Source: an uncultured Flavobacteriales bacterium | Lineage (GTDB): Bacteria > Bacteroidota > Bacteroidia > Flavobacteriales_E > Vicingaceae | DNA: 64,000 nucleotides | Assembly: GCA_963973975.1 (NCBI GenBank) | Contig: CAXBCF010000017.1 | Coordinates: 559-64,558, forward strand | Direction: 5' to 3' | Part shown: one piece after another, positions 1-64,000 of the stretch | How positions within the stretch are numbered: the first letter of the stretch is position 1 | Layout of the letters: each line of letters starts with the position of its first letter | The notes under the pieces: generated by a model | The model's input: the letters and a program-made list of their open reading frames with translations, nothing else | Told to the model about the DNA's origin: nothing | Database searches by the model: none | Program-made: the position numbers and the translations under genes

Positions 1-744
1 TTGGTTGAAATGGAAATTAGAGAATTGTTGAGTTTCTACGATTTTGACGGTGATAACACTCCAGTAATCGCAGGTTCAGCTTTAGGAGCATTGAACGGTG
101 AAGAAAAATGGGAAGAAACAGTAATGGCATTAATGAATGCTGTTGATGAATATATTCCAATTCCTCCACGTGATATCGATAAGCCATTCTTGATGCCAGT
201 TGAAGACGTGTTTACAATTACAGGTCGTGGTACAGTTGCTACAGGTAGAATCGAAACCGGAGTAATTAACACAGGAGACGAAGTTGAATTGAACGGTATG
301 GGTGCTGAAGGAAAGAAAACTACTGTAACAGGAGTTGAGATGTTCAGAAAAATCTTAGATAGAGGTGAAGCTGGAGATAACGTTGGTTTGTTATTAAGAG
401 GTGTTGAGAAGAAAGATATTTCTAGAGGAATGGTAATCGCTAAATCAGGTTCTATAACTCCTCACACGAAATTCAAAGCTGAGGTTTATATCTTGAAAAA
501 AGAAGAAGGTGGACGTCACACTCCATTTCAAAATAAATACCGTCCACAGTTCTACGTAAGAACTACAGATGTTACTGGTGAAATCTTCTTAGAAGAAGGT
601 AGAGAAATGGTAATGCCTGGAGATAACGTTACAATTACTGTTCACTTAATCAACAAAATTGCCCTTAACAAAGGATTGCAGTTTGCGATTAGAGAAGGTG
701 GAAGAACAGTTGGAGCAGGTCAGGTAACTGAGATTTTAGAATAA
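1..744 (+). CDS. tuf: Elongation factor Tu, C-terminal 247 codons (5' part lies upstream of the window)
   Basis: The frame is open from base 1. The translation carries EF-Tu domain II/III signatures ([46 protein letters not shown]). Stop is at 742-744. tRNA-Trp, secE and nusG follow, as in the conserved cluster. Confidence 0.97.
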
Positions 745-763
745 TTAAATAAATTATGTCTAG

Positions 764-798
764 AAAGGTGTCGCGAAATTTTCGTGACACCTTTTCTT
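764..798 (+). terminator. Intrinsic-terminator-like hairpin downstream of tuf
   Basis: 13-bp stem AAAGGTGTCGCGA / TCGTGACACCTTT (one G-U pair), 5-nt loop, running into TTTTCTT. Confidence 0.55.
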
Positions 799-811
799 GA
801 CTTTATAAATT

Positions 812-884
812 ACGGGTGTAGCTCAATTGGTAGAGTAGTGGTCTCCAAAACCATTGGCTGGGAGTTCGAGTCTCTCCACCCGTG
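812..884 (+). tRNA. tRNA-Trp (anticodon CCA)
   Basis: Cloverleaf folded by eye: acceptor ACGGGTG / CACCCGT, T arm GGGAG-TTCGAGT-CTCTC, anticodon loop CTCCAAA. It is 73 nt and the 3' CCA is not encoded. It sits in the canonical position between tuf and secE. Confidence 0.9.
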
Positions 885-904
885 CAGAGATAAATGATGA
901 AATT

Positions 905-1096
905 ATGTCGAAACTAAGAACATACATTGAAGAGTCTTCTGATGAGTTGCTCAATAAAGTGAGTTGGCCATCGTGGAATGAATTGCAAAGTAGTGGAATT
1001 GTTGTTATGATAGCTTCCATCATTATTTCTCTGATCATCTTTTTAATGGATTCAACATTCAGCAGATTGATGGAGTTTATTTACAGTATATTTTAA
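905..1096 (+). CDS. secE: Preprotein translocase subunit SecE
   Basis: 63-aa product MSKLRTYIEESSDELLNKVSWPSWNELQSSG followed by a single C-terminal TM helix, placed between tRNA-Trp and nusG. I chose the internal ATG at 905 because the longer ORF (854) overlaps the tRNA. Confidence 0.85.
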   Translation: MSKLRTYIEESSDELLNKVSWPSWNELQSSGIVVMIASIIISLIIFLMDSTFSRLMEFIYSIF

Positions 1097-1115
1097 GGAA
1101 TAGGGACTATTTAGA

Positions 1116-1664
1116 ATGAGCGATAATAAGAAATGGTATGTAGTCCGCGCGATAAGTGGGAAAGAGAAAAAGGTAAAATTATATCTAGAGGATGAAATTA
1201 ACCGATTGAAGCTGAATGATTATGTCAGTCAAATCTTAATTCCTACAGAGAAGATTTACCAAATTAGAAATGGGAAGAAGATGAGTAAGGAGAGAAGTTT
1301 TTTTCCTGGTTACATCTTAATTGAAGCTAATTTAACTGGAGAGATACCTCACTTAATTCAAAACACCAACAATGTAATTGGATTTTTAGGAGGAGAAAAG
1401 GGAGGAGATCCACTACCGTTGAGACAGTCAGAAGTGAATCGAATTTTAGGAAAAGTCGATGAGTTGGCTGAGACAGAAGAGGAATTAAATATTCCATACA
1501 TTATTGGAGAGTCTGTTAAAGTAATTGATGGACCATTTAATGGTTTCAATGGAACGATAGAAGAGATAAACGAAGAGAAGAAGAAATTAAAGGTAATGGT
1601 GAAGATTTTTGGAAGAAAGCAACCTTTAGAATTAAGTTTTTTACAAGTAGAAAAAGAATCATAA
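1116..1664 (+). CDS. nusG: Transcription termination/antitermination factor NusG
   Basis: NGN-domain start (KWYVVRAISGKEKKV) and KOW motif (GESVKVIDGPFNGFNGTIEEIN); conserved secE-nusG-rplK order. Confidence 0.95.
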   Translation: MSDNKKWYVVRAISGKEKKVKLYLEDEINRLKLNDYVSQILIPTEKIYQIRNGKKMSKERSFFPGYILIEANLTGEIPHLIQNTNNVIGFLGGEKGGDPLPLRQSEVNRILGKVDELAETEEELNIPYIIGESVKVIDGPFNGFNGTIEEINEEKKKLKVMVKIFGRKQPLELSFLQVEKES

Positions 1665-1680
1665 TTAATTAACACGAGAA

Positions 1681-2118
1681 ATGGCTAGAGAAGTAACCGG
1701 TATAATTAAATTGCAAATTAAAGGTGGAGCAGCAAACCCATCACCTCCAGTTGGTCCTGCACTCGGTGCGAAAGGAGTCAACATTATGGACTTTTGCAAG
1801 CAGTTTAATGGAAGAACTCAAGAGAAAGCGGGAAAGGTATTGCCGGTGGTTATTACAGTTTACGCTGATAAATCTTTTGATTTTGTAATTAAAACTCCTC
1901 CTGCTGCGGTTCAATTATTAGAAAAGGCGAAATTAAAGTCTGGATCTGCTGAGCCAAATAGAAAAAAAGTAGCTTCAGTTACTTGGGATCAGGTGAAAGA
2001 AATTGCAGAAGACAAAATGGAAGATTTAAATGCTTTCAAAGTTGAATCAGCAATGAGCATGGTTGCAGGAACTGCAAGAAGTATGGGAATAAATGTAAAA
2101 GGGCAAAAACCATTTTAA
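1681..2118 (+). CDS. rplK: 50S ribosomal protein L11
   Basis: [34 protein letters not shown] is the L11 N-terminal signature; synteny supports it. Confidence 0.97.
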
Positions 2119-2138
2119 CGGTTGAAAAAAGAGATATT

Positions 2139-2837
2139 ATGGCAACATTAACAAAGAAACGCAAAGAGGCACTTGGCAAAATTGAAAAAGATCACCTTTA
2201 CAGCTTAAAAGAAGCTGCAAATTTGGTAAAAGAAGTGGCTACCACTAATTTTGATTCCTCTGTAGATATTAGCGTTAGATTAGGAGTTGATCCAAGAAAA
2301 GCGAATCAAATGGTTCGTGGAACTGTAAGCTTACCACATGGAATTGGTAAAGTAGTAAGAGTTTTGGCATTGGTTACTCCAGATAAAGAAGCAGAAGCTA
2401 AAGAAGCTGGTGCTGACTTCGTTGGATTAGACGAATACGTAGAGAAAATCAAAAATGGTTGGACTGATATCGATGTCATTGTTACCATGCCAAGTGTAAT
2501 GGGTAAAGTTGGAGCTTTAGGTCGTGTTTTAGGACCAAGAGGTTTGATGCCAAATCCAAAATCAGGAACAGTAACAATGGATGTTGCTAAAGCTGTTTCT
2601 GAAGTTAAAGCTGGTAAGATTGACTTTAAAGTTGACAAATACGGAATTATTCACACTTCTATTGGAAGAGCTTCTTTCGAAGCACAGCAAATTTCTGAAA
2701 ATGCTCGTGAAATGATTCAAACTATTGTGAAGTTAAAACCAACAGCTTCTAAAGGAATATACATTAAGAGTATCTGTATATCGGGAACAATGTCTCCAGG
2801 TATTCATGTTGATACCAAAAGATTTATTGAAGATTAA
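2139..2837 (+). CDS. rplA: 50S ribosomal protein L1
   Basis: L1-like sequence ([41 protein letters not shown]); synteny supports it. Confidence 0.97.
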
Positions 2838-2863
2838 TTATTCATCATTCTGGAAATAAGGAA

Positions 2864-3385
2864 ATGACACGAAAAGAAAAAGAAGAAATTATAAAAGATT
2901 TGTCAGCAAAGTTAAATGAAAACTCAATTTTTTATTTAGCTGATATTTCAAATCTTGATGCCGAAAGTTCAACCAACTTAAGAAGAATGGCTCATAAAAG
3001 AGAAGTCTCCTTAAATGTGGTGAAGAATACTTTGCTAAGAAAAGCTTTAGAAGCTGCTAATGGCAGTTATGATGAGCTTTACGAAGTATTAAAAGGCAAC
3101 ACCTCTATAATGTTTGCTGAAGTAGGAAATGCTCCTGCAAAACTTATCAAGGAGTTTAGAAAGAAAAGTGAAAGACCTATTTTAAAAGGAGCTTATATTG
3201 AAGAAGCGATTTATATCGGAGATGATAAAATAGAATCTCTTTCTGAACTTAAATCTAAAGAAGAATTAATTGCAGATATTATTGCAATACTTCAATCACC
3301 AGCTAAAAATGTTGTTTCTGCCCTTCAATCAGGTAAAAATACTATTGCAGGTTTGGTAAAAACACTTTCCGAAAGGGAAGCCTAA
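2864..3385 (+). CDS. rplJ: 50S ribosomal protein L10
   Basis: Size, position between rplA and rplL, and L10-like N-terminus (KEKEEIIKDLSAKLNENSIFYLADISNLDAE). Confidence 0.93.
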   Translation: MTRKEKEEIIKDLSAKLNENSIFYLADISNLDAESSTNLRRMAHKREVSLNVVKNTLLRKALEAANGSYDELYEVLKGNTSIMFAEVGNAPAKLIKEFRKKSERPILKGAYIEEAIYIGDDKIESLSELKSKEELIADIIAILQSPAKNVVSALQSGKNTIAGLVKTLSEREA

Positions 3386-3439
3386 ATTATGTACGCACTC
3401 TCAATTCATATAAATTTAAATAATAAAAATTAAAACAAA

Positions 3440-3817
3440 ATGGCGGATTTAAAAGCGCTTGCTGAAGAGTTAGTTAACTTAACAGTGAAAGATGTAAACG
3501 AATTAGCAGGAATCCTTAAAGACGAATATGGTATTGAACCAGCTGCTGCAGCTGTTGCTGTTGCAGGTCCTGCAGGTGGAAGTGGAGACGCTGCTGCTGA
3601 AGAAAAGTCTGAATTTGATGTAATTTTAACAGCTGCAGGTGGATCAAAACTTGCTGTAGTTAAATTGGTTAAAGAATTAACTGGTCTTGGTTTGAAAGAA
3701 GCTAAAGAATTAGTTGACGGTGCACCAAAACCTGTAAAGGAAGGTGTATCTAAGGAGGAAGCTGAATCACTAAAAACACAATTAGTAGAGGCAGGAGCGG
3801 AAGTTGAAGTTAAGTAA
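3440..3817 (+). CDS. rplL: 50S ribosomal protein L7/L12
   Basis: Ala/Gly-rich hinge plus C-terminal domain [40 protein letters not shown]. Confidence 0.97.
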
Positions 3818-3839
3818 ATTTTCGCATCACTGATTTTTA

Positions 3840-3880
3840 GGTTTAGATTTCATTTGCCAGAGGCAGATGAAGTCTAAACC
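3840..3880 (+). terminator. Long hairpin between rplL and rpoB (attenuator-like)
   Basis: ~19-bp stem GGTTTAGATTTCATTTGCC / GGCAGATGAAGTCTAAACC (two G-U pairs), 3-nt loop, then a pyrimidine-rich CTTTCTTGTTT. This is the position of the known partial terminator between rplL and rpoB in E. coli. Confidence 0.5.
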
Positions 3881-3922
3881 CTTTCTTGTTTATATCTGAG
3901 TATTAACTAATCACTTCTTGAG

Positions 3923-6900
3923 ATGGCTAACGTAACGTTAACAAAAAAGCAAAACCGTATCAATTTTGCATCTATTAAAAATAAACTGGACTATCCTGAT
4001 TTTCTCGATATTCAACTTAAATCGTTCAAAGACTTTTTCCAGTTAGATACTTCTCCTGAATTTCGTGACACTGAAGGGTTATACAGTGTTTTCAGTGAAA
4101 ACTTTCCAATCACGGATGCCAGAAACCAATTTGTACTCGAATTCTTGGATTACTTTGTTGATCCTCCACGATACAGCATCGATGAGTGCATTGATCGCGG
4201 ATTAACTTATAGTGTGCCTCTTAAAGCAAAACTAAAGTTATACTGTACTGATCCTGAGCACGAAGATTTTGAAACCATCGTTCAAGATGTTTATTTGGGA
4301 ACTATTCCCTACATGACTCCTAAAGGAACTTTCCTAATCAATGGAGCTGAGCGTGTAATTGTTTCTCAATTACACCGTTCTCCTGGAGTATTCTTTGGTC
4401 AGTCAAGACATGCAAATGGTACAAAACTTTACTCTGCAAGAGTAATTCCATTTAAAGGATCATGGATTGAGTTTGCGACAGACATTAACAATGTGATGTA
4501 TGCTTACATCGATCGTAAAAAGAAATTACCCGTAACTACACTTCTTAGAGCAATCGGATTTGAGTTCGATAAAGACATTCTCGATATCTTCGAATTAGCT
4601 GATGAAGTTAAAGTTAGCAAAGCTGGATTAAAAAGAGTGCTTGGAAGAAAGTTAGCTGCTAGAGTTTTGAGAACTTGGGTGGAAGACTTTGTGGATGAAG
4701 ATACTGGTGAAGTTGTTTCTATTGAAAGAAATGAAGTAGTCATTGACCGTGAAACTGTTTTAGAAAAAGAGCATCTTGATCCAATTCTTGATTCAGGTAC
4801 TAAAACTATTATTCTTCATAAAGAAGATGTAAACTCAGCTGACTTTGCAATTATTTACAATACCTTGCAAAAAGATCCTTCAAACTCTGAGAAGGAAGCA
4901 GTAGAGCACATCTACCGTCAATTGAGAAACTCTGAGCCACCAGATGAAGAAACTGCTAGAGGTGTAATCGATAAATTATTTTTCTCTGAAACAAGGTATG
5001 ACCTTGGTGAAGTAGGAAGGTATAGAATCAATAAGAAACTTAACTTGTCGATTGACGATAATACTAAGATTCTTACAAGAGAAGACATTATCTCAATTAT
5101 CAAATACCTTATTGAGTTGATTAACTCAAAAGCAGATGTTGATGATATTGATCACTTAAGTAATAGAAGAGTTAGAACGGTTGGAGAGCAATTGTACAAC
5201 CAGTTTGGTGTTGGTTTAGCTAGAATGGCTAGAACAATTCGCGAACGAATGAATGTGAGAGATAACGAGGTGTTTACACCTGCGGATTTAATTAACGCTA
5301 AAACGCTTTCAGCTGTTATCAATTCCTTCTTTGGAACGAATCAGCTTTCTCAATTCATGGATCAAACGAATCCTTTATCAGAAGTAACTCACAAGAGAAG
5401 ACTTTCAGCACTAGGACCAGGTGGTTTATCGAGAGAAAGAGCAGGTTTTGAGGTGCGTGATGTTCACTACACTCACTACGGAAGACTTTGTCCGATTGAA
5501 ACACCTGAGGGACCAAACATTGGTTTGATTTCTTCGCTTTGTGTTTATGCAAAAGTAAATAGACTTGGATTCATCGAAACTCCTTACCGTAAAGTAGAAA
5601 ACGGTCAAGTAGGTTTTACAAATGATAAAGTAATTTACTTAAGTGCTGAAGAAGAAGACAAGCAAACGATCGCTCAAGCGAATGCAATTGTTGCTGAAGA
5701 TGGTAAGTTTGAATCTGAATTGATTAAAGCACGTTACGAAGGTGATTTCCCAATGGCTTCGCCAGATCAATTAACTTTGATGGATGTTGCGCCTAACCAA
5801 ATTGCTTCGATTGCCGCGTCGTTAATTCCATTTTTGGAACATGATGATGCTAACCGTGCTTTGATGGGATCTAACATGCAGCGCCAAGCAGTGCCACTTT
5901 TGAAACCTGACTCTCCAATTGTTGGAACAGGTCTTGAAAAACAAGTGGCTATTGACTCAAGAGTATTGATCAATGCCGAAGGAAATGGTGTTGTTGAATA
6001 TGTTGATGCCACTAAAATTATTGTAACTTATGATCGATCTGAGGAAGAAGAATTAGTTTCTTTTACCGAATCGACTAAGACTTATAAATTAATCAAATAC
6101 AAAAAAACAAACCAAGGAACTACCATTAACCTTAACCCAATTGTTTTAAAAGGCGAGAAGGTGTTGAAAGGTCAGGTGCTTTGTGAAGGTTATGCGACTG
6201 AAAATGGTGAGTTAGCTTTAGGAAGAAACTTAAAGGTAGCGTTTATGCCGTGGAAAGGGTATAACTTCGAGGATGCGATTGTAATTTCTGAAAAAGTTGT
6301 TTCTGAAGATTTATTTACTTCAGTTCACGTTGATGAGTTTTCACTTGAAGTAAGAGACACTAAGCGTGGTATTGAAGAATTGACAGCGGACATTCCAAAT
6401 GTTAGTGAAGAAGCTACAGCCAACTTAGATGAAAATGGATTGATTCGAATTGGTGCTAAAGTTCAAGAAGGAGATATTTTAATTGGAAAAATTACTCCAA
6501 AAGGAGAATCTGATCCAACTCCTGAAGAAAAATTACTTAGAGCAATTTTTGGAGACAAAGCAGGAGATGTAAAAGACGCTTCATTAAAAGTTCCACCATC
6601 AACTAAAGGTGTTGTTGTAGATAAGAAATTGTTTGAAAGAGCAGTAAAAGACAGAAAGTCTAGAGCTGATGAGAAGAACATTATCGCTAAGTTGGATGAG
6701 GAAGAACGCAAAGAATTAGCTCAACTTAAAGAAAGATTAGTTGAGAAACTTTATACAGTAGTAAACGGAAAAACCGCACAAGGGATTACAAATTACTATG
6801 GTGAAGAGATTATTCCGAAAGGAACGAAATTCACTCAAAAAATTCTTCAGAGAATTGATGACTTTGCTTTCATTGACTTTAAAAACTGGACAACTTCAGA

Positions 6901-7768
6901 TGAGTTGAACCAAGTGATTAAAACCATGTTGCACAACCATAACATGAAAGCTACTGAAGTTCAAGGAAACTACAAGCGCAAGAAATATGCGTTGACAGTA
7001 GGAGATGAGCTTCCAACAGGAATCATGAAGTTGGCTAAAGTTTATTTAGCGAAAAAGAGAAAGTTGAAAGTTGGAGATAAAATGGCGGGTCGTCACGGAA
7101 ACAAAGGTATTGTTGCTAAGATTGTACGTCCTGAAGATATGCCATTCTTAGAAGATGGAACTCCGGTAGACATCGTATTAAATCCACTAGGTGTACCATC
7201 GCGTATGAACTTAGGACAGATTTATGAGACCGTACTTGGTTGGGCAGGACAAAAATTAGGTTTAAAGTTTGCGACTCCAATTTTTGATGGAGCAAGCTTA
7301 GATCAGATTGATGAATATACCAGACAAGCAGACTTACCAATTTCAGGAAGAACTTTCTTGAGAGATGGTGGTACAGGTGAATACTTTGATCAACCTGCAA
7401 CAGTTGGGGTGATTTATATGTTGAAACTTGGACACATGGTTGACGATAAAATGCACGCAAGGTCAATTGGACCATACTCTTTAATCACACAACAACCTTT
7501 GGGTGGTAAAGCTCAATTCGGTGGACAGCGTTTTGGAGAGATGGAAGTATGGGCATTGGAAGCATTTGGAGCTGCCAACATATTGCAAGAAATCTTGACA
7601 ATTAAATCAGATGACGTAAATGGTAGAGCGAAAGCTTATGAAGCCATCGTAAAAGGTGAACCAATGCCAGTTCCGGGAATTCCAGAATCATTCAACGTAT
7701 TGTTGCATGAATTGAGAGGTTTATGCTTGAACATCACCTTGTCGGATGAACCCAAAGTAATTGTTTAG
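3923..7768 (+). CDS. rpoB: DNA-directed RNA polymerase beta subunit
   Basis: 1281 aa with conserved beta-subunit blocks ([38 protein letters not shown]). Confidence 0.99.
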
Positions 7769-7805
7769 ATCAAAGAACTTAGATTATTAATTTAATAATA
7801 GAATT

Positions 7806-10800
7806 ATGGCTTTTCGAAGAGAAAACAAAGAGACAGATAGATTTTCAAAAATTACTATTAGTCTCGCATCACCTGAGTTGATATTAGAAAAATCTCATGG
7901 TGAAGTATTAAAGCCTGAAACAATTAACTACAGAACTTATAAACCAGAAAGAGATGGTTTGTTTTGTGAGCGAATTTTCGGGCCTGTAAAAGATTACGAA
8001 TGCCACTGTGGTAAGTACAAAAGAATTAGATATAAGGGCATTGTTTGCGACAGATGTGGTGTAGAAGTTACAGAGAAGAAAGTTCGAAGAGAGCGAATGG
8101 GCCACATTTCATTGGTTGTTCCAGTTGCACATATCTGGTACTTTAAGTCTTTACCAAATAAAATTGGTTACTTATTGGGCTTACCAACGAAAAAATTGGA
8201 CGCCATTATCTATTATGAGCGCTATGCGGTTGTTCAAGGTGGAGAAGCTAAAAATGCTGAAGGAGAACCATTGCAGTACCTCGACTTTTTAACAGAAGAA
8301 GAGTACCTAGATGTATTGGATTCACTTCCAAAAGAGAATGCTTATTTAGACGATTCAGATCCGAATAAATTCATCGCCAAAATGGGTGCTGATGCTTTAT
8401 TTGAATTATTGAAACGCTTAGATTTAGATGCACTTTCTTATGATTTGCGTCACAAAGCGGGAACTGAAACTTCACAACAAAGAAAGAATGAAGCCTTGAA
8501 AAGACTTCAAGTTGTGGAAGCATTTAGACAAGCAAATGAACACATCGAAAATCGTCCGGAATGGATGATTGTGAAAGTTGTACCAGTTATTCCACCGGAA
8601 TTGAGACCATTGGTGCCATTAGATGGAGGTAGATTTGCAACTTCCGACTTAAATGACCTTTATAGAAGAGTAATTATCCGTAACAATCGTTTGAAGCGTT
8701 TAATGGAAATTAAAGCTCCTGAGGTAATTTTGAGAAACGAAAAAAGAATGCTTCAAGAAGCAGTTGATTCTTTGTTCGACAACTCTAGAAAATCATCTGC
8801 TGTTAAAACTGATTCTAACAGAGCTTTAAAATCACTTAGTGATAGTTTGAAAGGAAAGTCAGGTCGTTTCCGTCAAAACCTTTTAGGGAAAAGGGTAGAT
8901 TATTCTGCTCGTTCTGTAATTGTTGTTGGACCAGATTTAAAATTACACGAATGTGGTTTACCAAAAGACATGGCTGCAGAGCTTTACAAGCCTTTTATTA
9001 TTCGTAAGTTAATCGAAAGAGGCATTGTAAAAACAGTAAAATCTGCTAAGAAAATTGTAGATAAGAAAGAGCCAGTTGTTTGGGATATTTTAGAAAATGT
9101 ATTGAAAGGACACCCTGTTTTATTGAACAGAGCTCCAACACTTCACAGACTTGGGATTCAGGCTTTCCAACCAAAATTAATTGAAGGAAAAGCAATTCGT
9201 TTACATCCACTAGCTTGTACTGCGTTTAACGCGGATTTTGATGGGGATCAGATGGCTGTGCATTTACCTTTAGGAAATGCTGCAATATTAGAGGCTCAAC
9301 TATTAATGTTGGCTTCTCACAACATCTTAAACCCTGCAAATGGTTCGCCAATTGCGGTTCCTTCTCAGGATATGGTACTTGGATTATATTACTTAACCAA
9401 GGAAAGAGTTACTGATGATTCTCGAGTGATGAAAGGTCAGGATAAAGTATTTTACTCTCCTGAAGAGGTTGTAATTGCAAGAAACGAAGGAAGACTAGAT
9501 TTACATGCTAGAATTAAAGTAAGAATTACTAGAGCAGGGAAATCTGAAATCATGGAAACTACTTGTGGTCGTGTTATTTTCAATGAAGTGGTGCCGGAAG
9601 AAGTTCCTTACATTAACCAATTGTTGACTAAAAAATCTCTTAGAGATATTATTGGCGACATCTTGAAAAAAGCCGGTACAGCAAAAACGGCTGCCTTCAT
9701 GGATGAAATTAAGACATTGGGATATAACATGTCTTACAAAGGTGGATTATCATTTAATCTTCAGGATGTTATTGTTCCTGATGTGAAGGAAGAAATGATG
9801 AACAAAGCTGCTCAGCAAGTAAAAGAAGTTTGGGATAACTACAACATGGGTTTCATTACTAATAATGAGCGTTATAACCAGATTATTGATATTTGGACAC
9901 ACACAAATACCCGTTTGACTAATACAGTAATGTCGCGTTTACAGAATGATAATCAAGGTTTTAACTCTGTTTACATGATGTTCGATTCAGGTGCACGTGG
10001 ATCTAAAGAGCAAATTAGACAGCTTTCAGGAATGAGAGGTTTGATGGCTAAGCCACAGAAATCTGGATCGTCTGGACAAGAAATTATTGAAAACCCAATT
10101 CTTTCTAACTTTAAAGAAGGTCTTTCAATTCTTGAGTACTTTATTTCTACTCACGGTGCTCGTAAAGGTTTAGCCGATACGGCTTTGAAAACTGCAGATG
10201 CGGGTTACTTAACAAGAAGATTAGTTGACGTTTCACAAGATGTTGTTATTTCAGCTGAAGATTGTGGTACCTTAAGAGGTGTTACCATTGCAGCATTAAT
10301 GAAAAACGATGAAGAAGTTGAATCATTATACGATCGTATTTTAGGTAGAACTACAGTTCACGATGTTTATCATCCACAAACTGGTGATTTAATTATCGCG
10401 TCAGGAGAAGAAGTTACTGAAGAGGTTGCGAAAATTATTGAGGAGTCTCCAATCGATGAATTGGAAATGAGATCTGTACTTTCTTGTGAATTGAAAAGAG
10501 GAGTTTGCGCTAAATGTTACGGAAGAAGTTTGGCAACAGGAAGAATGACTCAAAAAGGTGAGGCGGTAGGAGTTATTGCTGCACAATCCATTGGTGAGCC
10601 AGGTACACAGTTGACATTAAGAACTTTCCACGTTGGGGGTACGGCTTCTAAAATTGCCGATGAATCAAGAGTTGAGTCTAAATACGATGGTATTCTTGAA
10701 ATCGATGAGTTAAGAACTGTTGAAGGAGAAGACAGAGATGGCAACAAAATTAACATTGTTGTTGGTCGTTCTGCTGAAGGTAGAATCATTGATGAGAAAA

Positions 10801-12113
10801 CAGGAATTGTATTGACAACTAATGTTATTCCTTACGGTTCTGTTTTAGTTCAAGAAAATGGATCAAAAGTTAAAAAAGGAGACTTGATTTGTTCATGGGA
10901 TCCATACAACGCATTGATAATTGCAGAAACAGCTGGTACCGTTCAATTTGAAAACTTAGTTGATGGCGTTACTTACAAAGAAGAATCTGATGAGCAAACT
11001 GGTTTTACCGAGATTGTTATCACTGAGTCTAGAGATAAGAAATTAATTCCTGAAATAAAATTAATCAACACTAAGAAAGAAGTTGTTAAAACTTACAACT
11101 TACCTGTTGGTGCTCACATTGTGGTAAAAGAAGGTGAGAAAATTGTAAGTGGTAGAACGCTTGTTAAGATTCCTAGAACTTCTGGGAAATCTGGTGATAT
11201 CACCGGTGGTTTACCTCGAGTAACTGAGTTATTTGAAGCAAGAAATCCTTCTAACCCTGCAGTAGTATCTGAAATCGATGGAATTGTTTCTTTTGGAAAA
11301 ATTAAAAGAGGTAATCGTGAGGTTGTTGTTGAATCAAGAACTGGTGAGGTTAAGAAATACTTGATTAATTTATCGAAACACATCCTCGTTCAAGAAAATG
11401 ATTTTGTTAGAGCAGGTGTGCCATTGTCTGATGGAGCAATTACTCCAGCTGATATTTTAGCAATTAAAGGACCAACTCAAGTACAAGAATACATTGTAAA
11501 TGAAGTACAAGAGGTTTACCGTTTGCAAGGTGTGAAAATTAACGACAAGCATTTTGAAGTAATTGTTAGACAGATGATGCGTAAGGTTGTTATTGAAGAT
11601 CCAGGTGATACGCGTTTTCTTGAAAAACAAATCGTTAACAAAACTGATTTTGCTGATGAAAATGATTGGATTTTCGGAAAGAAAATTGTCATCGATGCAG
11701 GAGAATCAGAAGAATTGAAACAAGGTCAGATAATTACTCCTAGAAGATTGAGAGAGGAAAACTCTAAATTGAAACGACAAGATAAAAAACTAGTTGAATC
11801 TAGAGATGCTATTTCTTCTACTTCTAATTCAATTTTACAAGGAATTACCAGAGCTTCGTTACAAACAGATAGCTTTATTTCTGCAGCTTCCTTCCAAGAA
11901 ACTACAAAAGTATTGAATGAGGCAGCAGTTAATGGCAAGCAAGATACCTTGGAAGGCTTGAAAGAAAACGTAATTGTAGGACATTTAATTCCTGCAGGAA
12001 CAGGTTTGAAAGAGTACAGCGAAATAATTGTTGGTTCTAAAGCTGAATACGAAAAACTTAAGAATAAAGAAGAGGAAGAGTATTCTGCTGAAGAAATTGA
12101 ATCAGAAATTTAA
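7806..12113 (+). CDS. rpoC: DNA-directed RNA polymerase beta' subunit
   Basis: 1435 aa with the N-terminal zinc-binding Cys cluster ([20 protein letters not shown]) and the catalytic [12 protein letters not shown] motif. Confidence 0.99.
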
Positions 12114-12119
12114 GGAACT

Positions 12120-12449
12120 ATGAGCGACGAGAATAAACCAAAAAAAGAACAAGAAGAAGGAAAACTGAACATTGAGTTGAGTGAAGAGATTGCAGAAGGT
12201 ATTTATTCCAACTTAGCCATTATCAGTCATTCAAATTCTGAATTTGTTTTTGATTTTATCAAAGTAATGCCTGGCTTACCTAAAGCAAAAGTAAAGTCGA
12301 GAGTTATGATGACTCCACAACATGCTAAAAGGTTGGTGAAAGCATTGCAAGAAAATTTGGCAAAATTTGAATCGCAATTTGGACCTATTCAACATGCTGA
12401 ACAACCTCAATTTCCAATGAATTTTGGAGGACCCAAGGGAGAAGCATAG
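12120..12449 (+). CDS. Small conserved protein (DUF3467-like) immediately after rpoC
   Basis: 109-aa ORF 6 nt after the rpoC stop. The sequence pattern (YSNLAIISHSNSEFVFDFI...PQHAKRLVKAL) matches my recollection of the DUF3467 family, which commonly follows rpoC in Bacteroidota. Confidence 0.8.
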   Translation: MSDENKPKKEQEEGKLNIELSEEIAEGIYSNLAIISHSNSEFVFDFIKVMPGLPKAKVKSRVMMTPQHAKRLVKALQENLAKFESQFGPIQHAEQPQFPMNFGGPKGEA

Positions 12450-12465
12450 TTAAAAAACAACAAAT

Positions 12466-12503
12466 AAAAAAAGCCGTTTTGAGAAATTAAGACGGCTTTT
12501 TTT
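12466..12503 (+). terminator. Intrinsic terminator ending the rpoBC transcription unit
   Basis: AAAAAAAGCCGT ... ACGGCTTTTTTT: 12-bp stem with a 7-T tail, 17 nt after the stop of the DUF3467-like gene. Confidence 0.8.
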
Positions 12504-12599
12504 GTTAATGATTTTTCAGCTTTTCAATGGAATTTGTCGCAATGTTTTTTAAATTTGAGGGACTGTCAAAATTTATCAATTAACCTTTAATAGTTATAA

Positions 12600-14774
<2,175 letters not shown>

Positions 14775-14786
14775 CCCTAACCGTAT

Positions 14787-14866
14787 CAAATTACCTCCAT
14801 AGCCCTCGGTTTAAACCGAGGGCTATGGAGATACGAGGCGAAAACCAAACCGTTTCAACGGTTTGG
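14787..14866 (+). repeat. Double-hairpin REP-like repeat, copy A
   Basis: Perfect 36-nt palindrome CTCCATAGCCCTCGGTTTAAACCGAGGGCTATGGAG (14795-14830), then ATACGAGGCGAAAA, then hairpin CCAAACCG-TTTCAA-CGGTTTGG. It is near-identical to 22716-22801. Confidence 0.9.
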
Positions 14867-14877
14867 TATTATTTTCC

Positions 14878-14910
14878 CTAGCCCACGATTTGATTGTGGG
14901 CTAGTTTTTT
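14878..14910 (+). terminator. Third hairpin with T-tract (likely katG terminator; structural homologue of 23254-23281)
   Basis: CTAGCCCAC-GATTTGATT-GTGGGCTAG followed by TTTTTT. Confidence 0.6.
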
Positions 14911-15020
14911 GCTATTATTTAATACGATGTCAACTTAACTTTATTCCACTTTTTCTTAACAGCTTCTAATTTACCACTAGAAAAAAGTAAATTAACCGTT
15001 TGAAATTAAGCAACAGAGGA

Positions 15021-18000
15021 ATGCAGATAAATAGATTGAACCCAAGAAAGGCATTAAACAAAGCCTTTTTGAAAGTAAAGCCGAACAGAACAGAAATTGA
15101 AGGGTTCAAAACGAATCTTATTCAATTGCTCGATAGAATCAATGACGCTGAATCTGAAGAATTTCATAAAAACTTGGTCAGTGATTTTCTCAAAAAAACC
15201 TATTACGAACCCAAGCACTTCATCAACACCAAAGGAAGAAACGATTTAGTAATTCACAATGGAGATAAAGCAAACAGCTCAGTTGGGGTAATTATAGAAG
15301 CAAAAAAATCGACTAACAAAAGTGAAATGGTGAAATCATTTGCTGAGAGCGATACGCCACAGCAAATAATTTCTAAGCTGAATACAAAGGCTTTTCAGGA
15401 ATTGGTGCTGTACTATTTGAGAGAACGAATAACGCACAAAAATCTTGAAGTAAAGCACCTGGTGATTACCAACATCAATGAATGGTTTGTTTTTGATGCG
15501 AGGTTATTCGATAGACTTTTTGCACAAAATAAAAGTTTGGTACAACAATTTAATGATTTTGAAGCCGGACGATTGGCAGATAATAAAACTGACTTTTTCT
15601 ACAAGCAAATTGCCGAACCATTTATTGCAGCGATTAATACCGAAATAGAATTTACTTATTTCAATCTTCAGGATTATCAGAAACCATTGAGAAATGACGA
15701 TAAAACGGATGACAATAAACTCATTGCACTTTTCAAATTACTTTCTCCTGAGCATTTACTGAAATTGCCATTTACTAATGACAGCAATAGCCTTGATAAA
15801 CGATTTTACAGCGAATTGTTGCACATAATTGGTTTAACGGAAACCAAAGAAGGAAGCAAAAAATTAATCAATCGCAACAAGGCTGGTGAAAGAAATTCGG
15901 GAAGCTTTTTAGAAGATGCAATCATTCAATTAGACAGTTTAGATAAAATTAGCCGCTTAGAAAAACCAAGTCAATTTGGCGATACGCAAGAAGAGCGATT
16001 GTTTAATGTGGCTTTAGAACTTTCCATTACTTGGATCAACAGAATTTTGTTTTTGAAATTGTTGGAGGCTCAATTAATTACCTACCACAAAGGCGATCTA
16101 TCGTATGCCTTTTTGAGTTTTGATAAAATCAAAAACTACGATGACTTGAATAGCTTGTTTTTTCAGGTTTTAGCAAAACAATACGATGAAAGAAATGAAG
16201 ATGTAAAACAAGTTTTTGAAAAAGTTCCTTACCTGAATTCATCCCTCTTTGAACCAACAGATATTGAGCATGCAACCTTGTTTATCAGTAACCTGAGAGA
16301 TGATAAAACTATTCCCATTATTTCATCAACAGTTCTAAAAAATGAGCAAGGGAAAAAGCGAACTGGAAGTTTATCTACGTTGGAATATTTGTTTGAATTT
16401 TTAAATTCCTATGATTTTAGCAGTGAAGGTTCTGAAGAAATTCAAGAAGACAATAAAACGCTGATCAATGCTTCGGTGCTCGGTTTGATTTTCGAGAAAA
16501 TTAATGGCTATAAAGATGGTTCGTTTTTTACACCTGGCTTTATTACCATGTACATGTGTCGTGAAACCATTCGAAAAGCAGTGATGCAAAAGTTTAAAGA
16601 AGCAGGTTTTCAACTTGCTGAAAGTGCTGAGCTTTCCGAAAATTTGAACGAAATCTACAACCAAATAAGCGACATTAAAAAAGCCAATGAAATTGTCAAC
16701 AGCATTAAAATTTGTGACCCTGCTGTTGGCTCGGGACACTTTTTGGTTTCGGCGCTCAATGAAATGATTGCAGTAAAAAATGATTTAAATATTTTGCAAG
16801 ACCGCGATGGAAAAAGGCTAAGAGACTATCATGTGGAAGTGGTGAACGACGAGTTGATTGTGACAGACGAAGAAGGAGAATTGTTTGACTACAAACCCAA
16901 CAACAAGGAAAGCCAACGCATACAAGAAACACTCTTTCACGAAAAGCAAACCATTATTGAAAACTGCTTGTTTGGAGTGGACATCAACCCCAATTCGGTG
17001 AAAATTTGCCGCTTGCGTTTGTGGATTGAGCTGTTGAAAAATGCCTATTACAAGAATGAAAAAGAGCTGGAGACTTTACCAAACATTGACATTAACATAA
17101 AATGCGGAAACTCTTTAGTAAGCCGTTTTGCCATTGATGCTGACATTAAAAAAGCCCTGAAAAAAAGTAAGTGGACCATTGATAGTTACCGCATTGCGGT
17201 GGCAACTTACCGAAATGCGCAAAACAAGGAGCAGAAAAGAGCAATGGAAAAACTGATTGCCGACATTAAATCGGATTTTAGAAGTGAAATTTCCATGAAT
17301 GACCCCAAGGCAAAGCGCTTGCGAAAATTGTCTGGTGATTTATTTCAGATGACTCAGCAAACACAGCTTTTTGAAATGAGCAAAAAAGAAAAAACCGCTT
17401 GGAACAAAACAGTAGCAAAACTAAGTGAAGACACTAAAAAGCTAGAAACCGAAATTGAGGTAATAAAAGCTAACAAGATTTTTGAAAATGCTTTTGAATG
17501 GCGTTTTGAATTTCCGGAAGTGCTGAATGATGACGGCGACTTTATGGGCTTTGATGTGGTGATTGGGAATCCACCTTATATAAGACAAGAAGAGTTTTCG
17601 GAACTAAAACCATATTTAAAAATCCATTTTGAAATCTATCATTCTTTAGCGGATTTACTTACTTATTTTGTAGAACTAAGTCATAATATTCTGAAGCAAA
17701 ACGGAGTATTTCAATTCATTATTTCAAGTAAATTTACGAGAGCTGGATATGGTAATGTTATGCGTAAGTTTTTATCTAAAAAAACAGAAATAACACACTT
17801 TATTGACTTTGGTGGCAAACCAGTTTTCGATGAAGCAACAGTAGATGCTGCGATTATTGGTTTCGTAAAACAACAGCCAACAAATGAAGGTACATTTGTT
17901 TTTAAAGAAGTTTTAAAAGAAGATAATGTCTCTTTAAATTTTGATAATTATATTAAAACTAATGCAAACCAATTTCCAATAAAAGCTCTAACAGAAGATG

Positions 18001-18833
18001 TTTGGAGTTTTGATAATCCCAAATGGCTTACGATTATTGATAAAATTAATAAAAATGGTATTCCTTTAAGTGAATGGAACATAACAATTAATTTTGGAAT
18101 TAAAACTGGCTACAATGCGGCATTCATAATTGATGAAGCAAAGAAAAATGAACTAATTGAAGCAGACTCGAAATCATTAGAAATTATAAAACCTTTACTA
18201 AGAGGTAGAGATATTCAAAAGTACGTTGCTGATAATGTAGTAAATTGGGTGATAGGAACATTTCCTAGTAAAAAATTAGATATTGAAGAATACGTAAGCA
18301 TTAAAAATTACCTAATAACTTTTGGAAAAACAATTCATCAAACTGGTGAAAAAGGTTCAAGAAAGAAAACATCTCATAAATGGTTCGAAACGCAAGACAA
18401 TATTGCATTTTGGCAAGATTTCGAAAAGCCAAAATTAGTATGGAAAAGAATTGGATCTTTACTTCGCTTTTGTTATGATGAGAGTGGTGCATACTGTCTA
18501 GACAGTACTTGTATAGCAACGGGTTCAAAAGTTAAATTTTTATCTGCTGTGCTTAATTCTAAAATGTGCAATAAAGAACTTTTTAGACTTTCGCCAAAAA
18601 CAGGGACAGGAGATTTGATAATCAGTGTACAAGCATTAAACCCATTAAGAGTTCCAATGCCAACGGAAAAGCAAGAAAATGAAATTTGTTCTATACTCGA
18701 TAAAATTATTGAAATCAAAAAACTAGACCCCACAGCCGACACCACGGCACTTGAAAAAGAAATCGACCAATTAGTTTATGCTTTGTATGATTTGTCGGAG
18801 GAGGAGATAAAGATTGTGGAAAATTCTAAATGA
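15021..18833 (+). CDS. Type IIG restriction-modification enzyme (fused PD-ExK endonuclease, gamma-class N6-adenine methyltransferase and TaqI-like specificity domain)
   Basis: N-terminal D82...E100-A-K102 (NDLVIHNG...VGVIIEAKK, numbering from the 15000 ORF). FFTPGFITMYM (motif X-like), ICDPAVGSGHFL (SAM motif I, 16716), NIKCGNSLV, and FDVVIGNPPY (motif IV, 17568). C-terminal FGIKTGYNAAFII and LLRGRDIQKY are typical of TaqI-like TRDs. I prefer ATG 15021 over the TTG at 15000. Confidence 0.85.
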   Translation: MQINRLNPRKALNKAFLKVKPNRTEIEGFKTNLIQLLDRINDAESEEFHKNLVSDFLKKTYYEPKHFINTKGRNDLVIHNGDKANSSVGVIIEAKKSTNKSEMVKSFAESDTPQQIISKLNTKAFQELVLYYLRERITHKNLEVKHLVITNINEWFVFDARLFDRLFAQNKSLVQQFNDFEAGRLADNKTDFFYKQIAEPFIAAINTEIEFTYFNLQDYQKPLRNDDKTDDNKLIALFKLLSPEHLLKLPFTNDSNSLDKRFYSELLHIIGLTETKEGSKKLINRNKAGERNSGSFLEDAIIQLDSLDKISRLEKPSQFGDTQEERLFNVALELSITWINRILFLKLLEAQLITYHKGDLSYAFLSFDKIKNYDDLNSLFFQVLAKQYDERNEDVKQVFEKVPYLNSSLFEPTDIEHATLFISNLRDDKTIPIISSTVLKNEQGKKRTGSLSTLEYLFEFLNSYDFSSEGSEEIQEDNKTLINASVLGLIFEKINGYKDGSFFTPGFITMYMCRETIRKAVMQKFKEAGFQLAESAELSENLNEIYNQISDIKKANEIVNSIKICDPAVGSGHFLVSALNEMIAVKNDLNILQDRDGKRLRDYHVEVVNDELIVTDEEGELFDYKPNNKESQRIQETLFHEKQTIIENCLFGVDINPNSVKICRLRLWIELLKNAYYKNEKELETLPNIDINIKCGNSLVSRFAIDADIKKALKKSKWTIDSYRIAVATYRNAQNKEQKRAMEKLIADIKSDFRSEISMNDPKAKRLRKLSGDLFQMTQQTQLFEMSKKEKTAWNKTVAKLSEDTKKLETEIEVIKANKIFENAFEWRFEFPEVLNDDGDFMGFDVVIGNPPYIRQEEFSELKPYLKIHFEIYHSLADLLTYFVELSHNILKQNGVFQFIISSKFTRAGYGNVMRKFLSKKTEITHFIDFGGKPVFDEATVDAAIIGFVKQQPTNEGTFVFKEVLKEDNVSLNFDNYIKTNANQFPIKALTEDVWSFDNPKWLTIIDKINKNGIPLSEWNITINFGIKTGYNAAFIIDEAKKNELIEADSKSLEIIKPLLRGRDIQKYVADNVVNWVIGTFPSKKLDIEEYVSIKNYLITFGKTIHQTGEKGSRKKTSHKWFETQDNIAFWQDFEKPKLVWKRIGSLLRFCYDESGAYCLDSTCIATGSKVKFLSAVLNSKMCNKELFRLSPKTGTGDLIISVQALNPLRVPMPTEKQENEICSILDKIIEIKKLDPTADTTALEKEIDQLVYALYDLSEEEIKIVENSK

Positions 18834-18908
18834 CAATAACGATTATCATGTCAGAAACACTTATCCTTTTGTTAAACTACACTTTAACGTTTTCATATAA
18901 TAAAAATT

Positions 18909-21900
18909 ATGGCTAGTCTTCAACAAATTCAGCAAGCTTTAATTAATATGAATGAGACACTTTTCGAAGAAATGTGTGGTATTTACTTATCTTACGAATT
19001 TCCCTTACATAGGTCTTTTAATCCCCAAAATCATAAAACAAAACAGAAAACAAAAAAGGGAACTCCAGATATTAGTTATAAGCTTCCCAATGAAGGTTAT
19101 TTATTTGCTCAAATAACAACTCAGGAAAATATTGGAAAAAGCCTAACAACAAAGTTGAAGAATGATATTAAAGAATGCTTCAATATTGAAAAAACTAAAA
19201 TTGAGATAGAGAAGATTAAGGAAATTGCTTTATGTTATAATGAACAAATAAAGCCTAGTGACGAAGAATTAATTAATGATTTTGCAAAAAAAGAATTTAA
19301 TATTGTTCCACATCATTTTGGGCTTAAGCGAATCGCAAAAGACATTCTCTTTAAATATCACTTCATTGGAAGAGAATACCTGAAACTAGAATTTGGTACT
19401 GGTCAGATAGTTTCTATCAAGCAGTTTATTAAAACTTATGAAAGCGGTGGTCAGAGTTTAGCTACTCCACTTAACAATCATTATCTTGAAAGGAATCAAG
19501 ATTTGCCAAACTTGATTGATTCCATTATCAATAATAATATTGTCATTATTCATGGAGTAGCAGGATCTGGTAAGTCAAAACTTGCTATAGAAGGGATTGA
19601 AAAGTTCATTGAAGAAGAAACTGAATATATTGATCTGGCACTTTTTCCTAATGGAGGTGACTTAATCCACGATCTCATTAGTGAAATAGATAATTCAAGG
19701 AAATATATTCTCTTTGTAGATGATGTTAATAGAATCGAGCAGTTTACATCTGTTTTAGCTCACTATAGAAAAGCAACCGAGAATAGCCTTAAATTAGTTT
19801 TAACAGTCAGAGATTATGCTTATTCTGAAGCAAAGTCAAAACTGCTAGGTCTTAAATATAGTGATATTCATACAGAAAGGTTTAGTGATGATGAAATTAG
19901 AGACTTAGTCGAAGCTGCACCTTTTAATATCAAGAATTCAAAATTTCGATTTAAAATATCATCAATAGCTAAAGGCAATCCACGACTAGCAATCATGACT
20001 GCAAAACTTGCCTTGGAACATCAAAAAATTGAAGCTTTAGATAACATTTTTGATCTATTCGACCAATATTTCACTTCTTTTATTTACGATAATGATATTT
20101 TAAATGAACCAATTAATTTAAAAGTATTAGGATTGCTTTCGTTCTTTAACAATATAGAACATGAAAAAGGAAGAGAAATTGAAAAACTATCTTCTAATTT
20201 CAATCTGGATGAAAACAAGATAGTTGATTCAATAGAAAAATTACACACACACGATCTTATTTTACTAAATTTTGGTTATGCAAAAATTGGTGAGCAAAAC
20301 CTTGCTACTTACTTCTATTACAAAGTCTTTATTAAAGATAAATTGTTATCAATAAACAATTTGTTGAAATATTATTTTTCAACTCATTCGAATAGATTTT
20401 CGGACAGTATAAAATCAATCATTGAGCATTTTGGAGTAGAAAGTTTAGGTACTGTAAAACCATTAATTAAAAAGTATTGGCAGGAACAAGATTTAGAGCT
20501 TCGTCAACGACTCAGTTTTCTTGATATTTTCAGACAGATCATACCAAATGATGTTTTAGTTTTTATTGAAAGCTATATTGAAAGTTTACCTAGTACCACA
20601 AACCCAATATTTAAAATAGAGGAAAATAATGACTCCGATCATTCCTTTATATACGAACCTAATGCTCTTCGTTTATTGTTTAGTTTTTATAATGACTTAA
20701 ACTATCTAGATGACGCTTTCCAACTATCTTTTTCATTAATAAAAAAGAAACCAGATTACTTTAATAAGTTAATCCAAAATTTGAAAGAAAAATTTGGAAA
20801 GAGCTTCAACGATGAGAAGTCCAAATTTGAGAGACAACATAAGCTAATTGATTATTTAATTGGTATGTCTAAAAAAGAAGAGGGGGACTTGTATAAGATT
20901 TCATTGATTGCCGTTTCACAAAGTATTTTATCTACTTTTAAATTGGATACTGAAGGTTTTAAAAGCGAAGACGTCAATGAAGATTTAGTTGATTCTATTA
21001 AGAGGATTAGGGAGAAGCTAAAGAGATTTTTATATGAAAATGTTGAAAATTTTAGTGAACCGATATTAGAAGTTTTGTTAGACAATACAATTAACAATGT
21101 TGCCATATCAAGAGAAACACACGAATTTGATCTAACTGTGACAACATCTCTAATGGCAGGTTGTCTTAATAGTAGTGACTTTAGACACTGTTTGCTAGTA
21201 CAAGAGGAGTGTTGGCTAATGAATAAATTGGGCTCATCCTCAAATGAACTGGAAAGTATAAAAATTCAGTTTTCACATTCTGCTTATGAAACCTTTATTA
21301 ATTTAAATAGAGAGCGTTTAAGGGGGAAGGTGGATTTTGAATTTGAAAACTCGGATGAGTTTGATAAATTAAAAACAACAGATCAAAAACAGTTTTTTCA
21401 TTTTAGAAGCACTAAGGAAGTTGACAATTTTATTGAACATTTGAGACTAATATTAAATTGGGATTTTCTTTCAAAACATAGTTTATATCAATTAAGACAG
21501 TCTATTTATATCATCTTAGAGGAAAACAATAGACAGAACCGAAAAATTGGATTTCATTTACTTTGTAAGTTAATTACTTTTTTTAACCTGAGAAAAGAAA
21601 CAATTGTTGATGCTTCTTTTTTTAAAATAATTTCTGACGAAAATGAAGTTTTAGAAAAGCTTTGGGAATATATAGTTTCTAATAATTTACAACCAATATG
21701 GAAGTTATTTGTGCTAGATTCAATTCCTGCATATAGAATTGAAAAAGTACATTATGATCGATTGATCAATACTATTTCTATCCAAAAAAATGATTGGTAC
21801 TCACTCAAGAATTTTGAAAAGTACTCTAATGTTGATTCTCAGGTAATAGAGAAAATCGTGAAACAAATAACTGATTTAAACGAGAAAGGTGGTGACTATA

Positions 21901-22640
21901 AAATATGGTTAGATAGAGAATTTCATCAAAATTTGGGAGAAAATAATCAGCTTGAGCTTGCTAAAGAGTCCTATCTTCAACAATACTTTATGAATAAACA
22001 TTTTGATCATGGAGGTAAAGCCTTATTATCAATTTTAGAAAAGGATAAAAAATTTCTAAACGTGTTATTAAGGAGTATTGTTGAAAGACAAATAAAGCTG
22101 AAAGCTATTGAGCACAGAGAGTTAAGTATTGTTTGGGAATTAGAAGGGGCAGAAGAAGTTATTGATAACGCTATTTTATTGATGGTTGAAATGAATACTA
22201 ATTATACAATAGGTGAAGATTTTATCAATACATTTTTTTATGAATCACATCTTCGTTCAGTGCAAGTAAACACATATTTATTAAATTTAATAAAGAAATA
22301 TTACTATAGAGTGGATGTAGTTAATATTGCTTTTAATGTAATAAACTACTCTAAAAAAGACTTATTTGATAAAGCATTCGTAACTTATTTAAGTATTAAT
22401 CAGTCAAAAGATGACTTTGAACAAATAGATTGGTTTGAAAATCAAATAATATATCCGGGTGGTGCTAAGGTTAGTAAGATAAAGATTAGCAAATGGCAGT
22501 ATTTACTCAATTTAGTTGAAGGTCATGAAAAACGGTTAGATTTAATTGAAATTAAAAGATTTATCAATAGCCAAATTGGACACCAAGAAAATTTTGCAGT
22601 CATTGAAGAGAGTTGGAATTTTTTAAAAGAAACATGGTAG
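18909..22640 (+). CDS. STAND-type P-loop NTPase, 1243 aa, with unassigned N-terminal (~165 aa) and C-terminal (~870 aa) regions
   Basis: Walker A IIHGVAGSGKSK (19554), Walker B YILFVDDV (19704-19727), LVLTVRD (sensor-1-like Arg) and a GxP-type motif AKGNPRLAIMTAKLA (19974) follow the order seen in NB-ARC/NACHT-like STAND ATPases. It sits 75 nt downstream of the Type IIG gene on the same strand. Confidence 0.75.
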   Translation: MASLQQIQQALINMNETLFEEMCGIYLSYEFPLHRSFNPQNHKTKQKTKKGTPDISYKLPNEGYLFAQITTQENIGKSLTTKLKNDIKECFNIEKTKIEIEKIKEIALCYNEQIKPSDEELINDFAKKEFNIVPHHFGLKRIAKDILFKYHFIGREYLKLEFGTGQIVSIKQFIKTYESGGQSLATPLNNHYLERNQDLPNLIDSIINNNIVIIHGVAGSGKSKLAIEGIEKFIEEETEYIDLALFPNGGDLIHDLISEIDNSRKYILFVDDVNRIEQFTSVLAHYRKATENSLKLVLTVRDYAYSEAKSKLLGLKYSDIHTERFSDDEIRDLVEAAPFNIKNSKFRFKISSIAKGNPRLAIMTAKLALEHQKIEALDNIFDLFDQYFTSFIYDNDILNEPINLKVLGLLSFFNNIEHEKGREIEKLSSNFNLDENKIVDSIEKLHTHDLILLNFGYAKIGEQNLATYFYYKVFIKDKLLSINNLLKYYFSTHSNRFSDSIKSIIEHFGVESLGTVKPLIKKYWQEQDLELRQRLSFLDIFRQIIPNDVLVFIESYIESLPSTTNPIFKIEENNDSDHSFIYEPNALRLLFSFYNDLNYLDDAFQLSFSLIKKKPDYFNKLIQNLKEKFGKSFNDEKSKFERQHKLIDYLIGMSKKEEGDLYKISLIAVSQSILSTFKLDTEGFKSEDVNEDLVDSIKRIREKLKRFLYENVENFSEPILEVLLDNTINNVAISRETHEFDLTVTTSLMAGCLNSSDFRHCLLVQEECWLMNKLGSSSNELESIKIQFSHSAYETFINLNRERLRGKVDFEFENSDEFDKLKTTDQKQFFHFRSTKEVDNFIEHLRLILNWDFLSKHSLYQLRQSIYIILEENNRQNRKIGFHLLCKLITFFNLRKETIVDASFFKIISDENEVLEKLWEYIVSNNLQPIWKLFVLDSIPAYRIEKVHYDRLINTISIQKNDWYSLKNFEKYSNVDSQVIEKIVKQITDLNEKGGDYKIWLDREFHQNLGENNQLELAKESYLQQYFMNKHFDHGGKALLSILEKDKKFLNVLLRSIVERQIKLKAIEHRELSIVWELEGAEEVIDNAILLMVEMNTNYTIGEDFINTFFYESHLRSVQVNTYLLNLIKKYYYRVDVVNIAFNVINYSKKDLFDKAFVTYLSINQSKDDFEQIDWFENQIIYPGGAKVSKIKISKWQYLLNLVEGHEKRLDLIEIKRFINSQIGHQENFAVIEESWNFLKETW

Positions 22641-22715
22641 TCAAGTTAAATGAATGTATAACATATACATCAGTCTTAAATATTAAGCTAAATGGATAAT
22701 CCATTCTAAACATAA

Positions 22716-22801
22716 CAAATTATCTCCATATCTCCATAGCCCGGGGTTTAAACCCCGGGCTATGGAGATACGAGGCGAAAACCAAACCGTTTCAACGGTT
22801 T
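22716..22801 (+). repeat. Double-hairpin REP-like repeat, copy B
   Basis: CTCCATAGCCCGGGGTTTAAACCCCGGGCTATGGAG (22732-22767), then the identical ATACGAGGCGAAAACCAAACCGTTTCAACGGTTT. An 8-nt tandem duplication TCTCCATA TCTCCATA lies at the left edge (22723-22738). Confidence 0.9.
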
Positions 22802-22816
22802 ATAAAACGATCAATT

Positions 22817-23251
22817 ATGCCGCATTCATACATTAAAATATGGATACATGCCATTTGGGCAACAAAAGAGAGAAAACCCTTGATTAACTCAACCATTGAG
22901 AAAAAGGTGTATCAGTTTATTTCTGATCAATTGCGTGAGCAGGGTTGTCCTGTTAGAATTATCAACGGAATGCCCGACCACATTCATTGTTTGTTTTTAT
23001 TAAGCCGACAAAAATCCATAGCAGAAGTTATAAAGCAGATAAAAGGCAGCAGTTCACATTTTATCAATCATAATAATCTAATCCCTGAAAAATTTTCATG
23101 GCAAACAGGATATGCCGCATATTCAGTTTCTGAGTCTATTGTTGAGAGGGTATTTAATTATATCAAAAAGCAAAAGGAGCATCACCAAAAACAAACATTT
23201 CTTCAAGAATATGAGGAATACATAAAATTATATGGGTTGGATAAAAATTAA
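22817..23251 (+). CDS. IS200-like Y1 transposase / REP-associated tyrosine transposase (RAYT)
   Basis: 144 aa with HUH motif PDHIHCLF (H55-I-H57, nt 22979) and C-terminal catalytic-Tyr helix VFNYIKKQKEHH (Y115, nt 23159). The gene is immediately flanked by palindromic repeats. Confidence 0.85.
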   Translation: MPHSYIKIWIHAIWATKERKPLINSTIEKKVYQFISDQLREQGCPVRIINGMPDHIHCLFLLSRQKSIAEVIKQIKGSSSHFINHNNLIPEKFSWQTGYAAYSVSESIVERVFNYIKKQKEHHQKQTFLQEYEEYIKLYGLDKN

Positions 23252-23253
23252 CT

Positions 23254-23281
23254 TTAGCTCATGATTTAAATAATGAGCTAG
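23254..23281. terminator. Hairpin between convergent tnpA-like gene and yciH-like gene (right-end hairpin / bidirectional terminator)
   Basis: 8-9-bp stem TAGCTCAT / ATGAGCTA with a 10-nt loop, 3 nt after the tnpA stop and 10 nt from the yciH-like stop. Confidence 0.5.
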
Positions 23282-23290
23282 GTATGTATC

Positions 23291-23617
23291 TTACCCCCCA
23301 ACACGCTTCACTTTATAGCCTTTTTTGGAGAGCACTTCCATCACCTTATCGCGTTTTTCTCCTTGAATAATAATTTCTCCATCTTTTACGCTGCCGCCAA
23401 CGCCACAAGCATTTTTTAGGGTTTTGCCCAAGTCATTCAAGTCGGCATCGTTGCCAATAAAACCACGCACAACGGTGGCTGTTTTTCCACCCCGATTTTT
23501 CTTGTCTTGATATACTTTTAGTTCTTGTTGTTGAGGTGGAAGGGTGTCAATTTCCTCTTCTTCTTCAGTTTTGAAATTTGGATTTGTTGAAAAAACGATG
23601 CGATCTTTTGATTTCAT
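23291..23617 (-). CDS. SUI1/YciH-family translation initiation factor
   Basis: 108 aa with RGGKTATVVRGF and LKNACGVGGSVKDGEIIIQGEKRDKV, typical of the SUI1 family. Confidence 0.9.
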   Translation of the reverse strand: MKSKDRIVFSTNPNFKTEEEEEIDTLPPQQQELKVYQDKKNRGGKTATVVRGFIGNDADLNDLGKTLKNACGVGGSVKDGEIIIQGEKRDKVMEVLSKKGYKVKRVGG

Positions 23618-23729
23618 TTTTTTAAATCATGTGGGTTAAGCAAGCTTAAATCAAGCTGCTTTGAAAGTGGAACTTTTGAAATATTTTGGATTTCAAAGGT
23701 ATTAAATGCTGTTGAAAACTTCTATTATT

Positions 23730-23763
23730 TTTGAATGCGTTTCAAAAAAATCGTATACATTTG
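23730..23763 (+). promoter_or_regulatory. Candidate Bacteroidota sigma-A promoter for the riboswitch transcript
   Basis: TTTG (23730-23733) and TACATTTG (23756-23763) match the TTTG / TAnnTTTG -33/-7 consensus. The 22-nt spacer is slightly long. The putative start lies just before the aptamer. Confidence 0.4.
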
Positions 23764-23766
23764 TAG

Positions 23767-23950
23767 CATTATTGGTTTCCACAAGTGAGTCATCGCTTTG
23801 GAATTAAAAGGGAATTCGATGAAAATTCGAAACTGTTCCCGCAGCTGTAAGCTCTAATAACCGTTGGTCAACACCAATGCCACTTTTTCGAGAAAACGAA
23901 ATGGGAAGGCGACCAAGTCGGGGAGTAAGTCAGAAGACCTGCCTTTAATG
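23767..23950 (+). promoter_or_regulatory. Cobalamin (B12) riboswitch aptamer
   Basis: Conserved blocks are readable: GGTTTCC, AAAAGGGAA, TGTTCCCGCAGCTGTAAG, GCCACT, ATGGGAAGGCG and the B12 box AGTCAGAAGACCTGCC (23928-23943). GGCAGG at 23995-24000 followed by ATTTTT could pair with CCTGCC as an expression platform. Confidence 0.85.
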
Positions 23951-24123
23951 TGATTAGCTTTCGGGATAAAAGCGAAGAGTCAAGATCCATCCGCGGCAGG
24001 ATTTTTACCCTTTGTGCTATTCCGGTTTAATTTATTTATTGTTTAACAAAGCAATTAAACCGATGGAATTTAGGACTTAAACTATTGTGCCTACCATTTG
24101 TTTTCTGCACCAAATTTCAGAAA

Positions 24124-25395
24124 ATGAAAAAAGTAAACTTATTTCTCTCGCTCTTTTTAGTATCAATTTTTTCAAGCCTTGCTCAGCAAGCAGTGATTGT
24201 AAATGGGGGGCAATTTGGCAACCCCAATGAAAATGTCAATGTCGTGATTTATGACATTCCCACAAAAACCTACACCACACTCGATACCATACACACCAAT
24301 TCAGTTCAGGATATTTTAATTGACGGAAACGAGTTTTTTGTATTGGCTCAAGATTCCATCGTTAAATACGATGTGCAAAACCAAAGTCGCTTAGCAGCCC
24401 AAGCTTTTAGTGGCCCAAGTACTAAAACTGTTTTATTGAGTGGCAATGAACTATTAGTTGGCAACTGGTATGGGAAATCAACCGATAATTTATACATCTA
24501 CAATGCTACTAATTTACAATTGATTGATTCTGTAAGTGCTGTGCAAAGCGGTGTTAGTTCCATGTTGTTGGATTCAAACTTTTTATACATTACTCAAAAC
24601 CAAACTACTTCTAGCTTTACAGATACACTTGGGGTCATTTTAAAAATCAATATTTCTACCCGTCAAATTGTAGATTCGATTACTGTGAATAATTACAGCG
24701 AAGAATTTGGAGAACTGATTCGAATGCCAAATGGCACTGGTTTTTACAGCATCAATTCAGGTTCAAATACCATTACTTCAGTTGATTTTAATACGCTGAA
24801 TGCCAGTAATACTTCATTCAATCATAACCTTAGAGTAGGCAATCGCTCACAATGGAGCAATCATGGCGATACCTTGTTTTTGAGAATGAATGCAGGAATT
24901 GGCGCCTTGAACTTGCAAAACTTAGCAGTCATTGATTCTTTAATTATAGACACGGTTGTTACGGCTTTTGTCTACGATACTTTGAATCGACAATTTTTAG
25001 TGACTCAAACAGATTTCTTCAGTTTTACTTCCGGAAAAATTTACAACCGTTTGGGAGTTCAAACCGAAACTTTAACTACTGGTTTTTCTCCTGAAGTAAT
25101 TGATATTTTACCACTTAATCCTGTTGGAATAGTAAAAAATAAAATTGAAAATAAAGGATTTGAACTAAGTGTTTACCCAAATCCAACACAGGGAATTCTC
25201 AATTTGAAATTCGAGGAAAGTAGCAATTCAGTTATTCAAGTTCAATTGTTGAATGGTTCAGGTCAGTTGGTTTTAAATCAGAATTTGAGTTCTACAACTA
25301 ACCAAATTGACCTTTCGAATTTGCCAAAAGGGATTTACTTTTTGAATGTTTCGAACAATGAGCGTCGAGAATTGAAAAAAATCATTTTGCACTAA
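24124..25395 (+). CDS. Secreted YncE/DUF5074-like beta-propeller protein with T9SS C-terminal sorting domain
   Basis: Signal peptide MKKVNLFLSLFLVSIFSSLAQQ, N-terminal VIVNGGQFGNPN motif, recurring strand motifs (SIVKYDVQNQSRL, NLYIYNATNLQLIDSV, ILKINISTRQIVDSI), and C-terminal SVYPNPTQGILNL...GIYFLNV. I chose the internal ATG at 24124. Confidence 0.75.
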   Translation: MKKVNLFLSLFLVSIFSSLAQQAVIVNGGQFGNPNENVNVVIYDIPTKTYTTLDTIHTNSVQDILIDGNEFFVLAQDSIVKYDVQNQSRLAAQAFSGPSTKTVLLSGNELLVGNWYGKSTDNLYIYNATNLQLIDSVSAVQSGVSSMLLDSNFLYITQNQTTSSFTDTLGVILKINISTRQIVDSITVNNYSEEFGELIRMPNGTGFYSINSGSNTITSVDFNTLNASNTSFNHNLRVGNRSQWSNHGDTLFLRMNAGIGALNLQNLAVIDSLIIDTVVTAFVYDTLNRQFLVTQTDFFSFTSGKIYNRLGVQTETLTTGFSPEVIDILPLNPVGIVKNKIENKGFELSVYPNPTQGILNLKFEESSNSVIQVQLLNGSGQLVLNQNLSSTTNQIDLSNLPKGIYFLNVSNNERRELKKIILH

Positions 25396-26369
25396 TGAAG
25401 TTATTACAAAACATTTTTTTAGTTGGTTTTTTACTGTTGAATTTTCAGCTTTCTGCACAGGGGCCTTTTGCTCCTGCCGCAGGAAGTGAAGGCTCTACAG
25501 CCATTGATAAAGAGGATGTGAGATTTGTTGCTTGGGCTACTTCTGCTCAGGTTCAGCGAGGGCTTCAAAATATTTCAAATCCTTCACTTGGATATGCTTC
25601 TGTTGGCGATTCTTCAAAAGCCATGGGTAAAGCCGATTATGTTGTTGTGAGTTTAGGTGATGCAGGGGAGGCTACTCTCAGTTTTGAATCACCGCTATAC
25701 AATGGTGAAGGACCTGATTTTGCAGTTTTCGAAAACAGTTTTTCCGACTCTTTTTTAGAATTAGCATTTGTTGAAGTGAGCTCCGATGGAATTAATTTTT
25801 TCCGATTTGATGCTCATTCATTGACGGATACTTTGCAGCCAGTTGGCTCATTTGGAGCATTAGATCCAACTAATTTGTCCAACCTTGCAGGGAAATACAG
25901 AGGTGGATTTGGAACACCTTTCGATTTAGAAGAATTGAAAAATACTCCAGGCTTGGATGTCAACAATGTGACACATATTAAAATTATTGATGTGGTAGGG
26001 ACGCTTAATTCTGCTCATGCAAGACGAGATGCTTTTGGCAATAAAATCAACGACATGTATCCAACACCTTTTCCTTCAGGCGGATTTGATTTAGATGCTG
26101 TTGGAGCAATTTACATTAAACCTGTTGGTCTTGAAAAACAAGTCGTTCAAAAATTGAAAACCTATCCCAATCCTGTAACTGATAAAATTAACCTACAAGG
26201 TGATTTTGAGAATGCGCGCTATCAATTGTTTAGCATTTCAGGACAATTGAGTCGAGAAGGTCTTTTGTTTGAAAACAGCATTGATTTTTCATCGATTAAG
26301 TCTGGGCTTTATTTTCTGCGTATTCAGCATGAAGAAGGTGTTTTTCAATCTAAAATTGTGAAGCAATGA
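25395..26369 (+). CDS. Secreted protein of unknown function with T9SS C-terminal sorting domain
   Basis: Signal peptide ending SAQ, central GPDFAVFENSF...LAFVEVSSDGINFFRF block, C-terminal KTYPNPVTDKINL...GLYFLRI. The start overlaps the upstream stop (TAATG). Confidence 0.8.
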   Translation: MKLLQNIFLVGFLLLNFQLSAQGPFAPAAGSEGSTAIDKEDVRFVAWATSAQVQRGLQNISNPSLGYASVGDSSKAMGKADYVVVSLGDAGEATLSFESPLYNGEGPDFAVFENSFSDSFLELAFVEVSSDGINFFRFDAHSLTDTLQPVGSFGALDPTNLSNLAGKYRGGFGTPFDLEELKNTPGLDVNNVTHIKIIDVVGTLNSAHARRDAFGNKINDMYPTPFPSGGFDLDAVGAIYIKPVGLEKQVVQKLKTYPNPVTDKINLQGDFENARYQLFSISGQLSREGLLFENSIDFSSIKSGLYFLRIQHEEGVFQSKIVKQ

Positions 26370-28255
26370 AGCAAATAGGCTTATTATCATTGCTTTTGAT
26401 TGGTTTTGGGCTTTTTGCTCAAGAGCAATACCGCGATACTATTAAGCTAAAAGAAGTGAGCATTCATGCTGGAAGAAATCTTTTTGAGGCACAACGAATT
26501 GATTCATTAGCATTAGAAGATCCTACAAATTTAGATTTAGGTGAAATGCTTCAAAAACAAAGTCACCTTTTTGTAAAATCTTTTGGAATTGGAAGCATCA
26601 CCAGTGTTTCAATGCGCGGAACTGGCAGTGCACATACACGTGTTTTTTGGAATGGAATGCAGTTAAATTCTGTGACACATGGCATGTTGGATTTGTCCTT
26701 GTTTCCAACTTTATTTATGGATGAGGTTCAAGTCAATTACGGTCTTTCTAGTTTAAAGCAAAGTAGTGGAGGCCTAGGAGGAGCGATTAATTTGAACAAT
26801 AAAGTCAATTTTTTAAACAAGCACAATGTCAAATTTTCTCAGTCTTTTGGAAGTTTTGGACAAAAAACTAGTACAGCAAAACTTCAGTTTGGTACCGAAA
26901 AATGGCAATCCATTACCCGCTTTTTTTGGCGGGAAGCTGAAAACGATTTTGAATACAAGGATTTGACTTTAGAGGGCTTTCCAACAACCAAAGCTAAAAA
27001 TACTTCGCTGCACCAAAAAGGCTTGATGCAATCTTTGCATTATAGAATCAAAGAAAATCAAGTGATAGAGGGAAATCTTTGGCTTTACCATTCAGATCGC
27101 AACTTGCCTGCACTGATGAGTTTGAGAAATAATGTTGAAAATCAAATCGATGAGTCGATGAGATTAATGCTCAATTACAATTATTATGGAAACGATTGGG
27201 TTTTAAAATACAGTATTTCGAGCTCCATCGACCGTTTGATTTATCGAAACGACCGTGCTTCGGTTAACGATAGCACGCTAACAAGGGGAATTTTTAATCG
27301 AATGGAATTCAATAAAACATGGTCTAAAAAAGTAAAACAAACCACTCAAGCCAATTTTAATTTTCAAGATGCTAGCTCAGGAGCAAATAGCGAGGTTCGG
27401 AATCGAAAAACAGTATCGATTTACAATAAAATTAACTACGAAGCAACTAAGAGAATGACTGTAAATGCAGCTTTTAGGCAAGAATGGATTTTAGATGAAG
27501 CGAATTTATTCATGCCTGCAATTGATGTGAATTATGGACTTTTAAAAGGTCGTTCACTTAATTTGTTTTTTAAGATTGGAAGAAATTACAATTTCCCATC
27601 TTTGAATGATTTGTATACTCAACCTTTTGGGAACGAAGATTTGAAAGCGGAAGAAAGTCAGTCTTTAGATTTGGGAATTGCACGTTTGTTTAAAATTAAG
27701 AAGCTTGAAATTTTTTCTAAACTAACCGCTTTTGCTGCGAATATCGAAAATTACATTCAGTGGCAACCCACTGCATTTGGATTTTGGCGACCTGTGAATT
27801 TGGAGGCTGTAAAAACGAGAGGACTGGAAGGGGAGTTGTCTGTAAAACAGAATGATGCTAAACTTAAAAAGACGCTGACATTAAATTATACCTACACCAA
27901 TTCAATCAACCAAAATAGAATCCATGAGTTTGATGAATCGAATGGAAAACAACTGATTTATATTCCTGAAAATCAATTTAATTTTCAATTGGATTTGGCT
28001 TACAAAGATTGGCGCTTGATGAGCAGTTGTAATTTTGTGGGGCATCGTTACACTTCGAGCGATAATGAGCGATTTGTTCCTGCATATACTACAACAGATT
28101 TAACCCTTAGCAAAAACATGAATTTCAAAACCCACAACATGGAATTATCTGTTTCAGTCTTGAATGTTTTTGACACAGAATACCAAACAATTGAATGGCG
28201 ACCGATGCCAAATAGGAATTATCTACTTCGTTTAACCTACCATTTGAGCAAATGA
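26366..28255 (+). CDS. btuB: TonB-dependent outer-membrane receptor, BtuB-like by context
   Basis: 629 aa with a signal peptide, plug-domain motif SVSMRGTGSAHTRVFWNGMQLNS and beta-barrel-like alternating C-terminus. ATGA overlaps at both ends. It lies downstream of a cobalamin riboswitch. Confidence 0.75.
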   Translation: MKQIGLLSLLLIGFGLFAQEQYRDTIKLKEVSIHAGRNLFEAQRIDSLALEDPTNLDLGEMLQKQSHLFVKSFGIGSITSVSMRGTGSAHTRVFWNGMQLNSVTHGMLDLSLFPTLFMDEVQVNYGLSSLKQSSGGLGGAINLNNKVNFLNKHNVKFSQSFGSFGQKTSTAKLQFGTEKWQSITRFFWREAENDFEYKDLTLEGFPTTKAKNTSLHQKGLMQSLHYRIKENQVIEGNLWLYHSDRNLPALMSLRNNVENQIDESMRLMLNYNYYGNDWVLKYSISSSIDRLIYRNDRASVNDSTLTRGIFNRMEFNKTWSKKVKQTTQANFNFQDASSGANSEVRNRKTVSIYNKINYEATKRMTVNAAFRQEWILDEANLFMPAIDVNYGLLKGRSLNLFFKIGRNYNFPSLNDLYTQPFGNEDLKAEESQSLDLGIARLFKIKKLEIFSKLTAFAANIENYIQWQPTAFGFWRPVNLEAVKTRGLEGELSVKQNDAKLKKTLTLNYTYTNSINQNRIHEFDESNGKQLIYIPENQFNFQLDLAYKDWRLMSSCNFVGHRYTSSDNERFVPAYTTTDLTLSKNMNFKTHNMELSVSVLNVFDTEYQTIEWRPMPNRNYLLRLTYHLSK

Positions 28256-29286
28256 TAAAAAGTTCTTATTTCTTTATTCTTGCTTTGATTTTAACTGTTT
28301 CTTGTAGAGAAAACGACGATGATGATCCTGTAGTTTTAGATCCAAATGAACGGAAAGTTTTTGTATTGAATGAAGGAAATTTTCAATTTGGTAATGCGAG
28401 TATTTCCGTTTTTCAACCTGAAAAATCAGAAGTAAAACATTTTGTTTTCGAATCCAATAATTCAGGTAGACCGATTGGAGATGTAGTTCAATCAATGGAA
28501 ATAATTGATAATAAAGGATTCATTGTTGTCAATAATTCCTCTAAAATTGAGGTGGTTGACATCTCCAATTTTAAATCGTTGGGGAGCATTTCACCTTTTA
28601 ATTCACCGCGCTATATTTTGCCAATCAGTAAAAACAAAGCCTATGTCAGTGATTTATACGAGGGAAAAATTAGCATCATTGACCCTGAACAGCAAACAAT
28701 TATAGGTAGTATTTCAACAGGAGGATGGACGGAAGAAATGCATTTAGCCAATAATAAAGCCTTTGTTTGCCACATGGACAGTGCTCAGATATTGGTGATT
28801 GATGTGCAGAGTGATCAAATAATCAATCGAATTAAAACCCCAGTTGAGCCAAATAAAATTCTACAAGATGTGAACGGAAACCTTTGGGTGGCTTGCTCAG
28901 GAGGTTTTAGTGAAGACTATACTGCCTTAGTTCAAATCAATCCTTCAAATGAGCAAATAATAAAAACGATCACCTCAAATGATTTAAGCAATAGCATCAA
29001 TAACTTAGAAATGCATCCCTCAAAATCGAGTTTGTTTTATTTAATGAGTGGAGATTTATTTGAAATTTCCATTTCTGACAGCACTTTGCCAAGTCAAGCT
29101 TTAGTTTCGGGTGATGGAAAACTATTTTATGGCTTGGGAGTTGATGTAGTTGCCAATGAAATATACGTTTCTGATGCCATTGATTACCAACAACACGGAG
29201 TAGTTTTTCGATATGATTTCAATGGCAATCAAATTAGCCACTTTAGAGCTGGAATTATTCCGGGAGATTTTATATTTTACAAATAA
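28252..29286 (+). CDS. YncE/DUF5074-like beta-propeller lipoprotein (BtuG-like role is a hypothesis)
   Basis: Lipobox LTVSC, acidic linker ENDDDDP, VFVLNEGNFQFGNASI motif paralogous to the 24124 gene, and repeated KIEVVDISNFKSLGSI / KISIIDPEQQTIIGSI / QILVIDVQSDQIINRI strands. Confidence 0.75.
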   Translation: MIKSSYFFILALILTVSCRENDDDDPVVLDPNERKVFVLNEGNFQFGNASISVFQPEKSEVKHFVFESNNSGRPIGDVVQSMEIIDNKGFIVVNNSSKIEVVDISNFKSLGSISPFNSPRYILPISKNKAYVSDLYEGKISIIDPEQQTIIGSISTGGWTEEMHLANNKAFVCHMDSAQILVIDVQSDQIINRIKTPVEPNKILQDVNGNLWVACSGGFSEDYTALVQINPSNEQIIKTITSNDLSNSINNLEMHPSKSSLFYLMSGDLFEISISDSTLPSQALVSGDGKLFYGLGVDVVANEIYVSDAIDYQQHGVVFRYDFNGNQISHFRAGIIPGDFIFYK

Positions 29287-29297
29287 ACAATCTTGAA

Positions 29298-30101
29298 ATG
29301 AACTTTGCACCTGAGCGAATCATATGCTTAACTGAAGAAACCACTGAAATGCTTTACCTTCTTGGTGAACAAGATCGAATAGTTGGAATTTCAAGTTTTA
29401 CAAAGCGTCCAAAGCAAGCTCGGAAAGAGAAAGAAAAAGTTTCTGCTTTTCTTGATGCTAATTTGAATCGAATCATTGAATTAAAACCAGATTTAGTAAT
29501 CGGTTTTTCAGATATTCAAGCAGACATTGCACAGGCTTTAATCAAACATGGAATAAGTGTTTGGGTGAGCAATCATCGATCTGTGAAAGAGATTTTCAAC
29601 TTTTTAGTCCAGCTTGGTGCTTTAGTTGACAAAAAGGAGGCTGCAATTGATTTAGTCAAAGGGTATGAAAAACGAATTGCAGAAATTCAACTAATTTCTT
29701 CCAAATGGGAAAAGAAGCCACGAGTTTATTTTGAAGAGTGGTTTGATCCTTTAATTACAGGAATTGAATGGGTAACTGAACTCATTGAAATTGCAGGTGG
29801 GGATGATATTTTTCCTGAAAAGAAAGGTGCGAGTTTGGCAAAAGACAGAATCATTGAATATCCAATGGAGGTGGTTAGAAGAAATCCTGACATTGTTCTA
29901 GCATCTTGGTGTGGAAAGAAATTTAAATTGAAAAAAATGCTTGAAAGAGAAGCATGGCAGACAATAAAAGCTATTAAAAATAATCAGGTTTTTGAAATTG
30001 ATTCCACCATTATATTACAACCCGGGCCTGCTTCAATTACAGAGGGAGTGCAAATAATGCATGGTATTTTTAAAGATTGGAACGAACAATATGGCAGCTA
30101 A
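29298..30101 (+). CDS. BtuF/cobalamin-binding-type periplasmic-binding-protein fold, but with no signal peptide
   Basis: RIICLTEETTEMLYLLGEQDRIVGIS, PDLVIGF and ILQPGP are class III (BtuF/FhuD-like) binding-protein motifs. The ORF begins MNFAPERI with no hydrophobic leader, only 11 nt after the upstream stop. Confidence 0.7.
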   Translation: MNFAPERIICLTEETTEMLYLLGEQDRIVGISSFTKRPKQARKEKEKVSAFLDANLNRIIELKPDLVIGFSDIQADIAQALIKHGISVWVSNHRSVKEIFNFLVQLGALVDKKEAAIDLVKGYEKRIAEIQLISSKWEKKPRVYFEEWFDPLITGIEWVTELIEIAGGDDIFPEKKGASLAKDRIIEYPMEVVRRNPDIVLASWCGKKFKLKKMLEREAWQTIKAIKNNQVFEIDSTIILQPGPASITEGVQIMHGIFKDWNEQYGS

Positions 30102-30804
30102 ACCCAAACTTTTTTTGAATTGGAGCAGCGGAAAAGATGCTGCTTATGCTTTGTATCTTCTGCAAGAAGAAGGCTATTATGAAGTGGATCGCCTGCTAAC
30201 TACAATTAATAGCAGTACCAATAGAATCAGTCTTCATGGATTGAGTAAAGAACTTTTAATTGCACAAGCTAGTGCGATTGAATTGCTGTTAGATATAATT
30301 TCATTTAAAGCCGATTTTGATGCGGAAGCTTATGCAAAGATGATGCAAACTGAAATGGTACGCTTGAAGCAACTAGGGTACAATCATGCTGCATTTGGAG
30401 ATATTTTTTTAGAAGATTTGAGAGCATACAGAGAAAAACAATTAAATAACCATCAAATTCAAACAGTTTTTCCACTTTGGAAAAAAGATACCAAACAGCA
30501 ATTGAAAGATTTTATCTCATCGGGATTTAAAGCCGTGGTTGTTTCTGCCAACGCTAAGTGGTTCGGTAGCGATTTTGTGGGAAAGGAAATCGATGAACGC
30601 TTTTTAAATTGCTTGCCAAATGAAGTTGACCCTTGTGGTGAAAATGGAGAATTTCATACCTTTTGTTATGATGGACCCATCTTCAAACGTCCTGTAAAGT
30701 TTCAGATAACTGACATATTAATCAAGACTTATCCTCCGATTGATTCATCAGATAAGGGCATAGAGTTTTGGTTTGCTGAGCTGATTTCGTTAAACAAACA
30801 ATAA
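30091..30804 (+). CDS. PP-loop ATP pyrophosphatase of the Dph6/MJ0570-like family
   Basis: N-terminal PP-loop variant LNWSSGKDAAYAL and C-terminal CGENGEFHTF motif, typical of diphthine-ammonia-ligase-like ATP-binding domains. ATG 30091 overlaps the upstream stop by 11 nt; the alternative is ATG 30061. Confidence 0.7.
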   Translation: MAAKPKLFLNWSSGKDAAYALYLLQEEGYYEVDRLLTTINSSTNRISLHGLSKELLIAQASAIELLLDIISFKADFDAEAYAKMMQTEMVRLKQLGYNHAAFGDIFLEDLRAYREKQLNNHQIQTVFPLWKKDTKQQLKDFISSGFKAVVVSANAKWFGSDFVGKEIDERFLNCLPNEVDPCGENGEFHTFCYDGPIFKRPVKFQITDILIKTYPPIDSSDKGIEFWFAELISLNKQ

Positions 30805-30881
30805 TTGCAACCTAAAACAAGTTTTTCGGTATAAGGTTGTTAAGCTTTTCCGATATTTGTGTTTCCTTGTAATAAATTTAA

Positions 30882-33800
30882 ATGAAGTCATTTTTACGTT
30901 TTCTTACTGTGATATTGCTGCTTTTCTCTGCATTTGAGGGGAAAGCTCAATGGCGCTTAATAATGGAAATGGTAGTTACTGATGAAGGTAAAAACCTTCC
31001 TGGCGCAGAAATTAAAGTTTTTAAAAGCGGTAAATTGGTAGAAACCGTTTTGACAGATGCGAAGGGAAGAGCTGATATTCCGCTTAATCCAAATGGAGAC
31101 TACACGATTGAAGTAGGAGGTAATAAGAATTTTGCAAAAAAGAAAATAGCAGTGAGTACCAATAATGTTCCTGCTGAAAATGCTAAAGGTGATATCTTTT
31201 ATCCTGCTGAAGTAGAGATTTTTAAGAATATTGATGGCTTAGATTTAGCTATTTTAGAAAAGCCTATTGGTAAAATATTTTATGATCCTGAATACGGAGA
31301 TTTTGGAGCCGATCGAAAGTATACCAAAGAAGTTCAAGCGAAATTAGAGCAACTTAAAAGAGACTATGAAGTTCAAAAAATTGAAGAAGAAAAAAATCTA
31401 AAAGAAAGGGAAAAAGAATATGCTGCTGCTATAAAAATTGCAGATAAAGCTTATGCTAGTGAAGAATGGGAAAAAGCAGAAGAAGAGTATAAACGAGCTG
31501 CAAAGCTTATGCCGATTGAAACCTACCCCTCCTTTCAATTAGCTGAATTGGAGACAAAGCTCATCAAAATTAGAGAGACAAATAAGAAATATGATGAAGC
31601 GATGACTAAAGCAGCTGCTGCTGAGAAAGTCAATCAACTAGAAACAGCAATTACAGAATATAAACGAGCAAGCGGCTATAAGCCTGCTGAAAATGCACCC
31701 AAAGAAAAAATTTCTACATTGCAGGAGTTGATTACAAATCAAGCAAAATCTGAACAGTTGTATTTGGCTGCCATTGAAAGAGGCGATAATGCTTTAAAAG
31801 TAAATGATTTTACTACTGCTAAAACAGCATTTGAAGAGGCTGCTGCTGCTAAACCGAGTGAGACTTACCCAAAGAATAAAATTGCTGAAATCAACGACAT
31901 CATTCAAAAACGTGAAGCAAAGAAAGGCTCTTACGATGAAGCAATCGCTTCAGCTGACCAGGCAGTAAAAGAAAAAGATTATCAGAAAGCAAAAGCAGAA
32001 TACCAAAAAGCATCTGGGATTTTTCCAACTGAAACTTATCCAAAAGAGCAAATCACAAAGATGGATGCTTTAATGGCTGATGCTGCTAAGCGAGATCAAA
32101 ATTACATCGCTGAAATTGAAAAAGGCGATCAAGCATTTAAAGCCAATGATTTTGATGCTGCTAAAAAAGCCTATGAAGCTGCAGGTGGAATAAAGCCCGA
32201 AGAAGCTTATCCAAAAACAAAGTTGGCAGAAATCAACAACCTTATCGCTGAACGAGCAGCAAAAGACAAAGAATATCAAGATAAAATAAGTGAAGCCGAC
32301 AAATCATTGGCAGAAAAGAAATACGAACTTGCTAAAACAGCTTATCAAGCAGCAGCTGCATTAAAACCAAGAGAAACGTATCCCAAAGAGAAAATCACTG
32401 AAATAGATGGCGTTTTAAGTCAATTGGCGGCGAAAGAAGAAAATTACAAGAAAGCAATCACTAAAGGAGATCAAGCACTGGGAAATGATGATTTTCAAGC
32501 TGCTAAAACTGCTTTCAATGAGGCATTGACATTAAAACCAGATGAAGCCTATCCAAAAGATAAGTTGGCAGAAATTGAAACAATTGTTTTAAAGAACCAA
32601 CAAGTTGAAGAAAATTACAAAAAAGCAATTCAGAACGGAGATGATGCGCTGCAAGCAAAGGATTTTGAAAATGCTAAAAAGTTCTACAAAGAAGCAATAG
32701 CACTGAAAGAAACTGAGAAATATCCCAAAGATAAATTAGCTGAAATCGATCAAAAGCTTGCTGCTGCAAAAGAAGTAGAAGAGAATTACGCCGCTGCCAT
32801 TAAAGAGGGTGATGCAGCTTTTTCCTCTAATGAATTTGAAAAAGCCAAACTTGCATTTACAAAAGCAAAAGATTTAAAACCTGAGGAAGCATATCCTCAA
32901 GAGCAGTTAACTAAAATTAATGAGACACTTGCTGCTGCTAAAAAAGTTGACGAGGATTACAAAACGGCAATCAAAGAAGGAGATGCAGCCATTGCTTCAT
33001 TGAACTACAATCAAGCTAAAACTGCTTTCGAAAAAGCGGCTAATTTGAAAAGCAATGAAGCTTATCCTAAAGACAAGATTAAAGAAATTGATACGCTTCT
33101 AGCTGAGCAAAATAAGAAACAAGAAGATTACAAGCAAGCCATTGCTTCTGCAGATAGAGCTTTTGATGCCAAAGAATGGGAAAAAGCAAAAACGAATTAT
33201 GAAACAGCTTTAACGATTAAGCAAGAGGAGCATCCTAAAAATAGAATTCAAGAAATTGAAACAACGCTTAAGGAAATTGCTGAAAAAGAAAAAGCTGCTG
33301 CTAAAATTGAGGCCGATTATCAAGCCGCCATTTCAAAAGGAGATCAGAGTTTGAACAATGAGAAATTAGAAGATGCTATTGCAGCATTTACTCAAGCGCA
33401 ACAATTGAAACCTGAAGAAGAATATCCTTCAAAGAAACTAGCCGAAATTAAAACGGTACAAGATCGTTTGGCGAAAGAAAAGGCAGAAGCAGAAGAGCTT
33501 GCTAAGAAAGAAGCTGATTACAAAAGTTTAATTACCGCTGCAGATAAAGCGTTTTCTGCCAATGATTTAAAAGATGCACGAGAAAATTATCAAGCTGCTT
33601 TGGCAATTAAGGCAGAAGAAAAACATCCTCAGGAGAGAATTGCTGCAATAAATGAACAATTAGCCGATGCCGCTGAGCAAGACAAGGTCTACACAGCCGC
33701 TATTAAAAGTGGTGACGATTTGTTTAATGCACAGAAATTTGAAGAAGCAAAACAAAAATACAATGAAGCGCTTTCGGTAAAGTCAGGAGAAAAATATCCT

Positions 33801-36563
33801 AAAGATCAATTACAAGTAATTGACACAAAATTAGCTGAGTTGGCTGCTAAACAAGAAGAAATTCGTTTGAAACAAGAACAAGCAAATGCAGATCAACAGA
33901 AGTTTGATGCATTTGTCTCAAAAGCAGATGAGGCCTTTGCTCAAAAGAAATATGAGGATGCTAAAACGAACTACGAGTCAGCTCTTGGCGTAAAAGAAGC
34001 GAGCTATCCTGCTGAAAAACTTGCTGAAATTGAAAAAATCTTAATACAATTAGCGAGTAAAGAAGAAGAGGCAGCAAAAGCAGCTCAACAAGCAAAAATT
34101 GATGCAGAATACCAAGGTTTAATAGCTGAAGCAGATCAGTTATTAAATGAAAAAAATTATCAAGATGCTAAGAAGAAATACCAAGATGCACTTGCAGTTA
34201 AAAATGAGCAGTATGCTCAACAAAAAGTTGATGAAATTGATGGTATTTTAGCTGCTCTCGTAAAAAAGAATGAAGCTGAAAAAGAAAAAGCAAATCGCGA
34301 CAATCAATACATGGCTTCAATAACACAAGCAGATGAAATGTATTCCTCAGAGCGATTTGAAAAAGCAAAAGCAAAATACGAGGAGGCGCTAACTTATAAG
34401 GACGAGCAATATCCAAAAGATCAATTAAAAGCAGTAGAGGCAGCACTTGCTGCTAAAGCAAAGAGAGATGCGAAATTAGCTCAAGAAGCCAAAAGTCAAA
34501 CCGAATACATTGCAACCATTCAAAATGCAGATAAAGCTTTGTCAAATGACAATTTCAAAGAAGCGCTTGCTTTGTATCAGAAAGCGTTGAACTTAATGCC
34601 AAATGAAACCTACCCGAGTAATAAAATAGATCAAATCAACTCGATATTGGAAAGAGAAGAACTTTCTGATAATGCTCAACGTGCTATTATTGAGTCCAAA
34701 TACATGGAATCAATTACACTTGCTGATTTAGCGATAGATTCCAAGGATTATGTTGAGGCACGAGAATATTACAAGAATGCAAAATCTTTAAAGCCAAAAG
34801 AAGCATATCCTGTAAAAATGCTTGCAAAAATTGATGAATTGATTGCTAATGAAGAGCAAGCAAAAATCGACGCTAAGTTGGCAAAAGAACGAGCTGCTCA
34901 AAATGAGATGGCCTATCAATCAGCGATTGTAGCGGCAGATAATTTTTATGCGGAAAAGAAATACAATGAGGCTGAGAATGAATATCGTTTGGCATTGAGC
35001 TTAAAACCATCAAGTGAGTATCCTCAAAATCAAATGGATAGAATCAAGGCAATTTTTGACGAACAAAAAGCAAAAGAAGCTAATAAAAGAGCTATAGCAG
35101 ATGCAGAAAATCAATTTAAAACACACATTGCAAATGCTGACGAAGCATTTAATAAAAATGATTACCAAAAGGCAAAATCGGAATACAATAAAGCACTTTC
35201 ATTGAAAGCCAATGAGCAATATCCTAAAGATAGAATTAAAGCAATCAATGATTTATTAGAGCAAGAACGCTTAGCTGATTTGGAAAAGAGAAAGCAAGCC
35301 GATAAACCTATTGAGATTCAAAAAGGGCCTAAAAAAACGATAACAGGCGATGCTGAAGCAGAGATTGAGAAGCTTTATCGTGAAATGAAAGAGAAAAAAG
35401 ATGCTGAAAAATTGCTTGCTATTCAAGAAAAAGAACGCTTGGTTAAAGAATTGGGAGAACAAAAAAGAGAAGAGGAAAACAATAAACGCCAAAATGCCAT
35501 AGAGCGAATTGAGGGTATTAGCATATCCATTAGTGAACAACAAAAAATGGGCGATGACTTTTACATGCAGAACTACGAAGTTGTGAAAGAAAAAGTAAAA
35601 GATTTAAATGCTGCAAATGAGGAATTAAAAGTCAACTCAGAAAGAAATCGAAATAACGATTTTGAGGACATCTATGCAAGTAGCGATGATTTTAGAGCGT
35701 TTCACACTAAAAGAAATGAGTCGATTTCAGGAAGTAAGAAATCAGTAGTGGAAGGTGAATATGATGAATTGAATACTACTATTAATTCTTATGTGAAAAA
35801 GCAAGAAAGTCAGATTGAAAAATCAAATGAGGCGTATATTAGAAAGGAAGAAACGATTCAAGAATGGTCTCGCAAAAGTGCAGAAAGTAATTTAAATAAA
35901 AACACTGCTTTCGTTGATCAAAAAACAAAAGAGCTTACTGAAGCTGAAAGGGAACGCGTCAAAAATGCTAGAGAAAAAATAGAAAACTCTAATGAAGAAT
36001 ATATTTTAAAGGAAGAAACGATTCAAGAATGGTCACGAAACATGGCTGAAAGTAGTCTTAATAAAAATACAGCATACGTCGATCAAAAGACAAAAAGTAT
36101 AACAGATGCTGAAAAAGAACGCATAAAAAATTCAAGGGAAAGAATAGAAGAAACGCAGCAAGAGGTACATCAAAAAGAAACAGATTTGCGCCAATTTTCT
36201 GAATCGAGGAAAGAGCACTTTAAAGAAAATCAAAATCAAGTTGAGGAAAAGGAGAAAGCAGTTCAAACTTTTACCAATGAATTAACTGCCGAATCAGAGA
36301 AAAAGCGCACAGAAAATTACAATGAGGACTATTATCAAGGTGAGAAAAAAACGCGACAAGATTCTGAAGCTGCCAACTATGCTCAAGGAGTTACTGAAGA
36401 AATTATTGAAAATACTAATAACAGTACAACAATTAGAAGAATTGTTGTTGAAGGAACTCAGGTTGATATTTATGAAAAAACGTTTTATCCCTACGGAGGA
36501 ATTTTTTATACCAAAAACGGAAACAACATCACCCAAGAAGTTTGGGATGCCGAAAGTAGGTAG
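30882..36563 (+). CDS. 1893-aa secreted repeat protein (CarboxypepD_reg-like N-domain, ~21 helical repeats, Glu/Lys-rich coiled-coil tail)
   Basis: Signal peptide ending GKAQ. VVTDEGKNLPGAEIKVFKSGKLVETVLTDAKGRADIPLNPNGDYTIEVG resembles a carboxypeptidase-regulatory-like fold. From about nt 31413 to 35265 a ~57-70-aa unit recurs, ending in the motif [KP]xE[AT]YPK[DE]K[IL]AEI[DN]xxL. Confidence 0.85.
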   Translation: MKSFLRFLTVILLLFSAFEGKAQWRLIMEMVVTDEGKNLPGAEIKVFKSGKLVETVLTDAKGRADIPLNPNGDYTIEVGGNKNFAKKKIAVSTNNVPAENAKGDIFYPAEVEIFKNIDGLDLAILEKPIGKIFYDPEYGDFGADRKYTKEVQAKLEQLKRDYEVQKIEEEKNLKEREKEYAAAIKIADKAYASEEWEKAEEEYKRAAKLMPIETYPSFQLAELETKLIKIRETNKKYDEAMTKAAAAEKVNQLETAITEYKRASGYKPAENAPKEKISTLQELITNQAKSEQLYLAAIERGDNALKVNDFTTAKTAFEEAAAAKPSETYPKNKIAEINDIIQKREAKKGSYDEAIASADQAVKEKDYQKAKAEYQKASGIFPTETYPKEQITKMDALMADAAKRDQNYIAEIEKGDQAFKANDFDAAKKAYEAAGGIKPEEAYPKTKLAEINNLIAERAAKDKEYQDKISEADKSLAEKKYELAKTAYQAAAALKPRETYPKEKITEIDGVLSQLAAKEENYKKAITKGDQALGNDDFQAAKTAFNEALTLKPDEAYPKDKLAEIETIVLKNQQVEENYKKAIQNGDDALQAKDFENAKKFYKEAIALKETEKYPKDKLAEIDQKLAAAKEVEENYAAAIKEGDAAFSSNEFEKAKLAFTKAKDLKPEEAYPQEQLTKINETLAAAKKVDEDYKTAIKEGDAAIASLNYNQAKTAFEKAANLKSNEAYPKDKIKEIDTLLAEQNKKQEDYKQAIASADRAFDAKEWEKAKTNYETALTIKQEEHPKNRIQEIETTLKEIAEKEKAAAKIEADYQAAISKGDQSLNNEKLEDAIAAFTQAQQLKPEEEYPSKKLAEIKTVQDRLAKEKAEAEELAKKEADYKSLITAADKAFSANDLKDARENYQAALAIKAEEKHPQERIAAINEQLADAAEQDKVYTAAIKSGDDLFNAQKFEEAKQKYNEALSVKSGEKYPKDQLQVIDTKLAELAAKQEEIRLKQEQANADQQKFDAFVSKADEAFAQKKYEDAKTNYESALGVKEASYPAEKLAEIEKILIQLASKEEEAAKAAQQAKIDAEYQGLIAEADQLLNEKNYQDAKKKYQDALAVKNEQYAQQKVDEIDGILAALVKKNEAEKEKANRDNQYMASITQADEMYSSERFEKAKAKYEEALTYKDEQYPKDQLKAVEAALAAKAKRDAKLAQEAKSQTEYIATIQNADKALSNDNFKEALALYQKALNLMPNETYPSNKIDQINSILEREELSDNAQRAIIESKYMESITLADLAIDSKDYVEAREYYKNAKSLKPKEAYPVKMLAKIDELIANEEQAKIDAKLAKERAAQNEMAYQSAIVAADNFYAEKKYNEAENEYRLALSLKPSSEYPQNQMDRIKAIFDEQKAKEANKRAIADAENQFKTHIANADEAFNKNDYQKAKSEYNKALSLKANEQYPKDRIKAINDLLEQERLADLEKRKQADKPIEIQKGPKKTITGDAEAEIEKLYREMKEKKDAEKLLAIQEKERLVKELGEQKREEENNKRQNAIERIEGISISISEQQKMGDDFYMQNYEVVKEKVKDLNAANEELKVNSERNRNNDFEDIYASSDDFRAFHTKRNESISGSKKSVVEGEYDELNTTINSYVKKQESQIEKSNEAYIRKEETIQEWSRKSAESNLNKNTAFVDQKTKELTEAERERVKNAREKIENSNEEYILKEETIQEWSRNMAESSLNKNTAYVDQKTKSITDAEKERIKNSRERIEETQQEVHQKETDLRQFSESRKEHFKENQNQVEEKEKAVQTFTNELTAESEKKRTENYNEDYYQGEKKTRQDSEAANYAQGVTEEIIENTNNSTTIRRIVVEGTQVDIYEKTFYPYGGIFYTKNGNNITQEVWDAESR
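35814..36143 (+). repeat. Two tandem 165-nt (55-codon) copies inside the repeat-protein gene
   Basis: IEKSNEAYIRKEETIQEWSRKSAESNLNKNTAFVDQKTKELTEAERERVKNAREK versus IENSNEEYILKEETIQEWSRNMAESSLNKNTAYVDQKTKSITDAEKERIKNSRER. The DNA copies start at 35814 and 35979. Confidence 0.85.
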
Positions 36564-36568
36564 TTGAA

Positions 36569-37720
36569 ATGATTTTTAAGCAAACATTGAGATACATTCT
36601 TCTCTTTTCCTTAGTTTATTATTTTTTTTCCTGTGGAAAACCCAGTAAAAGTGAAGCAACAAAATTCGATTCAGAAGGCGAACAAATTACAAAGCACTTT
36701 TCTATCTTTGAGAAGGAGTCTTATACCATCTTAGAAATTTCTGAACCCTTTGTAGGCTCATCTTCGATTGAGCGATATCTGCTGTATCCTAAAAATGAAA
36801 ATCCTCCAAATATTGAAGGAATAACTCATTTTATTCCTGTTCCTGTGAGTCGAGTTGGAATTAATTCCACCACATATTTGGGTTTAATTGAGCCTTTAGG
36901 TCAGATTGATAAAATCTCAGCTGCATCGAATTTAAATTTATACTATAGTCCACAATTTCAAGAAAATGTTGAAAATGGGGAAATTCAATCTATTGGACAG
37001 CAACGAATCGAGCAGGAATCATTGATAAACGAAAAGTTGGATTTGCTTTTTTCTTATGTGATTGATGCAAATGATTTGAAGGAAGTAAAGCGCTTACGCG
37101 AATTGGGTCAGAATGTAATATTAATTGCTGAATACATGGAGCAAGATCCATTAGAAAAAGCGGCATGGATAAAAGCAATGGCACTTTTTTTTGGCGAAAG
37201 TGCAGAATTGAAAGCAGATAGTATTTTGGCAATGGTAAAAGAGAATTACGATAGTTTAAAAAAGCAATCGAATGAATTTACTAATCAGCCTGAAGTGATG
37301 ATTGGTTATCCTTGGAAAGGAACTTGGTATGTGAGTGGAGGGAACTCTTTTCAAGCTAAGTTAATAGAAGATGCTGGAGCAAACTATACATGGAAAACCT
37401 TCGATCAAGCAGGAAGTATTCCATTAACAATAGAACGAGTTCTTGATGATGCCTTAGAAGCAGATTTTTGGATTAACTGTGGCAATGTGACCAATTTTTC
37501 GACGATTGAAAAGGATCAAGCGTTATTGAAAAATTTTAAAGCTTTCAAAAATCAGGTTATTTATCACCATTACAAACGTTCCAATGCTTCAGGTGCCAAC
37601 GATTATTGGGAACAAGGCATTGTTCGTCCGGATTTGATTTTAGCAGATTTAGTAAGTATTTTTCATGGCGTTAAAGACAGTAGTCAGTCGCTTTATTTTT
37701 ACGAAAAACTTGCGCCATAG
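36569..37720 (+). CDS. ABC transporter substrate-binding lipoprotein (BtuF/FhuD class)
   Basis: Lipobox FFSCG. It is followed by FecCD-family permease and ATPase genes with 2-nt and overlapping junctions. Confidence 0.75.
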   Translation: MIFKQTLRYILLFSLVYYFFSCGKPSKSEATKFDSEGEQITKHFSIFEKESYTILEISEPFVGSSSIERYLLYPKNENPPNIEGITHFIPVPVSRVGINSTTYLGLIEPLGQIDKISAASNLNLYYSPQFQENVENGEIQSIGQQRIEQESLINEKLDLLFSYVIDANDLKEVKRLRELGQNVILIAEYMEQDPLEKAAWIKAMALFFGESAELKADSILAMVKENYDSLKKQSNEFTNQPEVMIGYPWKGTWYVSGGNSFQAKLIEDAGANYTWKTFDQAGSIPLTIERVLDDALEADFWINCGNVTNFSTIEKDQALLKNFKAFKNQVIYHHYKRSNASGANDYWEQGIVRPDLILADLVSIFHGVKDSSQSLYFYEKLAP

Positions 37721-37722
37721 TC

Positions 37723-38742
37723 ATGCTTAATTTAAGGAACAACCTCTTTTTTGTGCTCTTATTAGTGCTGACACCAATCTTGTTTTTTTTGGATTTAGTT
37801 TATGGAAATGTATCCATCCCATTTAGCGAGGTTTTAAGTGCTTTTAAAGGAGAATCGGTGTCATTGAGTCATCAGATTATTTTGTTTGAGTCGAGGTTGC
37901 CTAAAGCGATCACTGCAGTTTTGTGTGGAGCGGCTCTAGCGGTTTCAGGTTTGTTGATGCAAACGCTTTTTAGAAATCCTTTGGCAGGTCCATATATTTT
38001 GGGAATCAGTTCAGGTGCAGGATTAGGAGTTGCCATTTTAGTGATGGGAGCAGGAATATTTGGTTACAGTTTTATAGATGGGTTTTCATTGAGTTTTGCA
38101 GCATTTCTTGGTGCTACAGCTGTATTGTTTATCTTGTTTTTAGTATCCAATAAAGTCAATGATGTGATGACACTGTTGATTCTAGGAGTGATGATTGGAG
38201 CAGTTGCAACCGCAATAATTGGTTTGATTCAATATTTCTCATCTGATTATCAACTAAAATCTTTTTTAATTTGGACTCTAGGAAGTTTATCTGCCATTTC
38301 CATGAGTCAGATTTCTATGGTCGCTTTATTGCTTTTTATTGGAATAGTGGTTGCATTTATTTTTTCTAAACAATTGAATGCTTTGCTGCTGGGCGAAGAA
38401 TACGCAACAACAATTGGTGTTCCCATTCAATTTGTCCGTTTAATTATAATTTTAGTTAGTGGATGGTTAGCAGGAATTATAACAGCTTATTGTGGCCCAA
38501 TTGGCTTTATTGGAATTGTGGTTCCCCACCTTGCACGCCTGTTTTTTAAAACATCCAACCATTATATTTTGATACCTTCGGCAGTATTGATTGGTGCTAA
38601 TATGTTGTTGATTAGTGATTTAATTGCAAATATTTTCGGTAGTGGAATTAGTTTGCCAATCAATTCAATCACAGCGATTTTAGGGATTCCAATTGTCTTT
38701 TGGATTATTTTTAGCAAACGAAAAATTGCATCAGGATTTTGA
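37723..38742 (+). CDS. FecCD/BtuC-family ABC permease
   Basis: 339 aa and about 9-10 TM segments, with motifs LLMQTLFRNPLAGPYILGISSGAGLG and GPIGFIGIVVPHLAR characteristic of FecCD/BtuC permeases. Confidence 0.9.
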   Translation: MLNLRNNLFFVLLLVLTPILFFLDLVYGNVSIPFSEVLSAFKGESVSLSHQIILFESRLPKAITAVLCGAALAVSGLLMQTLFRNPLAGPYILGISSGAGLGVAILVMGAGIFGYSFIDGFSLSFAAFLGATAVLFILFLVSNKVNDVMTLLILGVMIGAVATAIIGLIQYFSSDYQLKSFLIWTLGSLSAISMSQISMVALLLFIGIVVAFIFSKQLNALLLGEEYATTIGVPIQFVRLIIILVSGWLAGIITAYCGPIGFIGIVVPHLARLFFKTSNHYILIPSAVLIGANMLLISDLIANIFGSGISLPINSITAILGIPIVFWIIFSKRKIASGF

Positions 38743-39521
38743 GTGAGTCATTGTTACATATCGAAAAATTGTGCTTGGCTTATTCCAATAATGCAGAGAA
38801 TGTCCTAGAAAATGTGAATTTATCTTTGCCAAAAGGGTCAATTATCGTTCTTTTGGGTGAAAATGGTTCAGGAAAAACTACTTTGTTAAAAGCCATTGCA
38901 GGTCTTCAAAAACCTAAGTCTGGAAAGATTGAAATTGAGAATAAAAAAATTCAAAGTTGGACGAAGAAAACCTTAGCTAGTAAAGTAGCTTATGTTGGAA
39001 GTAAACAACAATTTAATCACCTACATCAATTAGAGGAGTTTGTTGCTTTTGGACGTTATCCTTTTCTAAATTGGCTTTCAAAATTGAAAGAGTCTGATAA
39101 GAAACTAATTGACACAACGCTTCAGAATTGTGACATTGCTCACCTTCGCAATCGTACGCTCGATCAATTGAGTGATGGTGAACGACAAAAAGCCATTATT
39201 GCTCGGGCTTTTGTTCAGCAAACTGATTTACTTGTTTTGGATGAACCAACCACTCATTTAGATTTTAAAAATGCCATGGCAATTTTAAAATTATTACAAG
39301 AGCAAAGTCGGCAATTGCAAAAGACAATTATTTTTTCAACTCATCAACTTGAAGCTGCAATGCACATAGCTGATACAGTTTGGTTGTGTAACAATAAGAA
39401 TATTCACTCAATTAGCACCAAAGCGTTTTTAGCATCAAAAGACTTTCAAAAATTAGTATTGGGAGATTATTACAGTTTTGATCAAAGTTCAAACAGTTTT
39501 AAAATCGATTTCAATGAGTGA
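38739..39521 (+). CDS. ABC transporter ATP-binding protein (BtuD/FepC-like)
   Basis: Walker A GENGSGKTTLLK, signature LSDGERQK, Walker B LLVLDEPTTHLD. The TTG start overlaps the permease stop (TTGA). Confidence 0.9.
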   Translation: MSESLLHIEKLCLAYSNNAENVLENVNLSLPKGSIIVLLGENGSGKTTLLKAIAGLQKPKSGKIEIENKKIQSWTKKTLASKVAYVGSKQQFNHLHQLEEFVAFGRYPFLNWLSKLKESDKKLIDTTLQNCDIAHLRNRTLDQLSDGERQKAIIARAFVQQTDLLVLDEPTTHLDFKNAMAILKLLQEQSRQLQKTIIFSTHQLEAAMHIADTVWLCNNKNIHSISTKAFLASKDFQKLVLGDYYSFDQSSNSFKIDFNE

Positions 39522-40743
39522 TAAATCTTCTTTTAAAAAAGTATTATTTATCTCGTATGATGGATTAACTGATCCATTGGGGCAATCTCAGATATTGCCT
39601 TACCTCATAGGTTTGTCAAATTTGGGGCATTCAATACACATATTGAGCTGTGAAAAGAAAGAAAATTTTGAGTTGAATTTTAATCAAGTCAATGAGAAAG
39701 TTAAAAGCAGTCAACTTTCATGGACTTACACTTTTTATTCAAATCGACCACCAATCATTTCAACGGTTTTCATTATTCAAAAAATGAAAACATTGGCGCT
39801 AAAAATTGCTCGAAAGCAGCAAACTGAAATTATTCATTGTCGTTCGCTCATACCCGCTATGATAGGAAGCTCTATCAAGAAAAAACAAGGAGGAAAATTG
39901 GTTTTTGATATTCGAGGGTTCTGGGCCGATGAGCGCATTGAAGGTGGAATTTGGAACTATAATAATCCCTTGTTTAGAATTATATATAATTTTTTTAAAA
40001 GCAAGGAAAAGCACTTGTTTGAAAATTCAGACTACATCATTTCCTTAACAGAAAATGCTAAAAATTTCATTGCTGCAAATTTTAAAACCAAAGGTAATTT
40101 TCAAGTGATTCCTTGTTCAGTTGATTTGAATCATTTTAATCCCAATCAGTTGGATGATAAGCTAATCGCTTCATTAAAGTTAAAGTTTAACTTCTTGCCA
40201 GGTGATTTCGTTCTGACTTATGTTGGCTCTTTGGGAACTCGCTATTTATTAAAAGAAATGTTGCTATTCTTCAAAAGCTTGAAGCAGCAAAAAAAAGAAG
40301 CTAAATTTCTTTTTATTACAAAAAGCAATACCAATGAAATAGAATCGATTTGTAAGGAACATACTATTGATTTTTCATCCATCATTATTACTTCATGCGA
40401 TTACAAAGAAATTCCCAATTATATAGCTATTGGAAATGCCTCAATCTTTTTTATTGTGACTTCTTTTACAGGCAAAGCAGTATCTCCTACAAAACAGTCA
40501 GAAGTAATGAGCTTAGGTTTACCAATTGTGAGTAATTCTGGCTTGGGCGATACCGACAAGATTTTGGAAGCTACCAATACAGGAATTGTAGTAAAAGAAT
40601 TTAATAAAGCTGCATATGAAGTTGCTGCAAAGAAACTACTCCAATTTAATCGTTCAAAAAACGAAATTAGAGAAGTAGCAGTTCAGTATTTTTCTTTAGA
40701 CGCCGCTATTGAAAAGTATCGAGAAGTATATGCGCAGCTATAA
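39514..40743 (+). CDS. Glycosyltransferase (GT4/GT1-like, GT-B fold)
   Basis: N-terminal VLFISYDGLTDPLGQSQILPYL and C-terminal PTKQSEVMSLGLPIVSNSGLGD. ATG 39514 overlaps the ATPase stop (ATGAGTGA). Confidence 0.8.
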   Translation: MSDKSSFKKVLFISYDGLTDPLGQSQILPYLIGLSNLGHSIHILSCEKKENFELNFNQVNEKVKSSQLSWTYTFYSNRPPIISTVFIIQKMKTLALKIARKQQTEIIHCRSLIPAMIGSSIKKKQGGKLVFDIRGFWADERIEGGIWNYNNPLFRIIYNFFKSKEKHLFENSDYIISLTENAKNFIAANFKTKGNFQVIPCSVDLNHFNPNQLDDKLIASLKLKFNFLPGDFVLTYVGSLGTRYLLKEMLLFFKSLKQQKKEAKFLFITKSNTNEIESICKEHTIDFSSIIITSCDYKEIPNYIAIGNASIFFIVTSFTGKAVSPTKQSEVMSLGLPIVSNSGLGDTDKILEATNTGIVVKEFNKAAYEVAAKKLLQFNRSKNEIREVAVQYFSLDAAIEKYREVYAQL

Positions 40744-40766
40744 TTATTTTTTGACAATTTTGGTTT

Positions 40767-41666
40767 ATGTTAAATTACAATCAGCAAGAACAACGAATTC
40801 AAGAAATTGGGACTAAAAAAGTTTATTGTTTTGATTTAGGATCACAAAACATTGATGAAAAAACAGTTGCTTCTTTTGGTTCAGAATGGTTGAAGTTTGA
40901 TGCTTTCACTGCTGAAGAAATTAAAAATGCTGGAGATCAATATTTTGATATTGTTGATGCCAAAATGCTTAATAAAGAGAGTGTTGTTTTAGATCTGGGC
41001 TGTGGTTCAGGGAGGTGGACAAAGTACATGGCGAATCAAGCGGGTTTCATCGAAGCAGTTGATCCGAGCGAAGCAGTTTTTAGAGCAGCATCTATATACA
41101 ATTCCCTCGAAAATGTTCGATTTACACAAGCGAGTATTGAGACGCTTCCTTTTGATGATGAGAGTTTTGATTTTGTTATTTCATTGGGTGTTTTACATCA
41201 CATTCCCGATACTGAAAAAGCATTGCAATCACTGCTTAAAAAATTAAAAGTTGGTGGTTATGCACTTATTTACTTGTATTACGCCCTGGATAATAGAGGG
41301 TTTTTTTACCGCAGTTTATTTAAATTAAGCAGTATTTTTAGATTTTTAATTTCTAAATTACCGGCTAAAATAAAGCACTTTGTGTGTGATTTGATTGCTT
41401 TACTCATTTACATGCCTTTAATTTTTATTTCAAAATTGATTAAATGGATGGTTCCTGCTGAGTTCTATCAAAAATTTCCTTTATCTTATTACATCGATAA
41501 AAGTTGGAACATTATTCGAAACGATGCTTTGGATCGCTTTGGAACTCCATTGGAACAGCGCTTTACGAAAGTTCAAATTCATCAAATGCTAGAAAATTCA
41601 GGAATGAAAGACATTCTTTTTTCTGAAGGATTTCCATATTGGCATGTAGTAGCAAAAAAGAATTAA
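40767..41666 (+). CDS. Class I SAM-dependent methyltransferase with hydrophobic C-terminal segment
   Basis: Motif I VLDLGCGSGRW, FDFVISLGVLHHI, then a hydrophobic stretch IKHFVCDLIALLIYMPLIFISKLIKWMV. Confidence 0.8.
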   Translation: MLNYNQQEQRIQEIGTKKVYCFDLGSQNIDEKTVASFGSEWLKFDAFTAEEIKNAGDQYFDIVDAKMLNKESVVLDLGCGSGRWTKYMANQAGFIEAVDPSEAVFRAASIYNSLENVRFTQASIETLPFDDESFDFVISLGVLHHIPDTEKALQSLLKKLKVGGYALIYLYYALDNRGFFYRSLFKLSSIFRFLISKLPAKIKHFVCDLIALLIYMPLIFISKLIKWMVPAEFYQKFPLSYYIDKSWNIIRNDALDRFGTPLEQRFTKVQIHQMLENSGMKDILFSEGFPYWHVVAKKN

Positions 41667-42749
41667 ATGGCCAAAAAAGTACTTTTCATTGCTAATCACC
41701 GCCTAGGACGATCTCCTGGTCAGCGCTTTCGTTTTGAGCAATATTTGAATTTTCTTGAAGAAAATGGCTATGAATGGGAAATTTCCAATATTATTTCTGA
41801 AAAAGATGATGCTATTTTATACTCAAAAGGGAATTTTTTGGAAAAAGCTGCCTTGGCAAATAAGGCTTGGAAAATCAGAAAACATGATGTAGAAAGAGCG
41901 AATGAATTTGATTTAATTTTTATTTTCAGAGAAGCGCTTCTTACAAGAAGTGTTCGTTTTGAAAAACTTTTTGCAGCTTCAAAAGCTAAAGTAATATTTG
42001 ACTTTGACGATGCGATTTGGTTGCCAAATGTTTCTTCAGGGAATAAAATGCTTCAAATGCTAAAAAACCCGTCTAAAACACAAAAAATTATAGGATTGGC
42101 GGATTTGGTTTTTGCTGGCAATCGATATTTAGCTGATTTTGCCAGTCAATACAATTCAAATGTAAAGGTTATACCAACTACCATCGATACAAATTATCAT
42201 CAACGAAATAACTTTTCTGAGAAAAACACACTATGCATTGGTTGGACCGGAACTCAAACCACATTGAAATATTTAAATGAACTCCTTCCCGTTTTTATTC
42301 AGTTAAAAGAAAAATTCAAGGAAAGGATTTCTTTCAAAGTAATTTGTGATCAAGCTTGGAACCCTACAGAAATAGAGGTAAATAATGAAGTTTGGGATCC
42401 TAAAACTGAAATTCAACAATTGGAAGAAATTGACATTGGTGTGATGCCATTAACAGACGATGCTTGGAGTAGGGGGAAGTGTGGGTTTAAAGGCTTACAA
42501 TACATGGCACTTGAAATCCCTTCAGTGCTTTCACCGGTTGGAGTAAATACTGAAATAATTGAAGATGGAGTCAATGGTTTTCTTGCAGAAACTGGTGAAG
42601 ATTGGATGAGAATTCTATCTTTGCTTATTGAAGACAGTGATTTAAGAAAAAGCATTGGCAAAGCAGCTAGAAAAACGATTGAATTAAACTACTCCGTTGA
42701 GGCGAATAAAGCATTGTATTTGGAGAGTTTCAATGATTTAACAAAATAA
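41667..42749 (+). CDS. Glycosyltransferase family 1/4
   Basis: C-terminal half has GFKGLQYMALEIPSVLSPVGVNTEIIEDGVNGFL (EX7E-type motif). The start directly abuts the upstream stop. Confidence 0.8.
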   Translation: MAKKVLFIANHRLGRSPGQRFRFEQYLNFLEENGYEWEISNIISEKDDAILYSKGNFLEKAALANKAWKIRKHDVERANEFDLIFIFREALLTRSVRFEKLFAASKAKVIFDFDDAIWLPNVSSGNKMLQMLKNPSKTQKIIGLADLVFAGNRYLADFASQYNSNVKVIPTTIDTNYHQRNNFSEKNTLCIGWTGTQTTLKYLNELLPVFIQLKEKFKERISFKVICDQAWNPTEIEVNNEVWDPKTEIQQLEEIDIGVMPLTDDAWSRGKCGFKGLQYMALEIPSVLSPVGVNTEIIEDGVNGFLAETGEDWMRILSLLIEDSDLRKSIGKAARKTIELNYSVEANKALYLESFNDLTK

Positions 42750-42774
42750 ATAAACATAAAACACGCACGTATCA

Positions 42775-43851
42775 ATGAAAGAAATTGCATTATCAAAAAT
42801 CCATCAGGCTCTTGGAGCAAAAATGGTAGAATTTGCCGGCTATAATATGCCGCTTCAGTATTCAGGTTTAACCGATGAGCACTTAGCTGTTCGAAATGGT
42901 GTTGGAGTTTTTGATGTTTCTCACATGGGAGAATTTATTCTCAGAGGTGAAGGAGCCTTAGATTTAATTCAAAAAATTACGAGTAATGATGCCTCAAAAT
43001 TAGAACCTGGCAAAATTCAGTATTCTTGTTTTCCAAATGGTAAAGGAGGAATTGTAGATGATTTATTGGTTTATCAACTTTCTGATAATGCTTATATGTT
43101 AGTGGTGAATGCATCTAATATTGAAAAAGATTGGAATTGGATTGTACAGAACAATAGTTCCAATGTAGACATGGAGGATATTTCAGACCGAACAACTTTA
43201 TTGGCAGTACAAGGACCAAAAGCTGCTGAAGCGCTTAAATCCTTAACAGATATCGACTTAGAAGCAATGAAATACTATACCTTTGAAAAAGGAAAGTTTG
43301 CAGGAGTGGACAATGTATTGATTTCTGCAACTGGTTACACTGGCTCTGGTGGCTTTGAAATCTATTTTGACAATGAGCACGCAGAGAAGATTTGGACTAA
43401 AGTGATGGAAGCAGGAAAACCTTTTGGCATCATGCCTGCGGGATTAGGCGCGAGAGATACCTTGAGATTGGAAAAAGGCTTTTGTTTGTATGGGAATGAC
43501 ATTGACGATACCACTTCTCCCATTGAAGCTGGCTTGGGTTGGATTACTAAATTCACCAAAGATTTTATTGATGGAGATTTGCTCAAAAAGCAAAAAGAAA
43601 ATGGTACAGATCGTAAACTAGCTGCTTTTAAAATGATTGATCGTGGCATACCTCGACAAGGTTATTCAATTGTTGATGCTTCGGGAAGTAAAATAGGTCA
43701 TGTGACTTCGGGAACGAGTTCACCTTCATTGAAAGTAGGAATAGGAATGGGCTATGTGTCTACACCAAAAGCCTTAGTTGGTGAAGAAGTTTTCATTGAA
43801 ATACGCGGTAAAAGTTTAAAGGCACAAATCGAAAAATTGCCATTTCTTTAG
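42775..43851 (+). CDS. gcvT: Glycine cleavage system aminomethyltransferase T
   Basis: [33 protein letters not shown] and [18 protein letters not shown] are GcvT signatures. Confidence 0.95.
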
Positions 43852-43854
43852 CCT

Positions 43855-44595
43855 ATGGAAACAACAGAACTTCCACACCAACGGAAAATAGAGGTTTGTT
43901 ATTCACCAGCATTGTTTCCTGTTTATTACAGCAATAAAAATTGTGTTGTTGTAGTAATCGATATTTTTCGTGCAACTTCTGCGATTTGCACTGCTTTTCA
44001 ATACGGTGTTTCAAAGATTATTCCTGTTTCTAGTGTTGATGAAGCTCGGGTTTATCAGGCGCAGGGATTTATCGCTGCCGCTGAACGATCTGGTGAAGTG
44101 GTCGAAGGTTTTGATATGGGCAATTCACCTTTTAGTTACATGAATCATGTTTTAAAGGGTAGAGAAATAGTATTAACCACCACCAACGGAACCAAAGCTA
44201 TTGAAAGAGCAAAAGCCGCCGATCAAATTATTGTTGGTTCATTTCTAAACATTCAAGCGGTTTGCAATTATTTGGAGCAACAAAATAAGAACGTGATTTT
44301 ACTTTGTGCAGGTTGGAAAGACCGATACAACATGGAAGACTCCCTTTTTGCTGGAGCTGTAGTTGACCAATTAAAAAAGAACCCAATTTATACTGGGCTT
44401 GCTGATTCTTCTTTAGCTGCTAATCATTTATATGCCTCAGCAAAGGGCAATTTAATGGAATTTTTAAAACCCTCTTCTCATAGAAGAAGGTTAGAACGCT
44501 TAAATTTGGATCGAGATATTGAATATTGTTTACAAATGAACACCATGGATCTTGTGCCGATTTTTAAGGGAAATGGTTTAGTAATTGAGAACTGA
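43855..44595 (+). CDS. 2-phosphosulfolactate phosphatase (ComB) family protein
   Basis: VVVIDIFRATSAICTAF, GFDMGNSPFSY and TTTNGTKAI match ComB-family motifs as I remember them. Confidence 0.75.
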   Translation: METTELPHQRKIEVCYSPALFPVYYSNKNCVVVVIDIFRATSAICTAFQYGVSKIIPVSSVDEARVYQAQGFIAAAERSGEVVEGFDMGNSPFSYMNHVLKGREIVLTTTNGTKAIERAKAADQIIVGSFLNIQAVCNYLEQQNKNVILLCAGWKDRYNMEDSLFAGAVVDQLKKNPIYTGLADSSLAANHLYASAKGNLMEFLKPSSHRRRLERLNLDRDIEYCLQMNTMDLVPIFKGNGLVIEN

Positions 44596-45572
44596 TGCAA
44601 TCAAAGCTGAAATTTTTTACGGCTTTACTTTTTATTTTAATGCTTTTTCCTTCATGGGGTTTTTACGGCCATCGTAGGATTAACCGAATGGCTGTTTTTA
44701 CACTTCCCCCTGAAATGATAGGCTTTTATAAAAGTCATATCGAGTATATTACAGCACATGCAGTTGATCCTGATAAAAGAAGGTATGCCACTAAAAATGA
44801 GGCTCCAAAGCATTATATCGACATTGATCATTACGCAAAAGGGGGAGAAAATCCCTTTGAGATTATGCCAAAGTATTGGAATGATGCTGTTGAGAAATTT
44901 ACAGAAGATACATTACAAGCTTATGGCATCGTGCCTTGGTACGTAGCTTCAATGACTAAATGGTTGAGCAATGCTTTTAAGGAGGGAGATGCCAATAAAA
45001 TATTGTACCTCTCAGCTGACTTGGGTCACTACATTGCCGATGCTCATGTTCCTTTGCATACTACAGAAAACTACAATGGACAGTTGACCAATCAAAAAGG
45101 AATTCACGGATTGTGGGAGTCAAGGATTCCCGAACTTACAGCCGATGAATATGATTATTTAGTTGGTCGTGCCAAATATATTCCAAAACCAATTGACGCC
45201 ATTTGGAAAGTAATTGAAGAAAGCCATTCTCACCTAGATTCTGTTCTTTTTATTGAAAAAGATTTGACAAATAAGTTTCCTACAGATAAGAAATACGCTT
45301 TTGAAAGCCGTGGATTGTCAACGGTGAAACAGTATTCCCAAGAATTTTCTTTGGCTTACTATCATCGAATGGGATCAATGGTTGAATCACGGATGCAAAA
45401 AGCAATTGAAATGGTTGGCAGTTTATGGTACACGGCATGGGTAGATGCAGGTCAACCTAATTTAGAACTACTGGATAAAAAAGTGGATCAAGAAGCCATT
45501 GCCAAAAAAATAGCAGCCGAAGAAGAAGCCATTAAAGGAGAGGAGATTAAGGGAAGAGCGCATGATGATTGA
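44595..45572 (+). CDS. S1/P1 nuclease / zinc-dependent phospholipase C superfamily protein
   Basis: The mature N-terminus WGFYGHRRINRMA, HYIDIDHY, LGHYIADAHVPLHT and IHGLWES reproduce the Zn-ligand pattern (W/H...D...H...HxxxDxxxxxH...HxxxE/D) of this superfamily. The start overlaps the comB-like stop (TGATG). Confidence 0.7.
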   Translation: MQSKLKFFTALLFILMLFPSWGFYGHRRINRMAVFTLPPEMIGFYKSHIEYITAHAVDPDKRRYATKNEAPKHYIDIDHYAKGGENPFEIMPKYWNDAVEKFTEDTLQAYGIVPWYVASMTKWLSNAFKEGDANKILYLSADLGHYIADAHVPLHTTENYNGQLTNQKGIHGLWESRIPELTADEYDYLVGRAKYIPKPIDAIWKVIEESHSHLDSVLFIEKDLTNKFPTDKKYAFESRGLSTVKQYSQEFSLAYYHRMGSMVESRMQKAIEMVGSLWYTAWVDAGQPNLELLDKKVDQEAIAKKIAAEEEAIKGEEIKGRAHDD

Positions 45573-45746
45573 AGGTTTATGATGATTTCTATTACTTATT
45601 ACACATGTTTATGGTAAAAGCTAAAGAGCCAAATTTTCCTCTAACTTTTAAATTCGTATACTTATTATTGGTTTTTGAAAATCAGAATAAATTCCTGTAA
45701 ATTTAAGCTTCAATAAGTTTTTCTAAGAAGCACCCCATTAATTAGT

Positions 45747-48707
45747 TCATTTTATTCTAGTCCTACTCCTCATTATCAAAGGGAATCGAATTTCTACCTT
45801 TGTTCCCTTATCTAAATCTTCGATGTGGATCAAAATCGGATAAATTAAGCTTGCATTAATCAGATTAATTCTTTTTTCAATTGCAGCTGTGGAAAATGAT
45901 TGGTGATTTTTTTTTCTTCGTTGGTTTATTTTGTTGGATGCCTCCATGCCAATACCATTGTCAATAATTTGGCATAAAACGCTTTTTTCTTCTTTAAGAA
46001 ATCTAATGATTAATTTTTTTTCTTCGTTTTGGCTATGAAGCAATCCATGTTTTATTGCATTTTCCACATAAGGTTGAAGCATCATTGGTGGAATGGAGAA
46101 ATTGAGCAATTCTTCTTCATCTTCAATAATAATTTCTGTAGTTACTTTATCGTTAAACCTTAACTTTTCAAGATCTAAATATATTTTTAATAGATCAACC
46201 TCTTCCTGAATTGAAATTCTATCTTTTGAGCTATAATTTAAAACAGAACGAAGCAATTCTGCAAACTTTCCTAAGTATAAATTACTCTCATTTACTTGCT
46301 TTTGAATGATAAGGTTCTGAATGGAATTTAATGCATTAAAAATAAAATGAGGGTTCATTTGTGCCTTCAGTCCATCTATTTCTGATTGAATAAGTTTTGT
46401 TTGAAGCTCCTTTTCTTTTTTAATTCTCTTTAGCCGTTTACTGAAGATAAAAAAAAGTAATGCAAATAGGATTAATGAAACGAATAGAAAGAATAACCAA
46501 CTTTGCCAAACAGGGGATTTAATTTCAAATGAAAAGCTTTTAATTTTACTTCTATTTCCATTGAATCCTTCTACATAGACCTCAAAAGTATAATTTCCAG
46601 GTGATAAATTGGGAAACCTTATGATGGTGTTTTTATCTAATCGAATCCACTCTTGATTTGCACCAAGAAGACGATAATAGTACAAACGATTTTCAAAACT
46701 TCTTAAATCTAAAGCGGATAGTTGAATAGTAAGTCTATTTTGATTGTAGTCGAAATGATTTTTCTCAGTCGGATCGACTACTTTATCATCAATTTTTACT
46801 TCTTTGATAAAGACTTCATTATTTATAAATTCAGCATTGTTTTCCATGGCTAAAACTGTCAATCCCTTATTTGAAATTGCATACATCTTACCATTTGAAA
46901 CAATAGCCTTAGAAATGTTATCGCTTGGTAACCCATTGTTTTTTGTCCATCGCATGTATTTTTTTGTCGTCCTATCAAAAGTGAATACTCCAATGTTGGT
47001 GCTTGCAATAATTAAGGGCTCATGATATGAAATGGAGTTAATATAAATCGTAGGAAAGTCTTCGGAAAGCACAACATATTCAATAAGAACACTACCAGAA
47101 TAAAAATAAATTGCATTTGCCGTGGAAATCCACAATTCTCCTTGTTTAGTAATCTGTAAGTCGTTCGCTAAAATAGCTTTGTCCTCGAATTTAATTTGAG
47201 TTTTAGTGTTCTTTTTGTATTTCCAAACCCCACGACCATCAATGACCCAAACCGAAGAATCAAAAGGATTGATTAAAGTCTTTACACACCTGTCGTTGCT
47301 AATTCTAGTATAGCTTAAATTCGATACACTTTCAAAGGAGAGGCTATCTGAAATGTTTTTATTAAAATAAGCTTCCAGGCTCAGTTCATCACCATTTAAA
47401 AATCCAGTGAAGCATCCATAGGTATTTCCATAAATTAAGAAGTTACTCATTTTATCTAAGTCCTTATTTCCGAGATTTGGGAAGGAATCAAGCAAGCGAA
47501 TTTGCGGAACAATTTGGAACTCATAAGCATAATTGAAGGTTCCAATGAGCAATGAATTTGAAGCTATACTATACTTCATTACTGAAATTTCTTCACTTGG
47601 TTTTTCGATGCATTTTTGAATTTTAGCTTCACTATCGAAGCACCATATCTTTTCTTTATCTTCAAGAAAGAAAACAGTATTCTCAACCTCAACCAATCCG
47701 GTTAAATTATTACTTTCCAACAAAGAGCCATCGGAAGTAAATACTTTAGACTGGAGGTTTGGAATGAAGTAAAGTCCATTTTCAAGTGTAGAAACCCATA
47801 AAGAATTTTTATTCGCAACAACTCCTGTAATCTTCTCTTCTTTAAATAAATAGCTTTCTAAATGATAATGCTCGTTATAGATTTCCAAACCATACTCTCC
47901 AAAAAATAGAATTCCGTTTTGCTTGCTCTCACTTCTATATCTTCCAATTTTATCTTTAAATATCTCTTCAATTTCGATAAATTGATTTATCTTTTTATCA
48001 AACTTTAGAAGCTTTTCATCTTGACCTAAAGCAACATAATGTAAAGATTGAGGAGTTTTTATATAGTGCCCTTTATAAATTAAATTACCTTCATAAATAA
48101 CTTCTACTAATTTGCTTGATAAATTATAAGTAATAAGTCTTTGAATTTCTCCATCAAGAATCCTTAGATGGATTTTATCATCCCAAAATAATAGTGGCTC
48201 AATGTATTGACCCTTTGATAATTTAAGCCCTAATTGGATATAATCAAACTTTTTATTTATTAAGTTAAATGTTGTAATTATGGATGATTTAGAGGGGAGG
48301 TAGAGTATATTTTCATGAACCAAAAAATTGGTATACTGCTCTGTACTATCATTCCAATCAATGACAAGTCTAATGGAATCAGACTCAATTTTATAAATCC
48401 GATTTTTTAAACCAGTACCATAAACATTCCCAGTTTCATCTTTTTGAAAATAAAGAATTTCGTCCTTAATGGTGTTTTCCCAAGGGATAGCCCTGTTCTC
48501 TAGACCATCAAATTCGTATACACCTGACTCTGTGCATAAATAAATAAACTCTGAATTGCTTTTCGTAATATGATATATGTGACTAAAGGGGTAATCGATT
48601 CTTGTATTAAGATCAAAATAGAAGCTACTTTGTGCTTTTGTATAGGAGAATAAAAAGTTAAGTAGAAGAAAGAAAAGAAAAAATATATTTATAACTTGCT
48701 TTTTCAC
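45747..48707 (-). CDS. Sensor histidine kinase, LytS/His_kinase type, with large periplasmic propeller / Y_Y_Y-like sensor
   Basis: 986 aa with an N-terminal leader, ~720-aa extracytoplasmic region, TM WLFFLFVSLILFALLFFIF, then QMNPHFIFNALNSIQNLI (LytS-type H-box) and an HATPase region (IIDNGIGM). Confidence 0.85.
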   Translation of the reverse strand: MKKQVINIFFLFFLLLNFLFSYTKAQSSFYFDLNTRIDYPFSHIYHITKSNSEFIYLCTESGVYEFDGLENRAIPWENTIKDEILYFQKDETGNVYGTGLKNRIYKIESDSIRLVIDWNDSTEQYTNFLVHENILYLPSKSSIITTFNLINKKFDYIQLGLKLSKGQYIEPLLFWDDKIHLRILDGEIQRLITYNLSSKLVEVIYEGNLIYKGHYIKTPQSLHYVALGQDEKLLKFDKKINQFIEIEEIFKDKIGRYRSESKQNGILFFGEYGLEIYNEHYHLESYLFKEEKITGVVANKNSLWVSTLENGLYFIPNLQSKVFTSDGSLLESNNLTGLVEVENTVFFLEDKEKIWCFDSEAKIQKCIEKPSEEISVMKYSIASNSLLIGTFNYAYEFQIVPQIRLLDSFPNLGNKDLDKMSNFLIYGNTYGCFTGFLNGDELSLEAYFNKNISDSLSFESVSNLSYTRISNDRCVKTLINPFDSSVWVIDGRGVWKYKKNTKTQIKFEDKAILANDLQITKQGELWISTANAIYFYSGSVLIEYVVLSEDFPTIYINSISYHEPLIIASTNIGVFTFDRTTKKYMRWTKNNGLPSDNISKAIVSNGKMYAISNKGLTVLAMENNAEFINNEVFIKEVKIDDKVVDPTEKNHFDYNQNRLTIQLSALDLRSFENRLYYYRLLGANQEWIRLDKNTIIRFPNLSPGNYTFEVYVEGFNGNRSKIKSFSFEIKSPVWQSWLFFLFVSLILFALLFFIFSKRLKRIKKEKELQTKLIQSEIDGLKAQMNPHFIFNALNSIQNLIIQKQVNESNLYLGKFAELLRSVLNYSSKDRISIQEEVDLLKIYLDLEKLRFNDKVTTEIIIEDEEELLNFSIPPMMLQPYVENAIKHGLLHSQNEEKKLIIRFLKEEKSVLCQIIDNGIGMEASNKINQRRKKNHQSFSTAAIEKRINLINASLIYPILIHIEDLDKGTKVEIRFPLIMRSRTRIK

Positions 48708-49447
48708 AATCTTTTAATCAATATTTCAACCTCAGAGAGATATTCCTTACTATATTTTACTTCAATTTTATTTTGCAATTGTATCGTTCTATCTGTTTTA
48801 TTAAATGAAAGAATTTTAGATGTATTGATTAGATAGGAACGATGAAATCTTGCAAATTGACCAGTTTCTTTTAAAAGTTCTTCAATTTTATTCAGGCTCT
48901 TACTTATCAGTAATTTGTCATTTTTATAGAAAATGTAAGCATATCCTCGATCTGCTTTAACTGCAATAATGTCTGTTACGTTTAGGGCGTAATATCCTCC
49001 TGAAAATGGAATTGATATTTTTTCAAGTTTTTTATTATGTAGGTAAGATTCTAAAATCTTCAATCTACTATCGCTTTCCTTGGCCATTTTCTTCGAAAAA
49101 ACCTTCTCAATTGCTTCTTTTAAACGATCTACATTAATTGGTTTTAATAAATAATCAATCGCTGATATTTCGAAGGCTCTTACAGCATGATTTGAATATG
49201 CAGTGACGAAAATGATCTCAAAATTTATCTGTTCAAAGAAATCCAATAACTCAAAACCAGAATAATTTGGCATTTCAATGTCTAAAAAGACTAGGTCAGG
49301 TTGATATTTATGAATCAATTTAACTCCTTCTTTGATATCCTCAGCCTCTCCCATCAATTGCACTCTGCCCTCACAATGCTCCGATAGGTTAAACTTAAGA
49401 ACATTTCTTGCGCCCTCTTCATCTTCAATGATAATTGCTTTTAACAT
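48704..49447 (-). CDS. LytTR-family response regulator
   Basis: Receiver domain (IIIEDEE, PDLVFLDIEMPNYSGFE, IIFVTAY) plus C-terminal LytTR domain (FARFHRSYLINTSKI). There is a 4-nt overlap with the kinase gene. Confidence 0.92.
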   Translation of the reverse strand: MLKAIIIEDEEGARNVLKFNLSEHCEGRVQLMGEAEDIKEGVKLIHKYQPDLVFLDIEMPNYSGFELLDFFEQINFEIIFVTAYSNHAVRAFEISAIDYLLKPINVDRLKEAIEKVFSKKMAKESDSRLKILESYLHNKKLEKISIPFSGGYYALNVTDIIAVKADRGYAYIFYKNDKLLISKSLNKIEELLKETGQFARFHRSYLINTSKILSFNKTDRTIQLQNKIEVKYSKEYLSEVEILIKRL

Positions 49448-49580
49448 GTTATTCTAATCTAAAAAAAAGACGTTTCGAAGTCGATCAAAACGCCCTTTCA
49501 AATCTAATTGTTTAACTACCATCAAGAAATTAATTTTGATAAGATGAATGATAGCAAAGTTAAAAATAAGAAGACCGCAG

Positions 49581-49609
49581 ACGAAGCCATAATTTATTTT
49601 CCGTAAAGG
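49581..49609. promoter_or_regulatory. Direct-repeat element upstream of the LytTR operon (shared with 52785-52815)
   Basis: ACGAAGCCATAATTTATTTTCCGTAAAGG: half-sites CGAAGC and CCGTAAAG about 20 nt apart, 134-162 nt upstream of the response-regulator start. Confidence 0.45.
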
Positions 49610-49713
49610 TTATTTTGCTTTTTTTAGGATTATTCTTTTCGTAATTACTTTTAACTTCTTCCAAAGTTTATTTTCTAGATGTTTCCTTTAGTCTTGTAAA
49701 GTATGTTTTAAAG

Positions 49714-49748
49714 AAAAAAGCGCTTACAAAAGAAAGCGCTTTTTTTTT
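49714..49748 (-). terminator. Intrinsic terminator after the LamG-repeat gene
   Basis: AAAAAGCGCTT-ACAAAAGA-AAGCGCTTTTT with A/T runs on both sides, 13 nt beyond the stop at 49761. Confidence 0.75.
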
Positions 49749-49760
49749 GGGGTAGATTTT

Positions 49761-52733
49761 TTAGTATTTAATGAGTTTCTTAGTTAAGATTTTGTTATCA
49801 AATACAATTTTCAGGAGATATACTCCTTGAGGATAAGTAGAAAGGTCTACTTGATTTTTACTGCTGATTACGTGTCTGATTTGTTGACCATTTAGTCCAA
49901 AAACTTCAATCGATTTTGCGCCATCAACTCCTGTCAATTGAAACAAGCCGTTAGAAGGATTGGGAAAAACATAGGTGTTATTGTTAGTGAGTAGCTCATC
50001 AACAAGTCCCACAGGGATAGGAGGCGTATAACCGCCCGCAGCGAATAAACTATCAACTTCAATATTGGAGATTTGTCTGCTGTAAATATTTACGTCATCA
50101 ATAATCCCGTCAAAAAATTGATTTCCATTGCCAATGTTTGGCCAATTCTGCGAAAAGGTAACCCCAATTTGGTTTTTACTTAGGTTGAAATTGAAAACTG
50201 CACCTTGCCCCATTCCAACCATTCTGCCATCAATGAAAACTTGCTGGTAGTTCGTGGAAGCTGCTAACACTAGATGATGCCATGAGCCGTCTGCCACATT
50301 TACTAACTGTTGATTAATGTTTGCATTTCCAGTACTCTTTAAAAAGGTAGCATGTAAATTGCCTGTGGTAGTGCCATCTACATACATTAGCGGCACAAAA
50401 AAAGTATTTGAAGAGGGTAGTGCATTCTGCTGGTGCCCAATTATGCCTCTCCCTTTTTGTGTTGTCTTAATCCATACTGAAATACTTCTTACGTCGCTTC
50501 TAAGTAGATTGTCTGGCATTGTTACTTGACTGTTTGTCCCATTAAAATAATAGGCAGAGGCAGGGTTTCCAAAACGATCTGTGGTATCTGTAACATTTAT
50601 TGCTGTACCATTGTTATTGCTTCCTGAACTATCTGCAGCATTGCCACTAAATAAATATCTTGCAGTATTTCCAACTTTAGTGGTACCTGTATCTACTTCG
50701 TTGTAAAGTTCAAGTGCTTCTGCAGCAGTAATTTTTCTGTCGTAAATTTTTACATCGTCAATGCTTCCAGTGAAGAAATTTTTCAAAGTATTATAGTTAG
50801 GCCAACCGGTTGCGTAGGTAGCTCCAATCTGATTTTTAGGCATGATTGATGAAGAAGTAATTCCTGCACCTGTACCTGAAAGAACACCATCAACATATAT
50901 TTCCTGACTGTTTAAGTCACCGCTTATTACCACATGATGCCAGAGCTGGGCAGCAACAGGAACATTGGAAGAAAGTATGTTGCTTGTGTTTGCCTTGTAA
51001 AAAGTGCCGTGCAAGTTGCCGGCAGAATTAATATATAAAAATGGATTCCAAGCAGTACTTGATTGTCCTACAGGATTGTTTTGAATGCCAATAATCCCTC
51101 CTGCATCCCCTGTTTTAAACCACAGCGATATAGAAATACTATCGCGTTCTAACAAACCATCTGGCAAACGAACTTCGCTATTGCTTCCATTAAAACTTAA
51201 TGCAGCATTGACATTTCCAAAGCGATCAAAAGTAGGGCTAGCGTTTAAACCTACGTTTATTCCATCATTTGCATTAGAAGTAGCGTCTAAAACAGAACCA
51301 TTATTAAACGGAAAATCAGCAATTAAGCCTACTTTAATAGGGAGAGGCGGTGGCAGTGGTACAACTAAGGTATCTGCGGCTAAAATAGCAGCTTCTATAT
51401 TCGAAAGTGGTCGATCAAAAATTTGAACATCATCGATAATTCCTTCAAAATACATATTGCCCAAAGTGTGTCCTGAAAAACCTTGTGCATAAGTTACTCC
51501 AATTTGATTGCTAACTACGTTGGTACTAACATTTAATACAATACCTGTGTCCGACCCTACAAAAACGCCGTCAATGTAAATGTTTTGATACTCCCTAGTA
51601 CCGGAAAGCACCACATGATGCCATGTAGAGTCAACAACATTTATTGTTGTTTTATTCACATTATTGCTATTTGATTTAGTAAATGATCCGTATAAATTGT
51701 TTGTTGAATCATTGGCAATGTATAGGTTGGGAGTATATTGAGAACTTATGCTTGTAATAATATTAGATTGTTGCCCAATGATTCCTCCTGCATTCGAACT
51801 TGCTTTAAACCATAAAGCAATACTTAAGGTGTCTTTTAAAAGTAAACTGTCTGGCAGTCTCACTTGGCTGCTGCTTCCGTTAAAATAATACGCCGATTGG
51901 GAGTTCCCAAATCGATCTGTAGTATCTACCACTCCTAATGGAGTGCCATTCAAGCCGTTTCCTGAACTGTCTAACGCATTACCACTAAATTTGTAGCTAG
52001 CAATGCTGTTAACGTATGTAGTTCCTGTATTTGCCTCCTCATAAAGTGACGTAACTTCAGCCGAAGTTAATACTCTATTGTAAATACGCACATCGTCTAT
52101 AGCTCCTTTAAAATATTTTAACCGCTGCGTTCCATAAAGGGGCCAGTTGGTGGCTGAAGTCACTCCAATTTGATTGAAAGCTAAACCTGGAACCAAACCA
52201 CCACCAGTTGCCGTTCCAACAGCAACACCATCGATATAACAACTTATTCCTCCACCGTTACCTGCAATCACTGCGTGATGCCAATTATTGTCTGTAACGT
52301 CACTCAATACTGTATTTACATTGCTGTTATTGTTTTTAAATGTAGTCGCGTGTAAATTATTATTGTCATTTACGTACATATTAGCCACCCAACCTGTTTG
52401 GTTGCTAAGTGTATATCCTCTGTTTTGCTGACCAATAATTCCACCAGGTGAGTTTGTTTTAAACCAAAGTGAGATCGTAATTGAACCTCTGTTTAACATA
52501 TTATTTGGAAGTACTACAACGCTGCTGCTACCATCAAAGTAAAGTGCATCACCTGCATTTCCAAATCGGTCTAATGTAGGTGTAACATTTGTACCTGTAC
52601 CGTTAGCATTAAAGGCTGAAAAATCATTGGTAGAGCCACCGGTAAACGGATAATGACCAACAAGTCCGGTTGTTGGAATTTGTGCAATTACTTGAGCACT
52701 GAATAAAATTAGAACGAATAAGCTGTTTTTCAT
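49761..52733 (-). CDS. Secreted protein with four LamG/ConA-like lectin modules and T9SS C-terminal sorting domain
   Basis: A four-fold ~225-aa repeat, each with DRFGN[AS]xxA[LY]xF[ND]GS[NS]SxVxLP...[IL]S[IL][AS][LV]W[FI]K[TA]...WHH[VAL]V...[IV]DDV[RQKN]I[YF][DNS]R. C-terminal YVFPNPSNGLFQL...GVYLLKI. Confidence 0.85.
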   Translation of the reverse strand: MKNSLFVLILFSAQVIAQIPTTGLVGHYPFTGGSTNDFSAFNANGTGTNVTPTLDRFGNAGDALYFDGSSSVVVLPNNMLNRGSITISLWFKTNSPGGIIGQQNRGYTLSNQTGWVANMYVNDNNNLHATTFKNNNSNVNTVLSDVTDNNWHHAVIAGNGGGISCYIDGVAVGTATGGGLVPGLAFNQIGVTSATNWPLYGTQRLKYFKGAIDDVRIYNRVLTSAEVTSLYEEANTGTTYVNSIASYKFSGNALDSSGNGLNGTPLGVVDTTDRFGNSQSAYYFNGSSSQVRLPDSLLLKDTLSIALWFKASSNAGGIIGQQSNIITSISSQYTPNLYIANDSTNNLYGSFTKSNSNNVNKTTINVVDSTWHHVVLSGTREYQNIYIDGVFVGSDTGIVLNVSTNVVSNQIGVTYAQGFSGHTLGNMYFEGIIDDVQIFDRPLSNIEAAILAADTLVVPLPPPLPIKVGLIADFPFNNGSVLDATSNANDGINVGLNASPTFDRFGNVNAALSFNGSNSEVRLPDGLLERDSISISLWFKTGDAGGIIGIQNNPVGQSSTAWNPFLYINSAGNLHGTFYKANTSNILSSNVPVAAQLWHHVVISGDLNSQEIYVDGVLSGTGAGITSSSIMPKNQIGATYATGWPNYNTLKNFFTGSIDDVKIYDRKITAAEALELYNEVDTGTTKVGNTARYLFSGNAADSSGSNNNGTAINVTDTTDRFGNPASAYYFNGTNSQVTMPDNLLRSDVRSISVWIKTTQKGRGIIGHQQNALPSSNTFFVPLMYVDGTTTGNLHATFLKSTGNANINQQLVNVADGSWHHLVLAASTNYQQVFIDGRMVGMGQGAVFNFNLSKNQIGVTFSQNWPNIGNGNQFFDGIIDDVNIYSRQISNIEVDSLFAAGGYTPPIPVGLVDELLTNNNTYVFPNPSNGLFQLTGVDGAKSIEVFGLNGQQIRHVISSKNQVDLSTYPQGVYLLKIVFDNKILTKKLIKY

Positions 52734-52784
52734 ATTGTTTTTTTTGTAAAAAAAGACAGCCTGTTTCCTATGAAATCAAATAAC

Positions 52785-52815
52785 TTTCCGAAAGCCATAA
52801 ATTTATTTCCGAAGC
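52785..52815. promoter_or_regulatory. Direct-repeat element upstream of the LamG-repeat gene (candidate LytTR operator)
   Basis: TTTCCGAAAGC-N10-TTTCCGAAGC, with repeat starts 21 nt apart, 52-82 nt upstream of the start codon. The core CGAA(A)GCCATAA(A)TTTATTT(T)CCG is shared with 49581-49609. Confidence 0.45.
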
Positions 52816-52989
52816 AAAAAATTTAGTATAAATAAGCAAATACAAATTACGCATTAGGAACAACAAAAACTTTTGAAATCTTTAAGGCTCAAAAGTTTCC
52901 TTTTCAACCCAATTAGATTATTTGAAAGAAGTTAGCTCCTACAATAAAGCCACTATTAATTAGCGAAAGGAGAAAACTTATAAAATAAG

Positions 52990-54261
52990 CTAACCTTTAT
53001 TCAAAAACACTTGCTTGTTATTGATTACACCAAGTACTTTTCCTTTTAATTCCATTCCAAAAAAGGGAGAATTAAATGATTTTGAGAGCACTTGATCTTT
53101 GCTAAATACAAATTTTTCAGATGGAGAAAACAAGGTGAGATTGGCTGTTTCTCCGACTTCAATGCTCGGTGTTTTAAGTTTTAAAATTGATGCAGGCCCT
53201 TCAGTAAAAAGTTCAATCAACGCTTCAATACTAATATGGTTTTCTAATGCGGTATGTGCACATGAAAAAGCAGTTTGGGCATTGATTATACCAAAGGCAG
53301 CATAATCCAATTCTTTTTTCTTTTGTTCAATATCTTCCGGTAAATGGTCGGAACAAATTGCATCAACAAGTCCGTCTTTTATTCCTTTGATCAATTGTTT
53401 AATGCTGGATTTACTTCTCAAAGGAGGTAAAGTTTTAAAACGACTGTCGAACTCAACTAATTCTTCATCACTCAATAAAAGGTTATAACTTGCCACATCG
53501 CAACTCACTTTAAAGCCATCTTTCTTCGCTTTTTTGATCAATTGCAGTGATTCAGGTGATGAGATTGTTGCAAAATGCAAACGCCCATCGGCATAGTCTA
53601 GTAAATAAAGATCTCGGTTCACCATCATAACTTCTGCTACTTCAGGAATTCCCTTTAAACCAAGTCTAGTACTTGTAGCCCCTTCATTCATCACTCCTTC
53701 TTCACATAAAGCAGCAGTATTTGGAAAATTCACTACCAATCCATCAAATGCTTTGGTGTAGCGAAGTGCGCGATACAATAAATTAGGATTTTTGATGGAT
53801 AATTTCCCATCTGAAAAAGCAACAGCTCCACTTTGTTTCATGTCGTTAAGCTCCGCGAGTTCTTTGCCTTCACAGTTTTTTGAAATGGCACCATAAGGCA
53901 TGGCATCAACAATATTGCCTTTAGTTTGATTGATTAAGTATTCAATTTGCGACTTTGAGTCACGAGTGGGGTAAGTATTCGGAGCAACACAAACTCTAGT
54001 AAATCCACCTGAAGCTGAAGCGAAAAGTCCGGTTTTGAAGTTTTCTTTTTGCTCATCTCCCGGGTCTTGATAATTTACATTTAAATCAATCCAACCTTTT
54101 GAAAGATGTAGTCCTTTTGCTTCAATCGTTTTAATAGATTTTCCATCAATTGAAGGATTGATTTTTTCAATTTTACCGCCTTTAATTAAAACATCAGTTT
54201 GCTTTAAGTGAAAGCTACTCGTTCGGTCAATTATTTTAGCGTTTTTAATAAGAAGATCCAT
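52990..54261 (-). CDS. Dihydroorotase-like amidohydrolase (metal-binding HxH replaced; possibly non-catalytic)
   Basis: Amidohydrolase/DHOase layout (LLIKNAKIID...VLIKGGKIEKI, ICSDHLPEDIEQKK), but the position of the first HxH motif reads WIDLNVNYQDPG. Confidence 0.75.
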   Translation of the reverse strand: MDLLIKNAKIIDRTSSFHLKQTDVLIKGGKIEKINPSIDGKSIKTIEAKGLHLSKGWIDLNVNYQDPGDEQKENFKTGLFASASGGFTRVCVAPNTYPTRDSKSQIEYLINQTKGNIVDAMPYGAISKNCEGKELAELNDMKQSGAVAFSDGKLSIKNPNLLYRALRYTKAFDGLVVNFPNTAALCEEGVMNEGATSTRLGLKGIPEVAEVMMVNRDLYLLDYADGRLHFATISSPESLQLIKKAKKDGFKVSCDVASYNLLLSDEELVEFDSRFKTLPPLRSKSSIKQLIKGIKDGLVDAICSDHLPEDIEQKKKELDYAAFGIINAQTAFSCAHTALENHISIEALIELFTEGPASILKLKTPSIEVGETANLTLFSPSEKFVFSKDQVLSKSFNSPFFGMELKGKVLGVINNKQVFLNKG

Positions 54262-54271
54262 GGCGCATTAA

Positions 54272-56299
54272 TTAAAGTATTCTCAAGAATAAAATTTCAA
54301 GTGCAATAAAAAACAAGGCTAAGATGATAAAATATTTCCAAAGTGGCGTACCTTCTTGCAAAGTTGAAATAGCATTGCTTAAAACGGCAGCTGGTTCATC
54401 AATAATTTTAATGCTTTGTCCGTGAATTTTAGCTTCTGCTTCCAATTCTCCAGAACTGTAAAATTGCAAATCTGATTCATTTCGATTGTAATTGAAAGAA
54501 ATAAAACCCAAACTTTGATCTCCTTTTACCAATTCGTAATGTCCTGCTTGTTTTAATTCATCTGTTAAGTCGAGTACTAACTTTCCTTTAATATAGCGCT
54601 GTGCAGGGATAAAATCTTGTCCATTTCCAATGATGTGAAGCGCTGCTTCTTTTTTAGCATCGAGTTTAGAACTGGAGATTTCAATGCTTGTATGGTTTAG
54701 GTTGTAATAAAGTGGTTTGGAACTTCCCGATTGCAAAGCCATATTAAACAGCAATGGAACAAATAAACCGTGATTCACTAAATTGCTCTCATCCGTATTA
54801 AAACCCACAGCACTTAAATAAACCTTTCCCTCACCGACTGAAGCTTTGAGAAGAAAGGGACTGTTATCACTAAAACTTAAAATGGGTTCTGAAATTAAGC
54901 GTGTTGCCAAATTGTAGGTCCATTTACCTTTTACTTTTGGAAGGTTTATGTTTTCATCTAAGGATTCAAAAACTGAGGAAAATAAATCAGCTTTTTTATT
55001 GATTTGAGTGACATTTTTGTCTTTGGTTTCATAGTTAATTACTGAACCTAAACCGAGTTGGTTCAAAAAATTCGACCATGTTTCTTTTTCAATTTTTGCA
55101 GAAGGAAATAGCGCTAAAGAGCCACCATCAAGTACAAAATTTTGAAGTGTGCTTTGCAAACCTGAACTCAATTCTGTGATTTCATCAAGAATGATTAATG
55201 CAGGTTTTTGAATCAGAGAATAATCAATCTCATCAATTTTTTGAGCGGTGTAATTGAATAAAGTATCCTTGGCAAATAAAGTCTGTATGTTTTTATTAGG
55301 TAATTCATTGAATAGATGAACGACATTAATATTTTCTTGAATGGAGTAATTAAAATACAGCGTATCATCAAAGGTGAGCGGATAATCCTTAATGATTAAC
55401 TTCCCTTTAACCTGACTCAATTCACCACTTCGATAGTTCATTTGACCAAGTGTAGAATCGTTTTCTTCTAAATCTATAAAGTGTGGCGACTTCAATTGGT
55501 TGTTGATGAAAAGCGAAACTGGTAATTGCTCTGTTTTTGTTTTAAATTGATTTTGAATAGTATAACTGAGCTTTTCTTCTTGATCTGTAAGGTGAAATGG
55601 TTGAGCAAACTTCAATGAAGCCAGGTTTAAATTTAGATTCCGATCTGCTTCAATTGGAATAATGTTTAATGGAACAGTATCCATTATTGATCTAAAATCT
55701 ACTTGATTTTTTTGTAAATCAGTGATGAGGTACAACTCTTGAGTTAATTGTTCATCACCATAGTTTTGGGTCATTCTACTCAACACTTCGCTCCACTTTT
55801 TATAGATAGGGGAGTAATTGACATTTTGCAATTCAGAAATAAAGTCCGCTTTATTCAACCATTGACTGTGTCGACTGCTAAAATCATTAGTCAAAATTTT
55901 GAATTGATCGGATTCTTTATAAGCATCTAAAATGGCTAGTGCTTTGGCTTTTGCTATGTCTAAATTTGTTCCTTTCTCCGAATTGATTTGCATGGAGAAT
56001 GAGTTGTCAATATAGATGCTTACTCCTTTTTTGCCTTTTTGAACCACTGTGCCTTCATTGCTCAAGTACGGCTGGCAAAAAGCTAGAACAAGCGCAGCAA
56101 TTGCCAATAATCTACTGAGTAAAATGAGTAGATGCTTGAGTTTGGAAGTAGATTGGGTTTCCTGCTTAATATTTTTTAGAAAACGAACTTGAGAGAAGCG
56201 AACTGTTTTGTATTTCCTGAAATTAAATAGGTGAATAATGATGGGAATTGCTAGAAAAAATAGCGCATATAGAAAATCAGGATAGAGTAATTTCATCAA
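54272..56299 (-). CDS. BatA-N-domain membrane protein (aerotolerance-operon-like family)
   Basis: N-terminus LLYPDFLYALFFLAIPIIIHLFNFRKYKTVRFSQVRFL is the typical BatA N-terminal TM motif; there is also a C-terminal TM helix. Confidence 0.75.
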   Translation of the reverse strand: MMKLLYPDFLYALFFLAIPIIIHLFNFRKYKTVRFSQVRFLKNIKQETQSTSKLKHLLILLSRLLAIAALVLAFCQPYLSNEGTVVQKGKKGVSIYIDNSFSMQINSEKGTNLDIAKAKALAILDAYKESDQFKILTNDFSSRHSQWLNKADFISELQNVNYSPIYKKWSEVLSRMTQNYGDEQLTQELYLITDLQKNQVDFRSIMDTVPLNIIPIEADRNLNLNLASLKFAQPFHLTDQEEKLSYTIQNQFKTKTEQLPVSLFINNQLKSPHFIDLEENDSTLGQMNYRSGELSQVKGKLIIKDYPLTFDDTLYFNYSIQENINVVHLFNELPNKNIQTLFAKDTLFNYTAQKIDEIDYSLIQKPALIILDEITELSSGLQSTLQNFVLDGGSLALFPSAKIEKETWSNFLNQLGLGSVINYETKDKNVTQINKKADLFSSVFESLDENINLPKVKGKWTYNLATRLISEPILSFSDNSPFLLKASVGEGKVYLSAVGFNTDESNLVNHGLFVPLLFNMALQSGSSKPLYYNLNHTSIEISSSKLDAKKEAALHIIGNGQDFIPAQRYIKGKLVLDLTDELKQAGHYELVKGDQSLGFISFNYNRNESDLQFYSSGELEAEAKIHGQSIKIIDEPAAVLSNAISTLQEGTPLWKYFIILALFFIALEILFLRIL

Positions 56300-56459
56300 G
56301 GTCGAAATTACAAATATTCGCAGATTGATGAAGTAAAAAATTTAATTGCTTTGTGATAGAATGAGTGCTTAAAAGAAGTCAATGAAAATTATCAACATTT
56401 TAATGGTTTTTAATTTTCGCTTTTTATATTTACACCTAAACTCTTTAAAACTATAAATT

Positions 56460-57017
56460 ATGAGAAAAGTATTTTTTTTAGCCGCAGGCTTATCGTTAAT
56501 GATTACTCAAACAGGTTGCTTTGGATCATTTGAGCTTGTAAAAAAAGTTTATGAAGTAAATGATGGGATATCCAATAATAAATTTATTAAATCATTAATT
56601 TTTTGGATCGGAGGTTTTGTATATGGAATTGCAGGATTTTTAGATGCAGTAATTTTTAATTTAATTGAATTTTGGACTGGATCTAATCCAATAGCGATGG
56701 AAGAAGGACAATATGAAGAACAATTATTGACTTTTAAAGGAGAAACTTATAAAATTGTGGCCACTAAAAATCAAATGACTTTTTTAAAATTGCAAGACGG
56801 TTCTTCTATTGATCTTGGGTCACTTAAATTCGATGCATCTAATTCCAGTTGGAATTTCGAAAAAGATAACCAGATAGTTGAATTAATCAGAGTTGAAGAA
56901 GATATTTTGAAATATTCTACAGAAGATGGAGTGAAAATAGCTAATGTTAGTGAATTAGATTGCATTGTAATAAATGAAAACTGGATTTCTACCAGTTTTG
57001 CCTTTGCTTCTAAGTAA
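56460..57017 (+). CDS. DUF3332-like lipoprotein
   Basis: Lipobox ITQTGC, followed by FGSFELVKKVYEVNDGISNNKFIKSLIFWIGGFVYGIAGFLDAVIFNLIEFWTG, which I recognise as the DUF3332 pattern. Confidence 0.7.
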   Translation: MRKVFFLAAGLSLMITQTGCFGSFELVKKVYEVNDGISNNKFIKSLIFWIGGFVYGIAGFLDAVIFNLIEFWTGSNPIAMEEGQYEEQLLTFKGETYKIVATKNQMTFLKLQDGSSIDLGSLKFDASNSSWNFEKDNQIVELIRVEEDILKYSTEDGVKIANVSELDCIVINENWISTSFAFASK

Positions 57018-57114
57018 TTTGTAAATCTTAAATTTAATGGAGTTCAGATACCATTTTTAAAAACGAGGTGAAACCGAAAAACCTTAAGAGTAGGTAACTT
57101 AAAACAAAAATAGA

Positions 57115-57408
57115 ATGAAAAAAACTTTTTTAAAATTATTATTTATTAGTTTCTTAACATTTTCAATGTCTGCTTGTTATACTAATACTTTTTCTATTGG
57201 TAAAGGAGCTCAAACTGGTGTTAAATATCAAAAAAAGAATCATTATTTAATTTATGGACTAGTACCACTAAGCAATGCTAATCCTGTAGAAATGGCTAAG
57301 GGTGCTGAAGATTATGATGTTACAATAGTACATACTTTTGTAGATGGTTTAATTAATGCTATTACTTTTGGAATTTATACTCCTACAACAACAATAGTAA
57401 GTAAATAA
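57115..57408 (+). CDS. Bor/Iss-family small lipoprotein
   Basis: 97 aa with lipobox SMSAC. The C-terminal HTFVDGLINAITFGIYTPTT parallels QTFVNGLLGFITLGIYTP of phage lambda Bor. Confidence 0.8.
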   Translation: MKKTFLKLLFISFLTFSMSACYTNTFSIGKGAQTGVKYQKKNHYLIYGLVPLSNANPVEMAKGAEDYDVTIVHTFVDGLINAITFGIYTPTTTIVSK

Positions 57409-57431
57409 TAAGAATATTTATTTTTTGCTAT

Positions 57432-57459
57432 AAAAACTCCCATTTTTATGGGAGTTTTT
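57432..57459 (+). terminator. Intrinsic terminator after the Bor-like gene
   Basis: AAAAACTCCCA-TTTTTA-TGGGAGTTTTT, an 11-bp stem. Confidence 0.75.
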
Positions 57460-57470
57460 ATATTATCTAT

Positions 57471-57653
57471 ATGAAAAATTTAAAAACTATTATTGGGTTA
57501 TTATTAATTATTATAGCTTTAATTTCACTGATAGAATATGCAATTGATTACAATCAATTGAGTGAATATGGTAAAGGATACATATGGGGTAAAATTGTAA
57601 TCTTAATAATTGGTTTCTTTTTAGTTTTTACTTCGCTAAGAAATAAAAAATAA
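57471..57653 (+). CDS. Possible 60-aa two-TM membrane peptide
   Basis: Two clean hydrophobic helices (IIGLLLIIIALISLI, IVILIIGFFLVF), but the ORF starts 12 nt after a terminator and I see no promoter. Confidence 0.35.
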   Translation: MKNLKTIIGLLLIIIALISLIEYAIDYNQLSEYGKGYIWGKIVILIIGFFLVFTSLRNKK

Positions 57654-57654
57654 T

Positions 57655-59010
57655 TTATTCCACAATAATTTTTCGAACCTCTTGTAGTCCATTCTTATCA
57701 CTTACTCGCACAAAATAGAGCCCTTTTGTATAGTTCGCAACTGAAATTTCATAGAGATTACCAGAATAAGAAGCGCTATGGACTAATTGACCGCTGATGG
57801 TATATAAATCAACCAACGCTTCATTTAGTGGTTGATTCGATTGAATCAATAGTTTATTTATCACAGGGTTTGGGCCAATACTCAGCTTAAATGCTTCATT
57901 CTTGATTTCCTTGATTGTTGTTAAGTTAGGATTGTAAAATTTGATAATTCGTTGAGGTGAAGAATTTGTTGCAATGAAAATTTCCCCGTATTGATTGGTA
58001 GTAATCGACCTCAATCGACCGAATGTGTTTGTGAAGAAGTCGTTTGTTCCTGTCACACTGTCTTTGCTAGCACTTAGTTCAATCTCAATCAGTTTTGAAT
58101 CTTTTAGTGTTGTCATCAATAAACTTCCTTGCCATTCAGGAATACTTGAATGATCGTAGTAAATTAACTGAGATGTAGCAACCGTTGGTGTCCAAGCAAT
58201 AATAGGCTCTACAACATTGGAATCATTGCAAAAAGTAATTTCTGAAGGAGTATTGCAAAATCCATTAACATTTGGCCAACCGTAATTTCTTCCTTTTACA
58301 ATAATGTTTAATTCATCGTCAGTGGTTGGTCCATGCTCAGAACTGTATAAAAAGTTATTGGCAAATACCAACCCCTGTGGATTGCGATGGCCCCAAGAAT
58401 AAATTGGGCTTCCCGAAATCGGGTTGTCAATTGGAATTGATCCGTTAAAATTAACTCGTAGTACTTTTCCCGCTAGTGTGTTGAGGTTTTGAGACAGTGT
58501 TGTATTATTTGCATCTCCGGTAGTCATGTAAATTTGATTGTTGAGGAAAAGAAGCCTTGAACCAATGTGTCCTCGGGCTGCAGGAATACTGTCAATTAAA
58601 ATTAGTTCACTGAGGAGGGTGTCTTGAATTGGATCGTAAATAAATCGTTCTAAACGTTCAAAAAAAGTAGAATTACTGTCTAAATAAGTATAGGCCAATA
58701 AAACTCTCGGAATAGCAGTAGTTTCGATAATTGCCATTCCAAGCATACCACTTTCACCGACTGCCTCAACTTCGTTTTGATAATCGAGCATGGTGTGCGT
58801 AATTCCCGTTGCTAAATCAATTCTACTCACTTTGCCAATGCGTTCGGTAAACCACAAAGAAGAATCTGAAGTATAAAGAATCTCCCATGGTGTGCTTAAA
58901 TTAGTTGCAAGCACAACAGTGTCTAGTTGAGTGTTTCCTATAGTAAATTGGGAGAAGCTATTTAGTTGAATTGAAATAAATAAGATTAAAAAGAAGGCTA
59001 ATTTTTTCAT
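57655..59010 (-). CDS. PQQ-dependent sugar (glucose/sorbosone) dehydrogenase-like beta-propeller with T9SS C-terminal sorting domain
   Basis: LSTPWEILYTSDSSLWFTERIGKV, GESGMLGMA, GHIGSRLLF and SWGHRNPQGL match soluble GSDH motifs. C-terminal SIGPNPVINKLLI...GLYFVRV. Confidence 0.8.
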   Translation of the reverse strand: MKKLAFFLILFISIQLNSFSQFTIGNTQLDTVVLATNLSTPWEILYTSDSSLWFTERIGKVSRIDLATGITHTMLDYQNEVEAVGESGMLGMAIIETTAIPRVLLAYTYLDSNSTFFERLERFIYDPIQDTLLSELILIDSIPAARGHIGSRLLFLNNQIYMTTGDANNTTLSQNLNTLAGKVLRVNFNGSIPIDNPISGSPIYSWGHRNPQGLVFANNFLYSSEHGPTTDDELNIIVKGRNYGWPNVNGFCNTPSEITFCNDSNVVEPIIAWTPTVATSQLIYYDHSSIPEWQGSLLMTTLKDSKLIEIELSASKDSVTGTNDFFTNTFGRLRSITTNQYGEIFIATNSSPQRIIKFYNPNLTTIKEIKNEAFKLSIGPNPVINKLLIQSNQPLNEALVDLYTISGQLVHSASYSGNLYEISVANYTKGLYFVRVSDKNGLQEVRKIIVE

Positions 59011-59094
59011 TTCGAGGTTGATTTAACTTCGAAGGTAGGATTAAAATTTTAAAATCGCTGTTAAAAGCGCAGAGATTTGTTCCTCAAATCAGAA

Positions 59095-60735
59095 TTACCT
59101 AGTTGCTCTTGAATTTAAAAAATTGCTAATCGGCATACCCGTCGCGCCGTTTGGACTGCTTATTCCCAACAAAGTAGAAAGGGTAGGAGCAATGTCTTTA
59201 ATAGAAGTTAAGGTGTAATCTATCCCAGCTTTAGTGTTGAAACCGTACCAAATTAGCGGAACATGTGTGTCGTAAGAGAAAGGACTGCCGTGTGTTGTTC
59301 CTCCTTTTTCATTGTAACTTCCCAACCAACCTGGTTCAATTACAAAAAACAAATCACCACTTCTTTTAGAGTGGTATCCATTTGCAATTCGTTCACAAAT
59401 AGTTTTTTCACCAATGCACCAATTGTTAGCCGGGTCTGAAACAACTACAATTCCTTCAGTTAATTTTAAAAATTCCATGAAACTACTTTTCACTTCACTA
59501 AAATCTAAATTATTAGCATTTAGTTGCTCATAATCTATATAAACTTGCTCATTCGCAATGGCTTCAATTAAGTTGACTTGATACAATAATTCACTGTACT
59601 CTTCTAATTCTTTTTTTAATTCTTCGTTTTTAAAATATTGAGCACTACCATTTACATGAGCAGGAATGTCAGCAGCACCATGATCTGAAGTTAGTACAAT
59701 TAAAAACTCATTTTGCCCAACTTGAGTTTCTAAAAATTGAATAAGGTTCGCTAAATCTTGATCTAAGCGTAGGTAAGTATCTTCTATTTCAATTGAATGT
59801 GGTCCAAATTGATGGCCGATGTAGTCTGTTGAAGAAAAACTAATGCTCAAAAAGTCAGTGAACTTATCTTTACCTAAATCCTCGCCAATAATGGCTTTTT
59901 TCGCAAATTCAACGGTAAAGGTATTCCCATAAGGAGTATTTTTTACCATCCCGAGACCGTTTGCTTTGCTGAGCTCTTTTGTTTTGTGCGGGAAAACTGG
60001 CTTTTCCTCTCCTTTATATGCTTTTTCGAAAGGAACATCATCTGCTGTAGAAACAGTATAGGTTTCTATCGGATACAAAGTATTCCAATCTTGGTCTAAA
60101 TATTTTTTTGGCAGGTTTAACTGATTGAATTCATTTGCCCACTTTGGTAGTTCAGAGCGATAAAATGAGCTAGTTATAAATTTTGCTTCATCGCTATCAA
60201 ACCAATAAGCTCCATCAGTGAAATGACCCACAGGCAAAATTGCTCCACGATCTTTTATGGCAATTCCAATTGTTTTGGAGGCAGAATTTGCCATTTTTAA
60301 TTGCTCTGCAAATGTTGAGCTACGCAAGTTCTTTGGTGAATATTTTCCTGCATCACTTTTAGAACCAATTGTGTTAACTTCTTCATCAGAAACACAGTAC
60401 ATTTTCTTTTTTGAAACTCTGTCGTACCAATTGTTGGCTGCAATTCCATGTATTGCAGGAGTAGTTCCAGTTCCTAAGGTTGCATGCCCCACTCCGGTAA
60501 AAGTTGGCATGTAGCTGAAATGTGTATTTGCTTGGTAAAATCCTTCAGAAACTAATTTCTTAAAACCACCATCTCCATATCTAGCCCAATATTTTGAGAT
60601 ATAATCATACCTGAGTTGATCAATCGTTAAGAGAACAATCAGTTTTGGGTGTTTTTGATTTTGTGCAGTTACCGAAATTGATGAGAAAAGACAAAGAATC
60701 AAAGCAAAAGAAATTTGTTTTGAAATACTTTTCAT
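59095..60735 (-). CDS. Alkaline phosphatase / nucleotide pyrophosphatase superfamily enzyme (PafA-like)
   Basis: Signal peptide, LLTIDQLRYDY, TFTGVGHATLGTGTTPAIHGI (nucleophile Thr region), LTSDHGA and GGTTHGSPFSYDTHVPL. Confidence 0.85.
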   Translation of the reverse strand: MKSISKQISFALILCLFSSISVTAQNQKHPKLIVLLTIDQLRYDYISKYWARYGDGGFKKLVSEGFYQANTHFSYMPTFTGVGHATLGTGTTPAIHGIAANNWYDRVSKKKMYCVSDEEVNTIGSKSDAGKYSPKNLRSSTFAEQLKMANSASKTIGIAIKDRGAILPVGHFTDGAYWFDSDEAKFITSSFYRSELPKWANEFNQLNLPKKYLDQDWNTLYPIETYTVSTADDVPFEKAYKGEEKPVFPHKTKELSKANGLGMVKNTPYGNTFTVEFAKKAIIGEDLGKDKFTDFLSISFSSTDYIGHQFGPHSIEIEDTYLRLDQDLANLIQFLETQVGQNEFLIVLTSDHGAADIPAHVNGSAQYFKNEELKKELEEYSELLYQVNLIEAIANEQVYIDYEQLNANNLDFSEVKSSFMEFLKLTEGIVVVSDPANNWCIGEKTICERIANGYHSKRSGDLFFVIEPGWLGSYNEKGGTTHGSPFSYDTHVPLIWYGFNTKAGIDYTLTSIKDIAPTLSTLLGISSPNGATGMPISNFLNSRATR

Positions 60736-60746
60736 GGAATTTAAAA

Positions 60747-61874
60747 TTAAAATAAGTTCATAATTGACTGATATACCTCTTCGCGAATACCTGGATTGGC
60801 TCCCATTGCTAAACCGACTGAAATAATTAATCCTGCAAATGCAGAACCTACATCTTTTCCAATCATTCTTAAAGATTTTACTTTATGACTATTTCCTCTT
60901 TTGTTTCTAGCAATGCTTACAGCGATTTCTCTACCTCCAATAATTCCAAGAAATACCCAAGTTGTACTCAATGGAACGGTACTTATAAATAGCTTGTAAA
61001 TCAACAATAAAACATAGGTAAAATCAATTAAAGTCGCGGCACGAACATCTGAGATTCGAACTTTCTCACTTACCACCTTCTGAATTTTATCGCCTCTGAG
61101 GTAAAATAGAAATCCAAGACCTAAGAAGATAGTTGATGCAAAGATGATGAACTCAGTCAAACTTTGTTGTCTCGGTAGAAAAACAGCTATGTTTGCACCG
61201 TCTTGCATTACCCAAACCGCCCAAAGAGAACCACTTACTGTCCATTGAATAATTGTCCAAATTGGATGGTGTTTTCTAGATTTGAAATACTTTTTGATGA
61301 TGTTATATGAAAAGTACCACACAATGAATGATAGAATAAATGCCATTGCATAACCCGACATACTCTTGAATACCACAGATGTAATACCTCCTGAATCAGC
61401 ACTAAAAACGCTAAGTAAAAGAAATGTTGTAGAAACAGGCATTCTCAAGCGTGTTAATACTAAAAGTACTAGCGGTGCAATAATTTGGAAAAAGCTAAAA
61501 TTTTCAGGATGCGGATAATCTGTTTCTCCGTTTGGTTTTAACAAGCGCTGAAAAGTAACATCTCCGTCAAAATAAATCCAACTAAAAGTAACCGTTACTA
61601 AAAAGATAACTCCGACATAAAGCCATAGCGTCCACCATTTTTTTTTCTTATTACTTTCAATGAAAGTTCCAAGTGACTGAATGCTGTCATTTGCAACAGC
61701 AGCATAAGCTGCAAATAGAAATCCCAACCACATTGCCGCTCTACCGTAGCCAGTTGCAATTTGCGCAAGGATGGTACCAATAAGCACGATAATTAAAAAA
61801 TTACGCTCTCTGACGAGGAAATCCAAAACATTTAAATAGGGTCTGTTTCGGTCTGGGATTCTGTATTTACTCAC
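60747..61874 (-). CDS. Polytopic membrane protein of uncertain function (weak PiT/PHO4-like N-terminal motif)
   Basis: About 10 predicted TM helices. AAVANDSIQSLGTF faintly resembles the GANDVAN motif of PiT transporters. It ends 11 nt from the phosphatase gene start, on the same strand. Confidence 0.6.
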   Translation of the reverse strand: MSKYRIPDRNRPYLNVLDFLVRERNFLIIVLIGTILAQIATGYGRAAMWLGFLFAAYAAVANDSIQSLGTFIESNKKKKWWTLWLYVGVIFLVTVTFSWIYFDGDVTFQRLLKPNGETDYPHPENFSFFQIIAPLVLLVLTRLRMPVSTTFLLLSVFSADSGGITSVVFKSMSGYAMAFILSFIVWYFSYNIIKKYFKSRKHHPIWTIIQWTVSGSLWAVWVMQDGANIAVFLPRQQSLTEFIIFASTIFLGLGFLFYLRGDKIQKVVSEKVRISDVRAATLIDFTYVLLLIYKLFISTVPLSTTWVFLGIIGGREIAVSIARNKRGNSHKVKSLRMIGKDVGSAFAGLIISVGLAMGANPGIREEVYQSIMNLF

Positions 61875-62420
61875 ACTCCTTAGTAATTGCTTCCTAATTA
61901 TCGAATTGTTTATGAGTTGGTTTATATGCTCATAAACTTTAAAATTATTTCGAGTAAAAATCGGTCAAATAAGTCTTTACTCCATCCTGCAAAGATTAAA
62001 TTAATGTTATTATTTATTTCAATATTCATAATTGGATTTTTTTGTAACAAATCAGTATGCTATTACACTCTAAACTCAATATTTAAAACTAATACCACAT
62101 AGGAACATAGATTTATATAATCGCTAATGCTTAGAAGTTTCATTCAATGAAAATAAAGTAGATTATAGAAAAGAACTTTTGAACATAGTAATCTCTATGT
62201 AAAGCAAAGCTTCTATGATTTTCTTTTATATCAATTTAGTCATACATCCATTAAATATTTTACCAAGAGAGATTTAAACTATGTTACTATGTGGCTAAAA
62301 AGAATACTGATTAGTATAAGTTTTTTAGCTTCGCTAACATGTAATTCAAATCTACTTTTTACTTTAAACTTAAGTCACTTCAGACTATTAATTCTCAAAG
62401 TTGATCATTTTTAAGTCGAT

Positions 62421-63719
62421 TTAATATCCATATTTTTCTTGCCACAAACTCTTCAATCGCTTTCGTATTTCATTTTCTCTGGTATTTTCACCAGGAGAGT
62501 AGAATACTTTGTTCTGAATCTCATCAGGTAAAAAGTCTTGTTCTACAAAGTTGTTTGGAAAATCGTGTGCGTATTTATATTCTTTTCCATAGCCAATTTC
62601 TTTCATCAATTTGGTTGGTGCATTTCTCAAGGCAAGCGGGACAGGAAGGTTGCCACTTTCGCGAACTTCTGCTTGTGCATGATTGATCGCCATGTATGCC
62701 GCATTGCTTTTTGGAGAACTAGCTAAATATGTTACACATTGTGCTAATATAATGCGCGACTCAGGCCAACCAATCACATTTGTTGCTTGAAAACAATTAT
62801 TTGCAATCACCAAGGCAGTTGGATTGGCATTTCCAATGTCTTCAGCCGCTAAAATCAGTAAACGCCTGGCAATAAATTTTGCATCTTCACCACCTTCAAT
62901 CATTCTTGCCAACCAATAAACTCCCGCATTTGGATCACTGCCTCTAATGGATTTGATAAATGCTGAAATAATATCGTAATGCTGCTCCCCATCTTTGTCG
63001 TACCTAGCCAAATTTTGCTGAGCAATGCTTTTTACAAGCTCATCATTAATTTCTATCGTTTCAGTGTTTTGATTATTTACAACCAATTCCAATAAATTCA
63101 AGAGTTTGCGAGCATCACCACCTGAAAGTTGTAAAAGTGCATGCGTTTCCTTGATTACAATTTTTTTAGTCTTTAAAACGGTATCTTTTTTTATTGCATC
63201 ATTTACTAAACCCAATAATTCTTCTTTATTCAAAGGTTCTAAAGTGTAAACCTGGCAGCGACTTAATAATGCAGAAATTACTTCAAAAGAAGGGTTTTCA
63301 GTAGTTGCACCAATTAGAGTAATGGTTCCATTTTCAACTGCTCCTAGAAGTGAATCTTGCTGAGATTTACTGAATCGATGAATTTCATCAATGAATAAAA
63401 TGGGATTGTTGGTGCCAAAAAATTGCTGCTTTTTGGCTTTGTCTATCACTTCTCTAACATCTTTCACGCCTGAATTAATGGCACTTAAAGTGTAAAAAGG
63501 ACGATCAGTTGTATGGGCAATAATATTTGCCAAGGTAGTTTTACCAATGCCGGGACTTCCCCAAAGGATCATGGATGGAACCATTCCCTTTTCAATCAAG
63601 CTGCGCAAAATAGCCCCTTTTCCAACCAGTTTTTTCTGACCGATGTAATCGTCTAAAGACTTTGGTCGCATGCGCTCGGCTAGAGGAGTATTCATTTGTG
63701 TAAATATAATTTTAGACAA
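62421..63719 (-). CDS. rarA: Replication-associated recombination protein A (MgsA/RarA AAA+ ATPase)
   Basis: LAERMRPKSLDDYIGQ, Walker A WGSPGIGKTTLA, Walker B ILFIDEIHRFSK, GATTENPSFEV and C-terminal MgsA domain motifs (YWLARMIEGGEDAKFIARRL). Confidence 0.95.
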   Translation of the reverse strand: MSKIIFTQMNTPLAERMRPKSLDDYIGQKKLVGKGAILRSLIEKGMVPSMILWGSPGIGKTTLANIIAHTTDRPFYTLSAINSGVKDVREVIDKAKKQQFFGTNNPILFIDEIHRFSKSQQDSLLGAVENGTITLIGATTENPSFEVISALLSRCQVYTLEPLNKEELLGLVNDAIKKDTVLKTKKIVIKETHALLQLSGGDARKLLNLLELVVNNQNTETIEINDELVKSIAQQNLARYDKDGEQHYDIISAFIKSIRGSDPNAGVYWLARMIEGGEDAKFIARRLLILAAEDIGNANPTALVIANNCFQATNVIGWPESRIILAQCVTYLASSPKSNAAYMAINHAQAEVRESGNLPVPLALRNAPTKLMKEIGYGKEYKYAHDFPNNFVEQDFLPDEIQNKVFYSPGENTRENEIRKRLKSLWQEKYGY

Positions 63720-63725
63720 AAGTAC

Positions 63726-64000
63726 CTATTCATCTGTTCTTGTCCAGTTTCGAACATACTCAATTAATTCAGGAAAAAAGAGTTCGAATTCTGCAGCATA
63801 AAATAGATAATCTTTTTGTAAATCCAAATGAGCCATTTCCATTTTTGAATCGTACTTCGCACGACTTGCTAATCCACCCAATGCATGCTTCATTCCTTTA
63901 GTCGTTGCATAACCACACAACCAATCTCCTTGAATCATGTAGTGTAGAATTCGTTGTGACCTTTTTGGCATTTGCTCTTGTTGACTAATGAGTTTATCAT
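63726..64000 (-). CDS. Hypothetical protein, C-terminal part only (ORF runs off the window)
   Basis: The frame stays open upstream of the listed Met through base 64000 (…DKLISQQEQMPKRSQ…). It sits 6 nt upstream of rarA on the same strand. I recognised no family. Confidence 0.5.
   Translation of the reverse strand, partial: DKLISQQEQMPKRSQRILHYMIQGDWLCGYATTKGMKHALGGLASRAKYDSKMEMAHLDLQKDYLFYAAEFELFFPELIEYVRNWTRTDE

Follow-up and report, generated by a model that had tools for sequence, protein, structure and literature searches.

A Type IIG restriction-modification gene and an Avs-like nSTAND3 NTPase gene form a putative defence island between katG and a yciH-like gene in a marine Bacteroidota genome

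The interval between katG and a yciH/SUI1-like gene in a marine Bacteroidota genome contains a Type IIG restriction-modification (RM) gene, an nSTAND3 NTPase gene, paired repeats, and a Y1 transposase gene. Our analysis of the window (the whole 64-kb stretch of DNA studied here) indicates that this interval is a putative defence island composed of one known enzyme and one member of an Avs-like family, rather than a new two-gene system. We consider it likely that the island holds two single-gene immune modules, each self-sufficient and acquired separately, between two insertions of one IS200-like element. Separate acquisition is favored because the two genes differ in their nearest relatives (85% identity for the RM enzyme versus 70% for the NTPase), in GC content, and in the limits of their DNA homology. 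The features of the region are as follows.

12603..14774, plus strand: katG, bifunctional catalase-peroxidase, left flank (Pfam peroxidase, two domains, 244 bits)
14792..14906, plus strand: miniature, transposase-less IS200-like copy (73-nt repeat; DNA fold -42.5 kcal/mol, z = -11.5)
14795-14830, 14844-14867, and 14878-14904: hairpins A, B, and C of the miniature copy, the last followed by a T-run
15021..18833, plus strand: intact Type IIG RM enzyme, 1270 aa (Pfam domains; PADLOC PDLC03612)
18834..18908, plus strand: RM–NTPase spacer, 75 nt, without a terminator-like hairpin
18909..22640, plus strand: nSTAND3 STAND NTPase, 1243 aa (Pfam nSTAND3)
18909..19388, plus strand: NTPase residues 1-160, putative effector with a predicted restriction-endonuclease fold (PD-(D/E)xK-like; AF2 model)
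19389..20468, plus strand: NTPase residues ~161-520, STAND module (nSTAND3) with helical and winged-helix parts (Pfam; AF2 pLDDT 81)
20469..22640, plus strand: NTPase residues 521-1243, predicted all-alpha solenoid, presumed ligand sensor (AF2 pLDDT 86, helices only)
22729..23281, plus strand: full IS200/IS605-family element, ~550 bp (Y1 transposase and end hairpins)
22732-22767 and 22784-22801: left-end hairpins A' and B' of the full element
22817..23251, plus strand: tnpA, Y1 (HUH) transposase, 144 aa (Pfam Y1_Tnp, 91 bits)
23255-23280: right-end hairpin C' of the full element
23291..23617, minus strand: yciH/SUI1-like gene, right flank (Pfam SUI1, 68 bits)

A first-pass annotation of this DNA had described two co-oriented ORFs 75 nt apart, and both were located where it placed them. 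Its reading of the first as a fused endonuclease-methyltransferase is borne out by the Pfam domains and by an end-to-end match to the PADLOC REase_MTase_IIG model (PDLC03612; 959 bits, E = 1.3e-288), in which residues 8 to 1276 of the RM protein align with model positions 1 to 1246 of 1247. The ORF has a TTG opening at 15000, and the ATG at 15021 is preferred both by gene callers and by the sequence. According to Pfam, an N-terminal PD-ExK nuclease (DUF7149, 339 bits) is followed by a linker (DUF7814), a methyltransferase domain of the gamma-class N6-adenine type (Eco57I/MmeI_Mtase; Eco57I, 130 bits), and a C-terminal TaqI_C-like target-recognition domain (TaqI_C, 32.3 bits; cutoff, 26.5). The nuclease motif reads D75..E93-A-K95 (numbered from the ATG at 15021), and D..ExK was present in 119 of 120 close homologues; motif I (DPAVGSGHF at residue 565; DPAxGSGHF across the set) and motif IV (NPPY at residue 849) were found in all 120. 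The three motifs also occur in P0121, a variant 100% identical to the window's enzyme.

These features (D..ExK nuclease, motifs I and IV, and TaqI_C-like domain) are shared with the single-polypeptide Type IIG enzymes of the Eco57I/MmeI-like kind, from which the RM protein shows no structural difference. It falls cleanly into the named Type IIG family, so the novelty initially suggested for this locus fails for the RM gene. Judging from family membership, the polypeptide would methylate adenine in an asymmetric recognition site on host DNA, and its N-terminal PD-ExK nuclease would cut incoming unmodified DNA. Relatives of the enzyme number more than 8000, and members of the family are found on plasmids from many phyla; the plasmid homologues are conserved over their first ~950 residues and variable in the C-terminal specificity region that follows. 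The PDB contains no close solved structure: the best matches there are two methyltransferases (BseCI and an adenine methyltransferase), together with PglX/BrxX, which match over parts only. No papers on DUF7149 or DUF7814 were found in a literature search. A BREX-like arrangement, with a PglX-like methyltransferase and a BrxC-sized ATPase, was rejected: the RM protein scored 95 bits against NCBIfam BREX_1_MTaseX (cutoff, 500), the NTPase had no BrxC or DUF499 match, and the region contained no PglZ gene.

The second ORF was confirmed to encode the 1243-aa STAND ATPase first proposed, with a marginal match to Pfam nSTAND3 above the cutoff (PF20720; 29.6 bits versus 27.2), a further match to NB-ARC, and intact Walker motifs (Walker A, GVAGSGKSK, with K222; Walker B, LFVDD, with D271/D272). 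Residues G216, G219, G221, K222, D271, and D272 were invariant in 20- and 48-sequence alignments of the NTPase, and a precomputed PF20720 match was present in every homologue listed. AF2 models, built for residues 1-520 and 501-1243, predict an alpha-beta-beta-beta-alpha-beta topology for the N-terminal domain; of 49 family members, 24 matched Pfam PF15518 (L_protein_N; best E = 1.9e-5), but the NTPase of the window did not. The solenoid is conserved over its full length within the family, and a fold search with it produced weak karyopherin/HEAT-like matches only and no pointer to a ligand. In Foldseek searches, the top match of the NTPase was Avs4 (8dgf; E = 7e-11) and the second was EfAvs5 (9jap; E = 3e-9), and the modeled three-part architecture appears Avs-like.

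Avs4 (PDB 8dgf) combines an Mrr-like nuclease, a STAND NTPase, and a helical sensor for the phage portal protein. The window NTPase has the same predicted order as Avs4 (AVAST type 4), namely, a restriction-endonuclease-fold N-domain, a STAND NTPase, and a large alpha-helical C-terminal sensor, and both are single-gene systems. In contrast to the Mrr-like N-domain of Avs4, that of the window NTPase family resembles the bunyavirus L-protein type (PF15518), and the two proteins have no sequence-level relation, the window NTPase being a Pfam nSTAND3 protein whose sensor has no specific structural match. Avs5 (AVAST type 5; PDB 9jap) consists of Sir2, an nSTAND3 NTPase, and repeats (bioRxiv 10.1101/2025.07.08.663546). 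The nSTAND3 module (PF20720) and the helical-repeat C terminus are common to Avs5 and the window NTPase, whereas the effector is a Sir2 NADase in the former and a predicted nuclease-fold domain in the latter. If it works as Avs4 and Avs5 do, the NTPase would be an Avs-like pattern-recognition protein: recognition of a phage-derived ligand by its predicted C-terminal alpha-solenoid would cause the nSTAND3 module to oligomerise and activate the N-terminal nuclease-fold domain, such that the infected cell would be killed or arrested.

When the NTPase was compared with the PADLOC Avs models (Avs1 to Avs5), no match was obtained at E ≤ 0.01, and PDB sequence searches with profiles of the family and of its N-domain returned generic P-loop matches or none and no Avs chain. 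A catalogue of STAND proteins (Nature 2026; PMC13581612) distinguishes 589 clades and includes Avs6-24. The sole PADLOC match of the NTPase, to mad8 of MADS (E = 1.2e-3), covered only the P-loop region and was dismissed. The novelty initially suggested fails for this protein too: public databases already label it "nSTAND3 domain-containing NTPase," although no named defence system in PADLOC was matched. A literature search found no papers mentioning the family or the accession numbers of its homologues.

Approximately 700 clusters at 50% identity matched the NTPase at E ≤ 1e-30, and among the matches listed nearly all full-length homologues were ~1240 aa long. The family is scattered over Bacteroidota, where it is common, Bacillota, Spirochaetota, Planctomycetota, and one Methanobrevibacter MAG, and it also occurs on Leptospira and Bacillus plasmids; no homologues were found in phage genomes. 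It looks horizontally spread. Its neighbours vary by genome, the defence types among them being TIR-like, OLD/AriA-like, Gabija-like, Type I/III/IIG RM, DRT, and PDC-S45 proteins. Among the 124 nearest neighbours, some 20 matched defence models, a raw count that allows for several models falling on the same proteins. The defence-type character originally ascribed to both genes was upheld, and NTPase homologues often lie beside defence genes.

The NTPase could instead be non-immune, a regulator of the STAND type or an ATPase with a housekeeping role, and lie beside the RM gene by chance. Consistent with this, no PADLOC defence model matches, the family has no experimental record, its length and C-terminal domain are unusually conserved, unlike those of fast-diversifying sensors, and many of its neighbours are ordinary (TonB receptors, Pol III alpha subunit, and histidine kinases). 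We nevertheless regard such a role as unlikely, given that the family is patchy across phyla and found on plasmids, has a predicted nuclease-fold N-domain, finds its top fold matches in Avs4 and Avs5, sits in a different genomic context in almost every genome, and recurs beside defence genes, including, in 10 of 80 loci, a TIR-like gene whose end overlaps the start of the NTPase gene. The lasting value of the locus lies in this well-defined, widespread ~1240-aa STAND family, which is built like Avs proteins and has an unusual N-domain of nuclease type. To our knowledge, few defence systems have been tested in Bacteroidota, and the family is a reasonable candidate for trigger screening like that which defined Avs7-24.

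The first-pass annotation had further proposed that the two genes form a candidate composite module, functionally paired. The comparison of homologous loci does not support this pairing. A Type IIG gene lay within 10 kb of the NTPase in only 3 of 80 species-level loci (L024, L051, and L068), where the genes come from different lineages and occupy different positions. Conversely, none of the three closest RM relatives (85%, 80%, and 79% identity) has a 1243-aa NTPase beside it; these relatives adjoin GmrSD/Bro-N, UvrD plus RNase H, or an ATP synthase operon. DNA homology to RM relatives covers 15020-18836 and stops at the borders of the RM gene (end points, 18784-18836), and homology to NTPase relatives covers 18902-22653 and stops at the borders of the NTPase gene (starts, 18902-18909). 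The adjacency of the two genes looks coincidental, and they probably adjoin because defence genes accumulate together, without mutual need.

The closest relatives of the NTPase (P0002/L103, 70% identity; P0003/L006, 69%) belong to the same clade, and neither has a Type IIG neighbour. At L006, the NTPase is flanked by a TPR protein and a PDC-S45 protease; at L103, it lies inside an integrase-bearing element and adjoins a 937-aa protein. The latter was ruled out as a Type IIG enzyme, having a weak orphan-methyltransferase domain only and a divergent orientation. A downstream partner common to the clade was likewise ruled out, as the 298-aa protein at L103 and the 290-aa protein at L006 are unrelated.

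All three clade members differ from the rest of the family in the putative nuclease site. D24 and E68 are acidic and otherwise invariant across the family, and in this clade they are replaced by G and Q, respectively, with a further change of Q20 to E; D24G and E68Q are confined to this clade and shared by both of its other members. Since two invariant acidic residues are replaced, the effector of this clade may not work as assumed. Q20E sits on the helix of D24, one turn away, and could represent a relocated catalytic carboxylate rather than a loss of function. This clade-specific swap of two invariant active-site residues provides a handle on how the effector works.

These substitutions bear on the possibility that the NTPase is an infection sensor that regulates, or acts through, the Type IIG enzyme, its own nuclease site having degenerated so that it depends on a partner. 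Such a composite would fit the restriction of D24G and E68Q to the clade, the co-orientation of the genes across a 75-nt gap in which no terminator was detected, and a second abutting pair in L024 (an Aureispira MAG), where a Type IIG gene of Eco57I-like kind runs directly up to the start codon of the NTPase. We judge it very unlikely, however, because the two clade-mates share the substitutions yet have no Type IIG neighbour, Type IIG genes are absent within 10 kb in 77 of 80 NTPase loci, the NTPase is missing beside the nearest RM relatives, the homology blocks end at single-gene borders, and Q20E could have preserved a catalytic carboxylate. Given the co-orientation, the short gap, and the lack of a terminator between them, co-transcription of the two genes is possible. 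A Sigma-70 promoter scan yielded 36 sites versus 38.5 expected, its consensus being the wrong promoter type for Bacteroidota.

A related and highly improbable reading is that the ~1240-aa proteins constitute an uncharacterised Avs family in which the window clade is a nuclease-dead, sensor-only receptor that uses a neighbouring effector, e.g., the Type IIG enzyme. In this reading, the family joins a PA/L-protein-like endonuclease domain to an nSTAND3 core and a conserved alpha-solenoid, and the clade's nuclease site has been rewired (D24G, E68Q, Q20E). If true, a nuclease-dead sensor with a neighbouring effector would be the bacterial counterpart of sensor/helper NLR pairs.

We return to the likely reading, two independent modules in one island. 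The proposal that the island was horizontally acquired agrees with the patchy distribution of both families across phyla, their presence on plasmids, and the bracketing IS elements, but the compositional sign is weak and limited to low GC in the NTPase gene (0.289, z = -2.5), whose GC3 does not stand out (z = -1.1); nor does the composition of the RM gene (GC 0.341, z = -0.6). Matches to the exact yciH, katG, and Y1 proteins, all from the same population, included no empty site, so acquisition by insertion is only inferred. The contigs of this population that were compared at the DNA level showed at least 99.87% identity to the window, and the island is present in every contig that spans the region.

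The island had also been described as lying between conserved core genes, which did not hold for the katG neighbourhood. Among the 80 closest metagenomic katG loci (at most 81% identity), none had rpoC, DUF3467, or yciH within 10 kb of katG, indicating that katG is not syntenic; katG itself lies outside the island. The yciH-like gene scored 98 bits against NCBIfam SUI1_rel, under the cutoff of 111.65.

The first-pass report of one structured repeat flanking the segment left and right, and of a Y1 transposase at one end, was confirmed. The 73-nt direct repeat occurs at 14792-14864 and 22729-22801 with 93% identity and compensatory stem changes, exactly twice in the 64-kb window versus 0 expected from shuffles, and both copies are predicted to fold much more stably than shuffled controls (z = -11.5 and -8.4). 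The right-hand copy belongs to the element with tnpA, whose product matches NCBIfam transpos_IS200 (66.2 bits; cutoff, 55), falls under the cutoff of the RAYT model (34 bits versus 80), and has visible HIH and YIKKQ motifs. Like IS200/IS605 elements and their miniature derivatives, the window element has a Y1 transposase, hairpins upstream and downstream of tnpA, and a transposase-less copy. Both element ends are subterminal hairpins instead of terminal inverted repeats, and hairpins A, B, and C are brought together in the miniature copy. The flanking repeats are the full and miniature copies of one IS200-like element.

Two same-orientation copies that bracket exactly the two defence genes, a repeat found nowhere else in the window, and the same arrangement in all contigs of this population would also suit a cargo transposon, in which the whole 8.5-kb cassette was moved by the Y1 transposase via the left end at 14792 and the right end at 23281. 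This scenario is highly unlikely, since both copies have their own left- and right-end hairpins and are therefore complete, separate elements; no repeat or Y1 gene lies near relatives of either gene; the exact transposase occurs at no other known site; and the differing nearest relatives and homology limits argue that the cassette did not come as one unit from any sampled source. Moreover, IS200/IS605 elements move as short single-stranded DNA, and we know of none that carries 8-kb cargo. With one full and one miniature copy in the window and the exact transposase at this single locus only, a REP/RAYT-like domesticated state is possible. Terminator-like matches fall at hairpins B and C of the miniature copy; hairpin C, which can be aligned to the hairpin that follows tnpA and shows compensatory changes in the stem, looks like it doubles as the katG terminator.

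The window derives from a population of marine Bacteroidota, and the same locus was present on Tara and ENA contigs, with at least 99.87% identity to the window for the contigs compared by DNA. The genes lay where the first-pass annotation had placed them, in the order rpoB, rpoC, DUF3467, katG, repeat, Type IIG restriction-modification (RM) gene, spacer, STAND NTPase gene, repeat, Y1 transposase gene, and yciH/SUI1, with a 73-nt repeat on both sides of the RM and NTPase genes.

Features of the locus
12603-14774, katG
15021-18833, Type IIG RM gene, 1270 aa (the ORF runs from TTG 15000; gene callers start at ATG 15021)
18834-18908, spacer between the RM and NTPase genes, 75 nt
18909-22640, STAND NTPase gene, 1243 aa
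22817-23251, Y1 transposase gene, 144 aa
23291-23617, yciH/SUI1 gene, convergent

The identification of the fused endonuclease-methyltransferase as a Type IIG RM enzyme was borne out by an end-to-end match to the PADLOC Type IIG model PDLC03612 (959 bits), by Pfam matches to DUF7149, DUF7814, MmeI_Mtase/Eco57I, and TaqI_C, and by conserved motifs. The nuclease motif D..ExK was present in 119 of 120 close homologues and the methyltransferase motifs DPAVGSGHF and NPPY in all 120; a 100%-identical variant of the window's enzyme (P0121) carried all three. The family has more than 8,000 members, the best 120 of which share 63 to 85% identity with the window's enzyme, and plasmids from many phyla carry it; in these plasmid homologues, conservation extends over the first ~950 residues, and the C-terminal specificity region varies. 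The RM enzyme is of a known kind, with nothing unusual about it. On one contig (ERZ3422114 NODE_4115, 3.6x coverage, equivalent to window positions 15021-22816), we observed a population variant in which a 16-nt deletion splits the RM gene into 203 and 1,048 aa and a 2-nt deletion lengthens the NTPase to 1,262 aa; either the island is decaying in some cells, or the deletions are assembly errors.

What is of value in the finding is the NTPase family, with the changes at its putative active site, rather than the pairing of the two genes. The NTPase matched Pfam nSTAND3 only marginally (29.6 bits against a cut-off of 27.2). When residues 1 to 1200 were searched against 1.84 billion representatives, 696 clusters were recovered at E ≤ 1e-30, and nearly all of the full-length homologues listed were ~1,240 aa long and aligned end to end; the closest named relative belongs to a Vicingaceae MAG. 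A model of residues 1 to 520 (pLDDT 81) placed an N-terminal alpha-beta-beta-beta-alpha-beta domain before the STAND core, while residues 501 to 1243 were modeled as entirely alpha-helical (pLDDT 86). The best fold matches of the N-terminal half were Avs4 (8dgf, E 7e-11) and EfAvs5 (9jap, E 3e-9), whereas the solenoid gave only weak, karyopherin-like matches. The Walker A and Walker B residues were invariant in the family. Avs5 has been reported to share the Pfam nSTAND3 module and to have Sir2 as its effector (bioRxiv 10.1101/2025.07.08.663546). Given these domain models, fold matches, and Walker motifs and the presence of nSTAND3 in Avs5, the NTPase is Avs-like in build, although by sequence it lies outside Avs1-5. 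A 2026 catalogue places prokaryotic STANDs in 589 clades, names Avs7-24, and describes assays of representatives from Proteobacteria, mostly Enterobacteriaceae (PMC13581612). Avs7-21 have been screened for triggers by co-expression with phage gene libraries. PADLOC has no model for the NTPase, and a literature search found no papers on the homologues' accessions or on the names DUF7149 and DUF7814. The first-pass annotation did not recognise the NTPase as part of a named system; as assigned from its sequence and structure models, it is probably a new member of the Avs-like kind.

Almost half of the family members examined (24 of 49) had a match (best E 1.9e-5) to Pfam PF15518, a PD-(D/E)xK cap-snatching endonuclease domain from the N-terminus of the bunyavirus L protein; the spacing of the invariant residues D54 (in "PD"), E68, and K82 (NTPase numbering) is presumably that of an influenza PA or L-protein type of site. 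In the 47 aligned sequences outside the clade formed by the window's NTPase and its two closest relatives (L006, 69% identity, and L103, 70% identity), D24 and E68 were invariant, and a motif scan of 117 database hits outside this clade found E68 wherever it matched and a single exception at D24. In contrast, all three clade members carry G24, Q68, and E in place of Q at position 20, a combination limited to them, with Q20/D24/E68 found elsewhere in the family. The structure model puts residues 20 and 24 on the first helix, separated by one turn. The clade has thus replaced two putative nuclease carboxylates and gained a new one a helical turn away, which may reflect a shift in the carboxylate's position or an inactive nuclease site. 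These substitutions are the only feature able to revive the idea that the clade's NTPase could depend on a neighboring effector, although L006 and L103 carry the same substitutions without a Type IIG neighbor.

The first-pass annotation proposed that the RM enzyme and the NTPase form a candidate composite defence module, for which Eco57I/MmeI-like neighbors should be enriched. The NTPase loci compared numbered 80, drawn from one genome per species and taken with flanks of 10 kb wherever the contig was long enough. At two of them (L024 and L068), the window's RM gene had a relative less than 10 kb from the NTPase homologue, and an MmeI-type enzyme was found near a third (L051). Type IIG enzymes of any sort were therefore within 10 kb at only 3/80 loci, and these enzymes belonged to differing Type IIG lineages and lay at differing positions. 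The sole other tightly abutting RM-NTPase pair among these loci was in an Aureispira MAG (L024), where an Eco57I-like Type IIG enzyme different from the window's (6878-9997, 1,040 aa, containing an MmeI_hel spacer) stops 1 nt short of the start of the NTPase homologue (10001-13666).

The closest relatives of each protein were also placed otherwise. One of the two closest NTPase relatives (69 to 70% identity) adjoins a TPR protein and PDC-S45, and the other is part of an element that bears an integrase; in L006, a trypsin-like protease at 13859-14731 (minus strand) that adjoins the closest named relative matches the PADLOC candidate system PDC-S45 (293 bits). The three closest RM relatives (85%, 80%, and 79% identity) adjoin GmrSD and Bro-N, UvrD and RNase H, and an ATP synthase operon, respectively. 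At the locus of the 80% relative (L106), UvrD and RNase H are encoded downstream of the RM gene, and an upstream divergent pair encodes a 325-aa AAA/nSTAND3-like ATPase (5347-6324) and an 834-aa Peptidase_S8 (2836-5340); the locus resembles a further defence island, one whose STAND-type gene differs from the window's. DNA homology to the NTPase relatives was confined to 18902-22653 and that to the RM relatives to 15020-18836, i.e., to each gene alone, and the GC contents of the RM and NTPase genes differ (0.341 versus 0.289). These data point to two independent single-gene modules and do not support a composite one. The two genes may be cotranscribed, since the 75-nt spacer has no terminator, but by itself this supports a functional link only weakly.

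The only recurrent neighbor of the NTPase homologues was a ~240-aa TIR/nucleoside-deoxyribosyltransferase-like gene whose end overlaps the NTPase start at 10 of the 80 loci (L025, L029, L031, L034, L048, L059, L068, L076, L077, and L085; at ~9250-10005 in most). It matches PADLOC "Effector TIR" (PDLC00733) and has a weak match to Pfam Nuc_deoxyrib_tr. At 8 of these 10 loci, a ~140-aa ORF of no known family lies ~700 nt upstream, and the three genes may constitute a variant of the system. The remaining neighbors vary by genome and, as had been anticipated, are often of defence type, including OLD/AriA-like ATPases, UvrD/GajB-like helicases, Type I and Type III RM genes, DRT, and PDC-S45.

Compositional evidence for a horizontal origin of the segment was modest: of the two genes, the NTPase alone is low in GC (z = -2.5), with GC3 in the normal range. 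The better evidence is the patchy distribution of the NTPase family across phyla, together with its genomic context, which differs in nearly every genome. Full-length homologues occur in a Methanobrevibacter MAG (L061, 7388-11164), 13 Leptospira plasmids, and a Bacillus cereus megaplasmid (H1-H14); none were found in phage genomes. No unoccupied site was found among same-population contigs and the 80 nearest metagenomic katG relatives. None of these 80 katG loci (L110-L189, 60 to 81% identity) had rpoC, DUF3467, or yciH within 10 kb, contrary to the view of katG as a conserved core flank. Since katG is not consistently linked to rpoC or yciH at these loci, the whole interval that follows DUF3467 may be variable, and katG, too, may be a variable insertion next to rpoBC-DUF3467. 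The GC content of katG (0.406) is the second highest among the window's genes. Nor is the RM-NTPase segment the sole compositionally deviant stretch in the window, since a LytTR-type two-component pair at 45747-49447 (minus strand; a Y_Y_Y-domain histidine kinase and a response regulator) also has low GC (0.305 to 0.307, z ~ -1.8).

The flanking repeats (14792-14864 and 22729-22801) are 93% identical, with compensatory changes in their stems, and fold far better than shuffled sequences; the two copies in the 64-kb window compare with 0 expected. The repeat was absent from all fetched loci of relatives, and the exact transposase was found at no other site. The transposase scored 66 against the NCBIfam IS200 profile (cut-off 55) and 34 against RAYT (cut-off 80). 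Three hairpins (A, B, and C) make up the left copy. In the right copy, tnpA is preceded by hairpins A and B and followed by a hairpin C', which can be aligned to C with compensatory differences. Given this order, the right copy is a complete IS200/IS605-type element of ~550 bp, and the left copy is its transposase-less miniature. Because both ends are present in each of the two copies, they represent separate insertions rather than the arms of a single transposon.

Follow-up and report, generated by a model that had tools for sequence, protein, structure and literature searches.

The window analysed here is a stretch of 64,000 nucleotides from an uncultured Flavobacteriales bacterium, in which we find, in order, rpoC, a DUF3467 gene, katG, a left hairpin module, an RM gene, a STAND gene, a right hairpin module, the gene tnpA, a last hairpin and a convergent SUI1 gene. 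The left neighbour of the hairpin-bounded island, katG (catalase-peroxidase; 12603-14774, plus strand; Pfam peroxidase, 244 bits), has its stop codon directly against the left module. The first island gene encodes a Type IIG RM / PglX-like methylase-nuclease (15000-18833, plus strand, probable start ATG at 15021; Pfam DUF7149, DUF7814, Eco57I, MmeI_Mtase and TaqI_C) and the second a STAND NTPase (18909-22640, plus strand; Pfam nSTAND3 / NB-ARC) with a GC content of 27-31%. The right neighbour is a SUI1/yciH-like gene on the minus strand (23291-23617; Pfam SUI1).

The surroundings of the island vary among relatives. The genome contains two katG paralogues that are 60% identical (window 12603-14774 and C27:25894-28083); the one in the window is a patchy second paralogue, with orthologues of 79-84% identity in a few genera of the family, where they stand in a different context. 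The junction between tnpA and SUI1 (23282-23291) is a synteny breakpoint with a conserved B12-riboswitch operon on its other side, and in at least 11 of the 14 related genomes examined the genes found at C14:4181-6328 of our genome stand directly downstream of SUI1 instead. With SUI1 neighbours that differ in relatives and a patchy katG whose context also differs, the locus is, judged from gene order, a rearrangement point. A search of relatives for an empty katG/SUI1 site yielded no such allele: ours is the only genome of its genus, and within the family the gene order is not shared on either side. In the interval from the left module to the RM gene (14938-14957, plus strand) lies the 5′ half only of a second, unrelated hairpin-forming repeat, TTATTCCACTTTTTCTT...AAAAAGTGGAGCAAAAATCAAGGCTGTTAAG, which has 6-7 copies in the genome (C2:132779, C5:41050, C10:6780, C14:6458 and C25:10013, plus the window copy). 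The copy at C14:6458 is full and adjoins the genes that relatives have next to SUI1.

The right element (22690-23281) comprises, in order, hairpins HP-B, HP1 and HP2, tnpA and a degenerate HP1; the left copy comprises HP1, HP2 and a degenerate HP1. On the right, HP-B (22690-22705, plus strand; AAATGGATAATCCATT) fits the consensus AAATGGnTAAAnCCATT found upstream of HP1 in other genomes. HP1-R (22722-22769, with HP1 proper at 22730-22769; no strand assigned) folds and scores 61 bits with R1, a covariance model of HP1 that we built only from other genomes. HP2-R (22784-22801, plus strand; AAACCGTTTCAACGGTTT) ends 15 nt ahead of the tnpA ATG. An 8-nt tandem duplication, ATCTCCAT-ATCTCCAT, at the 5′ foot of HP1-R (22722-22737) is absent from the left copy and may be the footprint of slippage or of strand transfer. 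On the left, the 5′ spacer (14775-14794, plus strand; CTAACCGTATCAAATTA versus CTAAACATAACAAATTA) is homologous to the spacer between HP-B and HP1 of the right copy. It is followed by HP1-L (14795-14830; no strand assigned), a perfect palindrome with 15-bp arms (CTCCATAGCCCTCGG-TTTAAA-CCGAGGGCTATGGAG) that scores 57-58 bits with R1 on both strands, and by the small hairpin HP2-L (14844-14867, plus strand; ACCAAACCGTTTCAACGGTTTGGT), which fits AACCGTTTyAACGGTT, the consensus of HP2 in 23 full units from other loci. The first-pass annotation had reported the same double hairpin at both borders in direct orientation. Its hairpins and its spacings of 11 nt (HP2-L to the third hairpin), 15 nt (HP2-R to the tnpA ATG) and 2 nt (tnpA stop to the last hairpin) agree with the sequence, but in the alignment the left-copy homology begins about 17 nt earlier than first read, near 14775 and directly after the katG stop, and HP-B is present at the right border only.

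The double hairpins form a direct repeat (14792-14864 versus 22729-22801) of 73 nt with 93% identity, recovered both by a repeat scan and by reading the borders. It includes a stretch of 42 identical nucleotides, for which 100 shuffles gave no match, and these 42 nucleotides take in unpaired spacer. As single-stranded DNA, either strand of both copies folds into HP1, a perfect palindrome of 36-40 nt, and then the small HP2 (z = -8 to -12); the left module as a whole folds at -42 kcal/mol (z = -11). The two HP1 copies differ only by paired, compensatory changes (CTCG/CGAG versus CGGG/CCCG). BLASTN over the complete assembly, 3.0 Mb in 78 contigs, finds no more than two strong module copies and one tnpA, and the left copy is its sole gene-less one. 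The spacer between HP1 and HP2 is lineage-specific. Since the two window copies share a spacer sequence that differs between genomes, they are, on the evidence of the alignment, recent paralogues that arose in this lineage or were brought in together.

The third hairpin of each module is a weaker relative of HP1. HP1′-L (14878-14910, plus strand) is a degenerate HP1 of the 'GATTT' subtype, CTAGCCCAC-GATTTGATT-GTGGGCTAG plus T6, scoring 15.4 bits with R1, and its stem TAGCCCAC/GTGGGCTA is the commonest HP1 stem. HP1″-R (23254-23281, plus strand; TTAGCTCATGA-TTTAAA-TAATGAGCTAG; 15.5 bits; fold z = -3.3) begins 2 nt past the tnpA stop, between tnpA and the convergent SUI1 gene. Run on the 64-kb window, R1 returned the two HP1 copies at 57-61 bits, with 23246-23289 (15.5 bits) and 14879-14903 (15.4 bits) as its fifth and sixth best matches. 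As the next-best matches in the window, the third hairpins are decayed HP1 copies related to each other and to HP1, which upholds the earlier view that they share one design; and because they adjoin the only two strong copies, chance is very unlikely. The genome thus holds two strong and two degenerate HP1 copies. Genome-wide, R1 gave one further match of third-hairpin strength (C7:59845-59872, 17.3 bits; AAATAGCCTACTATTTAATAAATATTAC), which looks like a decayed copy or a chance AT-rich hairpin. Both third hairpins also resemble a recurrent symmetric subtype, ATAGCCCACGATTTAAATCGTGGGCTAT, solo copies of which follow genes in the genomes G223 (four), G177 (one) and G109 (one). The left third hairpin, with 12 pairs plus TTTTTT, matches a terminator scan, and probably now serves, by exaptation, to terminate katG transcription.

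The tnpA gene (22817-23251, plus strand) encodes a Y1/HUH enzyme of 144 aa (PF01797, 91 bits) with intact motifs: DHIH at 54, SWQ at 94 and YIKKQKEHH at 115. The protein passes the NCBIfam IS200 model NF033573 (66 bits, cut-off 55) but not the model for REP transposases, NF047646 (34 bits, cut-off 80), and it shows no Y---NP motif. Its best PDB match is ISDra2 TnpA (2XM3), with IS608 TnpA also among the best, and its C-terminal ...FLQEYEEYIKLYGL... is conserved among homologues of 60-82% identity. By motifs, length and host phylum the predicted product, an IS200-branch protein, matches TnpA-Y1 subclass 1.2. This subclass has been characterised by DH[IV]H, WQ and Y---Q--HH (YIKNQKEHH) motifs, a length of ~148 aa, low copy number and occurrence in Bacteroidetes; Quentin et al. 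2018 (PMC6006769) enter it as 'REP: no' and describe it as mostly devoid of terminal structures like those of IS200 and as not having the properties of an IS in common. The label 'RAYT', part of the first annotation of the unit as RAYT/IS200-like, therefore does not suit the protein, which fails NF047646 and has the features of subclass 1.2. A literature search found no later paper on partner hairpins for subclass 1.2, and an enzyme-hairpin system of the kind considered here seems to be undescribed for it.

HP1 is a widespread element in Bacteroidota. The core pattern ATAGCC-N4-GTTTAAAC-N4-GGCTAT, searched in one-per-species genomes, gave more than 120 loci among the matches listed, nearly all of them in Bacteroidota, and no match in the 2.9 million viral contigs of IMG/VR. 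At the loci listed, the four variable stem positions are 91-95% Watson-Crick, each with four standard pair types, and pairing runs ~5 positions further into flanks that are otherwise unrelated. About one third of these HP1 copies sit within a three-hairpin unit of HP-B, ~20 nt, HP1, ~20 nt and HP2, whose spacers are kept in length and not in sequence; gene-less copies are the commonest form. The gene context of HP1 is convergent in 41 cases, tandem in 52 and divergent in nine, mostly at gene 3′ ends. In the class sample HP1 is present in 67 of 401 genomes. It had been noted at the outset that hundreds of copies at random sites would make this a generic REP; our genome has two strong copies, a recount of 21 others gave 1-31 in the 18 that matched, and we discarded that identification. 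HP1 also frequently forms tandem or nested arrays (L074, L093, L101, G369 and G406). Some arrays of HP1 or half-HP1 with a period of ~62-73 nt lie beside tnpA (L074 408-832; G369:C4:760861-761268; L123 7260-7380) and are superficially CRISPR-like, but they are without spacer diversity.

We then related HP1 to the enzyme gene. Homologues of tnpA were detected by tblastn in 24 of the 120 fetched HP1 loci, most of them full length and 51-82% identical, and in nearly all of these loci the start of the gene is ~85 nt downstream of HP1 and 10-15 nt downstream of HP2. A canonical HP-B/HP1/HP2 unit precedes the ATG in ~15 loci, and at least nine (L144, L101, L074, L125, L116, L062, L050, G106 and G109) carry another unit, in direct orientation, immediately downstream of the gene. 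The association also holds across genomes: among the 401 of the class, 67 have HP1, 33 a close tnpA and 19 both (Fisher p = 2e-8), and among 87 of the family the counts are five, four and three, with 0.23 expected to have both (p = 4e-4). HP1 is likewise present in 14 of 18 genomes with homologues of at least 58% identity; conversely, a close tnpA is absent from 48 of the 67 HP1-positive class genomes. The earlier suggestion that the hairpins belong to the adjacent Y1 gene is thus borne out by linkage to its homologues, 60-82% identical, in ~25 loci of other genomes, and on this comparative evidence the hairpins are the cognate module of that gene. A close tnpA occurs once in each of the 33 genomes and once in our own, so that no transposition burst is visible; the sole exception seen is L144, with two copies.

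Evidence for mobility comes from sister species elsewhere in the sample. In G109 and G106, a 687-nt block consisting of an HP-B/HP1/HP2 unit, tnpA and a second HP-B/HP1/HP2 unit lies between two conserved genes, and in five sister species (G110, G107, G103, G027 and G102) the same site measures 49-173 nt and the block is absent. This presence or absence indicates that tnpA and both flanking units were inserted or lost as one piece. Elements of the IS200/IS605 family insert 3′ of a fixed tetra- or pentanucleotide and leave no target duplication; here the intergenic flanks are too diverged to place the element ends. Solo units could result from recombination between two direct units or from copying in trans. 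At three of the empty sites (L252, L254 and L256, in G103, G102 and G027) the position of the block is taken by an unrelated AGATTGCGGGTCAAGCCCGCAAT-like hairpin repeat, which suggests that this intergenic site is a hot spot for small palindromic elements. A plasmid search for close tnpA genes returned only matches of 35-39% identity, and metagenome contigs gave no match to the lineage-specific spacer and none to relatives of the STAND gene; together with the viral search, these results reveal no vehicle.

Taken together, these results lead us to regard 14775-14910 as a gene-less copy of the hairpin module of the Y1/HUH gene 8 kb downstream, within a REP/RAYT-like or IS200/PATE-like system, a reading to which we assign a probability of roughly 70%. 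The module family, its linkage to the gene and the sites empty of the block support a REP/PATE-like gene-less derivative. Across Bacteroidota such a system consists of one enzyme gene per genome, with a three-hairpin unit before and often after it, and of further gene-less hairpin copies spread at gene 3′ ends. By analogy with the TnpA proteins of IS608 and ISDra2, a dimer of the enzyme would bind the single-stranded form of the hairpins at the replication fork, and would then cut and rejoin beside them, so that hairpin-bounded DNA could be moved or copied. We infer from the same analogy that the enzyme acts catalytically on these hairpins, and the modules may have a role in moving the island. 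The miniature may have originated through gene loss. The proposal that the left copy represents the full unit minus its gene agrees with the order of parts but does not extend to a clean deletion: the linker between HP2-L and the third hairpin is unlike any part of the right copy, and likeness falls from 93% for HP1-HP2 to ~68% for the third hairpins. Likewise, its designation as a REP/PATE-like non-autonomous derivative fits an element with both ends and no gene, but does not extend to mobility of its own, as the HP1-HP2-HP1′ layout occurs nowhere else among ~190 loci.

With its unrelated linker and its more diverged third hairpin, the miniature could instead have formed when a unit landed next to a solo hairpin that was already in place. 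Here the third hairpin after katG would be a pre-existing solo HP1 of the GATTT subtype, next to which an HP1-HP2 unit arrived later, with HP1 sites attracting copies; the likeness to a left end plus a right end would then be coincidence. The solo GATTT-subtype copies after genes in G223, G177 and G109, and the frequency of tandem and nested arrays, are consistent with such a history. However, in both elements of the window a GG-type HP1-HP2 is combined with a GATTT-like HP1 whose end is CTAG, a shared derived combination unseen at other tnpA loci, and the katG orthologues of relatives each have a terminator of their own, unrelated to this hairpin. On balance we consider this history rather unlikely.

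The arrangement of the window also invites a larger view, in which the left module is the left end, and either HP1″-R or the right module the right end, of an 8.5-kb transposon whose cargo of RM, STAND and tnpA genes would be excised as a single-stranded circle and pasted by the Y1 enzyme. The modules are direct, on the same strand, and bracket the island exactly, and the GC content of the island (27-34%) is below that of its flanks (35-40%). Comparable brackets occur elsewhere. In G458 a homologous RM gene (84% identity over the N-terminal 680 aa) lies between direct repeats of the unit plus a tnpA 5′ stub (L266:456-631 and 5554-5770), and in L144 a T9SS gene is flanked by the two tnpA copies; these cases are all the backing that this view receives from other genomes. 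Viewed from the unit, the association with RM genes is frequent: intact RM genes end inside HP-B or just ahead of it in L112, G135 (L184), G458 (L266) and L108, which places a unit at the RM 3′ end in all four. On the other hand, no second copy of the block was found, the metagenome contigs contain neither its spacer nor close STAND relatives, and a unit is present at just one of 29 fetched RM homologue loci. An extra internal module would compete as an end, and the known IS200/IS605 elements are shorter than 2.5 kb. Moreover, GC is uneven within the island, which suggests piecemeal assembly, and the layout of the miniature is unique. We therefore view movement of the 8.5-kb block as a single cargo transposon as unlikely.

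Several further observations concern the RM gene and the units. Homologues of the gene are patchy, being found in 41 of the 401 class genomes; their N-terminal part is conserved and their C-terminal part variable. With a unit at one of 29 loci the link between RM genes and units is one-sided, and we rejected the idea that the two are regular partners. In about a dozen units the end of the RM protein (...EEIKIIENG*) persists as a remnant immediately 5′ of HP-B, some of them downstream of tnpA; a candidate remnant of this kind before HP-B of the right unit in the window was set aside on re-inspection, the match being AT-rich and weak. The RM gene of the window has the C-terminus ...EEIKIVENSK*, with its stop codon inside AAATGACAATAACGATT (18828-18844), which resembles a decayed HP-B (11 of 17). 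Given this resemblance, the STAND gene may lie between the original HP-B of the RM gene and the present unit. In G458, a small hairpin repeat, GTGGTTGGTGTTGTCACCAACCAC, cuts tnpA after ~15 codons in both of the units around the RM gene (L266, on G458:C3, 410-726 and 5717-5762). The same genome has two identical HP1 copies 9.9 kb apart (L267; G458:C4:126043 and 135982), flanking a minus-strand cluster of an epimerase, a KAS III-like protein, membrane proteins and a Fic-like gene, which may be another accessory block between hairpins.

Two other accounts of the bracketed island appear improbable to us. In one, the island was integrated into a unit that already stood there, through site-specific or homologous recombination, leaving a 90-nt direct repeat as attL and attR without any involvement of the Y1 enzyme. 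Direct repeats around a low-GC island are the classic signature of such an event, unit-borne remnants of the conserved RM 3′ end could act as a homology patch, and the right junction is a synteny breakpoint. Yet besides the Y1 gene there is no integrase or recombinase in or near the island, the HP1 copies differ by paired changes in a manner unlike a fresh duplication, and the left copy is without HP-B and has an extra hairpin. In the other, which we hold to be just as doubtful and which draws on an analogy with integron attC sites, the units would be single-strand recombination sites for the Y1 enzyme. Genes such as those for the Type IIG RM enzyme, the STAND protein and TnpA itself would be cassettes that enter or are swapped at a site made up of the conserved RM 3′ end, HP-B and HP1. 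If true, this would explain the RM C-terminus remnants in units, the duplicated remnant-plus-unit segments around tnpA, and the direct units that bracket RM homologues in two unrelated genomes.

The left end of IS200 carries a terminator hairpin and a hairpin that occludes the ribosome-binding site. Plain regulatory hairpins of this kind, acting as terminators or as a tnpA RNA leader and alike by convergence only, would suit the terminator-like left third hairpin and the HP1 copies at gene 3′ ends, but as a sole explanation they are highly improbable and already largely refuted by the 42 identical nucleotides that cover unpaired spacer, by A-runs on the wrong side of HP1 for a terminator in several loci, by the tie of the family to one enzyme clade with insertion polymorphism, and by the absence of any Rfam family at threshold.

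For genome annotation, the gene-less derivative favoured here implies that such hairpins indicate where a mosaic is joined and can also act as terminators. It further suggests that Y1 hairpin modules may be connected with how Type IIG restriction genes and other defence genes move or are reshuffled in Bacteroidota, a connection that can be tested.

When compared with known RNA families, the module has, like psRNA14 (RF02351) and Acido-Lenti-1 (RF01687), a long perfect hairpin whose loop is UUAAA-like and then a second hairpin, but its scores fall below the gathering thresholds of both (46.3 bits against 60 and 23.6 against 37). The 16 other unit-carrying loci that we compared with Rfam gave no match at the gathering threshold. 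As all matches, including those to generic miRNA hairpins, are sub-threshold, we rejected membership in an Rfam family.

Among DNA elements, the system resembles IS200 (IS200/IS605) in that the Y1 transposase is the only gene, a strong and a small hairpin stand ahead of the start codon, hairpins occur at both ends on one strand (in the window and in at least nine other loci) and sister species either have or lack the entire block. Unlike IS200, the element is never multi-copy in the 33 genomes, and its ends are direct three-hairpin repeats of ~105 nt with a perfect palindrome, whereas those of IS200 are short imperfect palindromes. The left copy is similar to a PATE in having both ends without the gene, an HP1-HP2 that is 93% identical to the left end of its parent and a third hairpin of the same subtype as the right hairpin of the parent. 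It differs from PATEs and MITEs in that the miniature layout is single, being unique among the loci compared.

The arrangement is analogous to that of REP/RAYT systems (the REPtron; E. coli TnpA_REP and Pseudomonas REPIN-RAYT), in which a single-copy Y1 gene is also flanked by its own hairpin repeats and gene-less copies are dispersed at gene 3′ ends. Unlike the REP/RAYT enzymes, the protein described here is of the IS200 branch and not of class 2. In addition, its flanking units are direct instead of inverted, its hairpins number 1-31 copies as opposed to hundreds (typically >100), no GTAG or CGTC tag is present at the hairpin foot, and the system is patchy among relatives. This comparison points to a low-copy REP-like system beyond the proteobacterial RAYT class.

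Another correspondence is with subclass 1.2 (PMC6006769), which the window protein matches in its DHIH, SWQ and YIKKQKEHH motifs, its 144 aa, its low copy number and its Bacteroidota host. In contrast to the published description, the clade studied here has a conserved three-hairpin module on either side of the gene, copies without the gene that are dispersed, and insertion polymorphism. An IS200-branch subclass listed without repeats or IS properties would thereby gain a partner DNA element and signs of mobility, and with this partner its function becomes directly testable with defined hairpin oligonucleotides.

Follow-up and report, generated by a model that had tools for sequence, protein, structure and literature searches.

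A stand-alone, horizontally mobile STAND NTPase with an Avs-type layout and a probable defence role in an uncultured Flavobacteriales bacterium

The locus and its genes

The window (the whole stretch of DNA analysed, 64,000 nucleotides from an uncultured Flavobacteriales bacterium) carries a large open reading frame between a type IIG restriction-modification gene and an IS200-like transposase gene, as follows.

14778..14872 (+): left member of a pair of ~90-bp double-hairpin repeats around the restriction-modification and STAND genes
15000..18833 (+): type IIG restriction-modification enzyme (Pfam DUF7149, DUF7814, Eco57I, MmeI_Mtase, TaqI_C), 75 bp upstream of the STAND gene on the same strand
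18909..22640 (+): full open reading frame of the nSTAND3-clade STAND NTPase (translation; Pfam nSTAND3 and NB-ARC above cut-offs)
22711..22807 (+): right copy of the ~90-bp double-hairpin repeat, directly upstream of the transposase gene
22817..23251 (+): IS200-like Y1 transposase gene, 144 aa (Pfam Y1_Tnp, E 7.4e-26)

Translation, together with the list of open reading frames, gives an ATG-to-stop frame of 1243 aa plus stop for the STAND gene, whose GC content is 0.289 compared with 0.348 for the whole window. TARA Oceans contigs encode an identical protein (P0001). The domains and motifs of the protein, all on the + strand, are listed below.

18909..19403 (+): N-terminal domain, aa 1-165, predicted PD-(D/E)xK fold, presumed effector (AF2 model, Foldseek)
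19068..19070 (+): D54 codon, for the 'PD' aspartate where strand 2 begins
19110..19112 (+): Q68 codon, strand 3, in the place of the family's E68 (alignment of 216 members)
19152..19154 (+): K82 codon, candidate catalytic lysine in the helix after strand 3
19404..19508 (+): conserved linker, aa 166-200 (invariant residues Q166, T186-P187, R195)
19509..19886 (+): P-loop nucleotide-binding domain, aa 201-326 (AF2 model; Pfam nSTAND3)
19554..19577 (+): Walker A GVAGSGKS, aa 216-223
19707..19724 (+): Walker B ILFVDD, aa 267-272, with the conserved pair N274-R275 after it
19794..19814 (+): sensor-1 strand LVLTVRD, aa 296-302, inside the NB-ARC match
19887..20147 (+): helical domain (HD1), aa 327-413, holding the GxP helix (helices at model residues 138-224)
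19968..20012 (+): GxP motif helix AKGNPRLAIMTAKLA, aa 354-368, where the NB-ARC match ends
20148..20294 (+): winged-helix domain, aa 414-462 (strand-helix-helix-hairpin pattern, model residues 226-270)
20295..22637 (+): C-terminal alpha-solenoid, aa 463-1243, presumed sensor (AF2 model, Foldseek)

The ATPase core belongs to the STAND class

A sequence-only reading of this DNA had described the open reading frame and four ATPase motifs, and translation recovered each of them at exactly the same position. Pfam searches matched nSTAND3 (PF20720) at aa 201-313 with 29.6 bits (cut-off 27.2, E 6.6e-7) and NB-ARC (PF00931) at aa 261-366 with 26.7 bits (cut-off 23.5, E 4.1e-6), the latter reaching from the Walker B motif over the TxR sensor strand to the GxP helix. 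PF20720 was present in 120 of 120 homologues among the matches listed. Across 216 full-length family members, G216, G219, G221 and K222 of Walker A are invariant, as are D271 and D272 of Walker B, R301 of the sensor-1 strand and R359 of the GxP helix; N274 is kept in 213 members, R275 in 204, T299 in 212, G356 in 213 and N357 in 214, while position 358 is proline in 163 and alanine in 43. The most conserved segment of the family is the linker at aa 166-200, with a mean pairwise identity of 50%. The set of four motifs is far beyond chance.

An AlphaFold (AF2) model of aa 190-1243 (pLDDT 83.6) runs from a P-loop domain through a helical domain and a winged helix to a long alpha-solenoid, with five parallel strands in the P-loop domain (model residues 22-133, corresponding to aa 211-322). 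In a Foldseek search with this model, the top PDB match was the Avs4-portal structure 8dgf (E 2e-8), followed by NLRP14, NLRP9, the archaeal STAND-like ATPases PAB2304 and SSO1545, MalT and the Avs5 filament 9nc9. The two Pfam models, the domain order and the Avs4 and NLRP structural matches bear out the proposal that the protein is a STAND NTPase and not a generic AAA+, ABC or RecA protein; neither Pfam nor the structure searches placed the ATPase in a non-STAND clade.

A putative nuclease-fold effector and a putative HEAT-like sensor

The same reading had found no recognisable sensor or effector. This stood for sequence searches, as Pfam, NCBIfam, PADLOC and PDB sequence searches recognised neither part and sequence profiles found no known nuclease for the N-terminal domain, but it gave way once the protein was modelled, aa 1-165 taking on a predicted restriction-endonuclease topology and aa 463-1243 that of a HEAT/ARM-like solenoid. 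With these assignments, the protein follows the proposed Avs-type order, with the effector at the N-terminus, the NTPase in the middle and the sensor at the C-terminus.

The AF2 model of aa 1-165 (pLDDT 82.5) contains a helix (16-30), three strands (35-37, 55-58 and 64-70), a second helix (79-90) and a further strand (103-110), and we predict it to be a PD-(D/E)xK restriction-endonuclease domain. Nuclease-fold proteins dominate its Foldseek lists in both PDB (including FokI, Nt.BspD6I, Hef/Mus81, EcoO109I, VRR-NUC, LmuA and the SFTSV L endonuclease) and BFVD (including 'restriction endonuclease', RecB-family nuclease and Mrr; TM 0.50 for the best match). Statistically, this support is weak, with TM values of about 0.4-0.5 and best E-values of 8e-3 in PDB and 7e-4 in BFVD. 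Weak Pfam matches to L_protein_N occurred in 4/20 members and to VRR_NUC in 1/20.

The family signature in this domain consists of D54 (216/216 full-length members), E68 and K82 (215/216), and D86 is likewise kept in 215/216. Position 68 is E in 208 members and Q in 8, with nothing else found; the Q68 carriers are the window protein, its relatives P0002 and P0003, and five distant members. In most members the residues at positions 24 and 68 are D and E; the window copy has G24 and Q68 instead, departures at two near-invariant acidic positions that the sequence-only reading had missed. Because of these replacements, the nuclease activity of this copy is uncertain, and its effector may be attenuated, altered or inactive. 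Among the best 150 matches to its profile, the N-terminal domain was in no case swapped and was seen in this family only. Avs families often swap effectors, and the unswapped domain therefore counts against an Avs-like defence role.

The last 874 residues are rich in L, I, E, K, N, S and F and predicted to be all-helical, and gave no TPR, WD40 or LRR match at Pfam cut-offs. Composition, model and Pfam thus agree with the initial description of a helical-looking C-terminal region without an assignment to these repeats. In the model, aa 463-1243 form about 45 helices, mostly at pLDDT 80-95, and Foldseek matches to CAND1, CRM1, importins, transportin, Pds5, FANCI and mTOR HEAT regions suggest a HEAT/ARM-like solenoid. 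This is the most variable region of the family (28-35% mean pairwise identity, against 39-50% elsewhere), which favours a sensor role. Family length is nearly constant at about 1241-1243 aa with few indels, which is unusual for repeat-type sensors and counts against the Avs-like reading.

Distribution and genomic context

Clustered at 50% identity, the family falls into about 1000 groups. Among the genomes of 185,579 species, one per species, 348 matching stretches were found, spanning Bacteroidota, Ignavibacteriae, Cloacimonadales, Planctomycetota, Bacillus-type Firmicutes and candidate-phyla bacteria, as well as two proteobacteria (a Stenoxybacter and a Limnohabitans) and a Methanobrevibacter MAG. 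Some homologues are plasmid-borne, on 13 plasmids of Leptospira and one megaplasmid of Bacillus cereus. Three mutually 69-70% identical proteins occupy three unrelated contexts, one of them an integrase/RadC element, so that neighbours differ even between relatives this close, and conserved housekeeping neighbours were not found. The gene stands alone in most loci and in the plasmid copies, and no partner gene or target operon is conserved across loci. It is often flanked by restriction-modification systems (type IIG and type III enzymes), by other defence genes and by integrases; AbiEii, reverse transcriptases, AriA, mad2/3, a PLD-SNF2 helicase and another STAND are among its neighbours. Many other neighbours are ordinary genes, which counts against a defence role. 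The family is horizontally mobile and patchy across phyla, with a defence-island-like distribution, and the window's gene, in keeping with mobility, is poorer in GC than the window as a whole.

Proposed function and alternative explanations

On balance, we regard the protein as a probable Avs-like defence protein, a stand-alone, horizontally mobile nSTAND3-clade STAND NTPase with the three-part layout of Avs proteins and NLRs. The defence function, trigger, oligomerisation and nuclease activity that we infer would fit together as follows, by analogy with Avs1-4. At rest, the HEAT-like solenoid (aa 463-1243) would keep the protein closed; it would then bind a ligand from the invader, with a conserved phage protein as the likeliest candidate. 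ATP binding and oligomerisation of the NBD-HD-WHD module (aa 201-462) would follow, and the oligomers would gather the restriction-endonuclease-fold domains (aa 1-165), which would cut nucleic acid and so abort the infection.

That the motif order is coincidental and the protein a generic AAA+ or ORC/Cdc6-type housekeeping paralogue is extremely unlikely. ORC/Cdc6, RuvB, clamp-loader and MgsA structures do appear in the Foldseek list, and the only PDB sequence matches of the family profile are the P-loops of UvrA, RarA (MgsA), HslU and RuvB; however, the AAA+ structures are scattered among STAND structures with E-values weaker than the top three, rank under Avs4 and NLRP14 and cover only the ~300-residue ATPase core. 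The two STAND Pfam models above curated cut-offs, and the modelled GxP helix, winged helix and large C-terminal solenoid, also speak against it, and a gene in just 348 stretches from the genomes of 185,579 species, in variable contexts, is incompatible with housekeeping. Little more credit is due to the view that a single two-gene system is formed by the type IIG enzyme upstream and the STAND protein, which might, for example, sense infection and then license or back up restriction. The genes share a strand, the 75-bp gap contains no terminator-like site, the double-hairpin repeat brackets both together, and loci L027, L087 and L056 likewise have a type IIG gene immediately upstream in the same orientation, at gaps of 0, 3 and 680 bp respectively. 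Yet these are just 3 of 80 other loci, their enzymes are MmeI-like where that of the window is of the DUF7149/DUF7814 type, no restriction-modification gene adjoins the copies of the closest relatives (P0002 and P0003), and the gene stands alone in most loci and in the plasmid copies. Restriction-modification genes are common in defence islands, and the neighbouring enzyme is defence-island context, not a conserved partner. Somewhat less improbable, though still unlikely, is a non-defence STAND switch serving mobile elements or plasmids, or a MalT/AfsR-like cellular regulator, with the restriction-endonuclease-fold domain serving to bind DNA. MalT is among the structural matches, some copies adjoin integrases or genes for plasmid partition, the architecture and length vary unusually little, and the STAND tree has defence and non-defence clades intermixed (PMC13581612). 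Against this, Pfam found no HTH or other output domain, no target operon or partner is conserved, the spread across phyla is patchy, defence genes recur as neighbours, and the conserved D54, K82 and D86 look catalytic and not merely DNA-binding.

A real though lesser possibility is that in the window's lineage the N-terminal domain has ceased to be a nuclease, in what would otherwise be the same STAND receptor. The E68Q and D24G changes would have abolished metal binding, leaving a domain that only binds nucleic acid or acts as an interaction module, and a protein that is a sensor or scaffold, a decoy, or works via another effector. Q68 and G24 are common to P0001, P0002 and P0003; position 68 admits only E or Q, Q having arisen in at least six lineages, and E to Q is a classic change in enzymology that keeps binding and kills catalysis. 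In this clade the N-terminal domain is 79-82% identical compared with 67-68% for the rest of the protein, and is therefore still under constraint. On the other hand, D54, K82 and D86 are kept, and a glutamine can still ligate metal or place a water molecule. In the same clade Q20 has become E20, one helical turn from position 24, which could compensate. PD-(D/E)xK enzymes can function with active-site residues that have migrated or been replaced. A helix-borne lysine is an example of such migration (PMC4909276). No alternative effector gene is conserved beside the three clade members.

Comparison with known systems

With a restriction-endonuclease-like N-terminal domain and a HEAT-like C-terminal region that the models add to a real STAND ATPase, the Avs-like protein probably represents a new family within a well-known kind of bacterial antiviral sensor, and not a new kind. 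Of 589 prokaryotic STAND clades counted in a 2026 survey, 198 are associated with defence (PMC13581612), and the literature searched contained no mention of six accession numbers of the family. The nuclease-bearing Avs1-4 are closest in design, each a single large polypeptide in which an N-terminal restriction-endonuclease fold is followed by a winged-helix STAND NTPase and a large helical C-terminal region; Avs4 (PDB 8dgf) is the best structural match, and the family is likewise mobile, patchy and found beside other defence genes. In contrast to Avs1-4, the N-terminal domain here is family-specific and undetected by Pfam, the sensor resembles the HEAT/ARM solenoids of importins and CAND1 with no TPR Pfam match, and length is almost fixed at about 1243 aa. 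Avs5 (SIR2-nSTAND3-TPR/Sel1/PPR; AVAST type 5) has the same tripartite layout, is also built on nSTAND3, PF20720 (10.1101/2025.07.08.663546), and its filament 9nc9 is a significant structural match (E 5e-4). It differs in that Pfam detects no SIR2 effector and no TPR, Sel1 or PPR in the C-terminal domain of the window protein. Among 39 family members, PADLOC's Avs models gave no match at E <= 0.01, which sets the family apart from Avs1-4 as well as Avs5 and counts against the Avs-like reading.

Like eukaryotic NLR and NB-ARC proteins, among them NLRP9, NLRP14, Apaf-1 and the plant R proteins, the window protein has Walker A, an hhhhDD Walker B, TxR(D) and GxP in NB-ARC order, its LVLTVRD strand resembling the RNBS-B 'TTR' motif; NLRP14 and NLRP9 are among the top structural matches, and NB-ARC scores above its Pfam cut-off. 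Unlike them, it is a bacterial, single-gene protein without LRR or WD40 repeats and without a death-fold or TIR effector, and it lacks an MHD-type histidine, the corresponding place reading NFGYAKIGEQN. Finally, the putative effector recalls the cap-snatching endonucleases of hantaviruses, influenza (PA-N) and phenuiviruses in its 'PD' Asp at the start of strand 2, strand-3 Glu and Lys ~14 residues later on a helix. The family's D54/E68/K82 spacing of 14 + 14 resembles that of D97/E110/K124 in the Hantaan endonuclease, where the lysine is helix-borne, as in the influenza endonuclease (PMC4909276). The SFTSV and Ebinur Lake virus endonucleases are in the Foldseek list, alongside the weak L_protein_N matches. 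The similarity is nevertheless weak (E about 1e-3 or worse), the family has no conserved metal-binding His, and the window copy has Q for Glu. Cap-snatching enzymes are domains of RNA-virus polymerases, and the likeness is therefore one of active-site arrangement and not of family relationship.

STAND ATPase of the window protein

The sequence-only reading had described an ORF of 1243 codons whose product carries four motifs typical of STAND NTPases. ORF listing and translation recovered this frame, from ATG to stop, at 18909..22640 (+), with all four motifs at exactly the residues given in that reading.

Motifs in the window protein
aa 216-223: Walker A, GVAGSGKS, matching GxxGxGK[ST]
aa 267-272: Walker B, ILFVDD, matching hhhhDD
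aa 296-302: Sensor-1 strand, LVLTVRD, containing TxR (RNBS-B-like)
aa 354-368: GxP helix, AKGNPRLAIMTAKLA, with GNPRLAI at aa 356-362

Walker B is followed by the TxR strand and then by the GxP helix within a helical domain, which is the STAND order. In an alignment of 216 members of the family (the full-length homologues of the window protein), G216, G219, G221, K222, D271, D272, R301 and R359 are invariant, and G356 and N357 are nearly so. The window protein scored 29.6 bits against nSTAND3 (PF20720, Pfam gathering cut-off 27.2) over aa 201-313, and 26.7 bits against NB-ARC (PF00931, cut-off 23.5) over aa 261-366, corresponding to profile positions 97-202; the latter alignment spans Walker B, the TxR strand and the GxP helix. 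A PF20720 assignment was precomputed for all 120 of the 120 listed homologues. With two Pfam STAND models above their curated cut-offs, and with Avs4 ranked first by Foldseek, the earlier STAND assignment is supported, and the ATPase of the window protein is a STAND ATPase.

Predicted structure of the ATPase and C-terminal region

Whole-protein searches of Pfam, NCBIfam and PADLOC returned nothing on the N- or C-terminal regions, and NCBIfam returned nothing meaningful on the window protein. A single-sequence search of the PDB gave P-loop similarity to UvrA only, while a family-profile search of PDB sequences gave P-loop matches to UvrA, RuvB and HslU only. The earlier statement that the protein has no recognisable sensor or effector therefore stands for the Pfam, NCBIfam, PADLOC and PDB sequence searches, but not for the structure models, which show a likely restriction-endonuclease-fold domain and a HEAT-like solenoid.

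An AlphaFold2 model of aa 190-1243 was built on a 48-sequence alignment (mean pLDDT 83.6). In this model, a five-stranded P-loop domain (aa ~211-322) is followed by a helical domain bearing the GxP helix (aa 327-413), a winged helix (aa 414-462), and an unbroken all-alpha region of ~45 helices that reaches the C-terminus (aa 463-1243). Foldseek comparison of the model with the PDB placed Avs4 in complex with a phage portal at the top (8dgf, E 2e-8), followed by NLRP14 (1.3e-6), the archaeal ATPase PAB2304 (2.8e-5) and NLRP9, with SSO1545, MalT and an Avs5 filament (9nc9, 5e-4) further down. ORC/Cdc6 (4e-5 to 6e-5), RuvB (1e-4) and clamp-loader ATPases are interspersed from rank 6; by rank, Avs4, NLRP14 and PAB2304 precede ORC/Cdc6 and RuvB.

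The long helical part matched CAND1, CRM1, importins, transportin, Pds5, FANCI and the HEAT regions of mTOR, and the C-terminal 780 residues are accordingly modelled as a HEAT/ARM-like alpha-solenoid. No repeat family, including TPR, WD40 and LRR, reaches its Pfam cut-off in the window protein. This agrees with the sequence-only reading, in which the region could not be assigned to any of these three repeats; a HEAT/ARM-like solenoid would account both for that failure and for the null result of Pfam. Mean pairwise identity within the family is 28-35% in the solenoid versus 39-50% in the N-terminal domain, linker, nucleotide-binding domain, helical domain and winged helix, and greater variability of the solenoid is what would be expected of a sensor.

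A putative nuclease-fold N-terminal domain

The AlphaFold model of aa 1-185 (pLDDT 82.5) contains a helix at 16-30, strands at 35-37, 55-58 and 64-70, a helix at 79-90 and a strand at 103-110. This predicted alpha-beta-beta-beta-alpha-beta topology is that of the PD-(D/E)xK nuclease core. Asp-54, which is present in 216/216 members within the sequence GTPD, lies just ahead of strand 2, and position 68, a glutamate in 208/216, lies inside strand 3. Lys-82 and Asp-86 (215/216 each) are both carried on the helix after strand 3, and Asp-24 (195/216) on helix 1. The 'xK' position of strand 3 is occupied by Thr or Ser (ExT/S), so that the usual lysine is absent there and a lysine sits on the following helix. 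Helix-borne lysines with the same spacing are known from the Hantaan virus endonuclease (D97, E110, K124) and from influenza PA (K134) (PMC4909276).

Nuclease-fold proteins dominate the Foldseek lists for this model, weakly, with TM-scores of 0.4-0.5. Against the PDB (best E 8e-3, TM ~0.4), the matches were an ASFV RNA-polymerase subunit, Nt.BspD6I, FokI, Hef/Mus81, EcoO109I, VRR-NUC, LmuA and the SFTSV and Ebinur Lake endonucleases; for FokI and Nt.BspD6I, the output is silent on which part of the protein aligns. Against BFVD (best E 7e-4, TM 0.50), the matches included several proteins named 'restriction endonuclease', a RecB-family nuclease, endodeoxyribonuclease I, Mrr and RPB5 homologues. 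At permissive Pfam thresholds, L_protein_N, the bunyavirus endonuclease region, was matched by 4/20 members (best E 9e-4) and VRR_NUC by 1/20. A search of PDB sequences with the N-terminal profile returned nothing relevant, apart from one spurious hemagglutinin match, and SIR2 was not matched in the window protein by Pfam at E <= 1. Taken with the models, a restriction-endonuclease fold of the N-terminal domain is likely, and nuclease activity is plausible.

The N-terminal profile, run against 1.84 billion representatives, matched 1228 proteins at E <= 1e-3. No other architecture occurs among the best 150 of the 1228, all of which are family members or fragments, and the domain therefore appears to be family-specific as far as these 150 matches go.

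Substitutions in the window clade

Three departures from the family consensus in this domain are shared by the window protein, P0002 (70% identity) and P0003 (69%), the latter two being its closest relatives.

Substituted positions in the window protein
19110-19112 (+): Q68, where the family has E68 in 208/216
18978-18980 (+): G24, where the family has D24 in 195/216
18966-18968 (+): E20, where the family has Q20 in 204/216

Position 68 is only ever Glu or Gln in the 216-member alignment, and because Gln is also present in five further, distant members, the E/Q change has recurred. Within the window clade, the N-terminal domain is 79-82% identical versus 67-68% for the remainder of the protein, which argues that it is still constrained. 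Judged from the alignment, the Q68/G24/E20 set could reflect inactivation, attenuation or a compensated active site.

Family size and distribution

The window protein is identical to a protein on TARA Oceans contigs; among named relatives, the closest comes from a Vicingaceae MAG. At 90% clustering, over 400 full-length relatives were found, and the family comprises ~1000 clusters at 50% identity. Among the best 120 relatives, which all align over at least 95% of the query, most have 1239-1248 aa; those with a name in their source are called 'hypothetical protein', 'ATP-binding protein' or 'nSTAND3 domain-containing NTPase'. In the 216-member alignment, gaps are few and lengths fall in a tight cluster at 1241-1243 aa.

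In a collection that represents each of 185,579 species by a single genome, relatives are encoded by 348 stretches, most of them in Bacteroidota. The others include Ignavibacteriae, Cloacimonadales, Planctomycetota, Stenoxybacter, Limnohabitans, Bacillus-type Firmicutes (Paenibacillus, Bacillus, Evansella and Neobacillus), candidate-phyla bacteria and one Methanobrevibacter MAG. Full-length homologues of ~30% identity are also encoded on 13 Leptospira interrogans/noguchii plasmids and one 472-kb Bacillus cereus megaplasmid (examples are NZ_CP092679.1, locus L097, and NZ_CP085502.1, locus L098). The one Leptospira plasmid copy examined lies near parA/parB, and the megaplasmid copy near a restriction endonuclease and AAA ATPases. 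No homologue was found in 50,697 phage records.

Genomic context

The window, part of a marine Bacteroidota genome, carries rpoB-rpoC-DUF3467, katG and T9SS-sorted proteins. A type IIG restriction-modification gene precedes the STAND gene on the same strand, and no terminator-like site was found in the 75 bp between the two.

Features around the STAND gene
14778-14872: left copy of a double-hairpin direct repeat of ~90 bp
15000-18833 (+): type IIG restriction-modification gene (Pfam)
18909-22640 (+): STAND gene
22711-22807: right copy of the repeat
22817-23251: IS200-like Y1 transposase gene

The restriction-modification protein consists of N-terminal DUF7149 and DUF7814, then an Eco57I/MmeI_Mtase methylase and a TaqI_C specificity domain. 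The direct repeat flanks the block formed by the two genes, and its right copy is directly upstream of the Y1 transposase gene. In the first stem, the copies differ in a compensatory manner (CCCTCGG/CCGAGGG versus CCCGGGG/CCCCGGG), and the 18-nt core of the second hairpin occurs at those two sites only within the window. The repeat is possibly an element of the REP/RAYT type or an IS200 end, with a role in marking or mobilising the cassette. A search with the identical STAND and SUI1 proteins gave only near-identical TARA contigs, with no empty site and without polymorphism that a selection test could use; all contigs with the identical protein represent the same population. On one of these TARA contigs (L093), the restriction-modification gene is split into ORFs of 1048 and 203 aa and the STAND ORF is 1262 aa long, probably through a frameshift or assembly error.

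The STAND gene has a GC content of 0.289, compared with 0.341 in the restriction-modification gene and 0.348 across the window. Other low-GC stretches (0.29-0.31), at 46001-50000 and 56001-58000, hold ordinary genes: a Y_Y_Y/His_kinase sensor with a LytTR response regulator, and DUF3332 with a T9SS-sorted glucose/sorbosone dehydrogenase.

ORF calling and all-against-all BLAST of the neighbours revealed no conserved partner gene across 80 loci carrying family members. Three proteins that are 69-70% identical lie in three unrelated neighbourhoods, one of them an integrase/RadC/metal-resistance element. Recurrent neighbours in the 80 loci are type IIG and type III restriction-modification enzymes, AbiEii, reverse transcriptases/DRT, AriA, mad2/3, a PLD-SNF2 helicase, another STAND, a DUF4365-TPR protein, integrases and resolvases; many of the neighbours are ordinary genes. 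The order of type IIG and STAND genes seen in the window is echoed in 3/80 loci, with an enzyme of a different subfamily.

Other loci in which a same-strand type IIG gene directly precedes the STAND gene
L027, 4878-8000: MmeI/Eco57I-type type IIG, gap 0 bp
L087, 4509-7997: MmeI/Eco57I-type type IIG, gap 3 bp
L056, 4636-7320: MmeI/Eco57I-type type IIG, gap 680 bp

At 7/80 loci (L028, L032, L034, L037, L053, L071 and L081), an upstream gene of ~240 aa either overlaps the start of the STAND gene or directly adjoins it (-8 to +7 bp), and is translationally coupled to that gene. Five neighbours in the scanned set gave a weak nucleoside 2-deoxyribosyltransferase match, which was found in all four of the ~240-aa genes scanned individually (L028, L037, L053 and L071). 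Five of the seven loci carry a further gene of ~140 aa without a Pfam match, and the two genes together with the STAND gene may form a three-gene variant of the system in a sub-clade.

Proposed function and comparison with known systems

Within one polypeptide, the models thus predict the tripartite layout of an N-terminal effector, a STAND NTPase and a C-terminal sensor. We consider a single-gene, Avs-like abortive-infection receptor to be the probable function of the window protein. A more specific proposal, improbable when all its parts are taken jointly, is that the fixed-length, rigid HEAT-like sensor would recognise one deeply conserved feature of invaders across phyla, coupled to an unannotated PD-(D/E)xK effector whose key glutamate toggles between Glu and Gln; the Q68 lineages, including that of the window, would be attenuated or non-nucleolytic and would signal or bind, possibly together with adjacent systems such as the type IIG enzyme.

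Several known systems were weighed as a home for the family. No Avs model of PADLOC-DB v2 matched any of 39 family members at E <= 0.01; the window protein had only a weak mad8 match in its P-loop region (E 1.2e-3), and across the 39 members mad8 was matched in 37 and MkoA in six. On these profile comparisons, and with an effector other than SIR2, the window protein does not belong to Avs1-5 as currently modelled. A separate observation in the same scan is one member with strong AbiEi matches (E 1.4e-50), which points to a fusion with an AbiE antitoxin-like domain or to a mis-joined ORF containing one. Avs9/SAMD9-like proteins carry AlbA_2, SIR2 or PNP effectors (PMC12680541), none of which was matched by Pfam in the window protein, and membership of that group was rejected. 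The pairing of a nuclease with an AAA+ ATPase also occurs in Tn7-like TnsA+TnsC; this relationship was rejected as well, as no conserved transposition genes or element ends were found around family members.

The family may already be catalogued in the 2026 STAND survey of Lee et al., which lists 589 prokaryotic clades (198 defence-associated) together with 684 sensor clusters that are for the most part alpha-helical (PMC13581612). The searchable text of the literature contained no mention of the six family accession numbers tried, and no experimental report of phage protection or of activation by phage proteins was found for the family.

If the proposed receptor function holds, the family would add one more large group of bacterial NLR-like immune receptors, centred on Bacteroidota but having reached Bacillus-type Firmicutes, candidate-phyla bacteria and an archaeal MAG, as well as plasmids of Leptospira. 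Functional studies of Avs have mostly dealt with proteins of Enterobacteriaceae. The Avs repertoire would gain an unannotated nuclease-fold effector and a HEAT-like sensor, as well as a tractable single-gene candidate for trigger screens, and the naturally occurring change between Glu and Gln at the glutamate that putatively binds metal would probe the need for effector catalysis. The general understanding of STAND immunity is unchanged, given the 589 clades and 198 defence-associated clades already listed (PMC13581612); the family merits a trigger screen, yet is not surprising. We regard it as a new family of an already familiar kind. Both the layout of the window protein and its best structural match are those of Avs proteins, and it has the nSTAND3 NTPase family in common with Avs5, whose effector is SIR2, whereas the N-terminal model of the window protein is restriction-endonuclease-like instead.
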